Below the pieces are notes generated by a model. That model had not been told where the DNA came from. It saw only the letters and a list, made by a program, of their open reading frames with translations, and ran no database searches. Position numbers and translations under genes: made by a program. From an uncultured Candidatus Cloacimonadota bacterium (lineage in GTDB: Bacteria; Cloacimonadota; Cloacimonadia; Cloacimonadales; JAJBBL01): a stretch of DNA of 64,000 nucleotides. The stretch is from NCBI GenBank assembly GCA_964464175.1, contig CAYXFD010000006.1, forward strand, positions 2,893-66,892. The letters are read 5' to 3'. Position 1 is the stretch's first letter. Every line of letters begins with the position of its first letter. Of this stretch, positions 1-64,000 are shown in pieces.

Positions 1-64
1 GAAACGTTAAAATTACCCTCAAAAAAGTCAAACAAATTGTGGATAATGCTCTTAAACAGCGATC

Positions 65-766
65 TCAGAGCAAAAGACTGAGAGAGAGGGAATATGATAG
101 ATTTCTTAAACGAACCCTTGAGGAAATACCGGTTTCGGGAAGAACGTCTTCAGTAGTCGGGAATTCAATGAAGGGAATACCGAAATTCGTTCTGTAATCG
201 AGGATAAAAGACCTTTTTGATATTGAAAATCCTATACCCCCTCCGAGAATAATGCCAAAATCAAACTGATCGATATTCTTCATTCTTTTGTCTATATCAA
301 GCGGATAATCTTCGGTACCAGTCTCTACTGTACCGTCAATCTCGTAATGGGAATTGATCAAATAGGAAAAAGAAAAACCAGTTTGATAAAAAACGGTAAA
401 GTTGTTGCGACGATAGTGATGCAGCAAAAGAAGCGTTGGAAACTCCAGATAATCTGTCTTGTAGGTAACATCCATCTCAATAGGTTGATCTGCGATCCCG
501 ATCACTTGAGACGATCCTTTGGTAGTGAATAGAAATTCCTGACTAACAGTTACAGCTTCGGAAACAGGAAAGTCAAAGGAGATACCACCGGTAAATCCCC
601 AACGGATACCTTTTTCAACTTCATACTCATCATAGCCGTAATCAATTCCGTAATGCTGCGAGATATTCAGACCGCTCTTGACCCTGGGATGGAGGGTAAA
701 ACCTGCTAAGGAGAAAGAGAGGCAGGCAAGAATGATAATCAGGGAGAGAGTTCTCAAAGTAGTCAT
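65..766 (-). CDS. outer-membrane beta-barrel protein (small porin / PorT-like OMP family)
   Basis: 233-aa ORF with an N-terminal signal peptide (MTTLRTLSLIIILACLSFSLAG). Alternating aromatic/hydrophobic strand pattern with Gly-rich turns (DYLEFPTLLLL, FDFGIILGGGIGFSI). Its start overlaps the stop of the upstream transketolase gene by 4 nt. Confidence 0.55.
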   Translation of the reverse strand: MTTLRTLSLIIILACLSFSLAGFTLHPRVKSGLNISQHYGIDYGYDEYEVEKGIRWGFTGGISFDFPVSEAVTVSQEFLFTTKGSSQVIGIADQPIEMDVTYKTDYLEFPTLLLLHHYRRNNFTVFYQTGFSFSYLINSHYEIDGTVETGTEDYPLDIDKRMKNIDQFDFGIILGGGIGFSISKRSFILDYRTNFGIPFIEFPTTEDVLPETGISSRVRLRNLSYSLSLSLLL

Positions 767-1716
767 AAATTCATTGCTTTGATAATATAGTTGGCAATTT
801 TTTTAGCAGAGAAACCGAATTTGTCATAAAGAGCTTCAGGAGAACCCGATTCCCCGAAGCAGTCAGCGATGGAGATCGTATGGAATTTAATCGGGCGCCG
901 GAGAGAAAAATAGGTGGCAATGATTGAGGTCAAACCTCCGTTTGTCAGATGCTCTTCAATGACAAAAAGCGGTTTTTCAGAAGCCGCGATATAATCTAAC
1001 ATACTGGTATCTAACGGTTTAATAGTACTGAAATTAATCAGACTGAGATTCAATCCCTGTCCGGCAAGCAGAGTTGCTGCTTTGCTGACTTCACTTCCTA
1101 TAACACTGTGGAAAATGATGATACCGTCATCTCCAGCGGAAAGCATTGCTGCTCTACCTGCTTCAAACTGATAATCCTCGCCGGTAATAATCTCGGTTGC
1201 TTCTCTTGCCAGTCTGATATAGACAGGTCCTTCAATCTCAGCTGCTGCTAAGGTCATCTGCCAGGCTTCATTAGCATCTACAGGGCAGAAGATCTTCAGA
1301 TTAGGGAGCAGGTTCATCAGAGCAATGTCTTCGATAGCCTGATGACTGCCGCCGTCAGGTCCTACCGACAATCCTCCGTGTGATCCCACGATCTTTACAT
1401 TGAGATTGGAATAAGAGACAGTGTTTCTTATCTGATCAAAAGCTCTTCCGGTAACAAAGGCTCCATAGGTAGTAACAAAAGGTATCTTACCGCTAAGACT
1501 CAGGCCGGCAGCTACTCCTGTCATGTTCTGTTCAGCAATACCGACATCAATGAATCGTTCGGGGTATCTGTCAGCAAACCAGTTGGAACGGGTAGAAGCA
1601 GCTAAATCGGCATCAAGGACAACAATCTTCGGATTAGATTCTCCCAGAGCAAGGAGCGCTTTACCATAACCGTCTCTGACCGGAAAGAGTTCACCTTTGA
1701 CAAAGGGAAGCTTCAT
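763..1716 (-). CDS. transketolase, C-terminal (pyrimidine-binding) subunit
   Basis: 317 aa with motifs FIDVGIAEQNMTGVAAGLS and GSHGGLSVGPDGGSHQAIEDIA. A 4-nt overlap with the N-terminal-half gene indicates a split transketolase. Confidence 0.9.
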   Translation of the reverse strand: MKLPFVKGELFPVRDGYGKALLALGESNPKIVVLDADLAASTRSNWFADRYPERFIDVGIAEQNMTGVAAGLSLSGKIPFVTTYGAFVTGRAFDQIRNTVSYSNLNVKIVGSHGGLSVGPDGGSHQAIEDIALMNLLPNLKIFCPVDANEAWQMTLAAAEIEGPVYIRLAREATEIITGEDYQFEAGRAAMLSAGDDGIIIFHSVIGSEVSKAATLLAGQGLNLSLINFSTIKPLDTSMLDYIAASEKPLFVIEEHLTNGGLTSIIATYFSLRRPIKFHTISIADCFGESGSPEALYDKFGFSAKKIANYIIKAMNL

Positions 1717-2525
1717 TCTAACTCCCGGAGGGCTAACTCAAATTCTTCCGCATTCGGAGCCTTACCATGCCAGTCCCTTTCGTTCTCCATGAAGGAAACA
1801 CCCTTGCCTTTGACAGTTCTGGCGATAATGACTGACGGTTGAGGTGTCTTTTTAGCTCGCTTAACGCTGCTAATGATCTCGGAAAAAGAGTGACCGTTGA
1901 TCTCCTGAACATCCCAACCAAAAGCTTGCCATTTCAGGGCCAATGGTTCTAAAGCCATAACGGTTTCGGTTTTACCGTCAATTTGCAGATTGTTCCGGTC
2001 AATGAAGGCGATTAGATTGTGCAGATGATAATGAGAAGCAAACATCGCAGCTTCCCAAACCTGTCCTTCGTCAAGTTCACCGTCACCCATCAGAGTGTAG
2101 ATATGATTCTTGTGCTGATTATCTCTCTCACCCCAGGCGAGACCACAAGCTATTGATAATCCCTGTCCTAAGGAACCGGTCGAGACTTCAACTCCCGGAC
2201 ATTTTAAAGAATGGGGGTGTCCCTGGAGAGGCGAATCGAGTTTCCGAAAGCCCGACAACCACTCTTCGGGAAAATAACCTGACTCTTGCAATAAGGCATA
2301 TAGTAGGGGAGCAGCATGACCCTTGGAGAGGATAAACCTGTCTCTTAACGGGTCTTTAGCTTTCTCCGGATTGTGGACTAACAGATGAAAAAAAAGTGCG
2401 GTTCCGATTTCTACTCCCGAGAGAGATCCTCCCGGATGACCGGAACCGGCTCTGTGGATTATCTCAATTATTATCCGTCTAATCCGTTTGGCAATAGACG
2501 ATAAATGAGAAAAATCTTCTTTCAT
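1713..2525 (-). CDS. transketolase, N-terminal (ThDP-binding) subunit
   Basis: 270 aa with motifs SGHPGGSLS, SKGHAAPLLYA and the ThDP motif MGDGELDEGQVWEA. Confidence 0.9.
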   Translation of the reverse strand: MKEDFSHLSSIAKRIRRIIIEIIHRAGSGHPGGSLSGVEIGTALFFHLLVHNPEKAKDPLRDRFILSKGHAAPLLYALLQESGYFPEEWLSGFRKLDSPLQGHPHSLKCPGVEVSTGSLGQGLSIACGLAWGERDNQHKNHIYTLMGDGELDEGQVWEAAMFASHYHLHNLIAFIDRNNLQIDGKTETVMALEPLALKWQAFGWDVQEINGHSFSEIISSVKRAKKTPQPSVIIARTVKGKGVSFMENERDWHGKAPNAEEFELALRELE

Positions 2526-2620
2526 TATCGTAATTTCTTCTTATGACGATTCTTTCTCAGTCTTTTCTTTCTCTTATGCTTTGATATTTTAGCTCGTTTT
2601 CGTTTTCTTCCGCAGGGCAT
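2525..2620 (-). CDS. 31-aa highly basic micro-protein, bS22 / AURKAIP1-COX24-like
   Basis: Not in the supplied ORF track because it is under 60 aa. My translation is MPCGRKRKRAKISKHKRKKRLRKNRHKKKLR. A strong SD (AAGGAGAG) lies 3 nt upstream of the ATG, and the stop overlaps the tkt start as TAATG. The K/R-H pattern resembles ribosomal protein bS22. Confidence 0.6.
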   Translation of the reverse strand: MPCGRKRKRAKISKHKRKKRLRKNRHKKKLR

Positions 2621-2632
2621 TAACTCTCCTTA

Positions 2633-2935
2633 TTATTTTTTTTCTATCTTTTTAGGATCGATTTTAAAAACCTCTTCCTTGATCGCTCTTGTATATTTAA
2701 AGGTTGGAACTACTCGTTCGGGAACAGGTACAGTATCTCCGGTCTTCGGGTTTCTTCCATTCCGTGGTTTCCGTACTTTCAGATTAAAAGTTCCGAATCC
2801 TCTTAACTCAATATGATTACCTTTGATCAGGCTATCTTTTAATGCTTCTAAAAAAGAATCTACGATCACTGCCGTGTCCTTTCTCAGTATTCCCGTTTCT
2901 TGAGAGATTCTTTTTACTAACTCAGCCTTAGTCAT
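2633..2935 (-). CDS. HU/IHF-family DNA-binding protein
   Basis: 100 aa. MTKAELVKRIS...GFGTF...RNPKTGDTVPVPERVVPTFK is the classic HU fold with a beta-arm. Confidence 0.9.
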   Translation of the reverse strand: MTKAELVKRISQETGILRKDTAVIVDSFLEALKDSLIKGNHIELRGFGTFNLKVRKPRNGRNPKTGDTVPVPERVVPTFKYTRAIKEEVFKIDPKKIEKK

Positions 2936-3168
2936 TACGATAACACTCCATAATAGTTTTTAGTTAAGTTTTTTGTAACTGATTATTTGTCAAGCATATT
3001 GTAGCAGTTAACAGAGCTGAAGGTACAATTTCTTGACTATGTTTACTTTTCTTCTCCGGAATTAATTATCTTTATCCAAGAGCAGGAATCTCCACTTTGA
3101 ACAGAGAATGATAATGCTCTGTTCACAATTCTTTGCGATCAGAACACTTAAATGAATAACTCCTCACT

Positions 3169-4425
3169 CTATCCCTTATACTTTGGTTCCCATTTCAGTG
3201 TTGGTTCTTCAAAATTCAGATTCCATAAATATTTCTCAATCTTCTCCTTTAAGGAAGAGTCTATCGTTCTCTTGACAGGATAGATACCAGCATTTAAAAT
3301 CCTGTTGAGCAGTATCTTTGCTGCGGCAATAGGGGTCTTTAAACCCTCAATAGAGATGTTCTTATAATGGTCAGCAGGAGTATGAATGTTGAATGACCCT
3401 TTTCCTCCGAAACGAGCAATACTTAGACCGGGTAATTCTAACCTGGTAAAGGGCATCTGGTCACTGCTATAGATATCAAGAGAGTGGGAAAGGCAGTGAT
3501 CGGCTTCATTCAGTATCCCTTCGGAATATCCAAGTAATTCCTTCGATCCGGTAACGATTACTCTGTTCATGCCGACAGGATCACCTGACACGTCGATATT
3601 CAGAACCAGAGATCCTTCTTTTTTGACTTCCTCTTCGTGGGCTGACACATAATGCTGGCTTCCGAGCAGACCGAGTTCTTCTCCTGAAAAAAAGATCAAT
3701 CTGAGGTTTCTTTTCGGTTTGTGGTTAACGAAATGCTCAGCTACACTTAGAAGAGAGACAGTTCCACCGGCATTATCGGAAGCTCCGGCAGTACGGGCAA
3801 CGCTGTCATAATGGGCAACCAGATAGGTTAGATTTTTATCGGGTTCGCTCCCTTTGATATCTACGATAAGATTTGCTGCCGTTTTTCTGGAGACTTGTTG
3901 AGTCATCTCCAAGAGGGCTTTCTTCCCTTTTATTTTACTCAATTTGACCCCGTTTTCGTAACTGATGGTGGCAGAGTTAATTATCCCGTCCTGAAAAGTC
4001 TTCTGCCGGTGTGAGGAACTGGGGGCTTCTCTACAGGGAGGACCAATAGCGATAAAGGCAGCTAATTCCTGTTCTTTTAGCGCTTCCTGGATAGTTCTGG
4101 AGTAACCGTTAGAGATTACGATCTTGCCCTTATACATTCCCTTATTCTGTTTCAAAATCTCGGCATTTTCCAGAAAGACAAGTTCAGCTTCCACCCGGCA
4201 ATCCGTATTCAACCCATAAGGGAAGACTTCGAAGGAACTATCACCGACCTTAAGAACCCCTTTCCCGGTTGCAAAGGTTGTTAACTCAAACTCTTCTTTT
4301 CGGCATTTCAACCCTAAAGTATTGAGATGCTCAGAGATAATAGCGGCAGCTCTTCTCTCGTTTTCACTGCCGGCTAACCTTTCAAAGTTTAGTTCTTTGA
4401 TTATTTGATACGGATTTATAACCAT
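3169..4425 (-). CDS. M28-family metallo-aminopeptidase with PA-like insert
   Basis: 418 aa with metal-ligand motifs HYDSV, DNAGGTVSLL and FFSGEELGLLGSQHYV. Confidence 0.8.
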   Translation of the reverse strand: MVINPYQIIKELNFERLAGSENERRAAAIISEHLNTLGLKCRKEEFELTTFATGKGVLKVGDSSFEVFPYGLNTDCRVEAELVFLENAEILKQNKGMYKGKIVISNGYSRTIQEALKEQELAAFIAIGPPCREAPSSSHRQKTFQDGIINSATISYENGVKLSKIKGKKALLEMTQQVSRKTAANLIVDIKGSEPDKNLTYLVAHYDSVARTAGASDNAGGTVSLLSVAEHFVNHKPKRNLRLIFFSGEELGLLGSQHYVSAHEEEVKKEGSLVLNIDVSGDPVGMNRVIVTGSKELLGYSEGILNEADHCLSHSLDIYSSDQMPFTRLELPGLSIARFGGKGSFNIHTPADHYKNISIEGLKTPIAAAKILLNRILNAGIYPVKRTIDSSLKEKIEKYLWNLNFEEPTLKWEPKYKG

Positions 4426-4435
4426 CTTCGGTCAC

Positions 4436-6649
4436 CTATTCCTTGCTAATTGTGAAAATTTCTTCCGGTAACTCGATATTGAATTTCACCTCGTTGAAAA
4501 CATCCTCAGAGAGTATGATCCCTGTCTCATCTTTGGTTACAATCTTAACCGGATAGATGATACCGTCAACTGTCTCATATTCCTCATAGATCCGGTAGAT
4601 GGTCATCAAGCCTTTATCAGGTCTGATCGTTTCCTGTACTGTCTGATAGGGAAGCATTGTTTCTTTATCGAGAAACAACAAGAACTGATTATATTCGTCA
4701 TTAAAAGAGAGAATATAGAAATCTTTATCGGCTAACCTCTTCTCTTCCACAAAATAGACATCAAACATTTCCCGGTAATTTTTTGCCAGATTTACCGGGT
4801 TGGAATTGATATGGTTTCGCAATTCATCTGCTAATTCCGGAGGTAAAGCCATTTCTCCGCCAGGAAAGACCAATTTTGTTGCTCCCTGGTTATAGGTCAT
4901 TGTCAATGGTCCCCGCGGAGTTTTTATCATCTGTGTAATCTTGTCAGGATAAGCTATATAGGCAGTGGTCTCAACTGTCGAGCTACCCTCTTCGCGGTAT
5001 TCTGTTGATACTCCCGACAACTTAATATTGGAAATATCTGAAACATCGCCCATTTTCTTCAGGTACTCATCGAATAATGCTTCTCCCAGCTGAACTCTCT
5101 GCGGAGAAGGTTTTGTAATGTCTTGCTGCGGCCGGGGGATACTTATATCTATGATATTTACTTCTCCCAGATTTAACTCAGAAAGAGGTTTTTCGAATTC
5201 TTTATCATTTCCTACTGCTAAGACCACGAAATGTTCGGGATAGAGATAGTCATTAGACAGGCGGTGGATATCTGCAACCGTAACCTGATTAACCTTGTCT
5301 CTTACCTGTTCTAAAAAATCAATCGGGTAGTCCCAGAATTTGTAGTTCAGCTGTCTGTTTACTATTGCTTCCGGGCTGTCATAATTAAAGACAAAGGAAT
5401 TGAGGAAACTCTCTTTGGCTAATCTTAGTTCATCTTCCGTAATATATTCTTCTTGCAGGATAGTAATCTCATCGATCAGTGCTTCAATTGCTGCTATTGT
5501 TCTATCTGCTACCGTTTGGGACATAAGATAAAAAACACCGGGAAAATCATAATAAACCGAATAGTAAGCTTGCGGTGCATAAGCGAGACCTAACTGGTTA
5601 CGGATCCTCTGATAGATTCTGCCACTGAAACCTCCTCCCAGAACACTGTTCAAGACAAGCATGGGAACATAATCAGGATGCCTCTGGGTCATTTCGGTAA
5701 GATGACCAATGGCGATCCAGCTCTGCTGCGCATCTTCTCTCTGTATTAGATTGACTGAAGATTGATGGTTTACCTGAAATATTTCAGGTTCCGGAAAGGT
5801 AAAACTCTCTTTCTTCCAGTTTCCCAGAGTGTTATTCAGTTTTTTTTGCATTTCCTTCACTTTGAAATCACCGACTATGGAGATCGAGATATTCTGCGGG
5901 CGGAAAAATGTTTCATGATAAGTAATCAGATCAGCCTGATCGATGTTGGCAATTGTTTCATATTTATAAGTTCTGGCATAAGGATTATCTTCCCCAAACA
6001 ACAGTTTCATGAATTCTCTTCCGGTTATAGAAGAGATGTCATCGTTACGGCGGGCAATTTGGGTATTCATACTCATCTTGGCTCTCTGCAGACTCTCCTC
6101 GTTAAACGTGGGATTGCGCAGGACATCGTTGAGTATAGACAGAGCAGTGTCAATGTCCTCTGCCAAAAAGCTCATGTTTATTCTGATAGAATGGATCCTA
6201 CCGCTGGCAGTCATCGAGATGGCCATGTCATCGAGCAACCTGTTCAATTCATCGGAAGAATAGTTAGCAGTACCCCCTGTTCGCAACAGATCGCTCAATA
6301 TTTCTACTTTGCCAATCTGATCGGGTTCTTCAAAATAGGAACCACCTTTTACCAGAACTGCCAGAGAAATTGTCGGGAAATCATGATTTTCAGAGAGTAA
6401 AAATGATATCCCGTTTTTCAGTTTATATTCCGTCACTTCCGGTAATCTGATCGGAGCCAGTTCGGGAAACTCTATATCAAATCTTGCTTCTGCGTCATCA
6501 CGGTCAGAGAGGCTGGGAGTGTACGATAAATCAGAGACTGTATCGGCAGTAAATATCCTTCCGGGAATGAACAGTAAAGCCAGAACAGCCAAAGCAAGCA
6601 GCAGGGAATGGGAGTGTTGAATTACTTTAGTTTTATTTTTCGTTATCAT
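4436..6649 (-). CDS. M16-family peptidase-like protein (no HXXEH; probably non-catalytic partner) with ~230-aa C-terminal extension
   Basis: 737 aa with a signal/anchor (LLLALAVLALLFIPG). M16 two-lobe region but no HXXEH motif. The C-terminal ~230 aa (YILSFNDEYNQFLLFLDKETMLPY...IYPVKIVTKDETG) is LolA/lipoprotein-sorting-like by pattern. Confidence 0.7.
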   Translation of the reverse strand: MITKNKTKVIQHSHSLLLALAVLALLFIPGRIFTADTVSDLSYTPSLSDRDDAEARFDIEFPELAPIRLPEVTEYKLKNGISFLLSENHDFPTISLAVLVKGGSYFEEPDQIGKVEILSDLLRTGGTANYSSDELNRLLDDMAISMTASGRIHSIRINMSFLAEDIDTALSILNDVLRNPTFNEESLQRAKMSMNTQIARRNDDISSITGREFMKLLFGEDNPYARTYKYETIANIDQADLITYHETFFRPQNISISIVGDFKVKEMQKKLNNTLGNWKKESFTFPEPEIFQVNHQSSVNLIQREDAQQSWIAIGHLTEMTQRHPDYVPMLVLNSVLGGGFSGRIYQRIRNQLGLAYAPQAYYSVYYDFPGVFYLMSQTVADRTIAAIEALIDEITILQEEYITEDELRLAKESFLNSFVFNYDSPEAIVNRQLNYKFWDYPIDFLEQVRDKVNQVTVADIHRLSNDYLYPEHFVVLAVGNDKEFEKPLSELNLGEVNIIDISIPRPQQDITKPSPQRVQLGEALFDEYLKKMGDVSDISNIKLSGVSTEYREEGSSTVETTAYIAYPDKITQMIKTPRGPLTMTYNQGATKLVFPGGEMALPPELADELRNHINSNPVNLAKNYREMFDVYFVEEKRLADKDFYILSFNDEYNQFLLFLDKETMLPYQTVQETIRPDKGLMTIYRIYEEYETVDGIIYPVKIVTKDETGIILSEDVFNEVKFNIELPEEIFTISKE

Positions 6650-6651
6650 AT

Positions 6652-8139
6652 TTACCTCTCTTTCGGTTGCAGTACACCGACTGTTCTGTTTGCCGGAACA
6701 ATAGCTTCCTGCATAACTCTCATGATATCTTCTCTGGTCACACTTTCGATCATCTCGATTTCTCTGAAGAGTTCAGTGTAGTCTCCGAAAAGTGATTCAT
6801 AGTAGGCTAACTGGATGGAGAGCCCTAAACCGGATTTAAGCCGGTCAATGGATCTTTTCAAGGCTCTTCGCTTCACCCCCCCTAATTCTTCAAGGGTAAC
6901 ATACTCTCTCTGCATAATCTCTATCTGTCTGTCAATCTCATCAAGGCAGTCAGTGGTCTCAACTCCCTGCATTGGAACTGCGGCAATAACGAATAGATTA
7001 TCATAAACCCTTCCCGGAGCTCCGGCATAACTGATTGAATAAGCAGCTAAATTTTTCTCCTCAACAAGAGATCTGTGCAGTCTCGAAGAGCGTCCCTGTC
7101 CCAGAATATCAGCAATAACAGAAAATACAGGTGCATCCGGATGAGTAGCTGCCGGAGCCTGGTATCCGATCATAATGTAGGGCTGGGCAAGATCCTCATA
7201 AGAAAAATAGCGTTCTTCTCTTTGTTCGGGTTCTGAAAAGGAGACGGGAGTATTCTTCGTTCCGGACGGTATTGCTGTGAAGTATTTGTTGGCAAGCTGC
7301 AAAACATTTTGCGGCTCAACATCTCCGACCACGGCAAAGACCAGATTCCGGGCACCGTAATATCTATCGAAATACTCTCGCAAATCTGCCTCTTTCAATG
7401 ATCTGATATCTTCTTCTTCTCCAATCAGAGTCGTACGATAGGGATTATTGACAAATGCCTCTTTCATGAAACGATTGGAGAAACGATAAAGAGGTGAGCC
7501 TTCATACATTCTTTTTTCTTCCTGAATGACATCCCTTTCCGGGTAAAGCTGACGGAAAACAGGATATGTAAAGCGATCGGCTTCCATGATCATCCAAAGC
7601 TCAAGCTTATTGGAGGGGAGACTGACCGTGTACATTGTTAAATCATAGCTTGTGCCGGCATTGAGATTTTTGCTTCCGTTCAGATTCAATATTCTGGAGA
7701 ATTCGTTATCAACAGCATACTGATTAGCAGTTTCCACCGCCTGTTCCAGTTCCTGTTCCAGACGAAGCAGTTTATCGCTGTCCGCTTTATCTTCTTTTTC
7801 TCTTTCTTCCAGTATTTCATCGAAGATGCGATGACATTCCTCTAAGGCAGTCTTCTCCGCTTCATAATCTGTTGTTCCGATCGTTCTTGTCCCCTTAAAA
7901 GCCATATGCTCCAGGTAATGGGATATTCCGGTAATACCGGGCTCCTCTCGGACAGCACCGACGTCAACTAATGTTACACAATTAACGATAGGAACATTAG
8001 TCCGCGGCAGAACGAGAAGAGTAGCACCATTATCCAGGGTAAAACGATGAACATCCTCTTCAATATTGCTGAAACTCTGAGCTGATAACAGCAGCACTAA
8101 AGTAGATAGCAGTACTGTTAAGAGAGTCTTCTTAACCAT
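6652..8139 (-). CDS. M16-family zinc peptidase (pitrilysin-like, catalytic)
   Basis: 495 aa with a signal peptide and an intact inverted zinc motif, HYLEHMAFKGT (HXXEH). Only a 2-nt gap separates it from the downstream M16 partner. Confidence 0.85.
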   Translation of the reverse strand: MVKKTLLTVLLSTLVLLLSAQSFSNIEEDVHRFTLDNGATLLVLPRTNVPIVNCVTLVDVGAVREEPGITGISHYLEHMAFKGTRTIGTTDYEAEKTALEECHRIFDEILEEREKEDKADSDKLLRLEQELEQAVETANQYAVDNEFSRILNLNGSKNLNAGTSYDLTMYTVSLPSNKLELWMIMEADRFTYPVFRQLYPERDVIQEEKRMYEGSPLYRFSNRFMKEAFVNNPYRTTLIGEEEDIRSLKEADLREYFDRYYGARNLVFAVVGDVEPQNVLQLANKYFTAIPSGTKNTPVSFSEPEQREERYFSYEDLAQPYIMIGYQAPAATHPDAPVFSVIADILGQGRSSRLHRSLVEEKNLAAYSISYAGAPGRVYDNLFVIAAVPMQGVETTDCLDEIDRQIEIMQREYVTLEELGGVKRRALKRSIDRLKSGLGLSIQLAYYESLFGDYTELFREIEMIESVTREDIMRVMQEAIVPANRTVGVLQPKER

Positions 8140-8170
8140 TTTATAACTCCTTAATCTTATTATTAAAACT

Positions 8171-9922
8171 TCATTTATCTTGATTTTCTCTTTTCAGAAT
8201 TCGTGTCCAGGTGTCCTTTAGAGAAACTATCCGGTTGAAGACAGGTTTCCCCGGCTCCGAAGATTCAGGGTCAACAAAGAAGTATCCCTGCCTTTCGAAC
8301 TGATACCTCGTCTCTCCGGCCGCCTCTTGTAACATTGGTTCAAGCCGGCAAATATTGAGTTGCCTGAAAGAGTCGGGATTGATCTGATCCCGGAAGTCGA
8401 TGTTTTCCTCTCCTCCCGGATTTGGGACAGTGAACAGATGTTCATAGAGACGGACGGTAGCCGGAAAACTCTCTTTTACCGTAACCCAGTGCAGAGTAGC
8501 TTTGACTTTTCTGTTATCGGGGGCAGAACCTCCCTTTGTTTCAGGATCATAAGTGCAGTGAAGCTCGAGGATCTCTCCGGTTTTATCATCCTTGATTACC
8601 TGTTCACATCTGATAAAATAGGCATAGCGAAGTCTGACTTCCTTACCGGGAGATAAGCGGTAAAACTTTTTGGGAGGGTCTTCCATAAAGTCATCCCTTT
8701 CGATATATAATTCCCGGGAAAAGGGGATCTTTCTCTTACCGGTCTCCGGTTTTTCCGGATTGTTAATCGCATCCAGATACTCGGTTTCATCGTGGGGATA
8801 GTTGGTAATAATCAGTTTCAAAGGGTTAAGGACTGCCATTGCCCTCGGAGCCTCTCTGTTCAGCTCTTCCCGGAGACAATGTTCAAGCAGGGCAATATCA
8901 ACGACACTTTCATTTTTCGCTACTCCGATCCTTTCGGAGAATTTTCTGATTGAAGATGGAGTGTAACCTCGTCTTCTATAGCCAGCAATAGTTGGCATCC
9001 TCGGGTCATCCCAACCGGTAACGAACTTCTCCTCCACCAGAGAAAGAAGCTTTCGCTTGCTCATTACCGTGTAATTGAGATTCAATCTGGCAAATTCAAG
9101 CTGCTGCGGATGATGCTTTACCGGCAGATTATCAAGAAACCAATCGTAGAGTTCTCTGTTGTTATCGAACTCTAGTGTACAGATGGAATGAGTAATACCT
9201 TCGATAGAGTCTGATAAACAATGAGCAAAATCATACATCGGGTAGATACTCCACCGGTCTCCTGTCCGGTAATGGTGGGCTTTTCTGATCCGGTAAATGA
9301 GAGGGTCACGCATCTTCATGTTCGGAGATGCCATATCGATCTTTGCCCGTAAAACATAACTCCCGTCAGGAAACTCGCCTGCTTTCATTTTTCTCAGCAG
9401 TTCCAGATTTTCTTCTACCGGTCTTTCGCGGTAAGGACTCTCTTTGCCCGCTTCTTTAACGGTGCCGCGATATTTTCTGATCTCCTCTTCACTCAAAGCG
9501 CAGACATAAGCTTTTCCCTCTTTGACCAGACATTCTGCATATTCATAGAACTTGTCGAAATAATCGGAGGCAAAAAAGAGTCTCTCCTGCCAGTCAAAAC
9601 CGAGCCAATGGATATCATTTTTGATGGAATCGACATATTCGGGACTCTCAGTTTGGGGATTCGTATCGTCAAAACGTAGATTACAGAGTCCTTTGTATTC
9701 TGCTGCGAACCCGAAATTCAAACAGATAGATTTGGCATGACCAATATGAAGATAGCCGTTTGGTTCCGGCGGGAAACGCGTATGTACTCTCCCTTCATGT
9801 TTATTACTCTTCAGATCATCTTCAATGATATTCTTAATGAAATTCGGGGGTGTTTTATAGTCTGAAGCAGCGTCATGATCCTTTTTTGTTTCTTCTTTGT
9901 TATTAGTTATATTCTCTTTCAT
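8171..9922 (-). CDS. glnS: glutamine--tRNA ligase
   Basis: Class I motifs [14 protein letters not shown] (HIGH) and VMSKRKL (KMSKS). The ORF extends to 9961, but the ATG at 9922 is preceded by AGGAGAA and is the likelier start. Confidence 0.92.
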
Positions 9923-10000
9923 CTTTTCTCCTGTCGTTAGATAGAAAAACAGTACTCTCACCGGATTGTTTCATAATTAGCAGAAGCTCACAGCGAAGCT

Positions 10001-11437
10001 TCATTGTTGATTCGCTTTCTTTAATCGTTTGATAAACTCATCTTTGCCCAAGATATTGAAAAGTGCCGGGATATTCGGACCGTGTGGTTTTCCGAACAAG
10101 CAGAGTCGTAAAGGGAAATACAGATCTTTCCCTTTTATTTTGAGCTCTTCCGTAGTCTGTTTAATTAGTTGTTCAATTGTTTCTTCGGTAACTTCCGGTT
10201 GTTTCGCCAGTTCCTGGAGCCAATAGGAATACAATTTCCGGGCATTCTCACTTTTAAGAAGCTGCAGGTCTTCATTGCTGTATTCCAACTCTTCATAAAA
10301 CATCTTAGTTTGCTCGATTATTTCAGGCAGGAGAGTAATTCTCTCCCGGGCAAATTCAATAACTTTTTTGAACTTTGTCTTGTCGCTGAGATCATATCCT
10401 GCCTTCAAATAGTAATCCCTAACCCGGTCGGCAAGATCATCCAAATCCATATTTCTCAGATAATGACCATTCATCCATTTCAGTTTTTCCAGATCGAAAA
10501 CAGCCCCTGATTTTGTAATCCTTTTCAAGCTGAAAACCTGTTCTAACTCCTGCAGGGAAAAGATCTCCCGATCACTGGAATCATGCCAGCCCAATAAGGC
10601 AACGAAATTTATAAGTGCTTCCGGCAAGAAGCCCTTCTCCAAAAAATCCTCGACTGCGACATCTCCCTGCCTCTTACTTAACTTACTCTTGTCGGGATTA
10701 AGAAGCAAAGGGAGATGGGCGTATTCAGGTTTTTCCCATCCGAACGCTTCATAGAGGAAGATGTGTTTCGGGGTACTGCTTAGCCATTCTTCACCCCGGA
10801 TAACATGACTTATCTCCATTAGATGGTCATCGATCACGTTAGCCAGATGGTAAGTAGGATAACCATCCGATTTGATCAGTATCTGATCATCAACCATATC
10901 CCAGGGAAAGGCAACTTCTTCTCTGATCAGATCAAAAAATCTGATCGTACCGGTTTCCGGCAGCTTTGCTCTGATGACACAGGATTCTCCGTTTTCTAAT
11001 CTCTTTTGCACTTCTGCGGGAGGCAGGCTTCGGCATCTGCCGTCGTATCTGATCATCTCTTTTTCCTCTCTCTGTTTATCCCGCATTTCGCTCAGAGTTT
11101 CCGGGGTACAGAAACAGTAATAAGCCTTATCTTCTGCAAGCAGCTGTTGAGCACGACGGTGGTATATCTCGTTCCGCTGTGACTGGAAATAAGGACCAAA
11201 ATTACCCTCTTTATCAGGTCCTTCATCATAAGTTATCCCAATTTGCTTTAATGTCCGCAGCAGACTCTCTGTTGCTCCTTCGATATAGCGGCTCCGATCA
11301 GTATCTTCTATTCTTAAAATAAAGGAACCTCCGTTTTTTTGGGCAAAAAGATAATTATATAATGCTGTTCGCAATCCACCGACGTGTAGATATCCGGTAG
11401 GACTGGGAGCAAATCTCACTCTGACGAATTTGTTCAT
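10001..11437 (-). CDS. gltX: glutamate--tRNA ligase
   Basis: Motifs RFAPSPTGYLHVGGLRTAL and KLSKR. The ORF extends to a TTG at 11470. The ATG at 11437 with GGGAGG upstream is the likelier start. Confidence 0.92.
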   Translation of the reverse strand: MNKFVRVRFAPSPTGYLHVGGLRTALYNYLFAQKNGGSFILRIEDTDRSRYIEGATESLLRTLKQIGITYDEGPDKEGNFGPYFQSQRNEIYHRRAQQLLAEDKAYYCFCTPETLSEMRDKQREEKEMIRYDGRCRSLPPAEVQKRLENGESCVIRAKLPETGTIRFFDLIREEVAFPWDMVDDQILIKSDGYPTYHLANVIDDHLMEISHVIRGEEWLSSTPKHIFLYEAFGWEKPEYAHLPLLLNPDKSKLSKRQGDVAVEDFLEKGFLPEALINFVALLGWHDSSDREIFSLQELEQVFSLKRITKSGAVFDLEKLKWMNGHYLRNMDLDDLADRVRDYYLKAGYDLSDKTKFKKVIEFARERITLLPEIIEQTKMFYEELEYSNEDLQLLKSENARKLYSYWLQELAKQPEVTEETIEQLIKQTTEELKIKGKDLYFPLRLCLFGKPHGPNIPALFNILGKDEFIKRLKKANQQ

Positions 11438-11650
11438 TCCATACCTCCCTGTTGTTGACAATATTTTCAAGTTTTATTTTTCCTATGTAGTGTCAATGAT
11501 TTAGTTAGTCCCGATTCTCTGACAGAACCTAAACCGGATTATCTCTATTCCTCTTGGAAAGGGTTACAGACGAAGGTGTTCAAATCAGGTTGCTGACTTC
11601 GTAGAGGGAGTGAGAGCGTTAATATTTCGTGCTCCGTTATCACTAATAAT

Positions 11651-11689
11651 CTGAGATAAAAATATATTGACTTATTATCTCAGTTTTTT
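11651..11689 (+). promoter_or_regulatory. terminator-like hairpin plus T6 in the 5' leader of the 11760 gene
   Basis: CTGAGATAA (11651-11659) pairs with TTATCTCAG (11675-11683) and is followed by TTTTTT. There is no upstream plus-strand gene for it to terminate. Confidence 0.3.
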
Positions 11690-11759
11690 GTACTCTATTC
11701 GAAGTGAATTCGAGAGATAAGTAGTATAATTTTCAAACAATGAATATAGGAGAATCATT

Positions 11760-14399
11760 ATGAAACACGCAGGTATTTTTTTAATCACGGTTATTATTCT
11801 TGTCTGGAGCTCCTTGATGCTTTCAGCTCCGTCCGATCTTGAAAAATTCCAGGCTAATTCCGGTACTTTGTCAACGCTGCAGGAGAGAACTGAGTATTTT
11901 GTTGATTTTGAAGGAGATGGCGAAACCAAAACGAGTTATACCGCCGGTACGGTTAGTTTGAGTGGAAAAGATTGGCTTTTGGACAACATATTAATAGGGA
12001 CACACGATAACGATCTGAAATTTGGTGACAGATCAGCCAGGTTCAGACATCAGACGGCATTGGCTGCTACGATGACCATGCTGGAGGATAAAGTAAATGG
12101 CCTGGGGACGTTATCTTTTTATTATTCCCGGTCTAACTTTTCTAACGATGGGGCACCGGATGCACCGGTTATTGTGGTTGAATATAGTACTAATCAGGGT
12201 GATGACTGGGTTCAGATCGGAACTGATATCAACCTTGATGGTGTTAATGATCTGACCTTATATTCCAACACGGTCAATGTCGAAGGGAATGTGAGGATCA
12301 GATTTCGCAGTATTTCCGGTAGTGACGGGAGAAGATTCAACATTGACGACATTTTGCTAACCGATCATGGAGATGATCAAGCCGTAGCAATGCCCACTTT
12401 CGATCCCCCGGGAAGCTCTTATTTCGGTACGGTAATGGTCACGATATCGACCACTACTCCGGATGCTACAATTTACTATACTACTGATGAGAGTGAACCT
12501 ACGGAAGATTCCTTCCTCTTTGCAGATCCTATCGAGGTAGATGAATCAATGGTCATCAAAGCACGCGGATATGCAGCAGGCTTTAATCCCAGTTTAGTAT
12601 CGACAGCAAATTACACGATAATAACTCCGGTTGAAGTTACTGATGTAGCTGCTCTGCGAAGCAGTCCTCAGGATGATACAGTTTACCATTTATCGAATGA
12701 GGTGATTTTGACCTTCCAGCAATCGTTTCGCAGCCAGAAGTATATCCAGGATAATACTGCCGGGATATTGATTGATGATAATTCCGGGATCATAACGACA
12801 GATTATGAGGTTTATGACGGCATAACAGGTTTGATGGGTACTTTGAGTACTTACGGTAATATGGTGCAGTTCGTTCCGGTTCAGGATCCCGGGGCTGCTT
12901 CTTCGGAAAACAATCAGGTTCTTCCCCTTACTATTACGTTAGCAGATTACATTGATAATTTCATGGATTATCAATCGAGACTGGTGAAGATCAATAATGT
13001 CAGTTTCACGACTGCAGACGGGACTGCCCAGTTTTCTACCGGACAGGTATATCCCATCAGTGATGGAACCCTAACCATTGATTTCCGGACTACTTTCTAT
13101 GATGCAGATTATATTGGAGAGATAATTCCGATTGAAAGTATCTCTCTGCAGGGATTGCCTAATTCCCGGTCTGAAGGTGATTTTATTACTGCCCGGAGTT
13201 TAGCTGATTTTCTTCCGGCATCAGGGGATATTGATCTGATCATCCAGCCTCAAATGGTTAACTTCGGAGAGATTGTTGTCAATGAGGTATCCGAACCGGT
13301 GAACATTACCCTGACCAACAACGGCAGCATTAACATAACCTTAGTTGATCTCTTATTAGATGGAGATGATACCGCTGATTTCATTCTGGAAGATATCAAT
13401 GACTATCCTTTGGTTCTAACTCCGCAGGAAGAGATTGATTTCAATGTCTCTTATTCTCCTACTGAAGAGGGATTAAGCAGTGCTTTCGTTGAGATCGAGG
13501 TGACCGATAATGACAATGTAGTCTTTTATGAAGTATCTCTCAGCGGCAATGGTGTATTATTGAATCCACCCCAGAATGTCGCTGCTGAGATCATTAACTG
13601 GCACGATGTTGAGATTACCTGGGAGAGCCCTCAAACTCAAGGAAACAGACAGACGAGAGAGTTACTGGGTTATGATGTCTATAGGAATGATTTTCTGATC
13701 AGCCCCGATACACCATTACCTCCATCAGTCACAGCATACGTGGATTTAGAGGTACCTGCCGGACTCCATGAATACTATGTCAGGGCTCTATACAGTACCA
13801 CCTGTGCTGGTTCTGATACAGTGGAAGTTTCCATTACAGAATCTGTCGGTCTTGTAGGAATGAACCCCGAACCGGGGAGTTATCAAAGTGAAGTTACAGT
13901 TACTCTTTCTGTTCAAAGTGATGACTGGGACGGAGTAATCTTCTACACTTTAGACGGAACTGAACCAAACGATGAGTCTTTGGTCTATGATAATCCCATT
14001 TATATCACGGAAACCTTAACCATTAAAGCCAGAGCTTACGAGTTTGGAGCGGTAACCGGAGAAGTTTCGAGTGGGGAATACCTCATAGTGGTTTCGACGG
14101 ACGACGGATCTTTAGCTCCTTTAACAACAATTCTCAGACAGAATTATCCTAATCCTTTCAATCCTGAGACTGTTATCAGTTTCTCTCTGAAGGAAGATGA
14201 CCGGGTTAGAATCTCAGTATATAATATCAGAGGGGAGAGGATCTATACACTTCTGGATAGCAATCTGGAAGCAGGAGAGCATAGCTTGTTGTGGGAAGGA
14301 AAGGATGATCAGGGAAGGGTAATGCCGACCGGTGTCTATTTCTACCGGATGGAGACTTCGAAGGAGAGTTTAAGCAAGAAAATGCTGCTGATAAAATAA
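11760..14399 (+). CDS. secreted multidomain surface protein with T9SS-type C-terminal sorting domain
   Basis: 879 aa; signal peptide; SD AGGAGA. Two chitobiase/hexosaminidase-C-like (FN3-associated) modules (ATIYYTTDESEPTEDS...IKARGY and VIFYTLDGTEPNDES...IKARAY). Ig-like region VNFGEIVVNEVSEPVNITLTNNGS. C-terminal domain at 14142-14396 (NYPNPFNPET...GVYFYR...KMLLIK). Confidence 0.7.
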   Translation: MKHAGIFLITVIILVWSSLMLSAPSDLEKFQANSGTLSTLQERTEYFVDFEGDGETKTSYTAGTVSLSGKDWLLDNILIGTHDNDLKFGDRSARFRHQTALAATMTMLEDKVNGLGTLSFYYSRSNFSNDGAPDAPVIVVEYSTNQGDDWVQIGTDINLDGVNDLTLYSNTVNVEGNVRIRFRSISGSDGRRFNIDDILLTDHGDDQAVAMPTFDPPGSSYFGTVMVTISTTTPDATIYYTTDESEPTEDSFLFADPIEVDESMVIKARGYAAGFNPSLVSTANYTIITPVEVTDVAALRSSPQDDTVYHLSNEVILTFQQSFRSQKYIQDNTAGILIDDNSGIITTDYEVYDGITGLMGTLSTYGNMVQFVPVQDPGAASSENNQVLPLTITLADYIDNFMDYQSRLVKINNVSFTTADGTAQFSTGQVYPISDGTLTIDFRTTFYDADYIGEIIPIESISLQGLPNSRSEGDFITARSLADFLPASGDIDLIIQPQMVNFGEIVVNEVSEPVNITLTNNGSINITLVDLLLDGDDTADFILEDINDYPLVLTPQEEIDFNVSYSPTEEGLSSAFVEIEVTDNDNVVFYEVSLSGNGVLLNPPQNVAAEIINWHDVEITWESPQTQGNRQTRELLGYDVYRNDFLISPDTPLPPSVTAYVDLEVPAGLHEYYVRALYSTTCAGSDTVEVSITESVGLVGMNPEPGSYQSEVTVTLSVQSDDWDGVIFYTLDGTEPNDESLVYDNPIYITETLTIKARAYEFGAVTGEVSSGEYLIVVSTDDGSLAPLTTILRQNYPNPFNPETVISFSLKEDDRVRISVYNIRGERIYTLLDSNLEAGEHSLLWEGKDDQGRVMPTGVYFYRMETSKESLSKKMLLIK

Positions 14400-14542
14400 A
14401 AGCATACAGCTTCTTAAGAGTAAATTCCGGAGTATCTGTTAAAAGAAGCTCAGGGAAGGTATTGATAAAGTAATTGGCAAGGTTATTGCTTGCAGTTAGT
14501 TTAGCAGAATAAACAGAGAGATAATAGATCACGGAGGTTATT

Positions 14543-17500
14543 ATGAAAGGTGTATTAATTGCCTTAATACTATGTCTGCTTACCGGATTTGTCTATGCGG
14601 AGTGGACGATAGTGGCATCATATCCAATTACCGGTAAAGCATCAGGTTTAGCTTATGACGGTACATATCTTTACTTTGGTATTTACGGGGCTGACGGAGG
14701 AAGGATTTTTCAGTTTGACCCTGTGACCGGGCAGGAGACTTTGCTGTTCAACAATCCCAACTTATCCGACAGTTACGGATTAACTTATGACGGACAGAAT
14801 CTCTGGACTATCGATAGAGTAGCTCCGAGTTCAACACCTGCTTACGCCTTGAAACTCGATATGACGGGTAATATCATCTCCCAGTTTGATCTGCCTGATT
14901 TCTATATGTCGGGAATAGCCTATGATGACGGGGATTTTTGGGTGATGACCTATTATCCCGATCCCGGAGTAGTCTATAAAGTTACCGATACAGGAACGAT
15001 CCTTCAACAGTTTACACCACCGGAAGACCAACCTTGGGATATCTGTCTGCAGGGAGATGACCTTTGGATAGTTGATTATTGGGAATATACGATCCACAGA
15101 GTAGATCAGACCGGTACTATTTTAGAAGCTCAAATGTCGGAGATCCAAAGACCGGCAGGAATTGTCCATGACGGGCAGTATCTCTGGTATCTGGCAGGAG
15201 CACTCGGGCAGCCGAGTACACTCTATAAAGTTGATCTTGGCGGGACAGGAACTCCGGTTATTAACGTTACTTATAATGACTATGATTTTGGGAATGTACT
15301 GATAGATGATACCGTATCAGCCGATATAACAGTATCAAACAGCGGTACGGGTGATTTAGTCATCAGCGATATCTCATTCTTTTCCGACATCTTTGCCACA
15401 GATGCTCTCTTTCCGATTACTCTGGAACCGACTCAAACAGCGGTTGTGTCCTATACTTTTACCCCCGACAACTGGGGTGAGTTTATTGACGTTATGACAA
15501 TTCACTCCAATGACCCGATTACTCCTGCCAAAGAGGTTGATGTAGCAGGATACGGAGTATTTCCGGAAGCCCATATTGCTGCAGTACCTGATAATTATGA
15601 CTATGGCATGGTTAGAGCAGGTGCTGATACAGGAAGATTTTTCACGATCAGCAATCAGGGTATGACTGATCTGCAGATCAGTAACCTTAGCTTCTCGGAA
15701 CAGAGCTTCTTTATCGATGACACGGTGGAATTTCCGATTACCCTAACAACACGGGAAGAGTATGAACTGAGGATCTGGTTTCATCCTGGAGGTGCCGGTC
15801 AGATCACCTCTACAGCTACATTCAGCAGTAACGATCCTTCAAATCCCCAGTATGATGTAACCCTGGTGGGAACCGGTCAGACCGCCGATCTAACCATAGG
15901 AACGCAGCTTTGGAGCTATCAGATAGAAGGAACAACTTTTACCAATATCCGGGCGATAAAACCGATTGAAGATATCTGGGGTAATGGCTTAAATGACGTT
16001 ATAATCTGTGGTGAAGATAATTATGTCAGAGCTTTCAATGGAAATTCCTCTGGTCTTGGTGACGTCATCTGGGAACAGCATATCCCTTCCGGAGCTGTCT
16101 ATTCGTACCGCGGATTGACGATAGCCGGAGATTTGAACGGAGACGGTTACGATGATGTCGTTGTCGGGACAACCGGGGGAGACCGTTCGGTTAGAGCTTA
16201 TTCCGGGAAAACCGGTACTCAGCTCTGGCAGTTCAATACTAATAATTACGGAAGCGGCGGCTGGGTTTATCAGGTAGATGCCCGGTTTGATTACAATAAT
16301 GATGGAGTTGCAGACGTTCTTGCCGCTACCGGAGATGATGTTAACGGATTAGGTCCGAAACGAATCTTTTTGATCAACGGAGCAAACGGAACCTTGATCT
16401 GGGAGAGATATGCTATGGGACCGGCTTTTTCTGTGATAGGAATAAACGATTTCAATGGCGATGGTATTCCTGATGTACTCGCCGGCACCTCGAATGAATC
16501 TGAGACCCAAGCTTCGGTCTTTGGTATCAATGGAGCAAACGGCAATATCTTATGGTCATTCCAGCCTGCCGGAAGCTCTGTCTGGGCTTTAGCCCAAATT
16601 GACGATCTAACTGATAATGGAATCCCTGATGTCATGGTAGGTTCTTTTATGGGCGGAGGGAATTACTATGCCCTCAATGCCACGAACGGAGAAGTAATCT
16701 GGTCAGGTTCTACCGGTGCTACGCTGGTTATGGATTTTAAGGTGTTAGGTGATGTAAACGGAAACGGTTATAATGATATTGCTGTCGGTCATACTTCAGC
16801 ACATGCTGCTGTCATTGGAGGTTCTGACGGTCAGTATGTCTGGTCACAAGGGCTTGCCGACAATGCCTGGAATATTGATAATGCCGGTGATCTCACCGGG
16901 AACGGGATCAACGATCTGGTTGTCGGCACACTCTATCAGAGTAATTATGCCTACTTTATCGACAGTACAGACGGGGAAATCCTCGCTTCCATTCCGACCG
17001 GAACACCTGTCGATGCGATCGGAACGATTGGAGATGTTACCGGTGACAATTCCCGGGAGATGATAGTCGGAGGCAGAAACGGTATCATCCGCTGTCATTC
17101 GGGCGGACCGGTAGCTGATCAGGAACCGGGTTATATTGAAGGTAATATTGAGATTAGTGAAGGACCGGGAGATGTAACTGAAGTTGAGGTTTCCGCTAAT
17201 GGAACAACTGTGAATCCCAATGAAGACGGTGATTATTTTCTTGCTTTACCACCGGGTACTTATACGGTAACAGCTACACTTGTGGGTTATATTGCCGATC
17301 CGGTAACGAATGTAGCCGTTGTAGCTAATGAAGTGACAGCGGGAGTTGATATTCAGTTGGAGTTGTTACCTCTTACCGCACCGGCAGATCTTATCGTCGA
17401 TGTCCAGACCGGAGTGTTAAATTGGGAGATGCCAGATTCAGAGCATGATTATTATCCTCTGCACTACAATGTATATCTCGATGACAACTTCATTGATGAT

Positions 17501-17929
17501 ACGGAAGAATTGACCTATACCTTGGAGGATTTAACACCTGAGGTTACCTATATAGCAGGAGTTTCAGCAGTTTACCCTACCGGAGAATCTGAACTGACTA
17601 CTATTGAGTTCACCTTCGAAGGGGTAGATACGGATGATGATCTCTTGCCGCTCGTTACCAAGGTTCATGGAAACTATCCCAATCCCTTCAATCCGGAAAC
17701 CAGGATCCTTTTTTCCTTAGAATCTCCCTCTCAGGTTATTCTTGATATCTTCAATATTAAAGGCGAAAGAGTAAGAAGACTGGTCAATGAAAAGCTGGAG
17801 AGAGGCAATCACAGCAGGGTCTGGAACGGTGAAAACGAAACAGGGAAACGCCAGGCAAGCGGGATATATTTCTACCGGTTTAAGACGGCAGATCATAGTG
17901 AAACCGGGAAAATGTTGATGTTGAAGTAA
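14543..17929 (+). CDS. secreted FG-GAP/integrin-alpha-like beta-propeller protein with T9SS-type C-terminal domain
   Basis: 1128 aa with a signal peptide. N-terminal propeller-like repeats (GLAYDGTYLYF, GLTYDGQNLWT, GIAYDDGDFWV, GIVHDGQYLWY). Two Ig-like modules. Seven Ca-binding-type FG-GAP repeats (DLNGDGYDDVVVGT, DYNNDGVADVLAAT, DFNGDGIPDVLAGT and others). CarboxypepD_reg-like module (PPGTYTVTATLVGY). C-terminal domain at 17672-17926. Confidence 0.75.
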   Translation: MKGVLIALILCLLTGFVYAEWTIVASYPITGKASGLAYDGTYLYFGIYGADGGRIFQFDPVTGQETLLFNNPNLSDSYGLTYDGQNLWTIDRVAPSSTPAYALKLDMTGNIISQFDLPDFYMSGIAYDDGDFWVMTYYPDPGVVYKVTDTGTILQQFTPPEDQPWDICLQGDDLWIVDYWEYTIHRVDQTGTILEAQMSEIQRPAGIVHDGQYLWYLAGALGQPSTLYKVDLGGTGTPVINVTYNDYDFGNVLIDDTVSADITVSNSGTGDLVISDISFFSDIFATDALFPITLEPTQTAVVSYTFTPDNWGEFIDVMTIHSNDPITPAKEVDVAGYGVFPEAHIAAVPDNYDYGMVRAGADTGRFFTISNQGMTDLQISNLSFSEQSFFIDDTVEFPITLTTREEYELRIWFHPGGAGQITSTATFSSNDPSNPQYDVTLVGTGQTADLTIGTQLWSYQIEGTTFTNIRAIKPIEDIWGNGLNDVIICGEDNYVRAFNGNSSGLGDVIWEQHIPSGAVYSYRGLTIAGDLNGDGYDDVVVGTTGGDRSVRAYSGKTGTQLWQFNTNNYGSGGWVYQVDARFDYNNDGVADVLAATGDDVNGLGPKRIFLINGANGTLIWERYAMGPAFSVIGINDFNGDGIPDVLAGTSNESETQASVFGINGANGNILWSFQPAGSSVWALAQIDDLTDNGIPDVMVGSFMGGGNYYALNATNGEVIWSGSTGATLVMDFKVLGDVNGNGYNDIAVGHTSAHAAVIGGSDGQYVWSQGLADNAWNIDNAGDLTGNGINDLVVGTLYQSNYAYFIDSTDGEILASIPTGTPVDAIGTIGDVTGDNSREMIVGGRNGIIRCHSGGPVADQEPGYIEGNIEISEGPGDVTEVEVSANGTTVNPNEDGDYFLALPPGTYTVTATLVGYIADPVTNVAVVANEVTAGVDIQLELLPLTAPADLIVDVQTGVLNWEMPDSEHDYYPLHYNVYLDDNFIDDTEELTYTLEDLTPEVTYIAGVSAVYPTGESELTTIEFTFEGVDTDDDLLPLVTKVHGNYPNPFNPETRILFSLESPSQVILDIFNIKGERVRRLVNEKLERGNHSRVWNGENETGKRQASGIYFYRFKTADHSETGKMLMLK

Positions 17930-17986
17930 CAACGGAGAGAAAATTTTCACAATTAGTGATGATCCGTGTTTTATCGCCTATCAGAG

Positions 17987-18020
17987 AAAAACGGCGGGAA
18001 TTTTCCCGCCGTTTTTCTTT
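17987..18020. terminator. bidirectional intrinsic terminator between convergent genes
   Basis: ACGGCGGG (17991-17998) pairs with CCCGCCGT (18005-18012). It is flanked by an A-run upstream and a T-run downstream. Confidence 0.85.
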
Positions 18021-18075
18021 TTACTCCCAAAGGGGATAATTCTTACTGTTCAAATAACTTCAACGAATCAAAGGT

Positions 18076-20028
18076 TTATTTCTCGTAAGAGAAGACGATA
18101 CCGCTGTTAGGAAAGATCCATTCTTCGTTACCGGTTTTCACTTTTATAGTCTTTTCCTTCTTCGCTATCACCGGATATTTACTCTGCCCGGATAATATGC
18201 TGACCACTTCAATTTCACCGATATCTGTTTCGGAATAAGCAAAGCTGATCTCTACTCCCTGGGTGATCTCGGTGATATAGACGGTGAGTTGGTGTGATTT
18301 TTTCGGATAATATGTCTTGGTTGCTATCGAGAAATCGACCTCTTGTCCGACCAGATCCTGTAAGCCGGCATGACTGCATTTTATTTCCATACAACCGTTT
18401 CTAACTTCTCTTTCATGATTAAGGTTGATACTGTTTATGCTGACAGTTGTTACTTCGAAAGATCCGGAGGAGAGGCTGAAGTTCTCGTCCAGAAGCCAGC
18501 GGTACTCTACATCACGGCGGCGGAAATAGACCTCCAGGTCTTCATAACGGTTTGCGCAGGCAACATAAAAGAACTCCTGCTGCAAGATCTTTCTGAAAGT
18601 AAGGGTGGTTTCTACTTCGTAGTACTCTGACAGGCTTTTATCCTGAGGTTCATTAAAAGTTATCTGGTGCCGGAAATCTTTACGGTAATGGATGTTCTCA
18701 TCCTTATCGGTAAAGAATCTTTTGAGAAACTCGGTGTATAATAGGGAAGCAATCTCTTTGCTCTGTAATCTTTGACTGATGGCAGTTTCAATGATAGTAT
18801 TGAGTTTTGTATCGGAAAAATCATGAGAAACAAAACCTCTTCTGGCCAGGGGAGAGGTGGCAACAATTCGCTCATCCCGGCGGTAATAGCGTCTTGCCCG
18901 CCTGCCGATCTGACTCAACAGCTCGTAGGAGAGTCCCTTGTAAAGTGCCGTTACCTTTTCCGGAGATAAATCCCCGCTATTGAGCAGGATAACCTCATCT
19001 TCGATACATATATCAGGATTATCGGTGATATCAATCGTGATCATATCCATACTGACCCTGCCCACCACCGGATACAAGCGGTCTCTGATAATAACTCTGC
19101 CCCGGTTGGAAAGCAGAAAATCATATCCGTCAGCGTAACCGACAGGTACTATAGCGTAAACTGTTTCCCGTTCCGCTTTGAAGGTGCGGTTATAACCAAT
19201 TGTTTCACCCTTATCTGCCTGTTTTATCTGACAGACAACCGATTTGAAAGTCATAACCGGTCTTAGATCGATCTTTTCCCGCAAACTCTCCTCAGAATAT
19301 ACTCCGTAAGATAAGAGACCGATCCTCACAAGATTGGCATAGTCCGGTGAACAGGTAATAATCCCCGAACTGTTGGCTATATGCACGTACTTAAAGGGGG
19401 AACTGAGTTTATTGAGCAGCCGGTGAAATCTCTCCGCTTGAAGTTGAGTAAACTCCTTATCGGATTCGCTGCTGCTGAAATGACTGAAGATCCCCTCAAT
19501 TTCAATATTTGGCAGTAATTCTATCTGTTTGATTATCTCTGCTGCTTTATCATAGCGAATACCGCTTCTACCCATTCCGGTATCGATCTCTAATTGTACC
19601 CTGAATCTGAAACTCTGAGCGTCAGTCGCTTCTATTCCCGCGGCAACACTGTTCTTCCGGGAAGCTATTTTGTGATTGAGTTCACGGGCAAACTCCAGGT
19701 TACCTACTGTTGGAGTGAGTCTGTTCTCCAGAACAAGATCAATCTCTTCCGGAAAACTCGGGGAAAGGATGAGGATGGGGATTTTGATGTTCTGATAACG
19801 GAGTAAAGCCCCCTCTTCGGCGTTAGCAACCCCCAGGTAAGAAGCACCGAGCTTTATGCTTTGTAAGGCTATCTCATAAGCACCGTGACCATAAGCGTCA
19901 GCCTTAACGATCTGCATAAATCCGGTTTTCTCCGGTAAGAGACTTCGTAACTGTTCAAGATTATGGCTGAAGCTGTCCAGATCGATCTCGACCCAGCTCC
20001 TTTCAAATCCCATGTTCCCCTTTCTCAT
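18076..20028 (-). CDS. alr: alanine racemase fused to a ~255-aa C-terminal domain of unknown function
   Basis: 650 aa. Alr motifs are VKADAYGHGA (PLP Lys), IDTGMGRSG, GETIGYNRTF (catalytic Tyr region), VPVGYADGY and VGRVSMDM. The racemase ends near aa 390 and the ORF continues uninterrupted to aa 650. Confidence 0.85.
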   Translation of the reverse strand: MRKGNMGFERSWVEIDLDSFSHNLEQLRSLLPEKTGFMQIVKADAYGHGAYEIALQSIKLGASYLGVANAEEGALLRYQNIKIPILILSPSFPEEIDLVLENRLTPTVGNLEFARELNHKIASRKNSVAAGIEATDAQSFRFRVQLEIDTGMGRSGIRYDKAAEIIKQIELLPNIEIEGIFSHFSSSESDKEFTQLQAERFHRLLNKLSSPFKYVHIANSSGIITCSPDYANLVRIGLLSYGVYSEESLREKIDLRPVMTFKSVVCQIKQADKGETIGYNRTFKAERETVYAIVPVGYADGYDFLLSNRGRVIIRDRLYPVVGRVSMDMITIDITDNPDICIEDEVILLNSGDLSPEKVTALYKGLSYELLSQIGRRARRYYRRDERIVATSPLARRGFVSHDFSDTKLNTIIETAISQRLQSKEIASLLYTEFLKRFFTDKDENIHYRKDFRHQITFNEPQDKSLSEYYEVETTLTFRKILQQEFFYVACANRYEDLEVYFRRRDVEYRWLLDENFSLSSGSFEVTTVSINSINLNHEREVRNGCMEIKCSHAGLQDLVGQEVDFSIATKTYYPKKSHQLTVYITEITQGVEISFAYSETDIGEIEVVSILSGQSKYPVIAKKEKTIKVKTGNEEWIFPNSGIVFSYEK

Positions 20029-20080
20029 CAGACTTAAATTACTATTCCCAGTTAAAATCCTGTTCTGGCAAATCTTTTTG

Positions 20081-21427
20081 CTAAAAATAGCGGGCTGCTA
20101 TGTCTGCCAATTTTGAGCGTTCACCTTTGACAAGGGTCACATGACCGACAATGCTCTCTTTTCTTAACTTCTCAACTGACATACTGAGTCCATTGCTCTC
20201 CGAGTCAAGATAGGGAATATCGATCTGATAGGGGTCACCGGTCATTACCAGCTTCGTTTTCTCTCCCGCTCTGGTAATAATGGTTTTCATCTCATGAGGA
20301 GTTAAATTCTGAGCCTCATCAATAATAATATACTGATCGGGTAAACTTCTTCCCCGGATGTAAGTGAGAGGTTCCAGTTCAATAAAACCGTGATCGAGAA
20401 AATCATTAAGGGAAGGTCTTTTTTTATTCAATACCCGGTTGTTAGGATTATCTTCCATTTCATTATGACTATGGATAAGAATCTCCATATTATCATAGAT
20501 CGGCTGCATCCAGGGATCAAATTTCTCCGTTTTGGTACCGGGGAGATAGCCCAAGTCTTTGCCCAAGGGTGAAATAGGTCTTGAAATTACTAATCTGCTG
20601 TAGCGGTTTTCTTCAACTACCTTCTGTAAGCCGGCAGCGATCGCAAGAAGAGTTTTCCCTGTTCCCGCCTTACCGATAAGGGTTACCATCTGAACATCAT
20701 CGTCCAGCAACAGGTCAATAGCCATTGTCTGTTCTTCATTTCTCGCTTTGATGCCGAAAACTAACCCTCCGGTATAATGTTTCAATTCCTGGATACTGTT
20801 GCCTTCATGATAAAAACGGGTTAGCAGTCTCTCCTCCGGATTATCCTTATTAGTAAGCCGGACAAATTGATTGGGGGAAAATCCCTTAACAGGACTATCG
20901 ATCTTCTTTGATTCCTGAAATTCCTTTATAACCGAAGCTTCAACTTCCAGATCGGAATATCCGGTGAAAAGCTCTTCGAAATTTACCCTGTCTGCCTCAA
21001 AATCATTAGCTTCCAATCCCACTGCATCTGCCTTGATCCTGATATTGGCATCTTTGGAGACAAGAATGACTTTCTGATCGGGATTGTTCTTCTGTACGTA
21101 TAGAGCCGTACCGATTATAAGGTTGTCATTTTCGTCCGAAAGCAGTACATCACTGGTCAGAGTTTCGACTTTTTTACTCATTACCACCTGGATGATGGAA
21201 CCATTTTCAATCTTGACTCCATTTTGCAAAGATCCTTCTTTCCGGATTTTATCGAGATAACGGCTGATCTGGCGGGCATTTCTTCCGATCTCATCTACAT
21301 TTTTCTTGAATTTATCTACCTCTTCGATAACCGTCATCGGGATGACAATCCTTTCCCCTTTGAAACTGAACAGGGCATTGGGATCATGCAATAGTACGTT
21401 CGTATCTAAAACAATAGTATTACTCAT
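20081..21427 (-). CDS. PIN-domain + PhoH-like ATPase (YlaK/PhoH2-type)
   Basis: N-terminal PIN (IVLDTNVLLHDP) and C-terminal PhoH with Walker A GKAGTGKT and IIIDEAQN. The ORF reaches a TTG at 21448. The ATG at 21427 with GGAGA upstream is the likelier start. Confidence 0.85.
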   Translation of the reverse strand: MSNTIVLDTNVLLHDPNALFSFKGERIVIPMTVIEEVDKFKKNVDEIGRNARQISRYLDKIRKEGSLQNGVKIENGSIIQVVMSKKVETLTSDVLLSDENDNLIIGTALYVQKNNPDQKVILVSKDANIRIKADAVGLEANDFEADRVNFEELFTGYSDLEVEASVIKEFQESKKIDSPVKGFSPNQFVRLTNKDNPEERLLTRFYHEGNSIQELKHYTGGLVFGIKARNEEQTMAIDLLLDDDVQMVTLIGKAGTGKTLLAIAAGLQKVVEENRYSRLVISRPISPLGKDLGYLPGTKTEKFDPWMQPIYDNMEILIHSHNEMEDNPNNRVLNKKRPSLNDFLDHGFIELEPLTYIRGRSLPDQYIIIDEAQNLTPHEMKTIITRAGEKTKLVMTGDPYQIDIPYLDSESNGLSMSVEKLRKESIVGHVTLVKGERSKLADIAARYF

Positions 21428-21906
21428 ATCTTTGTCTCCATAAACCAAAATACAATAAAGATGACGGCTGTTGCTGTCAATATTTTTGTTAGCAAAATGA
21501 TCTCATCCTCTCCCTTCTGAACAGAGGAATAACAAACCAAAGCGAGCCGGGAAAAATCACTTGCTGTACCTTAGATCTTCTCCTGAGGGTTAACAGTTTT
21601 TGTTTGTGTTTAGCAGCATCATTACCCAGGACTATTAAAGGTAGAAACCAGGGTAAGCAGAGAGTAATAGCACAGTCGGCGTGAACCATCTGAAGTATTT
21701 CTCTCTGATTACGCTCTTGTATCCTCAGGATAAGATGCAGATAGTAATGTGTTTTTTGCTGAAGAGAATGATAAGGTTATGAGTTATCAGCTGAAACCTC
21801 AATGTAGGATAAACAATAATCCTCTTGCCCAACCGGGAGAAAAAAAATCTTTACAAAATATCAGGCGGGGAAAAACTATCCTGATACTAAAAACAAAGGA
21901 GGAAAA

Positions 21907-22176
21907 ATGCCCTTAAGCAGCGAAGCCAAAGAGGCTATCATGGCAGAGTTCAGACTCCATGATTCAGACACCGGTTCACCGGAAGTACAGGTTGCTCTTT
22001 TGACACAGAGAATAAAAGACATAACCGAGCACCTAAAAGTATATAAGAAGGACTTTCATACAAGACGCAGTTTGTTGATCTTGATCGGACAGCGAAAAAG
22101 ACTTTTAGCTTATCTCAGTAATAAAGATATTGAAAGATATCGCAGCTTGATCAAGAGATTAGGTTTAAGAAGATAA
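21907..22176 (+). CDS. rpsO: 30S ribosomal protein uS15
   Basis: 89 aa, containing [35 protein letters not shown]...LAYL. Strong SD AAAGGAGG. Confidence 0.95.
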
Positions 22177-22201
22177 AGGGAACTTTGTTTCCCTTTTTTT
22201 T
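22176..22201 (+). terminator. intrinsic terminator after rpsO
   Basis: AGGGAA (22177-22182) pairs with TTCCCT (22189-22194), followed by T7. Confidence 0.8.
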
Positions 22202-22573
22202 GCCTGGTAACAATTCATTTTGTAACTAAATGTCAAATAAGCATTAAGTAAGGTAGCGGGTGTAAATATTACCACCCGCTGACTATTGTTTTTCTGTAGA
22301 TATGTAGTGATGCAGTTTTCCGATAAGGGTGTAGATTGCGGATGTCTTGCCAATAGACATTCGATGTGAAAGCAGACTCGCTAAAGAGAGTCTTCCCCTT
22401 TCATTATGACGGCTAATCATTGAAGAAACAGTGAAAGAGTATTGATAACGAAATATAGAGCTGATATTGGATCGGCTCTTCAGATATAGAGAAAAGCTCT
22501 ATATAATTAAGAACCGGATCAAAAAAACTGAGATCCGTTCTATGAAGAAATGAGGAGAAAAGAGAAGAAGATT
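22202..22573 (+). promoter_or_regulatory. structured rpsO-pnp intergenic leader
   Basis: ~370 nt non-coding region with hairpins at 22255-22280 (AGCGGGTG/CACCCGCT), 22484-22504 (ATATAGAG/CTCTATAT) and 22511-22540 (GAACCGGATC/GATCCGTTC). A second copy of ATATAGAG at 22453-22460 could pair alternatively. Confidence 0.4.
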
Positions 22574-24934
22574 ATGGAAGAAGTAAGAATTACTAAGAAA
22601 TCTATTGAGTTAGCCGGAAGAACGCTGACAATAGAGACAGGAAGATTAGCCAGACAAGCAAACGGGTCGGTTTTTATGACCTATGGAGATACGTCGGTGT
22701 TAGTTACAGCAACAATGGCAGCCACAGCCTCGGAGGGGTTAGATTTCTTTCCTTTGACTGTTGATTATGCGGAGAAGATGTTTGCTGCCGGTAAGATACC
22801 GGGGGGATTCTTCAAGAGAGAAGCAAAACCTTCAACTCAGGCTACTTTACTCTGCCGGTTGATCGATAGAGCAATAAGACCTTTGTTTCCCGAAGGTTTT
22901 AGGAATCAGGTACATATTGTATTATCGACCTTTTCCTATGATGAAAAGAATGATCCCGGAGTATTGGGAATACTCGGTGCTTCATTAGCCTTAGGGATAT
23001 CAGATATCCCCTTTAACGGGCCATTAGCCGGAGTATCAGTCGGAATGCAGGAAGATGAATTTGTCATTAATCCTCCTCTGGATGAAATGAAAGAGAGCAA
23101 ACTTGACCTCAGTGTAGCCGGTACGGCTTCATCTGTTGTAATGATTGAAGCCGGAGCCTTCGAGATAGCGGAAGAGACAATGATGGAAGCTATCTATTTC
23201 GGTCATGATACTATCAAGGAACTGGTAGATTTTCAACAGGAATTTATAGCAGAATGTGGAAAACAGAAAAAAGAGGTTGCCTTGCAAACTCTTCCTGAAG
23301 ACCTGACTGCTGAGTTAGAGAGGGATTATGGTGCCGCTGTCAATGAGGCTACCAAGATAGCCGGTAAGCTGGAAAGAGCTGCCCGTTTCGAAGAGATAAG
23401 TGCTGAAATGCTCGAAAAATACGAAGCCAAGTTTGATGAAAAAGAGTTTCAGGAAAGAGAGAAACAGTTAAAGAAGATCTTTGATAATCTTGTTAACAAA
23501 TATTTCCGGAATGCTATGATCATAGAGAACCGGAGAGTTGACGGCAGGGGTATGGATGAGATCAGACCAATCCGCTGCGAAATTGACGTACTGCCCAGGG
23601 TGCATGGTTCCGCCGTCTTTACCCGGGGAGAGACCCAATCGATCGGAACGGTAACCCTTGGAACTGCTTCGGATGAACAGATTGTTGACGGCTTGGAAGA
23701 AGAATACAAAAAGCCATTCTATCTTCATTATAATTTCCCCCCCTTCAGCGTCGGAGAAGCTGGATTCTTGAGACCTCCGGGCAGAAGAGAATTGGGACAC
23801 GGTGCGTTGGCGGAGAGAGCTCTTCTCCCGTTAATGCCTGAACCGGAGGTATTCCCTTATACGATCAGGATCGTTTCTGATATCTTAGAGTCGAACGGTT
23901 CTTCTTCAATGGCTACGATCTGCAGCGGCTGTTTAGCATTAATGGCTGCCGGAGTACCGTTGAAAAAGATGGTTGCCGGCATCGCTAATGGTTTGGTGGT
24001 TGAGGAAGATAAAACTATCGTTTTGACAGATATTATCGGGATGGAAGATCATCTTGGTGATATGGATTTCAAAGTTGCCGGTACAGAAGACGGTATCACG
24101 GCAGTACAGATGGATATCAAGGTGGAGGGTATAACCAGAGAAGTTATGTTAGAAGCCCTGACTAAATCGAAAACAGCGCGGCTTCAGATTCTGGAGATCA
24201 TGAAAGAAACTATCTCCGAACCTCGCCAGGAAATGTCAAAATATGCGCCCAGAATTGAAACCTTCAAGGTGGATGTGGATAAGATAGGAACGATCATCGG
24301 TCCCGGTGGAAAGATGATCAAGTCAATCATCGAAGAGACTAAGGTTGGAATCGACATCTCAGATGACGGAACGGTAAATATCAGTTCTGCAGATGGTGAA
24401 GCAATTGAGAAAGCAAAGCAAAAGATCAAGGAACTTACCGACGAACCGGAAATGGGTGGAATCTACCAGGGTGTAGTGAGCCGGGTAGAGCCTTATGGTG
24501 CTTTTGTGAAGTTTATGGGTGGTTTTAAAGAAGGCCTGGTACATGTCTCGCAACTGCATGAAACGAGAATTGAAAGTGCTCAGGACGTTATTAAAGTAGG
24601 TGATACCTTAAACGTCAAATACACCGGTTCCGACAGAGGAAAGATCCAGCTTACGATGAAAGGTGTGCCGGGCAATGAAGCCTTCGCAGCTAATTTGCCC
24701 CCTGCCGGAGAGGGAAGACCTCGCAGCAGTTATGGTGAAGGGAGATCGAATGATCGTCCCCGCAGTTATGACCGTGACCGTGGAGGGAGATCAAATGACA
24801 GATCACGAGGCAGTTATGGCGGCGGTGACAGATCCCGTTCCTTTGACAGGGACAGGAAAGATCGCGGTCCACGTTCAGGAAGACCAAGTAGTGAAAGACG
24901 GGATTATCCGAAAAAGAACTATGAGGATCGTTAA
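22574..24934 (+). CDS. pnp: polyribonucleotide nucleotidyltransferase (PNPase) with Arg/Ser/Asp-rich C-terminal tail
   Basis: Two RNase PH domains (FTRGETQ, GSSSMA, MDFKVAGT), a KH domain (GPGGKMIK) and an S1 domain (GVVSRVEPYGAFVKF). The ORF opens at 22550. The ATG at 22574 (MEEVRITKK) follows a purine-rich SD. Confidence 0.95.
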   Translation: MEEVRITKKSIELAGRTLTIETGRLARQANGSVFMTYGDTSVLVTATMAATASEGLDFFPLTVDYAEKMFAAGKIPGGFFKREAKPSTQATLLCRLIDRAIRPLFPEGFRNQVHIVLSTFSYDEKNDPGVLGILGASLALGISDIPFNGPLAGVSVGMQEDEFVINPPLDEMKESKLDLSVAGTASSVVMIEAGAFEIAEETMMEAIYFGHDTIKELVDFQQEFIAECGKQKKEVALQTLPEDLTAELERDYGAAVNEATKIAGKLERAARFEEISAEMLEKYEAKFDEKEFQEREKQLKKIFDNLVNKYFRNAMIIENRRVDGRGMDEIRPIRCEIDVLPRVHGSAVFTRGETQSIGTVTLGTASDEQIVDGLEEEYKKPFYLHYNFPPFSVGEAGFLRPPGRRELGHGALAERALLPLMPEPEVFPYTIRIVSDILESNGSSSMATICSGCLALMAAGVPLKKMVAGIANGLVVEEDKTIVLTDIIGMEDHLGDMDFKVAGTEDGITAVQMDIKVEGITREVMLEALTKSKTARLQILEIMKETISEPRQEMSKYAPRIETFKVDVDKIGTIIGPGGKMIKSIIEETKVGIDISDDGTVNISSADGEAIEKAKQKIKELTDEPEMGGIYQGVVSRVEPYGAFVKFMGGFKEGLVHVSQLHETRIESAQDVIKVGDTLNVKYTGSDRGKIQLTMKGVPGNEAFAANLPPAGEGRPRSSYGEGRSNDRPRSYDRDRGGRSNDRSRGSYGGGDRSRSFDRDRKDRGPRSGRPSSERRDYPKKNYEDR

Positions 24935-24963
24935 CCGGACGATTGTTTAGCTTAACAAATATT

Positions 24964-24990
24964 AAGGACAGGCATTAGTCTGTCCTTTTT
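24964..24990 (+). terminator. intrinsic terminator after pnp
   Basis: AAGGACAG (24964-24971) pairs with CTGTCCTT (24980-24987), followed by a T-run. Confidence 0.8.
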
Positions 24991-25125
24991 ATTGATAGAC
25001 CGGAGAGCATTACATCCAGATGGAGCCGGAGATTATAGATGTCAGATATCCCGGAGGAGAGGCCAAATAGGCCAATAAGCGATCAAACAAGAGATTAACA
25101 ACTGAAAATAGTGAGAATAAAAAAA

Positions 25126-26532
25126 ATGGATTACAAAATTAAAGACCTTGGTTTAGCTCAATACGGAAGAAAGGAGATCAATCTGGCTGAAGTTGAGATG
25201 CCGGGATTGATGGCTTTAAGAGAGAAGTATGAGGAAAGCAAACCTTTTGCCGGTACAAGAATTACCGGAAGCCTTCATATGACTATCCAGACGGCGGTTT
25301 TGATAGAGACCTTGCTTGCCTTAGGGGCTCAGGTTCGCTGGGCAAGCTGTAATATCTATTCGACCCAGGATCAGGCAGCTGCCGCTATGGTTGAAAAGGG
25401 TGTTCCGGTCTTTGCCTGGAAAGGGGAGACTTTAACAGAGTATTGGTGGTGTACGAAGCAAGCGCTTATTTTCCCGGACGGTAAAGGTCCTGATTTGATA
25501 ATTGATGACGGTGGTGATGCAACATTACTGGTACACTCAGGTTATCAGCTGGAATCAGAATATCAAAAATCAGGAGAACTACCGCAGGAGAATACTGAGG
25601 AAAGAGAAAAGATGATCCTTCATAAGCTTCTTCTGGAAGAGCTGGAGGCTAAACCTAATCTCTGGCATGAAATTGCTGCCGGGATCAGGGGGGTGAGTGA
25701 AGAGACAACCACCGGAGTTAACAGGCTTTATCGAATGGCTAAAGAGAAATCTCTATTATTCCCGGCGATAAATGTTAACGATTCTGTTACCAAATCAAAA
25801 TTCGACAATCTCTACGGCTGCCGGGAATCTTTAGCAGACGGGATCAAAAGGGGAACTGATATTATGGTCGCCGGTAAAGTTGTCGTAGTTTGCGGTTATG
25901 GCGACGTCGGAAAGGGATGTGCTCAATCAATGCGGGGTTTCGGAGCGAGAGTAATTGTTACTGAGATCGATCCGATCTGTGCCTTACAGGCTGCGATGGA
26001 GGGTTACGAAGTCAGAACCCTTGATGAGGTGGTAGCAGCAGCTGATATAGTAGTTACTGCAACGGGAAACTGTGATGTAGTTACCGTTGAGCAGATACTG
26101 CTGATGAAGAATAATGCAATTGTTTGTAATATCGGGCATTTCGATAATGAAATTGAAGTCGATAAACTCTATGCTCTGCCGGGAGTGAAAAAAGAGAATA
26201 TCAAACCTCAGGTTGATCTAATCCATTTACCTAACGGTAAGGCAATTATTCTTCTCTCGGAGGGAAGATTAGTTAACCTCGGTAATGCTACCGGACACCC
26301 CTCTTTTGTAATGAGTAACTCCTTTACAAATCAGGTTCTTGCCCAGATCGAGCTGCTTCAGAAAAACTATGAGGTAGGGGTCTATACTCTACCTAAACTA
26401 CTCGACGAAGAAGTCGCCCGCTTACATCTGGAGAAGACCGGAATATCTTTGACCCGGTTGAATGAAAAACAGGCAGCTTATATTGGAGTATCACCCGCTG
26501 GTCCCTATAAACCGGATCATTATCGTTACTAA
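25126..26532 (+). CDS. ahcY: adenosylhomocysteinase
   Basis: Begins [18 protein letters not shown], with DDGGDATLL, the NAD site [10 protein letters not shown] and the C-terminal tail YKPDHYRY. The ORF track starts at a GTG at 25111. Confidence 0.95.
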
Positions 26533-26717
26533 ACAATCTCAGGGTCTAATCACTGGTAAGGACTGGAAACCTTTCCAGGGTGCCGGTTAACAGGTTTTTA
26601 AAATCCGGAAAGGAAAAAGAGAAGTAATTGATTGGATACTCGTTATAAAAGCGGGATTTTCCTCCGGAGAGAGATAAGAAGTTGAAATAAAACATAGAAT
26701 TGAAGGAGAAATAGTTA

Positions 26718-28016
26718 ATGACATTGTTAGAAAAAATTGAAAACAGAAAAGCACTGGTAGCAGTTGTGGGATTAGGTTATGTCGGACTACCAATGGCCGT
26801 AACAGTAGCAAGGAATGGTTATCAGGTATTAGGTTTCGATATCCAGCAGAAAAGGGCGGATCAAGTCAACCGGGGTGAGAACTATATCGGTGATGTCGAT
26901 TCGGATGAGTTTCAACAATTGGTGAATAAAGGACTCATAAAGGCTACGACCGACTATTCACTCATCAAGGAGATGGATGTAATTATGGTTGCTGTTCCGA
27001 CACCTTTGGACAAGTACAAGCAGCCTGACTCATCTTATGTCGAATCTTCAACTAAATCAATTGCCCAGTACATAAAGAAAGATACTCTATTGGTTCTGGA
27101 GAGTACAACCTATCCCGGAACGACCAGAGAGATCGTTACTCCTGAAATTGAAAAACGGGGTTTGGTTGTCGGTAAAGACGTCTATATTGCCTTCTCACCC
27201 GAAAGAGTAGATCCCGGTAATAAAGACTATAAAACAGACAATACTCCCAAAGTGGTCGGCGGTATGACAGCTGAATGTAATCGGATCTCCGAAGTTTTCT
27301 ATAATTCGGTGTTAAAAGCTCCGGTCTTCATTGTTTCCTCTCCTGAAGTTGCCGAGATGGAGAAGATCTATGAGAATACTTTCCGCAACATAAACATAGC
27401 GCTGGCAAATGAAATGACCATTCTCTGTGAAAAGATGGGTATTGATATCTGGGAAGTCATCGAAGCCGCGAGTACAAAACCCTACGGCTTTATGGCGTTC
27501 TATCCCGGACCTGGTATTGGCGGGCATTGTATCCCTCTCGATCCTTTCTATCTAACCTGGAAAGCAAGAGAGTTTAACTATCACACCCGCTTGATAGAAC
27601 TTGCCGGAGAGATTAATAACTCCATGCCCGATTTTGTTGTCGGGAAAGCAATGTCAATTCTGAATAGAAAAGGTTTAGCTATCTCAAAAGCTAAAATACT
27701 TCTGATTGGAGCTGCCTATAAGAAAGATATCGATGATCTAAGAGAATCACCGATTCAGATGCTTATTGATCTGCTGGAGAAAAACGGGTGTAGTCCTGAT
27801 TATAACGATCCTTATATTCCTGACTTCGTTAATGAGATCAATCATAAAGAGTATAGATCTGTTTCTTTGGACGACCTGAGTCAATATGATCTGGTAATCA
27901 TCATAACCGATCATTCAATCTATGATTATGATGATATAGTCGCTAAATCCAAGCTGATATTAGATACCAGGTTAGCGACAAAAGGAATGAAAGACGAGAA
28001 GATAATCCGTCTTTAA
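26718..28016 (+). CDS. UDP-N-acetyl-hexosamine 6-dehydrogenase (WbpA/TviB-like nucleotide-sugar dehydrogenase)
   Basis: 432 aa with Rossmann motif VGLGYVGLP and catalytic Cys motif GPGIGGHCIPLDPFYLTWKA, which is typical of the WbpA/TviB branch. SD AAGGAGA. Confidence 0.85.
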   Translation: MTLLEKIENRKALVAVVGLGYVGLPMAVTVARNGYQVLGFDIQQKRADQVNRGENYIGDVDSDEFQQLVNKGLIKATTDYSLIKEMDVIMVAVPTPLDKYKQPDSSYVESSTKSIAQYIKKDTLLVLESTTYPGTTREIVTPEIEKRGLVVGKDVYIAFSPERVDPGNKDYKTDNTPKVVGGMTAECNRISEVFYNSVLKAPVFIVSSPEVAEMEKIYENTFRNINIALANEMTILCEKMGIDIWEVIEAASTKPYGFMAFYPGPGIGGHCIPLDPFYLTWKAREFNYHTRLIELAGEINNSMPDFVVGKAMSILNRKGLAISKAKILLIGAAYKKDIDDLRESPIQMLIDLLEKNGCSPDYNDPYIPDFVNEINHKEYRSVSLDDLSQYDLVIIITDHSIYDYDDIVAKSKLILDTRLATKGMKDEKIIRL

Positions 28017-28200
28017 AGAACAGTAAGGCATTGTTATCCGTTTCAGAAGCAAAAAAAAAAGAAGTACTGACACATGAGCAATCTTCGAATAGGAAGAAGA
28101 GAGAAAAGCCGGGACTTTGAAGCTCTCTCTCTTTGTTTCAATAATGGGGTTTTAATACTGATCCCTGCAATGTAGATTTAGCTTCAGAGGGAGAAAGACT

Positions 28201-28758
28201 TTGAAAGAAACTGAGAACGGTTTTACTGAATTGTTTGGTGGTTTGGTTCCGGGTTCAGAGAAATCACATTGGTATGTGATCTACACCAAACCGAGAAGAG
28301 AAAAAAAATTAGCTGAATATGCCTTTAAGAACAATATTCACTACTATCTCCCCTTGGTTGATAGTATCAAATTCTACGAGAGGAAAAAAGTAGTTTATAC
28401 AAAGCCGATGTTTACCAGCTACTTATTCGTAAAAGCAGATCCCTGGGAAAAACAGCAGCTTTGTATCTCCGGGCACACAGTATCATTCCTCAATGTCAAA
28501 GATGAGCAGAGTTTTCTGGAAGAGCTGCGGTACATTTACCATGTCAGAACAAAAAATGTCGAGATCACCCCTCATCATTACCTGGAAAAGGGGACGAAAG
28601 TCAGATTTACAGGCGGACCTTTAAAAGGGGTCAGCGGGTTAGTAGCGGACAGCACTAATATCAAAAAGGTCATTCTTCAGGTTAATATCCTTAAACGGGC
28701 AATTTCCGTGACTGCAGAAAGCAATCAATTGGAGATAATCAATGATCATGATCTGTAA
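28201..28758 (+). CDS. UpxY-family (NusG/RfaH paralog) transcription antiterminator
   Basis: 185 aa. NGN domain WYVIYTKPRREKKLAEY...YLPL...PMFTSYLFVKAD, plus KOW (GTKVRFTGGPLKGVSGLV). TTG start preceded by GGGAGA. Confidence 0.7.
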   Translation: MKETENGFTELFGGLVPGSEKSHWYVIYTKPRREKKLAEYAFKNNIHYYLPLVDSIKFYERKKVVYTKPMFTSYLFVKADPWEKQQLCISGHTVSFLNVKDEQSFLEELRYIYHVRTKNVEITPHHYLEKGTKVRFTGGPLKGVSGLVADSTNIKKVILQVNILKRAISVTAESNQLEIINDHDL

Positions 28759-28898
28759 ACAGGGCTGGAATACTGGAAAGAGAAGTCGAGTATCTAATAC
28801 TCCAACAGCAACTCTTTTAGTCTTCCGGATATCTTTCATGACAGAGAAACTGAAAGTTTGATCTGTCTCACATTATTTTATCAAAAGGAGTGTGATAT

Positions 28899-29876
28899 AT
28901 GGCTGTAATTGACTTAGAGCAAAGAGCCAAAAGTTTCCTTGATAACCGAAAGCGAAATATTATGGTTATTCTTCTTATTGTCGGTCTTTTGGTTATCATC
29001 GGAACCGGTCTCTATACCGTGGATCCCGAAGAAGTAGGAGTTATTCAAAGATTTGGTAAATATGTCCATACTACTGAACCGGGGCTCCGCTTTAAGATAC
29101 CTTTTGGGGTCGATAAGCTAACCAAGGTGAAAGTAAAGTATGTCTTCAAGGAGGAGTTCGGATTCCGTACTTTGGAAGTCGGTCAAAGCGCAACCCGGTA
29201 TTCGCAAAGAGACTTTTCGGGTGAATCTCAGATGCTGACCGGAGATCTAAACATCGCAGATGTAGAATGGATAATTCAATATCAAATAAATGACCCGATA
29301 AAGTATCTCTTCAATGTCCGCGATGTAGAGGGGACTTTGAGGAACTTAGCAGAATCATCAATGAGACAGGTAGTCGGGGATCATAGTGTCGATGAAGTAA
29401 TCGTCCTGACCCGTCAGGAAATTGCTTTCCAAACAAAACTAATCCTGCAGCAACATCTTGAAGATTATCAGACCGGTTTGGTCATCAGAAACGTCAACTT
29501 GCAGAATGTAACTCCTCCTCTTCCGGTGCAACCGGCTTTTAATGAAGTAAATGCTGCTTTGCAGGAAGAAGAAAGGATTGTTAACGAAGCACGACAGAAA
29601 TATAATCAGGTCATTCCGGAAGCGAGAGGAAAAGCCCTGCAGATAATCGAACAAGCTGAAGGCTATGCGGTCAACCGGGTTAACAGAGCAACCGGAGATG
29701 CCAATCGTTTTGTTGATGTCTGGTCTGAATACAACAGGGCAAAGACCGTAACCAAGAAACGGCTTTACCTTGAAACAATGGAAGAGGTTCTTCAGAAGAT
29801 TGAGAAGATCTATATTGTTGACGAAGATCAATCGGGGATACTTCCTCTTCTTGATTTAGAGAAAGGGGGTAGCTAA
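28899..29876 (+). CDS. hflK: FtsH protease modulator HflK (SPFH family)
   Basis: 325 aa with an N-terminal TM and SPFH core (VDPEEVGVIQRFGKYVHTTEPGLRFKIPFGVD). Coupled to hflC by a 1-nt overlap. Confidence 0.85.
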   Translation: MAVIDLEQRAKSFLDNRKRNIMVILLIVGLLVIIGTGLYTVDPEEVGVIQRFGKYVHTTEPGLRFKIPFGVDKLTKVKVKYVFKEEFGFRTLEVGQSATRYSQRDFSGESQMLTGDLNIADVEWIIQYQINDPIKYLFNVRDVEGTLRNLAESSMRQVVGDHSVDEVIVLTRQEIAFQTKLILQQHLEDYQTGLVIRNVNLQNVTPPLPVQPAFNEVNAALQEEERIVNEARQKYNQVIPEARGKALQIIEQAEGYAVNRVNRATGDANRFVDVWSEYNRAKTVTKKRLYLETMEEVLQKIEKIYIVDEDQSGILPLLDLEKGGS

Positions 29877-30808
29877 TGAAACAGACATTATTGATTATCC
29901 TTGGTGTCATCTTACTCATTGTGCTCGTAAATGCTTTCTACATTATCGATGAAACAGAACAAGCAATTATCACCCAGTTTGGTGAACCGATCGGAGGGGC
30001 TAGGACCGAAGCGGGTATCTTCCTGAAGACACCTTTTATTCAAAAAGTTCATTATCTTGAGAAAAGGATTCTCAAATGGGACGGAGAACAAAACCAGATT
30101 CCCACTCAGGATAAGAAGTTTATCTGGGTTGATACATTTGCCCGCTGGCGTATAGTAGATCCCCTTTTATTCTATCAGTCAGTACGCTCAGAGATCTTTG
30201 CCCAGAGTCGTCTTGATGATATTATTGATGGTGTAACCCGGGATATTATCACCCTTAATACTCTGATAGAGATAGTCCGTGATACTGATCGTGAACTATC
30301 TTTTGCTATTGATTTTGAAGCTGATTACTATGAGGAGATTCAATCAGAGATTAAGGTAGGGAGAAGAGCTATAGCAGATTCCATCTTTTCTGTAGCCAAG
30401 CCCTTGATCGAGCAGTTCGGGATAGAACTGATAGATGTTCAGGTCAAAAGGGTCAACTATATCGAAGATGTGAGAAAACAGGTCTATGACAGAATGAGTT
30501 CCGAACGGAAAAAGATTGCCGACCGGTACCGTTCAAGCGGACACGGCAGGGCAGCTGAGATCATCGGAAGAATGGAAAGAGAATTACAGCAGATAGAATC
30601 GGAAGCATACAGAACCTCGCAGGAGATCATGGGCAGGGCAGATGCTGAAGCTACCGGCATCTATGCTTCTGCCTATAATCGTGATCCGGGATTTTTTGAG
30701 TTTATGAGAACGCTGGAAGCTTATAAGAGAACGATCAATGATCAGAATATCATGATCATGACGACCGATAGTGATTTCTATAAATTGATGAAAAAAAGTG
30801 GTAATTAA
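29876..30808 (+). CDS. hflC: FtsH protease modulator HflC (SPFH family)
   Basis: 310 aa with an N-terminal TM and FYIIDETEQAIITQFGEPIGGARTEAGIFLKTPFIQKV. Confidence 0.85.
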   Translation: MKQTLLIILGVILLIVLVNAFYIIDETEQAIITQFGEPIGGARTEAGIFLKTPFIQKVHYLEKRILKWDGEQNQIPTQDKKFIWVDTFARWRIVDPLLFYQSVRSEIFAQSRLDDIIDGVTRDIITLNTLIEIVRDTDRELSFAIDFEADYYEEIQSEIKVGRRAIADSIFSVAKPLIEQFGIELIDVQVKRVNYIEDVRKQVYDRMSSERKKIADRYRSSGHGRAAEIIGRMERELQQIESEAYRTSQEIMGRADAEATGIYASAYNRDPGFFEFMRTLEAYKRTINDQNIMIMTTDSDFYKLMKKSGN

Positions 30809-30820
30809 CGAGGTAGATTG

Positions 30821-32143
30821 ATGAATGTGACAGTTGTTGGCAGTGGTTATGTCGGTTTAGTGACCGGAACTTGTTTCTCGGAGATGGGAAACAGAGTCAT
30901 CTGTGTTGATAAAGATAAAGGAAAAATCGAAAAACTTAATCAGGGGATAATCCCGATTTATGAACCTGGTCTCGAAGAGATGCTCTTACGAAACAAAAGA
31001 GAGGAGCGGATTTCATTTACCACCGATCTCCGCAAAGCAGTAGAACAGTCTCAACTCTGTTTTATTGCAGTTAACACTCCTCCGGGTGAAGACGGCTCTG
31101 CTGATCTTACTCATGTTCTGAATGTAGCCAGAGATATTGCTCGGTTTATGAACGAGTATAAGATCATCGTTAACAAATCTACTGTCCCTGTCGGAACTGC
31201 AGATCTGGTGAAACAAGAAGTTACGAAGATACTGCAGGAAAGGGAAGAAAACCATGATTTTGCCGTCGTCTCTAATCCCGAGTTCTTAAAAGAGGGAAAT
31301 GCTCTTGAGGATTTTATGAAACCCGACAGGGTAGTTATCGGAACTGATAAGAAAGAAGTGGGAGAGACCATGACTGCTCTCTATTCCCCCTTTAACCGGG
31401 TGAATGAAAGGATCATGGTTATGTCCGTTCGTTCGGCAGAAATGACGAAATATGCAGCCAATGCCATGCTGGCAACAAAGATATCTTTTATCAATGAAAT
31501 TGCCAGATTGTGTGAACTGACCGGAGCAGATGTTGCCGAAGTCAGAAAAGGAATCGGTTCAGACAGCCGGATAGGCTATAAGTTTATCTACCCCGGGGTA
31601 GGTTATGGCGGCAGTTGTTTCCCCAAAGATATTGCCGCCCTGGTAAAGATGGGAGAACAGAATAAGCTTGATCTGCAAATATTACGGGCAGTGGAAACAG
31701 TAAATGAACAGCAGAAAATGATCCTCGTCGAGAAGGTTAAAAGACATTTCGGCAACGATCTTAGCGGAAAGAGATTTGCGGTTTGGGGATTAGCCTTTAA
31801 ACCCCAAACAGATGATATGAGGAAAGCCCCGTCTCTGACGATAATCGATGCTCTGCTCAAAGCAGGGGCAGCGGTAAGAGCTTGCGATCCGATAGCTCTG
31901 ACAGAAGCCAAGAAGGCTTTTGGAAAAAGAGAAGGTCTTTCCTTCTTTGAGGATAATTATGAGGTTCTTGAGGGGGCAGATGCTCTTCTGCTAATTACAG
32001 AATGGCACCAATTCCGCTATCCCGACTTCTCAAAAATGAAACAACTCATGAAAGATCCGGTAGTTTTTGACGGCAGAAATCAGTACAACCCCCAAAAGAT
32101 GAAAGAGACAGGTTTTATCCATTATTCGATCGGAAGACCTTAG
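30821..32143 (+). CDS. ugd: UDP-glucose 6-dehydrogenase
   Basis: Motifs VVGSGYVGLVTGTCF, NPEFLKEG and catalytic GYGGSCFPKD. The ATG at 30821 lies just after the TTG listed in the ORF track. Confidence 0.9.
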   Translation: MNVTVVGSGYVGLVTGTCFSEMGNRVICVDKDKGKIEKLNQGIIPIYEPGLEEMLLRNKREERISFTTDLRKAVEQSQLCFIAVNTPPGEDGSADLTHVLNVARDIARFMNEYKIIVNKSTVPVGTADLVKQEVTKILQEREENHDFAVVSNPEFLKEGNALEDFMKPDRVVIGTDKKEVGETMTALYSPFNRVNERIMVMSVRSAEMTKYAANAMLATKISFINEIARLCELTGADVAEVRKGIGSDSRIGYKFIYPGVGYGGSCFPKDIAALVKMGEQNKLDLQILRAVETVNEQQKMILVEKVKRHFGNDLSGKRFAVWGLAFKPQTDDMRKAPSLTIIDALLKAGAAVRACDPIALTEAKKAFGKREGLSFFEDNYEVLEGADALLLITEWHQFRYPDFSKMKQLMKDPVVFDGRNQYNPQKMKETGFIHYSIGRP

Positions 32144-32268
32144 GCAGAATTGGCGATAGGATTCAGATGTTCTTGACAGAGAGCAAATTTCGTTTATGCT
32201 GATAAGAGACTGGAATACTTGATACTGTATATCAGTTTTGAGCAGAACATTCATCAAGGAGTAAACAA

Positions 32269-32640
32269 ATGCCGGAAATATTGTCTATGAAAACATTTCT
32301 AAAACTCGAGGATAAACTCGGGACAGAAGCAGCAAAAGAGGTATATCAACTGGCAGAAGCTATCTATGAAGAAGTTGAGAAAAAAGCGGAAGAAATGCTG
32401 GGTCAATATCAGCTCCGAATCAAAGAGTCCGGAGAAAACTCTGCCACTAAAGGTGACTTGACTGATTTCCGGAAAGAGCTCAATACTACATTGATGACCT
32501 TGTTTGAAGAGAGAGTCGGTGATTTGAAAGATAAACTGCGGCAGCATCGCAAGGCTTTTCAGCGAGTGACACTCTTATTGATAGTTAATATTATCATTCT
32601 TCTGATCCTTTCCGGGTACGTTATTATTCCCTTGATCTAA
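32269..32640 (+). CDS. hypothetical coiled-coil protein with C-terminal membrane anchor (DUF1640-like pattern)
   Basis: 123 aa, helical and charged, with a C-terminal TM (VTLLLIVNIIILLILSGYVIIPL). The stop overlaps the tadA start as TAATG. Confidence 0.45.
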   Translation: MPEILSMKTFLKLEDKLGTEAAKEVYQLAEAIYEEVEKKAEEMLGQYQLRIKESGENSATKGDLTDFRKELNTTLMTLFEERVGDLKDKLRQHRKAFQRVTLLLIVNIIILLILSGYVIIPLI

Positions 32641-33089
32641 TGAAGGAAAGAGATCTCTCTTGGATGAATATTGCCCTTGCTGAGGCTGACAAGGCATTTG
32701 CCGAGGATGAAATCCCTGTCGGAGCGCTTTTGATCAAAGATAATGAGATTATCGCTAAAAATCATAACCGCACCAGACAGCTTAATGATCCCTCTGCTCA
32801 TGCTGAGAAATTGATCATTGAAGAATGTATCAAACAAAACCGGAAATATCTGACGGATTGTACTCTTTATGTTACTCTCGAGCCATGCAGTATGTGTGCC
32901 GGTTTGATGGTCTTGGTAAGATTGGGACGGCTTGTATTCGGTGCTCATGATCCCAAAACAGGAGCAGTTGGTTCTCTTTACAATATACCGTTGGATAGAC
33001 AACTGAATCATAATATTGAGATCTTGCAGGGATTACTGGCGGAAGAGAGCAGCAGATTATTGAAGACCTTTTTCAAAAATAAACGTTAG
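32640..33089 (+). CDS. tadA: tRNA adenosine(34) deaminase
   Basis: 149 aa with CDA zinc motifs HAE (SAHAEKL) and PCSMCAG. Confidence 0.9.
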   Translation: MKERDLSWMNIALAEADKAFAEDEIPVGALLIKDNEIIAKNHNRTRQLNDPSAHAEKLIIEECIKQNRKYLTDCTLYVTLEPCSMCAGLMVLVRLGRLVFGAHDPKTGAVGSLYNIPLDRQLNHNIEILQGLLAEESSRLLKTFFKNKR

Positions 33090-33090
33090 C

Positions 33091-33182
33091 GGAGAGTTGC
33101 CGGAGCGGTTGAACGGGGCGGTCTCGAAAACCGTTGAAGGTGGTGACACCTTCCCAGGGTTCGAATCCCTGACTCTCCGCCA
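33091..33182 (+). tRNA. tRNA-Ser (anticodon CGA), CCA encoded
   Basis: Hand-folded. Acceptor GGAGAGT/ACTCTCC, anticodon stem GCGGT/ACCGT, loop CTCGAAA, long variable arm, T-loop TTCGAAT. Confidence 0.9.
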
Positions 33183-33627
33183 TTATTTTATTTGTTTGGC
33201 TATTCTGGAGTTACTTGTATTCCTTGCTGTTTTGGTTACCAAAACGGTTCTCTCATAAGCCTTATTAGAGGATATTAGAGGGAACCGGATGAGATGTCTT
33301 TTTGGAGATAACTCGGTCCTGATTTAATACATCAATTTACCACCGGTATTCGAAAGCACTGCCTGGCTACAAATAGGGAAAACATGTGAATTAACCGGCA
33401 AACAACGAAATTGCGAATAATCAAGGTATCTTATTAAACAGGAAAGTAACAGTCACTATTATCTTTTAGATAAAAATTAACATCATTTCTTGACAAAAAA
33501 AATAGCTGATTATTTATTGCCTATAAGTTCGACATCCCATTTTTATGTAGATGTGAAAGTACTCATACTCCTTTTCTTGTTGGTTACGGGGATGCCGTGA
33601 ACAAGGAGAACAATATGAAGATTGATC

Positions 33628-33653
33628 AAAAAAAAATCAGTATACCCCCCCCC
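33628..33653. repeat. adjacent homopolymer tracts A9 and C9
   Basis: A9 at 33628-33636 and C9 at 33645-33653, about 210 nt upstream of the GLUG-repeat gene start. Confidence 0.9.
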
Positions 33654-33865
33654 TGTAACTTATTTCACAGCAAGGAATTAGATAATAGATTATCTCATTG
33701 GAGCAACTACGGTAATGTCAATACCAGTATCTCAACCCACAATAAATTCATTCCTCCCTCGTCTCTCTTAGTTATGGAGAGACGTATTAGTTCCGAAGTA
33801 CAAGGTATAATTTTTCTTCTGTGAATTATTATGTAGGTGCAATTAACATGATAAGGAGGATAATC

Positions 33866-36865
33866 ATGAAATTAAAGCTGAACATTGCTATGATAATCGC
33901 TATATTTTTAGGTTTAATAATAAACTTGTCTTTCAGTAACTTGTCTGCTGACTTTGCAGGAGGTGATGGAAGTGAGGGAAACCCTTTTTTAGTTGCAAAT
34001 GCTGCTCAATTAAATATGATAAGGAATTACTTAACTTACAATTTCAGATTGATATCCAACATTGTTCTTAGTGATTACTCTGATAACGAGGGTTGGGAAC
34101 CAATTGGATCTTATGTACCGGAATACCCTTTTCAAGGTAGTCTTGACGGTGATGGATATATTATAAGTAATCTCTTTATTGACCGGGAAACAAGTGGAAC
34201 AGGATTATTCGGCTATACGGAAAATGCTCTGCTGTCAAATATCATCATGTTCAACGTTGAAGTAACCGGGATAAACGATGTAGGAAGTTTAGCAGGGAAA
34301 ACCTATAACACTGAGATTATAAACACAGATCTGCAGAACATTACTATAAATGGAGAGAGTAATACCGGAGGACTTGTTGGTCACTTTGAAGCAGAAGATA
34401 AAATGGCTTGCTACATCATTGACTCTTACCTGCAGGGTACGGTTAACGGCTCTTCCGATAGAATTGGTGGTTTAGCAGGATCGTTTCATGGAGAGTATTC
34501 ATTTGTTGAGGATTGCCATACTCTGATCGTTGTCAACGGTAATAATCAAGTAGGTGGTTTGGCCGGAGAATTTAACGGGAGTTCTATCATAGATTCTTTT
34601 TCTTCAGGCAGTGTCAATGGTCATGAAGAAGTGGGTGGTTTAACCGGTCTTCTATATACATCGATTGTCGATTCAGGATCGGATGCCGACTTAACCGGTG
34701 TCAATATGGTCGGCGGATTAATCGGAGCGGGAGGTAAATACATTAGAGATTCTTTCTCTACCGGTCTTGTTGATGCTACCGGTGATAAAGCCGGAGGTCT
34801 TGTTGGTTCTTGTGAATTAGGCAGCAGTGTTATCCTCAGGTGTTTTTCAACAAGTGATGTGACGGCACTTGGAGATAATGTGGGTGGATTAGCAGGTAAG
34901 ATTAACGATAGTCTTACTCAGGTCAGTTTGTCTTATGCCTCAGGAAATGTAACAGGAAACAACTATGTTGGCGGTCTTTTCGGGTATAACTACTCAGGTG
35001 TCTATGTTGCCAACTGTTATGCCTCCGGAAGTATTGAAGGCAATGATTATGTTGGAGGTCTGATCGGCTACAACGATACTTATTATACATATTTGTCTCC
35101 CGGTTATACCCATGCTCCCCTAAGCTGCTATGCAACAGGTGATGTGTCTGGTTCTAACATAGTAGGTGGTCTTATCGGGTTTACCAATGGCGGAATAATT
35201 AATGTGATGCGAAATGAGTTACGTAACCTATACGCAACCGGTAATGTTACAGGTGATACTTATGTCGGAGGTCTGATCGGAGAAAACTTCGGTGCTCATA
35301 TAATCTATACATATTCTACAGGCTTGGTTGAAACTAATGAAGGAGGGATATATATTGGAGGCTTAATAGGACGAAACCATGGTGGAGGTGAGGTTAGTTA
35401 CAGTTATTGGGATTTAGTAACTTCCAAACAGCCGGATTCAGCAGGCGGTGAGGGTAAGATAACGGTAGATTTGGTTCGTGATAGAAGTGATCTCTATGCG
35501 AATTGGGATTTTACTAATGTCTGGACTATGACCGACTACACTACCTATCCTTATCTGCAATGGCAGAATGAGCCCGGTATCCATAACTATCCCCCAAACG
35601 GTTATCATAAGATCTTCTGCGGCAGAGGTTACTACTGGGAATCATTCCCCGTTCTCTGGAACAGGGATGCCAATGGAGATCAATGCGGCAGGGAGGTGCT
35701 TGAACCCTTGACCTATCATACTTACATCCAGGTTCAGAATGATATATACGAATCCATGGAATGGGATGGTGAGAATTGGTCAGAACCGCATATTTTTTTC
35801 AACAGCACCCGCGGTTATCAGATATCATTTCTTACATCTGATGAATTCAATCTCATAGTGAACCGTGAGAATGCTTTGCCGGAGAACGAGCCTTTTGATT
35901 CGGTTGTAACCATCTTCAATGATCGTGAAGTCAACTGGGTGGGGTACTTTATCCCTCAGACCCAATGCGCGTTTGCAGCCTTTTCCGGAATTATAGACGA
36001 TCTGGAAAGTGTAAAATCCGAAGAATGGAGTATCTGGCGTTATGGAGAAGGTCCCGATGACTGGATTTCAAATTTCGCTAATCCGAAAGTGGAGTTTGGC
36101 AAGATGTACATGGTGGTAACCAGGGAGTATGTTACTGAAGATCTTGATCTGGTCTGGAACCTTCCTACGGAAGAGGAGTATAGAGAGAATTTACGTAACC
36201 CGGAGTACTTCACCTATGAAGAGAAATCCGATTATGAGGCTTTCTTCATAGTAGAGATCGAAGACGACGAAGATGTTTTGGAAGTAGCCGTCTATGCCGG
36301 GGACGATTGTGTCGGTGCGAGTGTTTTTGAAGGGGTTTACCCTCTGGAGATCCTCGCCTATACCGATATGACCCATATCGGAGAAGATTTCAGCTTTGCC
36401 GTTCACCGGCAGAGCGAGAGAGGAGAGACTGCCATGATCCGGGTAGCGGGGGTAAAAGACCTCGAGACGGGAGAGTTCTCGGATCGAGTGCTTAAACCAC
36501 TCCGACAAAGGTTCTCCATAGTCAGATTAGGTTCGGGTGACTTCGAGCCTGTTCCGGTGGTAACTCCGGAAGTGATCCTTTCCCAGAATTATCCCAATCC
36601 CTTCTTATATAGTGAAGAGAGCCGTTCTCATCTGACCGAGATACCATTCTTTGTAGCCGAAAGCAGAGAGGTAACTCTGAAAATCTATAACATCCGGGGT
36701 CAGCTTGTTAAAACCCTCTTTTCCGGAACTGCCTCTGCAGGAAAGCATTCCATCGGCTGGAACGGACACAATGAACATAACCGCCGGGTAGGTTCCGGCA
36801 TCTATTTCTATCGTCTGGAAAGCGGTGAGCAGGCTCTCACCAGAAAGATGCTGCTTATCAGGTAG
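33866..36865 (+). CDS. secreted GLUG-motif repeat protein with T9SS-type C-terminal domain
   Basis: The start at 33866 follows AAGGAGGA, although the ORF opens at 33821. Signal peptide. More than 15 degenerate G-G-L-[VIA]-G repeats spaced about 20-30 aa apart. SYWDLVTSKQPDSAGGEGK module. C-terminal domain at 36587-36862. Confidence 0.75.
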   Translation: MKLKLNIAMIIAIFLGLIINLSFSNLSADFAGGDGSEGNPFLVANAAQLNMIRNYLTYNFRLISNIVLSDYSDNEGWEPIGSYVPEYPFQGSLDGDGYIISNLFIDRETSGTGLFGYTENALLSNIIMFNVEVTGINDVGSLAGKTYNTEIINTDLQNITINGESNTGGLVGHFEAEDKMACYIIDSYLQGTVNGSSDRIGGLAGSFHGEYSFVEDCHTLIVVNGNNQVGGLAGEFNGSSIIDSFSSGSVNGHEEVGGLTGLLYTSIVDSGSDADLTGVNMVGGLIGAGGKYIRDSFSTGLVDATGDKAGGLVGSCELGSSVILRCFSTSDVTALGDNVGGLAGKINDSLTQVSLSYASGNVTGNNYVGGLFGYNYSGVYVANCYASGSIEGNDYVGGLIGYNDTYYTYLSPGYTHAPLSCYATGDVSGSNIVGGLIGFTNGGIINVMRNELRNLYATGNVTGDTYVGGLIGENFGAHIIYTYSTGLVETNEGGIYIGGLIGRNHGGGEVSYSYWDLVTSKQPDSAGGEGKITVDLVRDRSDLYANWDFTNVWTMTDYTTYPYLQWQNEPGIHNYPPNGYHKIFCGRGYYWESFPVLWNRDANGDQCGREVLEPLTYHTYIQVQNDIYESMEWDGENWSEPHIFFNSTRGYQISFLTSDEFNLIVNRENALPENEPFDSVVTIFNDREVNWVGYFIPQTQCAFAAFSGIIDDLESVKSEEWSIWRYGEGPDDWISNFANPKVEFGKMYMVVTREYVTEDLDLVWNLPTEEEYRENLRNPEYFTYEEKSDYEAFFIVEIEDDEDVLEVAVYAGDDCVGASVFEGVYPLEILAYTDMTHIGEDFSFAVHRQSERGETAMIRVAGVKDLETGEFSDRVLKPLRQRFSIVRLGSGDFEPVPVVTPEVILSQNYPNPFLYSEESRSHLTEIPFFVAESREVTLKIYNIRGQLVKTLFSGTASAGKHSIGWNGHNEHNRRVGSGIYFYRLESGEQALTRKMLLIR

Positions 36866-36936
36866 TGAGAATCTTTCACTGAAGAAAGGAATTTCCGCAA
36901 ATGGCACAAAGCAAAATACACAAATACTCGAAGGTA

Positions 36937-37078
36937 ACGGTATGCCGTGTTTGCTGCATATTTTGCTGAATTGCAGAATGAACCGCAGGTACCTTGTTTT
37001 ACCGGTTACCGGTATGCAGAATAAAATGTTGGAACAAAGACAAAAGATCAATGATTCTGTAGGGGCACGGCATACCGT
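36937..37078. repeat. 13-bp perfect inverted repeat pair in an intergenic region
   Basis: ACGGTATGCCGTG at 36937-36949 and its reverse complement CACGGCATACCGT at 37066-37078. The right copy forms the 8-bp GC hairpin GGGCACGG-CATA-CCGTGCCC (37063-37082). A third CGGTATGC lies at 37010-37017, next to tandem TACCGGT TACCGGT. Confidence 0.8.
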
Positions 37079-37132
37079 GCCCTGCAGGGTCTATTCAGAA
37101 ACCGAGACAGAAAATTATAACCGGAGAATATC

Positions 37133-39523
37133 ATGAAATTTATACCAATCATTCTCTTTCTTACGATAATGTCACACCTCTCTTGCCTAACCTGGGAGAT
37201 AAGGCAGGATGGAACAGGAGATTTCACCGCCATCTCAGCCGGAATAGCAGTTGCCCAGGATGGTGATACTCTCCTTGTTCATCCGGGTATTTACCATGAA
37301 AACATCAGTTATGATGGTAAGAATATCACCATTACCAGCCTCTATGACGGTGATCAATACAATGAGAGCTATATTGCCAATACGGTAATAAACGGTAATC
37401 AGAACGGAACGGTAGTCCTTTTCAACAATAACGAAACCCGTGATGCTGTTCTTAACGGTTTTACCATCACCAACGGGAGTGGTCATCTGGAATTGCAGTT
37501 CAGTGAATTTGGGGTCGGGGGTGGTATTTACATCCAGCATGCCTCTCCGGTTATCAGTAACTGCATTGTAGAACACAATTTTGCCTACCTCGGCGGCGGA
37601 ATAGCTTTGAGAGGCGGCGGGAATCCACTTTTCAAGGGGAATACCATCAGATACAACCTCGGTTACAGTTATGGGGGTTTTTTTAAGAGTTTGAATACCT
37701 TTTTTGAGTTTTGTACCGAATCCCTGAACAGTATATACCTCAACACCGGAAGTATGGCTAATGATCTTACCCTAAGCGGCAGCGAAGTTTCGAGTCTTGC
37801 ACTTGATACCTTCACCGTAATAAATCCCGATAAATACTTTGTTTGTTTGCATGAAAACATTCCTGCTGATTTTACCCTGACGATCAATGAGGGGAAGATA
37901 ACCCCTGTTGCTGCCGATCTCTATGTTGCTCCCGACGGTTGTGACAGCAACAGCGGCTTGACTCCCGATGACCCTCTGCAGACCATAGCGCTGGCGATGA
38001 AAATGATCGCTCCCGACAGTCTCCTGCAGAGAACGGTCTATGTCTCGGAAGGGGTCTATTCCGCTTCCCTCAACAACCAGATCCTCCCGGTGCAGTTGCG
38101 GGAGAATATTGCTCTGATCGGTGCCGGTAAGGAAACCACTGTCATCGACGGTGAACATACCCACCCCCTTCTTGCTGCAATTTCCAACTCGGCTGCCCAT
38201 GACGGCATCTTAAGCAATTTTACCGTAAAGAACTTCAGTCTGATAAACGGAAGCAGTATGATAAGGCATATGTCTAATACGGTTGTGTATTATCATTACA
38301 CATCCGGGTATCATTTTGAGAATATTGATATCACCGGATGTCAACTTACCGGGTATAGTATTGTTAGCAGTTGGCATGGCAGCGGAGATTATTCCGTTAA
38401 GAACCTTAACATATACGATAATAGCGGTAACAGAGCTTGTGTCTTAGGTCATACTTACTATGAATACAATCTCACTGCTCAAAATATCCGGGTAAGAGGT
38501 CAGCGTCCGGGACCGTTGCTGCCTAACTATGAAGGAGGAAATGGTGGCGGTATGGGTATAGATTCTCATTATTCATTTTTGATAACCGAAAACTCAACCG
38601 CCGATATCGTTAATCTGGAAGTGACCGATAACCTGATCGATAATGTCTTTCCCCCCTGGAGTCATCTGCCGCGGGGTAATCTGGAGATCAGAGGACCGGG
38701 AACCATCCGGGTCATCAATGCCACTATCGGTGACAATAACTCTACCAACCTAACCGGTGGGGGGGTGACTTTCGGTGAGCACATCAACCATATAGAACTC
38801 ATCAACTCCATCGTTTACGGCAACTCTCCCCACAATGTAGCCGTGCAGAATACCATCGGTTCTCAATTTGGTGATGTTTATATATCTCATTCCCTCATCA
38901 AAGGGGGAGAGGAGGGCATATTATATTTCGATAACAACTGGACTAACCTCCACTGGGGCGAGGGTAATATTGATGCCGATCCGCTCTGGATAGGTGCAGT
39001 TAACCCTGATATAGAGCATGAATATCCCTATCTTCTCTCGGAACAATCACCCGCCCGTAATGCCGGGACACTCGATATACCAGGTTTCGTGTTCTCTGAA
39101 TATGATCTTGCCGGCAATCCCCGTATCTACGGAGATTCTATCGATTTAGGAGCTTATGAATGGCATCCTGATACCGGAATAGATATTTATGAGATACTTC
39201 CTGAGGTTACTGATCACGATTACAATCTTTACAACTATCCCAATCCGGCAGTAAGCTTGCAGAGTATGGGGAGAGGCAAGGGTATGGGGACAACTATCAG
39301 CTTTATCATGCCCCGGGAGGGGGAGGCGGTAATAGATATCTATAATGTGAAAGGTCAGTTTATCAGAAGGCTGTTCAATGCCGCTGTTCCGGCAGGAGAG
39401 TATGAAGTCTTCTGGAACGGCAGGGATGAACAGGAAAGGATAGTAGCAACCGGTTTCTATATGTACCGCCTACAGATAGACGGCAAACAGGCAGCTACAG
39501 GTAGATGTACCTTTGTTAAATAG
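37133..39523 (+). CDS. secreted right-handed beta-helix protein with T9SS-type C-terminal domain
   Basis: 796 aa with a signal peptide. Parallel beta-helix repeats (NGFTITNGSG, GGGIYIQHASPVISNCIVEHN, GGGIALRGGGNPLFKGNTI). DLGAYEW module near the C-terminus. C-terminal domain at 39233-39520. Confidence 0.7.
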   Translation: MKFIPIILFLTIMSHLSCLTWEIRQDGTGDFTAISAGIAVAQDGDTLLVHPGIYHENISYDGKNITITSLYDGDQYNESYIANTVINGNQNGTVVLFNNNETRDAVLNGFTITNGSGHLELQFSEFGVGGGIYIQHASPVISNCIVEHNFAYLGGGIALRGGGNPLFKGNTIRYNLGYSYGGFFKSLNTFFEFCTESLNSIYLNTGSMANDLTLSGSEVSSLALDTFTVINPDKYFVCLHENIPADFTLTINEGKITPVAADLYVAPDGCDSNSGLTPDDPLQTIALAMKMIAPDSLLQRTVYVSEGVYSASLNNQILPVQLRENIALIGAGKETTVIDGEHTHPLLAAISNSAAHDGILSNFTVKNFSLINGSSMIRHMSNTVVYYHYTSGYHFENIDITGCQLTGYSIVSSWHGSGDYSVKNLNIYDNSGNRACVLGHTYYEYNLTAQNIRVRGQRPGPLLPNYEGGNGGGMGIDSHYSFLITENSTADIVNLEVTDNLIDNVFPPWSHLPRGNLEIRGPGTIRVINATIGDNNSTNLTGGGVTFGEHINHIELINSIVYGNSPHNVAVQNTIGSQFGDVYISHSLIKGGEEGILYFDNNWTNLHWGEGNIDADPLWIGAVNPDIEHEYPYLLSEQSPARNAGTLDIPGFVFSEYDLAGNPRIYGDSIDLGAYEWHPDTGIDIYEILPEVTDHDYNLYNYPNPAVSLQSMGRGKGMGTTISFIMPREGEAVIDIYNVKGQFIRRLFNAAVPAGEYEVFWNGRDEQERIVATGFYMYRLQIDGKQAATGRCTFVK

Positions 39524-39643
39524 GGTTTTTGTCATTATAAACAGGATAATAACGGGATTGTCTAAGGGTCGGTATTATCTCTTGCAAAGAGACCATTTGT
39601 CAGAGAAAGCAATTAAGGAAACGAGAGGATAATCGTTCCTGAG

Positions 39644-40696
39644 TTAGAAAAAGATACTGAATAACCCGATGAGCAGAACAGTTACCGGAACGCAGATTAG
39701 AGTTGACCAGGTGATACTGTGAGCAGTCGCTCTTTTATCCAAGCCGTAGGGGACTAAAAACATATTAGTACTGGTTATTGGTAAAGCTGTATTAATTACG
39801 ATAACGGCAAACCACGATGCTGGGATGATATTCAGGATAAGAAGTAAACCAAAGATCGCAGCAAAAACCAGGGGTGTATAGACCGCTGTCAGCAGAAAGA
39901 TCTGCCGTACCCATCTCCAGTGTTCGTCAGTCTCCTCTTTATCTAATCCGGCAAGTTTTTTCAATTCCCCTATCTTCAGATCATTAGGGTGAATTCCTGA
40001 CCCGACATAATACAAGGCTGCAGGGATAGTCAGAGCAGTATAGAAACGGAGAAGGATGCCGAAATCACCCCAATCTCGGGTAGTTAAACCTGTTAATCTT
40101 TGTAAGAATATAGCTGCTACTGCAAAACTGATAAAATACCAGGGATAAACCTTGAGAAACCAGGGTAGATGAACCGGTTCATCTCTTTCCTTTTGTTCTC
40201 TATTGTTTAGATGCAGAAGTGTATAAGGTACAACAGCAAAAAGAGCTACACCAACAAAGGCCATAAAAATTCCGGCAGGAACTCCCCAGCCGGGAATTGT
40301 TAGCATTGCCCCGCCGACAAAGGCAGAACTTCTTCCTTGGTTAGTAAGCACGGTTTTCATGTATAATCTTGCTTGGGATTTCTTGAGATCGTGCTTCCTG
40401 ATTCGGGAAAGGGCAAAAATATAAGCTAAGACATACATACCGGAAATCGTTAAAACAACAAGAATAACGAAAAAGAGTTCACGCAAACCTATAGGAGTAT
40501 CAAAAAAGATCCGGAAAACTAACACCGGCACAAAACAATATAGTATGATCAAGCCTATCTGTTTCATTGTTCTGTCGATTCTTTCCTGCGGGAAAAATAG
40601 AGTCAGAGAAGATGAAACAAGAAAACCGACCAGTATCCAGGGAAGGGTGTACAGGCCGGAAATATAAGGAATAATGCTTTGGATTAAATCTATCAT
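39644..40696 (-). CDS. polytopic membrane transporter (AEC / auxin-efflux-carrier-like)
   Basis: 350 aa with about 10 predicted TM helices in a 5+5 layout and a central hydrophilic loop. The family call is tentative. Confidence 0.45.
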   Translation of the reverse strand: MIDLIQSIIPYISGLYTLPWILVGFLVSSSLTLFFPQERIDRTMKQIGLIILYCFVPVLVFRIFFDTPIGLRELFFVILVVLTISGMYVLAYIFALSRIRKHDLKKSQARLYMKTVLTNQGRSSAFVGGAMLTIPGWGVPAGIFMAFVGVALFAVVPYTLLHLNNREQKERDEPVHLPWFLKVYPWYFISFAVAAIFLQRLTGLTTRDWGDFGILLRFYTALTIPAALYYVGSGIHPNDLKIGELKKLAGLDKEETDEHWRWVRQIFLLTAVYTPLVFAAIFGLLLILNIIPASWFAVIVINTALPITSTNMFLVPYGLDKRATAHSITWSTLICVPVTVLLIGLFSIFF

Positions 40697-40907
40697 TGAT
40701 GAAACCCCTTGGGATTGTAATTTTTATAAAGTGAAGGAGTGTTTCCGGTGTGAGTTTTTTTAGCCTTCAGCAAAGAACGAACGAGGATAACAATGTCCTA
40801 TTCAAAAAAGCGTAACTCTTCATACTACTCTCCCTACGCCGTCATTGGCAAAAAAACGTTATTATTATAGTATGTTGATTAGGACTATCTTGAGGGAGAA
40901 TCAGCTC

Positions 40908-41663
40908 TTAGGATTTCTTCTGAGGATCGGGAAAGAGACTCTTTAACTCAACCGGGAAGGGGAAAGTAAAGATAGAACCCTGCTTACTGGAAATCTCGCT
41001 CAGAGTGCGCAAAGTTCTTACGTATAATGCTCCTTCCTGAGTTGAAAGTATTTTTGCCGCATCTGCTAATTTTTCGGCAGCCTGCATTTCACCTTCTGCC
41101 TGAACTATGATCGCTCTTCTCTCCCTTTCTGCGGTAGCTTGACGGGAAATTGCTTTCTGCAGGGCTTCGGGAATGCCAACATCCTTGATCTCGACCGCAG
41201 TTACTTTAATACCCCAGGGGTCGGTCGCTTCATCAAGGATTTTTTGGATCTGAGTGTTGAGTTTATCACGCTCGGAAAGAATCTCATCCAGATCTGCCTG
41301 TCCGGCAACACTACGGAGTGTGGTTTGAGCTAACTGGGCAGTAGCATAACGGTAATCTTCCACATTGACAACTGCTTTACTCGGATCAACTACTCTGTAA
41401 TAAACCACTGCATTAACACTCCCGGTAACGTTATCTCTGGTGATTACTTCCTGCGTCGGAACGTCTAATGTTACTATCCTTAGGGGAATTCGGAGTACAC
41501 GGTCAATAATCGGAATAATTATGACAATTCCCGGACCCTTTTCTTTCGTCAGCCTGCCGAGACGAAAAACAACGAGTCTTTCATATTCACGAACTACCCT
41601 GATAGCTGACATAATAAAGATAAACAGAATAACGATAATCGGATACATAAACTGATTTAACAT
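40908..41663 (-). CDS. SPFH/band-7 stomatin-like protein (slipin)
   Basis: 251 aa with an N-terminal TM and [18 protein letters not shown]...[14 protein letters not shown]...AERERRA. Confidence 0.85.
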
Positions 41664-41666
41664 AAC

Positions 41667-42965
41667 TTATTCTCCTTCTTTTTCTAAAAGTTTTACGATG
41701 AGAGTTAAAGATTGTTCCTTGATAACTTCAACTTCTTTACCGACAGGGATTGTAGAACCATCAGCACTACGGGCACTCCACAATTCTCCTTTTGCTTTTA
41801 TCATCCCTATCGGAGCAATCTCCTCAACGGTTATGCCTCTTCTGGGCAGGGTGAGATTCAGCAATTCTGTCTGAGGATGTTTACGGGCTGTGATAATTCT
41901 TTGAATCACAAAGATCAGTATAATTGCTATACCGACCACTATCCCGATTACTGTCCTGATAAAGGTGCCATACCAGTCAAAACCCATCAATGGTTCGTGG
42001 GGAAGCAGCAGAGCTCCAAGCAGAAGAGAGATAATCCCTCCAATCCCTAAGACTCCGAAGCCGGAGGTGAAGATCTCTGCGATGATCAAACCAAAACCGG
42101 CAAAGAGGAGCACAATCCCTGCTGTATTGGTGTCAAACAGACCAATACCATAAATCCCCATTATCAAAAGAATTGCTCCCAATACTTCCGGAACAAAAGT
42201 CCCGGGATTACTTAAACCGAAATATAAACCCATCAATCCAAGCATCAAAAAAAAGAAAGCCATTTGGGGATTGCTTATCCATTTGTGAAAACGTTCCTTA
42301 AAACTCATTTCATGATAGATCAGATCTGCCTGTTCGGTATTTAACTCATAAGATTTACCCTGTTTTTCTACCACAGTGCCATGGATTTGCTGTAAGAGGC
42401 TCTGCAGGGTCGGAGCTAGATAATCTATCAGACCCTCATCTAAGGCTTCGGAAGCTGTTAAAGTCAGATTATCTTCAACGAACCCGCTGGCAATATGTTT
42501 GGGTCGTTCCGTCTGTTCAGCCAGACTGCGGGCATGATTCGCCAGGAATTTCTCTGTTTTGTCACTCGCTTCCTGAACTCCTTCCGGGGTAATCGACAAA
42601 GGTTGAGCTGCACCTATGGTAGTGCCTGGAGCCATAACAGCAATATCACTCGCCATGACGATGAAGGCACCGGCAGAGGCTGCGATAGCTCCTGACGGGG
42701 CAACATAGACAACTACCGGTATAGGGGCATTCAAGATCGCCTCATTGATCTTAAAAGTCACATCTACCAGACCACCTGGCGTGTTTAATCTGATGATGAA
42801 GACCTCGCTGCCTGACAGTGTTGCCTTTTCCAATTCTCTTTCCAGAAAGGTAAGCTGCCCTCTGGTTATCATGTTCTCAATATCTATAACAGATACTCTT
42901 TGAGCTTGCAGCGACAGACAACTTATTACCAGAATAAAACAGATAAATGCCAGTATCTTTTTCAT
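41667..42965 (-). CDS. NfeD-family membrane-bound ClpP-class serine protease
   Basis: 432 aa. Signal peptide, ClpP-like N-domain (IRLNTPGGLVD, SAGAFI), four or more TMs, and a C-terminal OB-fold (GELWSARS...VEVIKEQSLTLIV). Only a 3-nt gap separates it from the stomatin gene. Confidence 0.85.
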   Translation of the reverse strand: MKKILAFICFILVISCLSLQAQRVSVIDIENMITRGQLTFLERELEKATLSGSEVFIIRLNTPGGLVDVTFKINEAILNAPIPVVVYVAPSGAIAASAGAFIVMASDIAVMAPGTTIGAAQPLSITPEGVQEASDKTEKFLANHARSLAEQTERPKHIASGFVEDNLTLTASEALDEGLIDYLAPTLQSLLQQIHGTVVEKQGKSYELNTEQADLIYHEMSFKERFHKWISNPQMAFFFLMLGLMGLYFGLSNPGTFVPEVLGAILLIMGIYGIGLFDTNTAGIVLLFAGFGLIIAEIFTSGFGVLGIGGIISLLLGALLLPHEPLMGFDWYGTFIRTVIGIVVGIAIILIFVIQRIITARKHPQTELLNLTLPRRGITVEEIAPIGMIKAKGELWSARSADGSTIPVGKEVEVIKEQSLTLIVKLLEKEGE

Positions 42966-43024
42966 ATAAACCTCAATTCTTGTCTTTAGAAAAGAACAGT
43001 TTAAAAAGTCTCAATCTAAAAATG

Positions 43025-44449
43025 CTAATCGCTTGCTCTCTTGTTTTTGCTTTTCAGGATGTCCTCAATTTCGCCAGCCTCTGTCTCCAATTCATTTGCA
43101 ATAGCTTCAGTCTGCCATCCTGCTCTGTGTAACTGCAAGATTAACTCGGCTTTAAGATCTTTTGAGGGCATTGTCGAGGGTTTTGTATCCCCCTTTTTTA
43201 CCTCTCCTTCTTTGTCCTGCAAATCCTCTGTTTGTTCATTCTTTTCTTCAGGATGAATCTTTTCTGAGAAAAGATTAGTTCTTGGTTCAGCAGGTTCTTT
43301 CTCTTCAGTAGTCTTTTGTTCAGTCTCATCTTCACTTACCAGCTCAGATTTTTCCTGAGGATCTATTATTCCGGTATTTTCCGGAAATTCTTCGGAAAAG
43401 GTGTCAACATCTATAAGCCTTTTTTTCTGAACAGAGCGGAAAAAAAGCATCATAATCACTGATGTGACGATAGCAATAAGGATGATAATCAAATACCAAT
43501 ACCAGGGAAGAAACGCTGCAGGTTTTGCATCTCTGAACATAGAAGGAAAGTGTGTTTTGAGCTCTTCATCCTCTCCTATGGAAAGAAAAACACTTTCAAC
43601 ATTATTGATCATTTCCCTGAGGAGAGGATCTTTATAGTCAAGTTTTGTGAGGATGCTCCTAATCTCTTGTTCATTACCATACAGAGATCCGGACAGAGCG
43701 AGCAGCAGTTGTTGACGGTTCAGGTTTCCTGCCCGCAGGAAATTATTGCGGTATTCAACAAAAGCTTCTGCTGACTCATCACTAAAACCGGTGTCTTTAA
43801 TCCCCAAAACAAATAGATGAGCTTGAGCTTTGAGATATTCCGGATCTTGATAACGGACTTTTCTGAAAAGCTCTCCGGCAGTTTTTTTGTCGTTTCGCAA
43901 CAAAGCCAGATTAGCGAGAAAATAGTTTACTCCGGTTTTTTCAGGCACAGAAACTGCCAATTCCTTAAACAGCTTTTCTGCTCTCCGGAAAAAACTGGCT
44001 GAATAATAAAACTTGGCGAAGATATATTTCTCTTCATTGTTCTCAGGTGTAAGTTTATCGTAGATATCCAAGACAAGTTTATAATCGGGTTTTTCCAAAA
44101 GAAAATACTTGAGATGTCCCGATTGCTGAGTAGCTATAGTAATGACAAGACGGTTTTTATTCTCTTCATTGATGCGGATAGATTTGAGGACTGGAGTGTC
44201 AAAATTCTGGTTCAGAGCTACCTGAGGGTTTCTTGCAATTCCCATCAAAGTAATAACTATCTGCTGGTTTTCTTTCTGGTGCTCCACTCTGTAACTCGGT
44301 TTACCGCTGAAGACAAACACGGTACGGTTAATGAGTTCATAATCCCACTGATAGATATCTGTTAATTCTTTGCCCATCAAGTCGGAAAAGAGGACAAACA
44401 GCATAATAATTACTGCCAAAGAAATAGTAAAAAGTTGACTGAATCTCAT
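43025..44449 (-). CDS. hypothetical bitopic membrane protein (AMIN-like + TPR-like ectodomain, acidic cytoplasmic tail)
   Basis: 474 aa with an N-terminal anchor. AMIN-like segment (VFVFSGKPSYRVEH...IVITLMG...RLVITIA...KLVLDIYD). TPR-like helices. Second TM (WYWYLIIILIAIVTSVIMMLFF). E/K-rich tail. Confidence 0.4.
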   Translation of the reverse strand: MRFSQLFTISLAVIIMLFVLFSDLMGKELTDIYQWDYELINRTVFVFSGKPSYRVEHQKENQQIVITLMGIARNPQVALNQNFDTPVLKSIRINEENKNRLVITIATQQSGHLKYFLLEKPDYKLVLDIYDKLTPENNEEKYIFAKFYYSASFFRRAEKLFKELAVSVPEKTGVNYFLANLALLRNDKKTAGELFRKVRYQDPEYLKAQAHLFVLGIKDTGFSDESAEAFVEYRNNFLRAGNLNRQQLLLALSGSLYGNEQEIRSILTKLDYKDPLLREMINNVESVFLSIGEDEELKTHFPSMFRDAKPAAFLPWYWYLIIILIAIVTSVIMMLFFRSVQKKRLIDVDTFSEEFPENTGIIDPQEKSELVSEDETEQKTTEEKEPAEPRTNLFSEKIHPEEKNEQTEDLQDKEGEVKKGDTKPSTMPSKDLKAELILQLHRAGWQTEAIANELETEAGEIEDILKSKNKRASD

Positions 44450-44865
44450 CTATTACTCCTCATCATTATCTCGTGCTAAAATGATATTTTATAACATCAA
44501 AATTTTGAGCTTATAGCAAAAATCTTTACAAAACAATATATTGCTAAGACCTTTTCCATGTCAATATAAGTTTTGCTGTTTCTCTGATTCCAGAGGTTAC
44601 GGTTTTTCCCCATAATAACAGGGTCTGTAGTCGATGAGCCTTCAGTCTGGTTGCAACTCTATATCTGTCCCTCAAGGTTGGTGGATTGGTATTTAACAAG
44701 AGCTGATCTTAGGTATAATAAACGATCAGACTGGACAGCAATCGTTTTTTCCAAGATTTAGCATCAATTACAGCTCAAATTATTCCTGAAATTAAAGGAG
44801 AAAGCTATTAATCCTTGACGGTTTTTCTTCTTAAACTGTTTTGAAAAAAAACGGAGTCAGCCGAG

Positions 44866-46041
44866 ATGGATAAAAAAACTCGCCCGAAGAAGGCTAAAAC
44901 AGCTAAAGTGAAGAAAAAGAAAAGAAACAAACAGCGTAAATCACCTCTCAGTCTTGTTATAATTGTCATCTTACTTGCTGTTATTGCCGTTCTTCTGTTC
45001 AGAACTTTCAGGCAGAAGGAGGTAACACCAGATCTTCCGGAGATAGCCAGGATCGAAGATGCAATTAAACATGCTGCCGATCAGTTAGGTGTGCCTGATG
45101 ATCTTTACCGGACGAGTGTCAGGGATGATGGAATCTATATTTTTATCACCTTAGATCGGGAGAGAGTTGATCTTGTCTTTGCCAATATGATAATTACCGG
45201 ACAGGTAGAAATGGCAGGGGGAGAGATTGTCAGCGGTACTGAAACCTCAGGAGGTTCAGTTCATACGTTAAGGATCCGGGATAAGGAAGCAGAGAAAGAT
45301 TTTATTGTCAGATTAACCTTCGACCGGCAGAGCAGATATCCGGAAAAAGGACCGAGATTAGCGATTATAGTCGATGATTTCGGTGAATTTGCCGGATCAC
45401 TATTAGACGGATACTTAGAGACTGATCCCAATGTCACCTTTGCTATACTGCCCGGATTGCGTCATACCCGCACCGTTTTGGACAGAGCATTATCTATGGG
45501 AAGAGAAGTGATCCTGCACATCCCGATGGAACCGGTGGGTTATCCCCGTAATAATCCGGGAGACAATCCGATTCTGGTCGAGCAGAGCGAGAGAGAGATA
45601 AACCGGATTTTGGAAGGTCATCTGAGACAGTTACCGGGAGTGTTGGGAGCTAATAATCACATGGGGAGTTTAGCTACTGCTGACGAAAGAGTAATGACAG
45701 TAGTCTTGGGGCTTTTAGCTAAACATGGGTTATACTTTGTGGACAGCAGGACGACACCGCATACAATAGCTGTTGAAGTAGGACAGAGGATGCATGTACC
45801 CGTAACTCAGCGAGATCTTTTTCTCGATGACCCCGACAGTTCGGAAGCGACGATGAGAGAGAGGCTGGCTCAATTGCGTAATCTTAAAGAGCAAAAAGAT
45901 CAGGTTGTTGTCATTACCCATTGTTTTGACCGGCAAAGGCTTAATATTCTCAACAAGTTTATCATTGAGGCTCAAAAGATGGGTTTTGAGATTGTTCCGG
46001 TATCCCAGCTTTTTATCACCGATCTACCAGAGATACTCTAA
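44866..46041 (+). CDS. divergent polysaccharide deacetylase family protein (YibQ-like)
   Basis: 391 aa with a K-rich N-terminus and TM. Motifs LAIIVDDFGE, FAILPG, HIPMEP, NNHMGS and FVDSRTT. Confidence 0.75.
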   Translation: MDKKTRPKKAKTAKVKKKKRNKQRKSPLSLVIIVILLAVIAVLLFRTFRQKEVTPDLPEIARIEDAIKHAADQLGVPDDLYRTSVRDDGIYIFITLDRERVDLVFANMIITGQVEMAGGEIVSGTETSGGSVHTLRIRDKEAEKDFIVRLTFDRQSRYPEKGPRLAIIVDDFGEFAGSLLDGYLETDPNVTFAILPGLRHTRTVLDRALSMGREVILHIPMEPVGYPRNNPGDNPILVEQSEREINRILEGHLRQLPGVLGANNHMGSLATADERVMTVVLGLLAKHGLYFVDSRTTPHTIAVEVGQRMHVPVTQRDLFLDDPDSSEATMRERLAQLRNLKEQKDQVVVITHCFDRQRLNILNKFIIEAQKMGFEIVPVSQLFITDLPEIL

Positions 46042-46141
46042 TAGTAGTGGATAATAGCACAGAGAAGATTTTTTCTACAGTAAAATCACCCTTACTATGG
46101 AAAATCCGTCATTACACATTCATTCTTAGGAGGGAGCCACA

Positions 46142-46948
46142 GTGACCTTCACTATTAAGGCATTAATCCTGGGAATAATCCAGGGAATAACGGAATTTGT
46201 TCCGGTAAGCAGTTCCGGTCACCTTGTTTTAGCAAATCATTTTATCGGTTTAGAGCTTCAGGATATTACCTTTGAGATCGCTCTCCATATAGGAACTCTG
46301 TTATCCGTATTGATCTTTTTCAGAAAGGAGATTCTTATTCTCCTTTCTTCTCTCTATAATATTCGGGACAGATCAAAAGAGAGGGTCAGAGACCGCAGAA
46401 TTATTCTCTATCTACTTACCGGAACAGTTGTAACCGGATTTTTGGGGATAATGATGAAAGCCTCAGTAGAGAAGGTGTTCTATAATCCTCTTTTTTCCGC
46501 TTTTATGTTGCTGGTCACCGGAACAATAATCTTTATCAGTGACTATATAAGACCCGGAGAGATCTTAATGGCTAAGACCGGGATAGGCAAATCAGTTATC
46601 ATCGGGATCAGTCAGGCTTTTGCTATCCTTCCCGGTATTTCCCGCTCCGGCTCAACAATAGCTACTGGTATATTTCTCGGTTTAAAGAGAGCAGAAGCTG
46701 CCAGGTTTTCCTTTCTCCTATCCATTCCTGCGATACTGGGAGCGACATTATTCGATTTTCGTAAATTTACTGTCATAAGGACTGAATATTTGCCCGGTTA
46801 TGCTTTAGGAACAATAGCTGCATTTATCTCAGGCTACCTCGTTATATCCTTATTGCTGACGTTGATAAAAAAGAGACAATTGAAGTTCTTTTCGTTTTAC
46901 TGCTGGACAGTAGCAATACTCGTTATTCTTATCCTGCTTTTACCGTAA
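46142..46948 (+). CDS. uppP: undecaprenyl-diphosphate phosphatase
   Basis: 268 aa with a GTG start after AGGAGGGAG. Motifs GITEFVPVSSSGHL and PGISRSGSTI. Confidence 0.9.
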   Translation: MTFTIKALILGIIQGITEFVPVSSSGHLVLANHFIGLELQDITFEIALHIGTLLSVLIFFRKEILILLSSLYNIRDRSKERVRDRRIILYLLTGTVVTGFLGIMMKASVEKVFYNPLFSAFMLLVTGTIIFISDYIRPGEILMAKTGIGKSVIIGISQAFAILPGISRSGSTIATGIFLGLKRAEAARFSFLLSIPAILGATLFDFRKFTVIRTEYLPGYALGTIAAFISGYLVISLLLTLIKKRQLKFFSFYCWTVAILVILILLLP

Positions 46949-46954
46949 GGGATT

Positions 46955-47980
46955 ATGATGGCTCTGAACAAAGCTCTTACCTACCAATCTTTCATCAATA
47001 ATTTCGGAAAGGATAAACTGAGTAAGTTTTATCATGTTTATGGCCCTGAAGAGTATTTGAAGAAGAAGGTTCTGGATAGACTCATCAACAGACTGATCCC
47101 GGAAGAGCAAAGAGAATTTGATCTGGTTTTCTATTACGGAGATGATTGTGAGATAACACAGGTCCTCGATTCGATCAGTACCGAGCCTTTTTTCGCAACC
47201 GACAAGGTCATCATCGTGAGAAAATTCGATGCGATGAAAACGGCAAATCAGCAGAAAATGGTTGATTTTTTGAGTAATAATGAGATCTTTAACTATGTCA
47301 TTTTTACTTCCCATAATATTGATAACCGGTTAAAAATTGCTAAAGAGATCAACAAACTCGGAGTAAGTATTCACTGCCGCAGTCCCTATAAACCCGAGGA
47401 TATGCTCCCCTGGTTGAATGGAGAGATCACTTCCCGAGATAAGGAAATCGATCAGAAAGCAGCTTATCTTTTTGTTAACCGTGTCGAATTAGACTATCTT
47501 ATGGCGGCTAATGAACTGGAGAAACTCTTACTCTACACAATCAATACCAGAATGATATCGGTGGCTGATGTTCAGGTAAGCACCGGAGATTCAAGGTCCT
47601 ATACGATTTTTGATCTGATTAATGCCGTAGGGGACAGGGTGGTTGACAGATCGTTCATTATAACCGAGAATATGCTGGAAAACAAAGAATCGGCAGTTTT
47701 TCTGATAACGATGCTGCTACGGCTTTTTATCCAGTTATGGAAGATCAACAATCTCGTTGAGAAGGGTGTAACAACTACTGAGATTGAGTCAAAGTATCTG
47801 GCAGATATCTATATTTCTTTCCGCAAGAATTATCTCAGATTTGCCAGGAATTATTCTCTTTCCGGCTTTCCGGAAATCTTCTCGATCCTGTTAGAGGCAG
47901 ACAGTGACCTGAAATCACTCAACTTAGATGAGAAGCTGATAATAGAGAGAATGCTTTTCCGGATTTTTGCCCTCAGGTAA
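46955..47980 (+). CDS. holA: DNA polymerase III subunit delta
   Basis: 341 aa with the N-terminal pattern YHVYGPEEYLKKKVLDRL and a helical C-terminal domain. The position between uppP and era fits a housekeeping context. Confidence 0.75.
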   Translation: MMALNKALTYQSFINNFGKDKLSKFYHVYGPEEYLKKKVLDRLINRLIPEEQREFDLVFYYGDDCEITQVLDSISTEPFFATDKVIIVRKFDAMKTANQQKMVDFLSNNEIFNYVIFTSHNIDNRLKIAKEINKLGVSIHCRSPYKPEDMLPWLNGEITSRDKEIDQKAAYLFVNRVELDYLMAANELEKLLLYTINTRMISVADVQVSTGDSRSYTIFDLINAVGDRVVDRSFIITENMLENKESAVFLITMLLRLFIQLWKINNLVEKGVTTTEIESKYLADIYISFRKNYLRFARNYSLSGFPEIFSILLEADSDLKSLNLDEKLIIERMLFRIFALR

Positions 47981-47987
47981 CACAAAG

Positions 47988-48878
47988 ATGAATATTGCTG
48001 ATACTTTTAAATGCGGTTTTATCGTGATAATCGGGAAACCTAATGTCGGGAAATCTACCCTGATGAACAAGCTGGTCGGGGAAAAATTATCGATTGTATC
48101 TCCCAGACCGCAAACGACCCGGCATACTATCAAGGCTATTTATTCGGATGAGGAAGCTCAAATCGTTTTTCTCGACACTCCCGGCTTTTTAGAACCAAGA
48201 TACGAACTCCATCAACAGATGATCAATAAGGTTGTGAACTCTCTCAATGATGCCGATGTGATTGTCTATATCACCGATAATAACTATCCGACGGATTATG
48301 ACAGAAAGGTTACCTCCCTGATTCTTAAAAGAACCAAGATCCCGAAAATTGCTCTGGTCAATAAAAGGGATGTCATTCCGGAAGAACACCTGGCTAACTC
48401 CCTTTCTGAGTTGAAAGTAATGGGCTTTGACGAAGTTTTTGCCTTATCTGCAATTCATGATAGTGATTTGTCCCGGTTGCTGATCTTGTTCAAACACTAT
48501 CTTCCCTATTCTCCTCCTTTTTATGATCCGGAAAATCTTTCGGATCTACCGGTGAGATTCTTTGCCCAGGAGATTATCAGAGAACAGATATTTCTGCAGT
48601 TCAGGGATGAAATTCCCTACAGCAGCACGGTTACGGTCGAGTCATATCAAGAATTTCCTAATTTTGTGGAGATCAAAGCAAACATCTGGTTGGAACGCAA
48701 ATCACAAAAGATAATCTTCATAGGAGAGAATGGGAGCAAGATAAAGAGTGTCAGGATCGCAGCCGAGAAAGAGATCTATAAATTCGTTGGAAAGAGGATA
48801 AAACTGGAATTATGGGTCAAGTTAAAAGCTAATTGGCGGAAAAAACGAAATGCCTTGAAAGAATTCGGGTATCTATGA
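47988..48878 (+). CDS. era: GTPase Era
   Basis: G1 GKPNVGKST, G3 DTPG, G4 NKRD, and a C-terminal KH domain. The ATG at 47988 lies 7 nt after the holA stop, although the ORF track opens at 47967. Confidence 0.92.
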   Translation: MNIADTFKCGFIVIIGKPNVGKSTLMNKLVGEKLSIVSPRPQTTRHTIKAIYSDEEAQIVFLDTPGFLEPRYELHQQMINKVVNSLNDADVIVYITDNNYPTDYDRKVTSLILKRTKIPKIALVNKRDVIPEEHLANSLSELKVMGFDEVFALSAIHDSDLSRLLILFKHYLPYSPPFYDPENLSDLPVRFFAQEIIREQIFLQFRDEIPYSSTVTVESYQEFPNFVEIKANIWLERKSQKIIFIGENGSKIKSVRIAAEKEIYKFVGKRIKLELWVKLKANWRKKRNALKEFGYL

Positions 48879-48964
48879 GTTCTCTCTGGTAAAGAGTCAA
48901 AAATGAATTGACACAATAGTGGCTGTTTTTAGTTTGTCCATCAAGTTTGACAAAATTGTTATCC

Positions 48965-49049
48965 GGAGGATTAGCCTAATTGGCAAGGCAGCGGTCTTGA
49001 AAACCGCCGGGTTTATCCCTTGGGGGTTCGAGTCCCTCATCCTCCGCCA
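48965..49049 (+). tRNA. tRNA-Ser (anticodon TGA), CCA encoded
   Basis: Acceptor GGAGGAT/ATCCTCC, anticodon stem GCGGT/ACCGC, loop CTTGAAA, 14-nt variable arm, T-loop TTCGAGT. Confidence 0.88.
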
Positions 49050-49062
49050 GTTATTCAAAAAC

Positions 49063-49155
<93 letters not shown>

Positions 49156-49178
49156 TTATTGAGCTTAGCTTTTTGTTC

Positions 49179-49253
49179 TGGGCCGTCGTCAAGTGGTAAG
49201 ACACATGGTTTTGGTCCATGCATTCGGGGGTTCGAATCCTCCCGGCCCAGCCA
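49179..49253 (+). tRNA. tRNA-Gln (anticodon TTG), CCA encoded
   Basis: Acceptor TGGGCCG/CGGCCCA (U1-A72, as in bacterial tRNA-Gln), anticodon stem CATGG/CCATG, loop TTTTGGT. Confidence 0.88.
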
Positions 49254-49293
49254 TTCTAATGCTGAGTTCTATTGGTTTTACTCTCGTTTAAGA

Positions 49294-49367
49294 TGGGATG
49301 TCGTCTAAAGGTAGGACAACGGATTCTGGTTCCGTCTGTAGGGGTTCGAATCCTCTCATCCCAGCCA
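49294..49367 (+). tRNA. tRNA-Gln (anticodon CTG), CCA encoded
   Basis: Acceptor TGGGATG/CATCCCA, anticodon stem ACGGA/TCCGT, loop TTCTGGT, T-loop TTCGAAT. Confidence 0.88.
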
Positions 49368-49408
49368 TTTTTCCCTCAATAATTCCATTTACTGCTGCAA
49401 TTATAGTA

Positions 49409-50905
49409 TTAACCTTTGATAACTGCCACCGGTTTAGTCCGGATGACCTTCTTTAACAGTCCGCAGGCGACCATTGTTTCTACCACTGCGCTGACATCCT
49501 TGTAAGCAGAACTCCTTTCCTCCACAAGAGTCCCTTTGGTAGCAGAATGCACCAGAATAGCCAATTTTTTCATTTCTTCGATAACCTGGTAGGGGGAAGA
49601 GGTCTTCTGAGCCTCTTTTCTGCTCATAATCCTGCCGGCACCATGGCAGGAAGAGCCGAAAGTCTCCTGCATAGCAGCCTCAGTCCCGAGACAGAGATAA
49701 CTGTATCTTCCCATATCCCCGGGAATAATTACCGGCTGTCCAATTTTTTGGTATTGCTGAGGAAGGAGTGGATGGTTTGGGGGAAAAGCCCTGGTAGCTC
49801 CTTTACGGTGAACGCAAAGAAGCTGCTTTTTCCTCAATCCGGTCGACTCTTTTTCTCTCTCAGGCTTGGGTAGTTTCTCTTTCAATACATTGTGTTCTTC
49901 GAGTTTAGCAATATTGTGGCTGACATCATAAAGGAGGGAGAAACCTAAACTGCCCGGGGAAATCCGGAGGCTTTCTCTCAATTCTCGTTCCACCAGAGCC
50001 ATCATTACCTGGCGGTTAGACCAGGCATAATTGGCAGCACAGACCATTGCAGAATAATACTTTCTTCCTAAGGGAGATTTGATGTATGCTGAAATCAATT
50101 GATTATCAGGAAGATAAAAATCGTTGCTGTTCCTGTTTTGTTTCATTTCAGATACATAATCGCTGCATATCTGATGACCTAATCCTCTTGATCCGCTGTG
50201 AATGAGAATTATTACCTGATTCTCTTTCAATCCAAAAAAATCTGCATTTGCCCGGTCAAATATCTCTTCCACCAACCCCATTTCGATAAAATGGTTTCCG
50301 GAGCCGAGTGTTCCCATCTGTTCCAAGCCCCGGGTCCTGGCTTTGGTACTGACACAATCAGGGTCAGCACCCGGCATAGAACCTTTCTCTTCCATGAATT
50401 CCAGGCTTTCTTCCTCTCCATATCCATTCTCTACTCCCCATTCTGCTCCTTTGGTCATTATTCTTTCCAAATCTTGGGAAGTGAGTTTTTTAATGGCTCT
50501 TTTGGAACCTACTCCGGTAGGAATAGCATTATTCATTCTGTTAATAATGGTTGGTAACTTGTCTTTTATCTCCTCATAGAACAGGTTAGTTCTGATAAAT
50601 CTGACTCCGCAGTTAATATCATATCCGACCCCTCCCGGAGAGATAACACCGGTTTCGTAATCCATGGCAGCAACACCACCAATAGGGAAGCCGTACCCTT
50701 CATGAATATCAGGCATAGCAAGAGAATGACCTACAATTCCCGGGAGCATTGCCACGTTTCTGACTTGCAGAAGTGATCTGTCTTTTTTTAAGTATGAGAC
50801 AAGGTGGGAATTAGCAAAGATCCTGCCGGAAACCTTCATACTATCCTGCCTGGGTATTTCCCAGCGATTTTCATCTATTTTTACTAACTCGATTTTTTGA
50901 ACCAT
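49409..50905 (-). CDS. rtcB: RNA 3'-phosphate ligase RtcB
   Basis: 498 aa with motifs GYDINCGVR, GSGNHFIEMG, HSGSRGLGHQ, PGDMGRYSY and SSCHGAGR. SD AGGAGGAAG. Confidence 0.92.
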   Translation of the reverse strand: MVQKIELVKIDENRWEIPRQDSMKVSGRIFANSHLVSYLKKDRSLLQVRNVAMLPGIVGHSLAMPDIHEGYGFPIGGVAAMDYETGVISPGGVGYDINCGVRFIRTNLFYEEIKDKLPTIINRMNNAIPTGVGSKRAIKKLTSQDLERIMTKGAEWGVENGYGEEESLEFMEEKGSMPGADPDCVSTKARTRGLEQMGTLGSGNHFIEMGLVEEIFDRANADFFGLKENQVIILIHSGSRGLGHQICSDYVSEMKQNRNSNDFYLPDNQLISAYIKSPLGRKYYSAMVCAANYAWSNRQVMMALVERELRESLRISPGSLGFSLLYDVSHNIAKLEEHNVLKEKLPKPEREKESTGLRKKQLLCVHRKGATRAFPPNHPLLPQQYQKIGQPVIIPGDMGRYSYLCLGTEAAMQETFGSSCHGAGRIMSRKEAQKTSSPYQVIEEMKKLAILVHSATKGTLVEERSSAYKDVSAVVETMVACGLLKKVIRTKPVAVIKG

Positions 50906-50940
50906 GCTTCCTCCTGCTTATCTATTAACTTGGTTATTGA

Positions 50941-50969
50941 AAAATACATGCTGTAATTGCCTGCGTCAA
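50941..50969 (-). promoter_or_regulatory. sigma70-like promoter candidate for rtcB
   Basis: Minus strand reads TTGACG (50969-50964), a 17-nt spacer, then TATTTT (50946-50941), about 35 nt upstream of the ATG. Confidence 0.35.
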
Positions 50970-51213
50970 GATTTTTTAGCTCAATCGCTATCGATAATCT
51001 TTAACATTCAATCCCCATAACAATAAACAAAAATGGACTAAAAAAAGCTAATAATTAAAGTTATCCGGTAGGTTTTCTGATGAATAACAGGGGAAGGGGA
51101 TGAGAGTTATCACGGCAAGCGACTATTAAGCGATAGCTTAAGAAACTCTGTTTGGAAAGTCTCTTGCTTAGTATTCTGTTATTCGGTAGCGTCAAATAAT
51201 TAGTAAAGAAAAG

Positions 51214-52755
51214 TTATTTAACATAGCGCAGCATCTCTTTCAAGACACCCGGTTGATTGGCAGCTTTCACAGCAGCTTCAGGAGAAATCAAACCCTGCTT
51301 GAACTTATCATATAGATCCTGTTCCATCGTCTGGGAGCCTGTCTTTCTCCCTTGTTGAATCACAGAGTATAGTTCACCAAGATTTCCGGAATGAAACATC
51401 TGAGTGATCTGTTTATCGTTGATAAGAATCTCTTTGATAGGGATCATTTGATTCTGGGAAGTGGGAAGTAGCTGCAGGCAAACAATAACCGCTAATGTCC
51501 GGGCTAAGCGTCCCCTGGCCATCTCATGTGACTCAGGGGGATAAAATGAAAGGAGCCTAAAAACAGCTTCCATTACACTTTTCACTTTCATAGTAGCAAT
51601 CACCAGACTTCCGGAATCCACTAATTTCAGGGCATTTTCTAATATTTCAGGGCTTGAAATATCTTCGAAAACTACCAAATTTGGCTGATAGTCAAGGCAT
51701 CTCTTCAAGGCATCAGGCAAAGAGACAACATCATGATGGAGTTTCTGCTGGCGGATAATAGATTTTTTGGATTCATGATAGTATTCGAGGGAATCGGAAA
51801 TAACAAAGATATTCCCTGGCAGATAGGTATTATTCAAATCGACAATTGCATCGATCAAGCTGCTTTTACCGGAAGAGGGGGGACCGGAGATTATAACCAG
51901 ACCGGAGTTGTTATTTTTAAAGGTCATCTTGTTTACAACGAAATCAGAGAACTTCATCTGCTCAAGATTGATCAGGCTGCGGCGGGTAGTTTTGATTCCA
52001 ATGACCAATTCATCCATATCAAAATAAATGAGCAGCCGGTATCTATAGATAGAGTTATTCTCCCGGATTTCGAAATTAGTTTTAACCGATTTCTTCTTGA
52101 TAAGAATATCTAACTCGAAATCGTTCAAGATGCTCACAACCATTATTTGTATCTCATCCTGAGTGAATCTCGTATCCAAATCGATAGGTTTGAACTGGGT
52201 TAAAAACTTTCCCCAAATCCGGTCTTTAGAGCCGGGACCACCAATTTCTATATATCCCGGTTTGATTGATTCCATCCGAAACAAAAAATCCCGGAAGCGA
52301 TTATACATCTTTTCCTGTAATTCAAAATCTATTGCTAATTTATCTTTGAGTCTGTGAAGTTTCTCGGCGATATCAGAATGATACAGCTTCTTTCTTTCCA
52401 GAATTCCCTGAGCTACAGTTGAGCGAAAATCGGCAAATTTAATCGGTTTGGTCAAAAATCTGAACGCTCCCTGTTCTAACGCCTGATCCAGAAACTCTTT
52501 CTTATCAAATCCGGTAATGACAATAACTACTGCATCGGGATCAAAGGTTTTCAAGACTTTGAGGAATTCTATCCCATTCATTTCCGGCATAAAGACATCG
52601 GTAACATAAAGATCGAATTTTTCCGTACCGGCTAAGTTAAAGGCTTCTTGTCCGTTTTCTGCTTGATAGATATCATAATCCTCACCTTCAAGAAATTGCA
52701 CGAATAATTCTCTGGTTTCTTTTTCATCATCAATGATAAGAATCTTCGGTTTCAT
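51214..52755 (-). CDS. response-regulator receiver domain fused to a PilT-like (type II/IV secretion ATPase family) protein
   Basis: REC domain (KILIIDDEKETRELF...DLYVTDVFMPEMNG...KP), then a full PilT-like N-domain and ATPase core with Walker A GPPSSGKSS. The ATG at 52755 follows GGGAGA, although the ORF opens at a GTG at 52773. Confidence 0.8.
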   Translation of the reverse strand: MKPKILIIDDEKETRELFVQFLEGEDYDIYQAENGQEAFNLAGTEKFDLYVTDVFMPEMNGIEFLKVLKTFDPDAVVIVITGFDKKEFLDQALEQGAFRFLTKPIKFADFRSTVAQGILERKKLYHSDIAEKLHRLKDKLAIDFELQEKMYNRFRDFLFRMESIKPGYIEIGGPGSKDRIWGKFLTQFKPIDLDTRFTQDEIQIMVVSILNDFELDILIKKKSVKTNFEIRENNSIYRYRLLIYFDMDELVIGIKTTRRSLINLEQMKFSDFVVNKMTFKNNNSGLVIISGPPSSGKSSLIDAIVDLNNTYLPGNIFVISDSLEYYHESKKSIIRQQKLHHDVVSLPDALKRCLDYQPNLVVFEDISSPEILENALKLVDSGSLVIATMKVKSVMEAVFRLLSFYPPESHEMARGRLARTLAVIVCLQLLPTSQNQMIPIKEILINDKQITQMFHSGNLGELYSVIQQGRKTGSQTMEQDLYDKFKQGLISPEAAVKAANQPGVLKEMLRYVK

Positions 52756-53442
52756 AATAATCTCCCATTTCACCTCAAGTATCTGCTAAATCAAATTATA
52801 CTGTATTCTCTGTGTTGCCAGTAAGTCAATAAAAAACATCGCAAAAAGAGAGGTATGCTTGTGAGACTCTTTATATACCCACCCGACATCCCAAAAGGAT
52901 TTTGTTTCTGTTATGCCTTAACACTTCGCTCAATGCAGGGCAGAAACTATAATCAAGAGACAAATCCTCCATCTGCCTGTTGCTACCGAATTGTCCGTGA
53001 AAATGAGAAAGCAGTTCACTTGTTTAGATTAAAAAGTTAATAAAGCTACTTATTGCTTGATTTGGCTAAGGACAGTTCCTTTTTGTTGATCGGGTGCCGG
53101 CAATCGAAGAAGAAAGGGTATTGTCAGGGGGGAGGGATGAAGCAGCCAAAAGCAGCTTGGGCAGCAGATAGAGAAAGACTAAAAGCGATGACAATTCACT
53201 TTTTTTGGTAACAAAGAGTACTCAAAACTGTTACACTGATGAGCAGAGATTAAGCAAAAAAAAAGAGAGAATCTCTGGAATCATTCCGAATCCGGTAATC
53301 TTAGTCATATAGCTAAAAAAAGATATATTGCTTGACAGTTCAAAACTTCTCAAATATTGAAAAATATGATGATAATTATGATTCTGAGGCTTAGGCTATT
53401 TCGCTGTCAAAGATTCGGAAAATACAACTGAAGGAGTAATTC

Positions 53443-53967
53443 ATGATTTATCAACAAATTAAGAAAACTATTATCCTGGTATTGTTACTGGCGGCAAGCT
53501 TGTTACTTATAGCCCAGCAACCACCACAGGGTTTTCAGGAGCTTTATGAGGAATACGGAATCCTTAGCCAGCAGCTTCGCTCCACCCAGCAGTTAGCAAT
53601 GCAGGATCCGGAGATAGTAAAACAGTCTGAGGAATTTTCAGAGTTCATAGACGTTAAACTTAAAGAACAGGGAACAGAAGTAGCAGAATTAGTGGATGAA
53701 CGAAACGAAGTTATTGAAGAGATAGAGACTGCCAGAGAGAATCAGGATCAGGAATCGGAAGGAGAATTGCAACCTAAGTATCAGCAGATTAGTCAGAAGT
53801 TACAACCATACATTGAGACTGTTTTTGAAGACAGTGCAGTCCAGGAAAGGCAAGCAGTGTTAGAAGCCTTGATGATCGAGAAGATGAAAGAGATCGATCC
53901 GGAATCAGAACAGAAAATGGATAGATTAGAAGAGATTACCGAAGAGATCCAAAAAATGATGGAATAA
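53443..53967 (+). CDS. hypothetical secreted acidic coiled-coil protein
   Basis: 174 aa; SD GAAGGAG; signal peptide (KKTIILVLLLAASLLLIAQQ). The remainder is E/Q-rich and helical, with no motif I can place. Confidence 0.4.
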   Translation: MIYQQIKKTIILVLLLAASLLLIAQQPPQGFQELYEEYGILSQQLRSTQQLAMQDPEIVKQSEEFSEFIDVKLKEQGTEVAELVDERNEVIEEIETARENQDQESEGELQPKYQQISQKLQPYIETVFEDSAVQERQAVLEALMIEKMKEIDPESEQKMDRLEEITEEIQKMME

Positions 53968-54070
53968 TTCGGAGATTAGCTTCTAAAAAGGGTTTTGGGA
54001 TAGTTTTCCGTTACTACCTTCACCATAAGGAGATAATCTTTAGCTTTTTTGTCATGAAAAAGTTAAGACT

Positions 54071-57000
54071 CTAAAGATTGTTGAGATAGTGTTCCAGTTG
54101 GTGATCGAAATTTGAAAAACCGTCGTAAAAGAGAGTGACGATAGGAACCGAGTATTCCTTTGAGATTTGATTGAGGATTACGCTGCTAATAGTGCCTGGC
54201 ATACAACTGAAGGGAGCAACATTGATTATCAGTTTTGCTCCTCCTTCAATAAAGGCAATAGTTCTGCCTATAGTCAGCAACGCTTCCCCTCTAATTGATT
54301 CCGAGAGATAAGGGACGGCTTTGTCGATCATCTCCTGGGTGGTCGGTTCCAGGCGGTCTTTCAGCATATCCTTGAAAAGACGGTAATACTTATTCTCAAT
54401 TGCCGCGACTATATTATTGGATACGATATCTTTTATCACTTCGGTTAAGGGTACACTTTTCTTTTTCTTTAGCCAGGTGGTATAATGCAGCCATTCCATA
54501 AAAGGAGCAACCCAGGCTTCGGCACCATGTTCTTCGATTTTCTTGATAAGATTATCGTTAGAGAAGGGAGAACAGCGAACGTATATTTCCCCGACGATAC
54601 CTACCAGAGGTTTTGTCTCACTTATATCGATATGGAGTGAAAGCAGCTCCCGGTAAAATGAGGTTAATGTCTCGGAAAGCTGATTCTGTGTCTCTATAGC
54701 CCTGATCAGGGAAGAGGTGTTTTTTTCTAAAAGCAGCTCTACTTTCTCAGGGTTACTGGCATAGGGCCGGAGCTTACAGCCCAGTTTTACGATAATATCG
54801 GTGATGACAACAGCCTTGGCAATAAGTAACCGCAATTTTCCTGAGACATCACCATAGTTGTTTTCCGAATTTGCTGAGAACACCTCAATATCTAACCCTA
54901 AACGCTCCAGTATCATCTTTTGTAAAAAGCCGTATTGCCCGAACCTGCAAGGTCCTGAGGCACAAGGCATGAAAAGAGCTGTGTTGCTGTGAGAGTCTGG
55001 GTTGTTCTCTTCATAGTAATCTAATAAAGAGCCAAAAGTTGAAGCTGCAGGAAGGCATTCTGATCCTCTCAAACAGGCTTTTCCTTTCTGATATGTCTCC
55101 CGGTTTTCCTTCTTCAGGGGAACAGCATCAAAGTTATGAGCCCGGAAAGCTGCTGCCAGAAGTCTTGTGCCGTGAGGATGCATCGGGGGGAATAGAAGCT
55201 TCTTATTCTTGTAACCGACATCTTTATTATCCCTTTGTTTTTTGAGCTCACCACTAAGAAGACTGTTTTCTTTTTCTCCGTTCTGTTTAACTGTTTTTGC
55301 TTCCTGATAACTCTTTATTCTATCCAGAAAAGCCTCTATCCTGGTCATGTATCCGGCATTACCGCTGTGTTCATCTAATTCCAGTATCAGGAAAGGTTTG
55401 TCAGACCAGATTTTTTCCAGGATGCTCAGGATAAAGGAGTCTGGTCCGCAGTTGAAATTAGTCAGGAAGAGAGGGAAAAAATTCGGAAAGCTGTTGAGTT
55501 TTTCAGCTGCACTAAAAAACTTTTGTCCGTAACTCCAGTACATGTTATTATAGACAGGATTAATCTCTTCTCTCCTTGCCGGGATCAGATCATAGGGGAT
55601 CAGGGTGAAGCCATACTTAGCAGTATCTTTAATCAGAGCGAGATTCAAGGCTTCATCATATAGATTATAAGCCCGTCCCATGACAACCAACACAGGCTTG
55701 TTATCGGAAGATAGTATCTTGCTTAATTCCAGGCTCTGTTCATAAGTGTCATCAATGCTTTTCCTTTGCAAGGTTTCTGCTTTGGTAAAAGCTTCGGCGA
55801 TTTCTTTCTCTGTCAGAGAGAACCGCTGAGACAGATACCGGTGAAGACGCTTAATATTCTTCTCTTTAGCTTCACTAAAGTCAATCACCGGAGTAATCAA
55901 CTCGCTGCTCTCTATCTTATTGTAGTTTAAGATACTATTGATAATTGCCGGAAAAGACTGAGTTATAACACAGAAATAGGAGTTTGTTGTCTTGGAATTT
56001 TTAGTATCACGGATAATATAAGGGACAAAGATGTTCTTTTTCCTATTCTTCAGGAGATAGATAATATGACCCATGGCCAGTTTCATCGGGTAACAGATTT
56101 CATTGGGACTATACTTCAAGCCGAGACCGGTTGTTTCTCTGGAAGAAGAGGGAGAAGATTCAATGGTAAAATCGAGTTCCGACCAGAATTTATACCAGAA
56201 CTGACTGTGGGAATAGAAAAAAAGGGTTTTCGGTATAGTAATTATCCGGCCCCTGTCGCTGCTTGGTTCACTTCCTGCTTTTTCCCCGGCAGAATGATAT
56301 CTTACCGGATTATCCGATCCGGGGAAAGAGAAATACTTACGGTATCTATCATCGGTTTTCCGACTTTTAGTATCTTCCCCGCATTTTTGACCCCAGGAGA
56401 CCACAGAATCTTCAGTTTCCAGATAAATGATCAGACAACGATTTTGACATTTATCACATTGTCGCTCCTTAAAATCTATCTTCTGGTCATCCAGATCCCA
56501 TCCCTTGAAGAGAGTCTCTTTACCGGTCATTTCCCGGATAAGAAGTTCGGTCATTCCCAAAGCACCCATGATATGGCTATGACGAGAGGTTTTGATCTTT
56601 TTCCCCAGTATATTCTGAAAAGCTTCTACTAATCCCCGGTTTCTGGCTGTCGCGCCTAAAAACAGTATCGGCTCGGACACCGGTCTATTCTGTACTACTC
56701 TATGCAGATAATTACGGCAAACTGCATGGAGCAGCGAAGTTACGACTTCCTCTTTGGAGTGACCATCAACAATCAGTTTTTGGGCATCCATTTCCATAAA
56801 GACTGTACAACGGTCATTCATTTTAGGAGCAGATACTCCAGCACTGAGTGTCTCGAAATCATCCAATCCGATATTCAGTACCTGAGCCTGCTCTTCCAGA
56901 AAGGATCCAGTCCCGGCAGCACAGGCATAATTCATATTAGCATCTTTCATCCAGCCGTCATCAACAAGAATATACTTGGAATCCTGTCCCCCTATCTCGA

Positions 57001-58240
57001 AAATGGTTCTTACATCCTTATGTTCTCTCAATGCTCCTTTGAGATGAGCAGTGATCTCGTTTGTGATCATATCCGCTCCGGCATAAGAACCAACGATTTT
57101 TCTACCGCTGCCTGTCGTTCCCATTCCCTTGACCTGCAAGTCCAGTTGATGGATGTTTTGGTACTCCTTTATTCCTTTCAGCAATTTTTGATATGCGGCA
57201 ATGGGGTTACCTGATGTTCTCCGGTAGAAGTTGAACAGTATCTCGCCGGTTTCGGAGTTTCTAACTACCCCCTTGGTACTTGTCGAACCTATGTCAATAC
57301 CCAAGAAAACAGGTATGGTTTGATTGTCAGATATCACATCAATACTGATTTCATTGCCATAACGGTCAATGTATCTGTGCTTCAGATGTTCCTTGTTTTC
57401 GGAAGGTCTAAAGGTAAGTCTTTTTTCAAACGCCTGAGATGTCTTTACCGGTTTGTTCGAAGAATAACTATGCAGGTTCTCCTCGGAATGAATGAAATGG
57501 TATCCCGAAAGAGCGACAAAACTCTCTGGCTTTTCGGGAATAATTAGCTTGTTCTCGGGTATCAGTCTGGAGAAATAATGATAAAAAAGGGGATTCTTTA
57601 CCAGCCCCCCGATCAAGAGGATTTTCCCTTCGATAGCAGTTCCCCGGAGAAGAGTGGTATAACACGACTCAGCCATTCCTTTGGTTAAACCGTTCCAGAG
57701 TTCTTCGACCGAATATCCTTCCTGTTGCCGGTGAATTAGGTCGCTTTTGGCAAAAACAGCACATCTACTGGCAATCGAAGGTATCCTTCGGGTCGGTTTG
57801 ATTTTTTCGAGATCACGGAAGGATAATTCCATCCTTATCATTTGTTGATCAAGGAAAGAGCCGGTACCGGAGGCACAGAGAGAGTTAGTCTGAAAGCGGT
57901 GAAATCTTCCTTTCCGGATTTCCAGGAGTGATAAGGAGGCAGCCCCAATATCAATAACATACTGGATATCATCGGCAAGCCGGCTGGTGTAATGAATGAC
58001 CGGAATGGTCCAATCGAGAGGTTTGATGGAACTGTTGTTGAGGAGGATGTAGCGGTACTTCCCTGTTACAGTTCCCACTATCTGAGAACGATCTGACGGT
58101 AATTGATTTTCTTCGATTTCCCGGATGATCTTTAAGGGATCAGAAAAGTGTTCTTTTATTATTATCTCTTGTGGTTCAATATCATTGCCTATTACTGCTT
58201 TAAGAGATTTTGTTCCTATATCATAACTAATTTTGATCAT
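54071..58240 (-). CDS. giant fusion: two tandem BcrA/BadF/HgdC-type activase ATPase domains + Cys-rich 2-hydroxyacyl-CoA-dehydratase-related (DUF2229-like) C-terminal half
   Basis: 1389 aa. ASKHA phosphate motifs YDIGTKSLKAV and GIDIGSTSTKGV. Activase cluster and helix motifs occur twice (SLCASGTGSFLDQ with RCAVFAKSD; NYACAAGTGSFLEEQ with RCTVFMEMD). The C-terminal half has conserved Cys motifs (CDKCQNRC, ICYPMK, NFNCGPDSF, PCASGPCRFGQYG, FSCMPGT). Confidence 0.8.
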   Translation of the reverse strand: MIKISYDIGTKSLKAVIGNDIEPQEIIIKEHFSDPLKIIREIEENQLPSDRSQIVGTVTGKYRYILLNNSSIKPLDWTIPVIHYTSRLADDIQYVIDIGAASLSLLEIRKGRFHRFQTNSLCASGTGSFLDQQMIRMELSFRDLEKIKPTRRIPSIASRCAVFAKSDLIHRQQEGYSVEELWNGLTKGMAESCYTTLLRGTAIEGKILLIGGLVKNPLFYHYFSRLIPENKLIIPEKPESFVALSGYHFIHSEENLHSYSSNKPVKTSQAFEKRLTFRPSENKEHLKHRYIDRYGNEISIDVISDNQTIPVFLGIDIGSTSTKGVVRNSETGEILFNFYRRTSGNPIAAYQKLLKGIKEYQNIHQLDLQVKGMGTTGSGRKIVGSYAGADMITNEITAHLKGALREHKDVRTIFEIGGQDSKYILVDDGWMKDANMNYACAAGTGSFLEEQAQVLNIGLDDFETLSAGVSAPKMNDRCTVFMEMDAQKLIVDGHSKEEVVTSLLHAVCRNYLHRVVQNRPVSEPILFLGATARNRGLVEAFQNILGKKIKTSRHSHIMGALGMTELLIREMTGKETLFKGWDLDDQKIDFKERQCDKCQNRCLIIYLETEDSVVSWGQKCGEDTKSRKTDDRYRKYFSFPGSDNPVRYHSAGEKAGSEPSSDRGRIITIPKTLFFYSHSQFWYKFWSELDFTIESSPSSSRETTGLGLKYSPNEICYPMKLAMGHIIYLLKNRKKNIFVPYIIRDTKNSKTTNSYFCVITQSFPAIINSILNYNKIESSELITPVIDFSEAKEKNIKRLHRYLSQRFSLTEKEIAEAFTKAETLQRKSIDDTYEQSLELSKILSSDNKPVLVVMGRAYNLYDEALNLALIKDTAKYGFTLIPYDLIPARREEINPVYNNMYWSYGQKFFSAAEKLNSFPNFFPLFLTNFNCGPDSFILSILEKIWSDKPFLILELDEHSGNAGYMTRIEAFLDRIKSYQEAKTVKQNGEKENSLLSGELKKQRDNKDVGYKNKKLLFPPMHPHGTRLLAAAFRAHNFDAVPLKKENRETYQKGKACLRGSECLPAASTFGSLLDYYEENNPDSHSNTALFMPCASGPCRFGQYGFLQKMILERLGLDIEVFSANSENNYGDVSGKLRLLIAKAVVITDIIVKLGCKLRPYASNPEKVELLLEKNTSSLIRAIETQNQLSETLTSFYRELLSLHIDISETKPLVGIVGEIYVRCSPFSNDNLIKKIEEHGAEAWVAPFMEWLHYTTWLKKKKSVPLTEVIKDIVSNNIVAAIENKYYRLFKDMLKDRLEPTTQEMIDKAVPYLSESIRGEALLTIGRTIAFIEGGAKLIINVAPFSCMPGTISSVILNQISKEYSVPIVTLFYDGFSNFDHQLEHYLNNL

Positions 58241-58301
58241 TTTTTCCCTAGAAATTTTATCATCTGAAACTGGGGTTGTTTACTCATCAATACCTGTCTG
58301 T

Positions 58302-58997
58302 TTATAAAAAGAATTCGGGTTGATTTTGTTTCTCGACTACAGGTTCAATCAGGCTTTGATGGTTGACAGCACTATTATTAACCTCTTTGGAAACAGGCTG
58401 TATAAGTGTTTTGTTTACGGGATAGGGTTTAAGCATTTCCAGTAAAGCACTTTGGTCAGTAGAAAAAAGCCAGTCCCTGAACGATGAAGGATTAATTATC
58501 ACCGGCATTCGGTGATGGATCGGCAAAAGTTGACCATTGGCTTTTGTAGTAATAATGGCAAATGCTTTCTCATTTTCCGGAAAATCTGCTTGAGGGTCAT
58601 TCCAAATTCCGGCAAAGAAAAACAGAGGTTCATCTTTGACGGTTATATAGTAAGGCTGGCGATCTGCTTTTCTCCATTCATAAAAACCGTTTGCCGGAAT
58701 GAGACATCTCCTTTTGTCAAACGACCCTTTAAAAGTGGGTTTTTCGGTAATTGTCTCCGACTTGGCATTAATGATAGTGAAGGGTTGTTTCCCGCTACTG
58801 GAGTGATAGACAAAATCGGGCATATAGCCCCATTTCCGGTATGAAAGCTCTATTTTGTTATTATTATTCAGCAACACAGGTATTGAAATACTCGGAGCGA
58901 TATTGTAATGGGGCGACCATTCAACGTTACTCTCTATCAGATCTGCGTATTTCATTATTACATCTATCTTGGAAAAAAGGGCAAAACGTCCGCACAT
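58302..58997 (-). CDS. SOS-response-associated peptidase (SRAP / YedK-like abasic-site sensor)
   Basis: 231 aa starting MCGRFAL, with the catalytic Cys2. Other motifs are NIAPS, FYEW and HHRMPVI. The start lies 12 nt after the umuC stop, with GGAG upstream. Confidence 0.9.
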   Translation of the reverse strand: MCGRFALFSKIDVIMKYADLIESNVEWSPHYNIAPSISIPVLLNNNNKIELSYRKWGYMPDFVYHSSSGKQPFTIINAKSETITEKPTFKGSFDKRRCLIPANGFYEWRKADRQPYYITVKDEPLFFFAGIWNDPQADFPENEKAFAIITTKANGQLLPIHHRMPVIINPSSFRDWLFSTDQSALLEMLKPYPVNKTLIQPVSKEVNNSAVNHQSLIEPVVEKQNQPEFFL

Positions 58998-59009
58998 AGT
59001 AGATCACTC

Positions 59010-60323
59010 CTAAGCTTTTACTTTAAGCAATTCACCCCAGCAGGTTGTATAGCGGGGAGACAGCATTTCTCTTCTCATTTGCCACCCCTGTTTGATCCCG
59101 GCGCCGGCAAATGAGATAGCCTCCTGCCCCCATTTGCGGTTAATTCTGTCCATACAGTGCATGATCTGAGAACGGCGGTCCTGGGGATAAGAGGTTTCGA
59201 AGAGATCGAGAGGAGCTTCTTCTTCAGGAATGATATCCGTTAACATCACACCGACTTTTTTATATCTGTACCCCTCACGATAAATCTCATCTAAAATCCT
59301 GCCTGCTGTTTTCATAAAATCAGGGGGATAAGCTGAATATCCGGAGAGCTTTAGTTCCCGGTAATTAGCATATTGAGGCTCATTTTTAAAGGGATTAGTT
59401 GTTAAATAGACCAATATTCTACGGGCGAGTGAGCCCTGTTGTCGTAATTTAGCAACAGCGTTCAGGCAATATGAAGATGCTGCTTCCCGGATCTCTTCTC
59501 TCGACTCCACTATTTTGCCAAAAGACTTGGAGGAAACAATTCCTTTCTTCGGTTCGCTAACCTGTTCCAAAGAGAGACAGGATTTACCTCTTAACTCCTC
59601 TACTGTTCTGAGCCCGACAACTGTCATTTTATCTCTTATCCAGTCATCCGGTTTGAGGGTCAAGTCCCAGGCGGTAAAAATACCCTCTCTTTTCAGCATC
59701 TTGGCATAACGATAACCTATACCCCAGATATCGGCCACGGGAGTATGCTGCAGAATATGGTTCCGTAATTTTTCATCTATGATTGTAAAAACACCATCTT
59801 TATCTTTTCCTGGAACCACGTACCTTCTGTCATTTTTTTTGGCTATTTTATTGGCAACCTTACATAAGGTTTTGGTCGGTGCTATCCCTACAGAAATGGG
59901 GATACCGGTACATTGACGAATAGTGTTTCTGATTTTTTCTCCAAAACTGTCGGTATCTGTGATATTAAGACCCGCTAAGGAAAGAAAAGCTTCGTCTATG
60001 GAATAGACTTCGATCTCCGGGCTGAAATGAGAGAGCAGAGACATAACCCGGAAGGACATATCTCCATAGAGGGCGTAGTTAGAAGAGAAAATTGTTACCT
60101 TATGTCTCTTCAATAGATGTTTAATCTTGAAATAGGGGACACCTCTTTCTACCCCAAGAGCTTTCAGTTCAGGTGATAGAGCTACAATACAACCATCATT
60201 ATTAGAAAGAATCCCAACGGGAAATCCTTCTAACTCCGGTCGAAAAGCTCTCTCACAAGAGACATAGAAATGATTGCAATCTATCAGAGCAAATAGCTCC
60301 TGATCATTCTTGCCTTGTAACAC
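59010..60323 (-). CDS. umuC: Y-family DNA polymerase (UmuC-like, Pol V catalytic subunit)
   Basis: 437 aa. ALIDCNHFYVSCERAFRPELEGFPVGILSNNDGCIVALS aligns with the E. coli UmuC N-terminus. GTG start immediately after an in-frame stop. Confidence 0.88.
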   Translation of the reverse strand: MLQGKNDQELFALIDCNHFYVSCERAFRPELEGFPVGILSNNDGCIVALSPELKALGVERGVPYFKIKHLLKRHKVTIFSSNYALYGDMSFRVMSLLSHFSPEIEVYSIDEAFLSLAGLNITDTDSFGEKIRNTIRQCTGIPISVGIAPTKTLCKVANKIAKKNDRRYVVPGKDKDGVFTIIDEKLRNHILQHTPVADIWGIGYRYAKMLKREGIFTAWDLTLKPDDWIRDKMTVVGLRTVEELRGKSCLSLEQVSEPKKGIVSSKSFGKIVESREEIREAASSYCLNAVAKLRQQGSLARRILVYLTTNPFKNEPQYANYRELKLSGYSAYPPDFMKTAGRILDEIYREGYRYKKVGVMLTDIIPEEEAPLDLFETSYPQDRRSQIMHCMDRINRKWGQEAISFAGAGIKQGWQMRREMLSPRYTTCWGELLKVKA

Positions 60324-60497
60324 TTATCTCATCCTGCCATATTCCAATTCTGTTAAACTAACCTCATTGCTCAACTGCCGGCTTCCGGATTTTTTACAGT
60401 TAGCCTTTCTGGCACCAACCCAGTAGCGGCTGCCGGCAAAATTTCTTCAAAAATTCTCTTGGGACCAATCTATCCGGACGATATTGTTGATACAAAG

Positions 60498-60956
60498 TCA
60501 AACTTTATGGATAACATAAGTCACCACACCCCAGATAGTCATATCCATCCACTCTTCGACCTGCAATGAAGGATAGTCCCTGTTTTCAGGTACCAGGAGA
60601 TATTTCCCTTTTATAATCTTCAATCTCTTAACAGTAAGCTCTCCGTCAATAAAGGCGATAACTATCTTGTTATGGGAGGCTTCCAAAGAACGGTCAACGA
60701 TCAGAATATCATCTTGATGGATCCCGGCATCAATCATAGAGTTACCTTCCACCCGGACAAAATATGTCGAAGCGGGATGAGAGATCAAATATTCATTCAG
60801 ATCGAGCGAATCTTCAATATAATCCTGAGCCGGAGACGGGAAACCGGCTGGGATCTTCATTCCGATCAGAGGGCGCAGAATTTTTTTGGCGGGGTCAAAC
60901 CGGTAAACTGTCTTGATACTGTTATCTGTTTTTAACCTGCAATCATCTTTACTCAT
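60498..60956 (-). CDS. umuD: UmuD-like S24 self-cleaving peptidase (Pol V accessory subunit)
   Basis: 152 aa. Cleavage-site region KIPAGFPSPAQDY (Ala-Gly), Ser nucleophile VEGNSM, and general-base Lys in GELTVKRL. Collinear with E. coli UmuD. Confidence 0.85.
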   Translation of the reverse strand: MSKDDCRLKTDNSIKTVYRFDPAKKILRPLIGMKIPAGFPSPAQDYIEDSLDLNEYLISHPASTYFVRVEGNSMIDAGIHQDDILIVDRSLEASHNKIVIAFIDGELTVKRLKIIKGKYLLVPENRDYPSLQVEEWMDMTIWGVVTYVIHKV

Positions 60957-61235
60957 CTATGTTTTACTCCCTGTTCATTTCTAATTCAAAGAGAAGAAAT
61001 TAACTGCAATTTAGTCAAGCAGTCTTTTCAACTTCTAACCCTGGTAACTTCTTACTTTGTTATTGAATCGAGTCATATTATTGTTTATCATCGCGAGTGT
61101 TTCCGCAGGCAATCTAATATCTAAGAGCGATTCTGAGCCGAAATCCTTTAGTTACCACCCTAACTGTTAAAGAAAGAAGCAGTTTAAAAGGCTATAGAGA
61201 AAGGGTATGAGTGAAATATACCACATCAAAAACGC

Positions 61236-61273
61236 AAGCAGAAAAACTTTGGCATATATTTTGCTTCTTTTTT
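61236..61273 (+). promoter_or_regulatory. weak terminator-like hairpin plus T6 in the leader of the 61442 gene
   Basis: AAGCAGAA (61236-61243) pairs with TTTTGCTT (61259-66, including one G-U), then C and T6. It lies about 170 nt upstream of the ATG. Confidence 0.25.
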
Positions 61274-61441
61274 ACTATTGCAGACTTTTTATCAAGGTAA
61301 GATATTTATCCTGAAAGCAGCATTATTTAAAAAATAATGAATTGGCTTTTTTACGGGATTAAGAGGATTGACTGCCGGGAGGAACAGATGTTTATCTGTA
61401 CTCTGTCCAGGTACCATATTACAAAAAACGGGAGGAGTGTT

Positions 61442-63829
61442 ATGAAAAGGTTATTTTTAATCCTAACAGTTTTGACGATTTGCGCAGGAATAAGTCTGAA
61501 TTCCCAAACAGCAATTCCACCATCGGAAGGAGACGGCACAGAGAGTAATCCTTATCAGATTGCATCTTTGGCTAATCTTTACTGGATAAGTGAAGATATT
61601 GGTAACTGGGATAAGTCCTTTATCCAGACAGTCGATATTAATGCTTCGGAAACGATCGATTGGTTTGACGGGAACGGATGGAAACCTATTGGAGTGCCGT
61701 TTTATGACGAGATACCATATTCGGGACCACCCTTCACAGGAAGTTATGACGGACAGGATTTTGTTATCGACAGTCTCTTTATTTCCCGAAGTGGTGACGG
61801 AATTGGACTTTTCGGTGCGACCGAGGGGTCTGTTATTCAGAATGTCGGTTTGACTAATGTTTTTTTTGACGGCTATTTATGGAATACAGGAGGAATAGTC
61901 GGTGTCCATGCTTCCAATTCATTGATGAATAATTGTTATGTAACGGGTCAGATTACAGGAAAGAGCATAATTGGAGGCATTATCGGGCATAATAGTGATT
62001 CAACTGTCAACAGTTGCTACAGTGAAGTCGAGGTTATCGGAGAAAGTGATCTCGGCGGCTTGATTGGACATAATGAGTTAGCTTCTGTAGTCCAAAGCTA
62101 TAGCGAGAGTCTTGTCCGGGGATCTATGGGAATTGGAGGTTTAGTTGGGAGGAGCACTTTCTCTTCGATTATCGATAGCTACAGCACTTCCAACGTTGAA
62201 GTTCAGGGTTATGGAAGTAGTATCGGGGGATTAATAGGTTACAACGATGCTTCAATTGTAAACAATAGTTACTATGATTATGAAGCTGTTCTTTTGAATG
62301 GTGAACATGTCATAACAATAGGAGCTCTGGATAACGAGACTTTTACAGCCTGGCTCGGCAATAATCTGTCTCTGGATATCGCTGATTATTTCAGCTTTGA
62401 TGGAGAAGACTACCTGATTGGTTCCGAACAGGATTTCTGGAAGTTGCTGTTATTTGGTCAGTTTCCTGCCAATAGTTTCAAACTGACCTCCAATCTCGAT
62501 CTATCAGGCAGAGACAATATATTTATCCCTTATTTTACCGGCATTTTCTTGGGGAATGGACATACCATAATCAATTTTAATGCGGATTTTTCGGAGACTA
62601 ACTACTCCTCTATCGGTTTATTTGGTTCTACTTATGAAGCCGAGGTCAGAAATTTAAACCTGACCGGTTTTTCCGTTAAGGGGAAGGGTGATATCGGAGG
62701 TTTAACAGGAAGCAGCTATGACTCGAGTTTTCATAATATTCAGCTGTCTGGTATTGTTGAAGGTTCCTTTAATGCCGGAGGTTTAGCAGGAAGCGGAAAG
62801 CTGATTCATATTAAAGACTGTGAAAGCAACGTAAGTATATCGGGAATCGGCAAAGCAGGGGGTTTAGCAGGAGTTACTTACTTCAGTGAAATCGAAAACA
62901 GTTATAGCATTGGTAGTGTTTCGGGTAGTAACTGGATAGGTGGCTTAGCGGGAATGATTGATGGTCAAACTATTGTTCATAACTGTATTAGTAAAGGTGT
63001 AGTGCAAGGATCGAGTGCTGTAGGAGGGTTAATTGGTGAATCCGGGTTATCTTCAGTAGTGAGAAGCTTCAGCGAAGGAAATGTAGAGGGGGATGATACT
63101 GTCGGAGGTTTAATTGGTTATCTTTCTGAGAGTTATGTCTCTGATAGCTATAGTACAGGAGATGTTGATGCCACATCATACGCAGGAGGTTTAGTTGGTT
63201 TCGTTTTCTATTCGGATATTGCAAACTGCTACAGTCTGGGCAATGTCACCGGAGATTCTGCATCTGGTGGTTTAATAGGTTATAATTATGATTTCTTAGA
63301 CTCAGTAATCAGTAACAGTTATTGGAATACCGAGACTTCAGCTCAGTCATATTCTGAAGGGGGTGAGGGAAGGACAACAGAAGAGATGACCTATCCCTAT
63401 GCAGCGAACACTTATGCCGGCTGGAATTTTTCCGAAATATGGCAGGCTGACCCGGGTTATGATTGCAATTCCGGTTATCCGTTTCTTACAGAGATGCCCC
63501 TTTCAACAGAGGAAGAGGAAGAAGGGAATATTGTGGACGTAACCAAGACAGCAGTTTATCTCTATCCCAACCCCTTCAATCCGGAAACGACAATATTTCT
63601 GGCTTTAGCTGAAAAAGATATTAACAGACCTGTCACGGTTACGGTTTACAACATAAAGGGTCAGAGAGTAGCGGTTATTTTAGAAGACGAGATTGTCAGA
63701 GAAAACGAGCTTAAACTTGCCTGGAGAGGAAGTAATGATCAGGGTAAAGAGCTTTCTTCCGGTATTTATTTCGTTAGAATAGAAACTAACAGCAATACTA
63801 TCAGCCGTAAAATTACTCTGCTCAAGTAA
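61442..63829 (+). CDS. secreted GLUG-motif repeat protein with T9SS-type C-terminal domain (paralog of 33866-36865)
   Basis: The start at 61442 follows GGGAGGAG, although the ORF opens at 61337. Signal peptide MKRLFLILTVLTICAGISLNSQ. Many GGL[IV]G repeats. SYWNTETSAQSYSEGGEGR module. C-terminal domain at 63563-63826 (LYPNPFNPET...GIYFVRIE...KITLLK). Confidence 0.75.
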   Translation: MKRLFLILTVLTICAGISLNSQTAIPPSEGDGTESNPYQIASLANLYWISEDIGNWDKSFIQTVDINASETIDWFDGNGWKPIGVPFYDEIPYSGPPFTGSYDGQDFVIDSLFISRSGDGIGLFGATEGSVIQNVGLTNVFFDGYLWNTGGIVGVHASNSLMNNCYVTGQITGKSIIGGIIGHNSDSTVNSCYSEVEVIGESDLGGLIGHNELASVVQSYSESLVRGSMGIGGLVGRSTFSSIIDSYSTSNVEVQGYGSSIGGLIGYNDASIVNNSYYDYEAVLLNGEHVITIGALDNETFTAWLGNNLSLDIADYFSFDGEDYLIGSEQDFWKLLLFGQFPANSFKLTSNLDLSGRDNIFIPYFTGIFLGNGHTIINFNADFSETNYSSIGLFGSTYEAEVRNLNLTGFSVKGKGDIGGLTGSSYDSSFHNIQLSGIVEGSFNAGGLAGSGKLIHIKDCESNVSISGIGKAGGLAGVTYFSEIENSYSIGSVSGSNWIGGLAGMIDGQTIVHNCISKGVVQGSSAVGGLIGESGLSSVVRSFSEGNVEGDDTVGGLIGYLSESYVSDSYSTGDVDATSYAGGLVGFVFYSDIANCYSLGNVTGDSASGGLIGYNYDFLDSVISNSYWNTETSAQSYSEGGEGRTTEEMTYPYAANTYAGWNFSEIWQADPGYDCNSGYPFLTEMPLSTEEEEEGNIVDVTKTAVYLYPNPFNPETTIFLALAEKDINRPVTVTVYNIKGQRVAVILEDEIVRENELKLAWRGSNDQGKELSSGIYFVRIETNSNTISRKITLLK

Positions 63830-63869
63830 GAGTACGGCGAATTTCAGAGGGCTTTCTTTTTGCACGGAA

Positions 63870-63899
63870 GGGATGCGAGACAATTCGCATCCCCTTTTT
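63870..63899 (+). terminator. intrinsic terminator
   Basis: GGGATGCGA (63870-63878) pairs with TCGCATCCC (63885-63893), followed by C and T5. Confidence 0.85.
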
Positions 63900-63905
63900 A
63901 CAGGG

Positions 63906-63933
63906 TTGACATAATAACAGGATTGATTATATT
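63906..63933 (+). promoter_or_regulatory. sigma70-like promoter candidate
   Basis: TTGACA (63906-63911), a 16-nt spacer, then TATATT (63928-63933). It lies 18 nt upstream of an ATGATG preceded by AAGGA. Confidence 0.4.
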
Positions 63934-63950
63934 ATCCGTAAAAAGGAATA

Positions 63951-64000
63951 ATGATGAAAAAGTCACCAAAGCAAGTCAGTCTGGAAAAGCAGATAATGAC
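63951..64000 (+). CDS. 5' end of an unidentified ORF (truncated by window edge)
   Basis: The frame from the ATG at 63951 (MMKKSPKQVSLEKQIM...) stays open to the window end. Only 16 codons are visible. Confidence 0.3.
   Translation, partial: MMKKSPKQVSLEKQIM

Follow-up and report, generated by a model that had tools for sequence, protein, structure and literature searches.

Comparison of sequences from related genomes shows that alanine racemase (Alr) carries an additional C-terminal module in Cloacimonadota, and that this fusion is real and fixed throughout the phylum. No named family contains the module, which is predicted to consist of a helical hairpin followed by a β-sandwich and is probably non-catalytic. 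Within the window (the whole stretch of 64,000 nucleotides analysed here), the fusion is encoded by a complete gene of 650 codons on the minus strand (18076–20028, with the stop codon at 18076–18078), and a public copy of the protein (P0135) is 100% identical, its start being called at Met6 (645 aa). Matches to Alr stop at about residue 385, after which the reading frame continues in a 260-aa extension (aa 391–650). This bears out the original prediction of an in-frame extension past the end of classical Alr, which had been placed at 18079–18843, exactly aa 396–650 of the minus-strand ORF.

The fusion is fixed across Cloacimonadota

Among species-representative genomes there are 312 matching stretches, the best 80 of which were examined (77 labelled Cloacimonadota). 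In all 80, Alr and extension form a single stop-free ORF of 622–715 aa, and the extension is 45–68% identical. Because this holds in 80/80 loci, at an identity near that of the catalytic barrel (mean pairwise identity of 0.54 for the extension and 0.57 for the barrel in an alignment of 76 fusions), the retention of the extension goes far beyond chance. Public data contain at least 120 full-length fusion clusters, every one of them annotated plainly as "alanine racemase." The 12 relatives returned by a word-indexed search with the domain alone reflect the sensitivity of the index, not a rarity of the fusion. More distant Alr fusions are found occasionally in lineages whose genome bins are assigned to Gemmatimonadota and Syntrophales.

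Two metagenome contigs in which the gene is called in pieces (L001 and L002) could raise the suspicion of an artefact, with the extension being a downstream gene of its own that a frameshift, the loss of a stop codon, or chimeric assembly had merged with alr. However, both splits fall inside the Alr N-domain, away from the junction with the extension, and their causes are a run of N in L001 and multiple frameshifts in L002, a contig of 1.6× coverage. GC content is flat over the junction, and the same junction is found in hundreds of independent assemblies, which excludes a chimeric join. The relatives do not have two separate genes either, as one ORF is found in each of the 80 loci. With continuous fusions in all these loci and in at least 120 protein clusters, misassembly, frameshift, and a pair of genes were rejected, and the probability of an artefact is negligible.

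The racemase and its gene neighborhood

Alr is an obligate homodimer that racemises L-Ala to D-Ala, and its active site contains the PLP lysine, a second-base tyrosine contributed by the partner subunit, and Arg, His, Met-Asp, and Tyr residues. Judging from its sequence, the N-terminal part of the window protein is a complete alanine racemase, a fold-type III PLP enzyme. Its catalytic region (aa 10–385, positions 18874–20001, minus strand) comprises the PLP-binding TIM barrel and the C-terminal β domain. Pfam finds Ala_racemase_N (PF01168) at residues 15–244 (1.7e-55) and Ala_racemase_C (PF00842) at residues 258–382 (1.5e-37), the NCBIfam model TIGR00492 ("alr") scores 319 bits for a cutoff of 168, and the top PDB sequence match is the Alr structure 4y2w (2e-63, aa 10–385). 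The Alr motifs quoted in the original prediction, among them those of the PLP lysine and of the catalytic tyrosine, are present in the ORF; the codon of Lys42, the PLP lysine, is at 19903–19905 (minus strand) and the catalytic Tyr279 lies within GETIGYNRTF. Residues K42, Y46, R154, H183, R235, Y279, M327, D328, and Y368 do not vary in any of 76 fusion homologues, and from the alignment of motifs we take them to be equivalent to the active-site residues of the Geobacillus stearothermophilus enzyme.

An insertion of about 20 aa in the barrel had also been pointed out. It exists, as about 17 extra residues (aa ~124–140, positions 19609–19659, minus strand), but it is not a conserved feature. Because only 3/76 fusions have such an insertion, with different lengths, and because it is disordered in the AlphaFold2 (AF2) model (pLDDT <50), this stretch is a variable loop at the surface, without evident significance, and a functional role for it was rejected.

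The gene upstream of the fusion, in 69/80 loci, codes for a PIN-PhoH ATPase (YlaK-like; 20081–21448, minus strand, in the window). The two genes are probably co-transcribed, since they are on the same strand, the gap between them is only 52 nt, and the neighbor is kept in these 69/80 loci. A conserved downstream partner was sought in Cloacimonadota and rejected, as the genes that follow vary and are mostly in convergent orientation. Distant fusions of two lineages are found immediately upstream of a gene of the D-Ala branch: in L092 this gene is murF, with an overlap of 4 nt (TIGR01143, 446 bits for a cutoff of 289), and in L093/L094 it is ddl, which follows after 83 nt. Such adjacency would be expected for ordinary alr genes as well.

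Fold and relatives of the C-terminal module

The extension had been described as impossible to assign to a family, and all the searches agree with this. It has no match in Pfam (E ≤ 1), NCBIfam, or PADLOC, nor among PDB sequences, whether alone (phmmer) or as a family-wide profile (E ≤ 10); three different profiles (A3, A5, and A6) used against the PDB all gave no match, and Pfam also gives no match for 28 homologues of the module. The extension has neither a transmembrane (TM) segment (maximal 19-residue Kyte-Doolittle mean of 0.84) nor an internal repeat (negative self-BLAST), again as originally noted. An origin in mobile elements or defence systems was rejected, because tblastn against phage and plasmid collections gave no match and the PADLOC-DB 2.0 defence models match neither the extension nor seven of its membrane-anchored homologues. 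A full-text search of the literature retrieved no paper on alanine racemase in Cloacimonadota or on a C-terminal extension or the domain architecture of Alr, and the module appears not to have been described before.

Two parts can be distinguished in the extension. According to the models and to profile alignment, the linker and helical hairpin occupy aa 391–445 (18694–18858, minus strand), with helices at about 406–417 and 425–441. The segment 391–425 is the most conserved of the whole fusion protein, with a mean pairwise identity of 0.71, compared with 0.54 for the β domain and 0.59 for Alr, despite which its pLDDT is below 50 in both AF2 models. The remainder, aa 446–650 (18079–18693, minus strand), is confidently predicted in two independent AF2 runs as a β-sandwich of about 17 strands (pLDDT mostly >90) and ends in the signature EW(I/V)FPxSG(V/I)xF(x)Y. 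In the model of the full-length monomer (pTM 0.61), the module is not docked on the Alr body, so that no interface with the racemase can be claimed from it.

The predicted β-sandwich remotely resembles the N-terminal β-domain of M1 aminopeptidases and leukotriene A4 hydrolase (LTA4H). Foldseek gives 84 matches in the PDB at E ≤ 1e-3, nearly all of them M1 aminopeptidases or LTA4H, along with the N-domain of 3kd4 and Ost1 (ribophorin I), and M1-like proteins of giant viruses are also the top matches in a library of viral structures. The M1 and LTA4H matches have a probability of 1.00 (E from 4e-5 to 5e-4), but with a TMq of 0.35–0.45, an rmsd of 5–9 Å, and at most 10% identity they are too remote to count as a confident match to a characterised domain. 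The assignment to the N-domain is our inference from the presence of two-domain M1 enzymes and LTA4H among the matches; in these proteins the N-domain is the sole all-β domain. It is a non-catalytic accessory wall of the substrate cleft and contributes to binding peptide substrates by their free N-terminus.

In 1.84 billion proteins, phmmer finds 86 representative clusters of this mobile module. The family has three architectures: fused to Alr, anchored as a cytoplasmic domain behind two TM helices (hereafter the 2TM class), and stand-alone. Most homologues without Alr have two to three N-terminal TM helices directly before the same helical hairpin. Examples of the 2TM class are Actinacidiphila alni SAMN05216251_13339, P0028, P0107, and P0111, with phmmer E-values down to 2e-18, and the class shares the C-terminal signature W-x-F-P-x-G-G-V-x-F-x-W. 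These homologues are rare and scattered, in variable regions with integrase, methylase, HTH, and kinase neighbors. Annotated as hypothetical proteins, they are true homologues of the entire module, as the alignment of the two profiles covers 257 columns, hairpin included (hhalign probability of 100%, E = 4.4e-43); they differ in having two to three TM helices instead of Alr and, in some cases, an HExxH partner. In one subclade this partner, an HExxH...GLEEGxAE protein, is translationally coupled to the module. It could not be placed in a known peptidase family, having only sub-threshold DA1-like matches in Pfam and none in the PDB or PADLOC.

The positions conserved in both the Alr-fused and the 2TM classes are I, L, F, C, W, V, G, and P plus one T. 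Because these common residues are all structural, with no polar residue of catalytic type among them, the module is probably non-catalytic. The Alr class does have invariant polar residues of its own (K480, E508, R510, T589, and S642, with H579 nearly invariant). Of these, K480, E508, R510, and H579 could be taken as signs of a second enzyme, for example a cryptic peptidase or amidase that would act on peptides containing D-Ala and render the protein bifunctional, and the NCBIfam models for MurF-Alr, MurE-MurF, and MurC-Ddl show that other bifunctional enzymes exist in the D-Ala branch. Yet none of these polar residues is conserved in the 2TM class, the all-β sandwich carries no cofactor or nucleophile motif, no enzyme family is matched in Pfam, NCBIfam, or PDB profile searches, and the equivalent domain is non-catalytic in M1 peptidases. 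A second activity is thus very improbable.

The TM helices of the non-Alr homologues raise another possibility, that the module recruits Alr to the cytoplasmic side of the membrane, close to MraY, MurG, and the synthesis of lipid II. The Alr fusion itself, however, has no TM segment, its linker helices are only weakly amphipathic (μH 0.27–0.36), and the acidic character of the extension (pI 5.5, net charge −7) speaks against a direct contact with anionic lipids. Such weak hydrophobic moments in an acidic domain do not support direct attachment to the membrane by amphipathic helices, and a membrane-proximal localisation in general seems improbable.

Possible roles and comparison with known systems

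The explanation that we favor, tentatively, is that of a housekeeping biosynthetic Alr with a lineage-defining, non-catalytic module that serves interaction or regulation and is linked to the D-Ala branch. The ancestor of Cloacimonadota would have gained, at the C-terminus of Alr, a hairpin and a β-sandwich of about 200 aa that leave the chemistry of the racemase unchanged and may serve as a unit that interacts with a protein or a peptide. The most plausible role of the module would be to couple the racemase to Ddl and MurF, which follow it in the D-Ala branch of the synthesis of peptidoglycan precursors; alternatively, an intermediate of this branch might regulate the racemase through the module. 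The conserved segment 391–425 may become ordered at an interface, be it within the Alr dimer or between the module and a partner. A role as sensor, regulator, or docking module, as first suggested for the extension, is one that we infer because it fits the non-catalytic pattern of conservation, the membrane-anchored relatives, and the presence of murF or ddl beside distant fusions. Several observations fit this explanation less well. The conserved neighbor in Cloacimonadota is the PIN-PhoH ATPase and not a mur or ddl gene, the adjacency to murF and ddl comes from two lineages only and is of the kind expected with ordinary alr, the monomer model favors no particular interface, and the resemblance in fold is remote.

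As a sensor in the strict sense, the module would tune the racemase allosterically on binding a peptide or another small ligand, for example D-Ala-D-Ala, a UDP-MurNAc-peptide, or a free amino acid. This overlaps with the favored explanation and predicts a ligand instead of a protein partner. The M1-N-like fold suggests a parallel with the domain that holds peptide N-termini, the coupling of the module to the HExxH...GLEEGxAE protein in a 2TM subclade echoes the pairing of N-domain and gluzincin in M1 enzymes, and both the five invariant polar residues of the Alr class and the position of distant fusions next to ddl or murF are consistent with it. Against this, the Alr and 2TM classes have no conserved polar pocket in common, no ligand-binding motif is recognised in the module, the assignment of the partner as a peptidase comes from a motif and sub-threshold matches only, and the substrate-binding role of the M1 N-domain, established for that family, is carried over by analogy. 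On balance, an allosteric sensor is unlikely.

In a further version of the idea, the module would be a very remote new branch of the M1 N-domain fold, used for peptide or protein recognition and linking Alr physically or allosterically to Ddl and MurF or to their dipeptide or stem-peptide products, while its membrane-anchored relatives and a dedicated HExxH metallopeptidase would form a split M1-like system of two proteins; this we regard as doubtful. The likeness to the N-domain of M1 enzymes and LTA4H lies in an all-β domain of about 200 aa, with a Foldseek probability of 1.00 for dozens of M1 structures. In contrast, there is no detectable sequence relationship, as neither Pfam nor the family-wide profile used against the PDB gives a match to Peptidase_M1_N. 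The module sits on a racemase and not on a peptidase, and M1 enzymes have no counterpart of the helical hairpin in front of it. Whereas M1 enzymes have an HExxH-x18-E domain in the same chain, no HExxH gluzincin domain follows the module in the window protein. A separate HExxH...GLEEGxAE protein is encoded only beside some of the membrane-anchored homologues.

Alanine racemase is known from textbooks as an enzyme of two domains and is the target of the antibiotic D-cycloserine, and its obligatory fusion, throughout a phylum, to a conserved 260-aa module would signal an unrecognised organisation or regulation of the D-Ala supply. A tie between Alr and Ddl or MurF, if true, would constitute a previously unknown point of control or channelling in the supply of D-Ala to peptidoglycan. 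Naming the domain family, whose members are now annotated as alanine racemase or hypothetical protein, would improve several hundred genome annotations, and the fusion offers a clean sequence marker for Cloacimonadota.

Other racemases of the Alr type are fused to modules of the D-Ala or D-Ser branch, as in MurF-Alr (NF008897) and VanT (NF033132), and their racemase part aligns well with the window protein. Identity with either was nevertheless rejected, as the scores come from the racemase part only and are far below the cutoffs (299 bits for a cutoff of 804 and 188 bits for a cutoff of 900, respectively), and the window protein has no TM segment. In MurF-Alr and VanT the additional module precedes the racemase and can be assigned to a known family (a Mur ligase and a membrane acyltransferase-like domain, respectively), whereas the window protein carries a soluble module behind the racemase, which belongs to no named family. 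With classical Alr/DadX (4y2w, 1sft/1l6f), the window protein shares the same two domains in its first 385 residues, every canonical active-site residue, and a TIGR00492 score above the cutoff. The position of the carbamylated lysine of G. stearothermophilus Alr is occupied by Glu in the window protein and by Asn in most fusions. The major difference is that classical Alr ends at about 360–390 aa, whereas the window protein adds 260 aa of hairpin and β-sandwich.

An intact racemase with a conserved C-terminal module

The open reading frame at 18076–20028 (minus strand) codes for a 650-aa protein consisting of an intact biosynthetic-type alanine racemase (Alr) fused to a conserved module of an unnamed family. 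The Pfam domains Ala_racemase_N (residues 15–244, 1.7e-55) and Ala_racemase_C (258–382, 1.5e-37) account for the racemase, which reaches 319 bits with the NCBIfam equivalog TIGR00492 "alr" (cutoff 168), the VanT, DadX, and MurF-Alr models all remaining below cutoff. The protein matches 49 racemases in PDB sequences (best 4y2w, 2e-63), and all these matches stop by residue ~397. The canonical active-site residues are invariant in 76/76 fusions. At the position of the carbamylated Lys129 of Geobacillus stearothermophilus Alr, seven residues ahead of the invariant Arg of GMGRSG, the window protein differs in having Glu (E147, codon at 19588–19590); of the 76 fusions, 53 have Asn here, 11 Glu, only 10 Lys, and 2 Asp.

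The original prediction placed at 18079–18843 (minus strand, exactly residues 396–650) an in-frame extension beyond classical Alr, lacking transmembrane (TM) segments, repeats, and an assignable family. This was accurate, because the last 260 residues have no match in Pfam, NCBIfam, or PADLOC, sequence scans found neither TM segment nor internal repeat, and the junction shows no step in GC content. The insertion in the barrel that it also described is present in the window protein (aa ~124–140), but it is not a general feature, being found in 3 of the 76 sequences, with differing lengths.

A scan of species-representative genomes (one per species) with two peptide patterns taken from the extension gave 312 confirmed stretches. 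The best 80 of these loci all come from metagenome-assembled genomes (MAGs); the label is Cloacimonadota or a taxon within it for 77, Armatimonadota for two, and Neomarinimicrobiota for one. Alr and extension share a single stop-free frame of 622–715 aa in 80/80 of them, so that related genomes have one gene here and not two, and identity to the window protein is 45–71% in the Alr part and 45–68% in the extension. A full-length protein search found at least 120 clusters of 607–690 aa, the named ones all being called plain "alanine racemase"; one cluster (P0135) matches the window protein at 100% identity and draws on NCBI, JGI, ENA, and Logan, with contigs of up to 141 kb. The gene appeared split in two metagenome contigs. 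In the first the cause is a run of N, in the second a set of several frameshifts at 1.6x coverage; each time the break falls inside the Alr N-domain, away from the junction. A fusion created by misassembly, by frameshift, or from separate genes can be regarded as excluded. In conclusion, the fusion is fixed across Cloacimonadota and is a phylum-level trait.

Fold, conservation, and relatives of the module

Two AlphaFold2 runs, one on the extension (13 sequences) and one on the complete protein (76 full-length homologues), agree in the overall picture. The Alr body (aa 10–392) is modelled confidently, except for a disordered loop insertion (aa 131–138), and a β-sandwich of about 17 strands (aa 446–650) has pLDDT mostly >90. 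The linker region between them (aa 394–444) has pLDDT <50 despite two predicted helices (~406–417 and 425–441). The whole-protein pTM of 0.61 indicates two rigid bodies whose mutual orientation is not confident in the monomer. Mean pairwise identity over the 76 fusions is 0.57 in the barrel, 0.63 in the Alr C-domain, and 0.54 in the β-sandwich, and peaks at 0.71 in residues 391–425. This stretch is thus the best conserved and yet the worst modelled, as expected of one that orders only at an interface, and it may become ordered against the dimer mate or a partner. The loop after the first β strand of the module tolerates length variation, since insertions occur there in L005 and L014 (two of the fusion loci) and the homologue P0003 carries in it a short tandem duplication, "LSPFSRGN...LSPFLRGN" (L001, ~3060–3130).

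Foldseek gave 84 PDB matches for the extension at E ≤ 1e-3, almost all M1 aminopeptidases or LTA4H. The top match is 3kd4 ("putative protease"), and Ost1 and a two-domain Deinococcus M1 enzyme are also among them; the latter consists of an N-terminal β domain and a catalytic domain only. Identity is ≤10% and TMq 0.35–0.45, with about 55/260 query residues of low confidence. In a viral structure library, giant-virus M1-like proteins rank first. We read this as a predicted similarity of fold to the N-domain of M1 peptidases, which is non-catalytic, and not as family membership; as anticipated, the extension has no confident match to a characterised domain.

Searched exhaustively with phmmer, 1.84 billion cluster representatives yielded only 86 relatives of the module. 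They are full-length Alr fusions of 626–671 aa, with extension identity down to 27–30%; proteins of ~340–430 aa, in which two or three N-terminal TM helices precede the module; and a few proteins of ~280 aa, such as P0026, consisting of the module alone. Profile–profile comparison shows Alr-fused and TM-anchored modules to be homologous over 257 columns, hairpin included (probability 100%, E = 4.4e-43). Charged residues flanking the TM helices suggest, by the positive-inside rule, that the module is cytoplasmic in the TM-anchored proteins. These proteins are annotated "hypothetical" throughout and have no matches in Pfam, NCBIfam, or PADLOC; the module was not found in phage and plasmid collections.

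When 84 Alr-fused modules are aligned together with 62 TM-anchored ones, the positions conserved in both classes hold nothing but I, L, F, C, W, V, G, and P, plus one Thr; they include W511, W637, P640, G643, F646, C491, F487, and F524. The classes have no acid/base/His set in common, as one would expect of a scaffold or binding fold rather than of an enzyme; a cryptic second enzyme is thus very improbable, the predicted likeness to M1 peptidases lying in their non-catalytic domain. The polar invariants K480, E508, R510, T589, and S642 are confined to the Alr class and may form its own putative binding surface. That the module is a ligand sensor tuning racemase activity, through such a surface or otherwise, we consider unlikely. 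A role in placing the enzyme at the membrane face is less likely still; direct membrane binding of the extension is unsupported, its helices being weakly amphipathic (muH 0.27–0.36) and the extension acidic (pI 5.5).

Genomic context of the fusion and of its relatives

A PIN-PhoH (YlaK-like) ATPase gene (20081–21448, minus strand; Pfam) lies directly upstream of the fusion gene, as in 69/80 loci, and 9 of the other 11 have almost no upstream sequence. The spacing is often a gap of 0–4 nt or an overlap. The two genes seem to form a conserved unit, for which no functional link to D-Ala synthesis is evident. Downstream genes are variable and mostly convergent in Cloacimonadota.

The window is otherwise an ordinary housekeeping region, with rpsO, pnp, Glu/Gln-tRNA synthetases, SAH hydrolase, and T9SS cargo proteins. 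Two of the latter are very large secreted proteins (11760–14399 and 14543–17929, plus strand) with C-terminal sorting domains (Por_Secre_tail/FlgD_ig), one with chitobiase-C/Fn3-associated repeats and the other with FG-GAP/PQQ β-propeller repeats; the second gene is convergent with alr and has a homologue downstream of the fusion in the closest related genome (L003). Two class-I Glu/Gln-type synthetase genes lie side by side in tandem (8171–9961 and 10001–11470, both minus strand); the C-terminal anticodon-binding domains are of GlnRS type in one product, while the other carries Anticodon_2, of GluRS type. At 26718–32143 (plus strand), two UDP-glucose/GDP-mannose dehydrogenase paralogues flank an SPFH/Band-7 gene pair.

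The distant fusions, with 27–30% module identity, come from MAGs. One, with the NCBI protein label Gemmatimonadota (L092, 6001–9284), lies directly upstream of murF with a 4-nt overlap (TIGR01143, 446 bits; cutoff 289); in two contigs labelled Syntrophales (L093, 6001–9061; L094, 5035–8095) the fusion is 83 nt upstream of ddl. Gene order in these two most distant fusions is a clue that may connect the architecture with peptidoglycan-precursor synthesis, specifically its D-Ala branch. The fusion either predates Cloacimonadota or was transferred.

In one TM-anchored subclade, a conserved gene for ~390–430 aa overlaps the start of the module gene (L083, 4758–7257; L084, 1718–4217; L085, 4725–7104; L089, 3–1704; L091, 3785–6248), and one copy of this cassette adjoins integrase genes. 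The partner has an invariant HExxH...GLEEG(L/I)AE motif, sub-threshold Pfam matches to DA1-like metallopeptidases, and no match in PDB or PADLOC. It is absent from the actinobacterial subclade (Actinacidiphila alni, a Streptosporangiaceae bacterium, and a metagenome contig; L086, L088, L090), where surroundings are variable and include HTH_31/DUF5753, DUF6879, HATPase_c_2, Ser/Thr kinase, HNH, and DNA methylase genes. An M1-N-like module beside a gluzincin-like protein would echo the M1 architecture, which is a lead, not a result.

A candidate role and known racemase fusions

The reading we favour, at a little short of even chances, is that the module is a non-catalytic interaction unit that would couple the racemase to a partner through residues 391–425 as interface, the next enzymes of the D-Ala branch being the most plausible candidates. 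This is a testable hypothesis on the organisation of D-Ala supply, with no sign yet of a new principle. The enzyme itself is known, and what is new is the family of its conserved accessory domain; no family model or solved structure covering it turned up, nor any paper in the open-access literature. Hundreds of copies of the fusion stand in public databases as plain alanine racemase, a real annotation gap. In the Alr-family fusions already known, MurF-Alr and VanT, the added module is N-terminal and of a known family, whereas here it is C-terminal and of an unnamed one.
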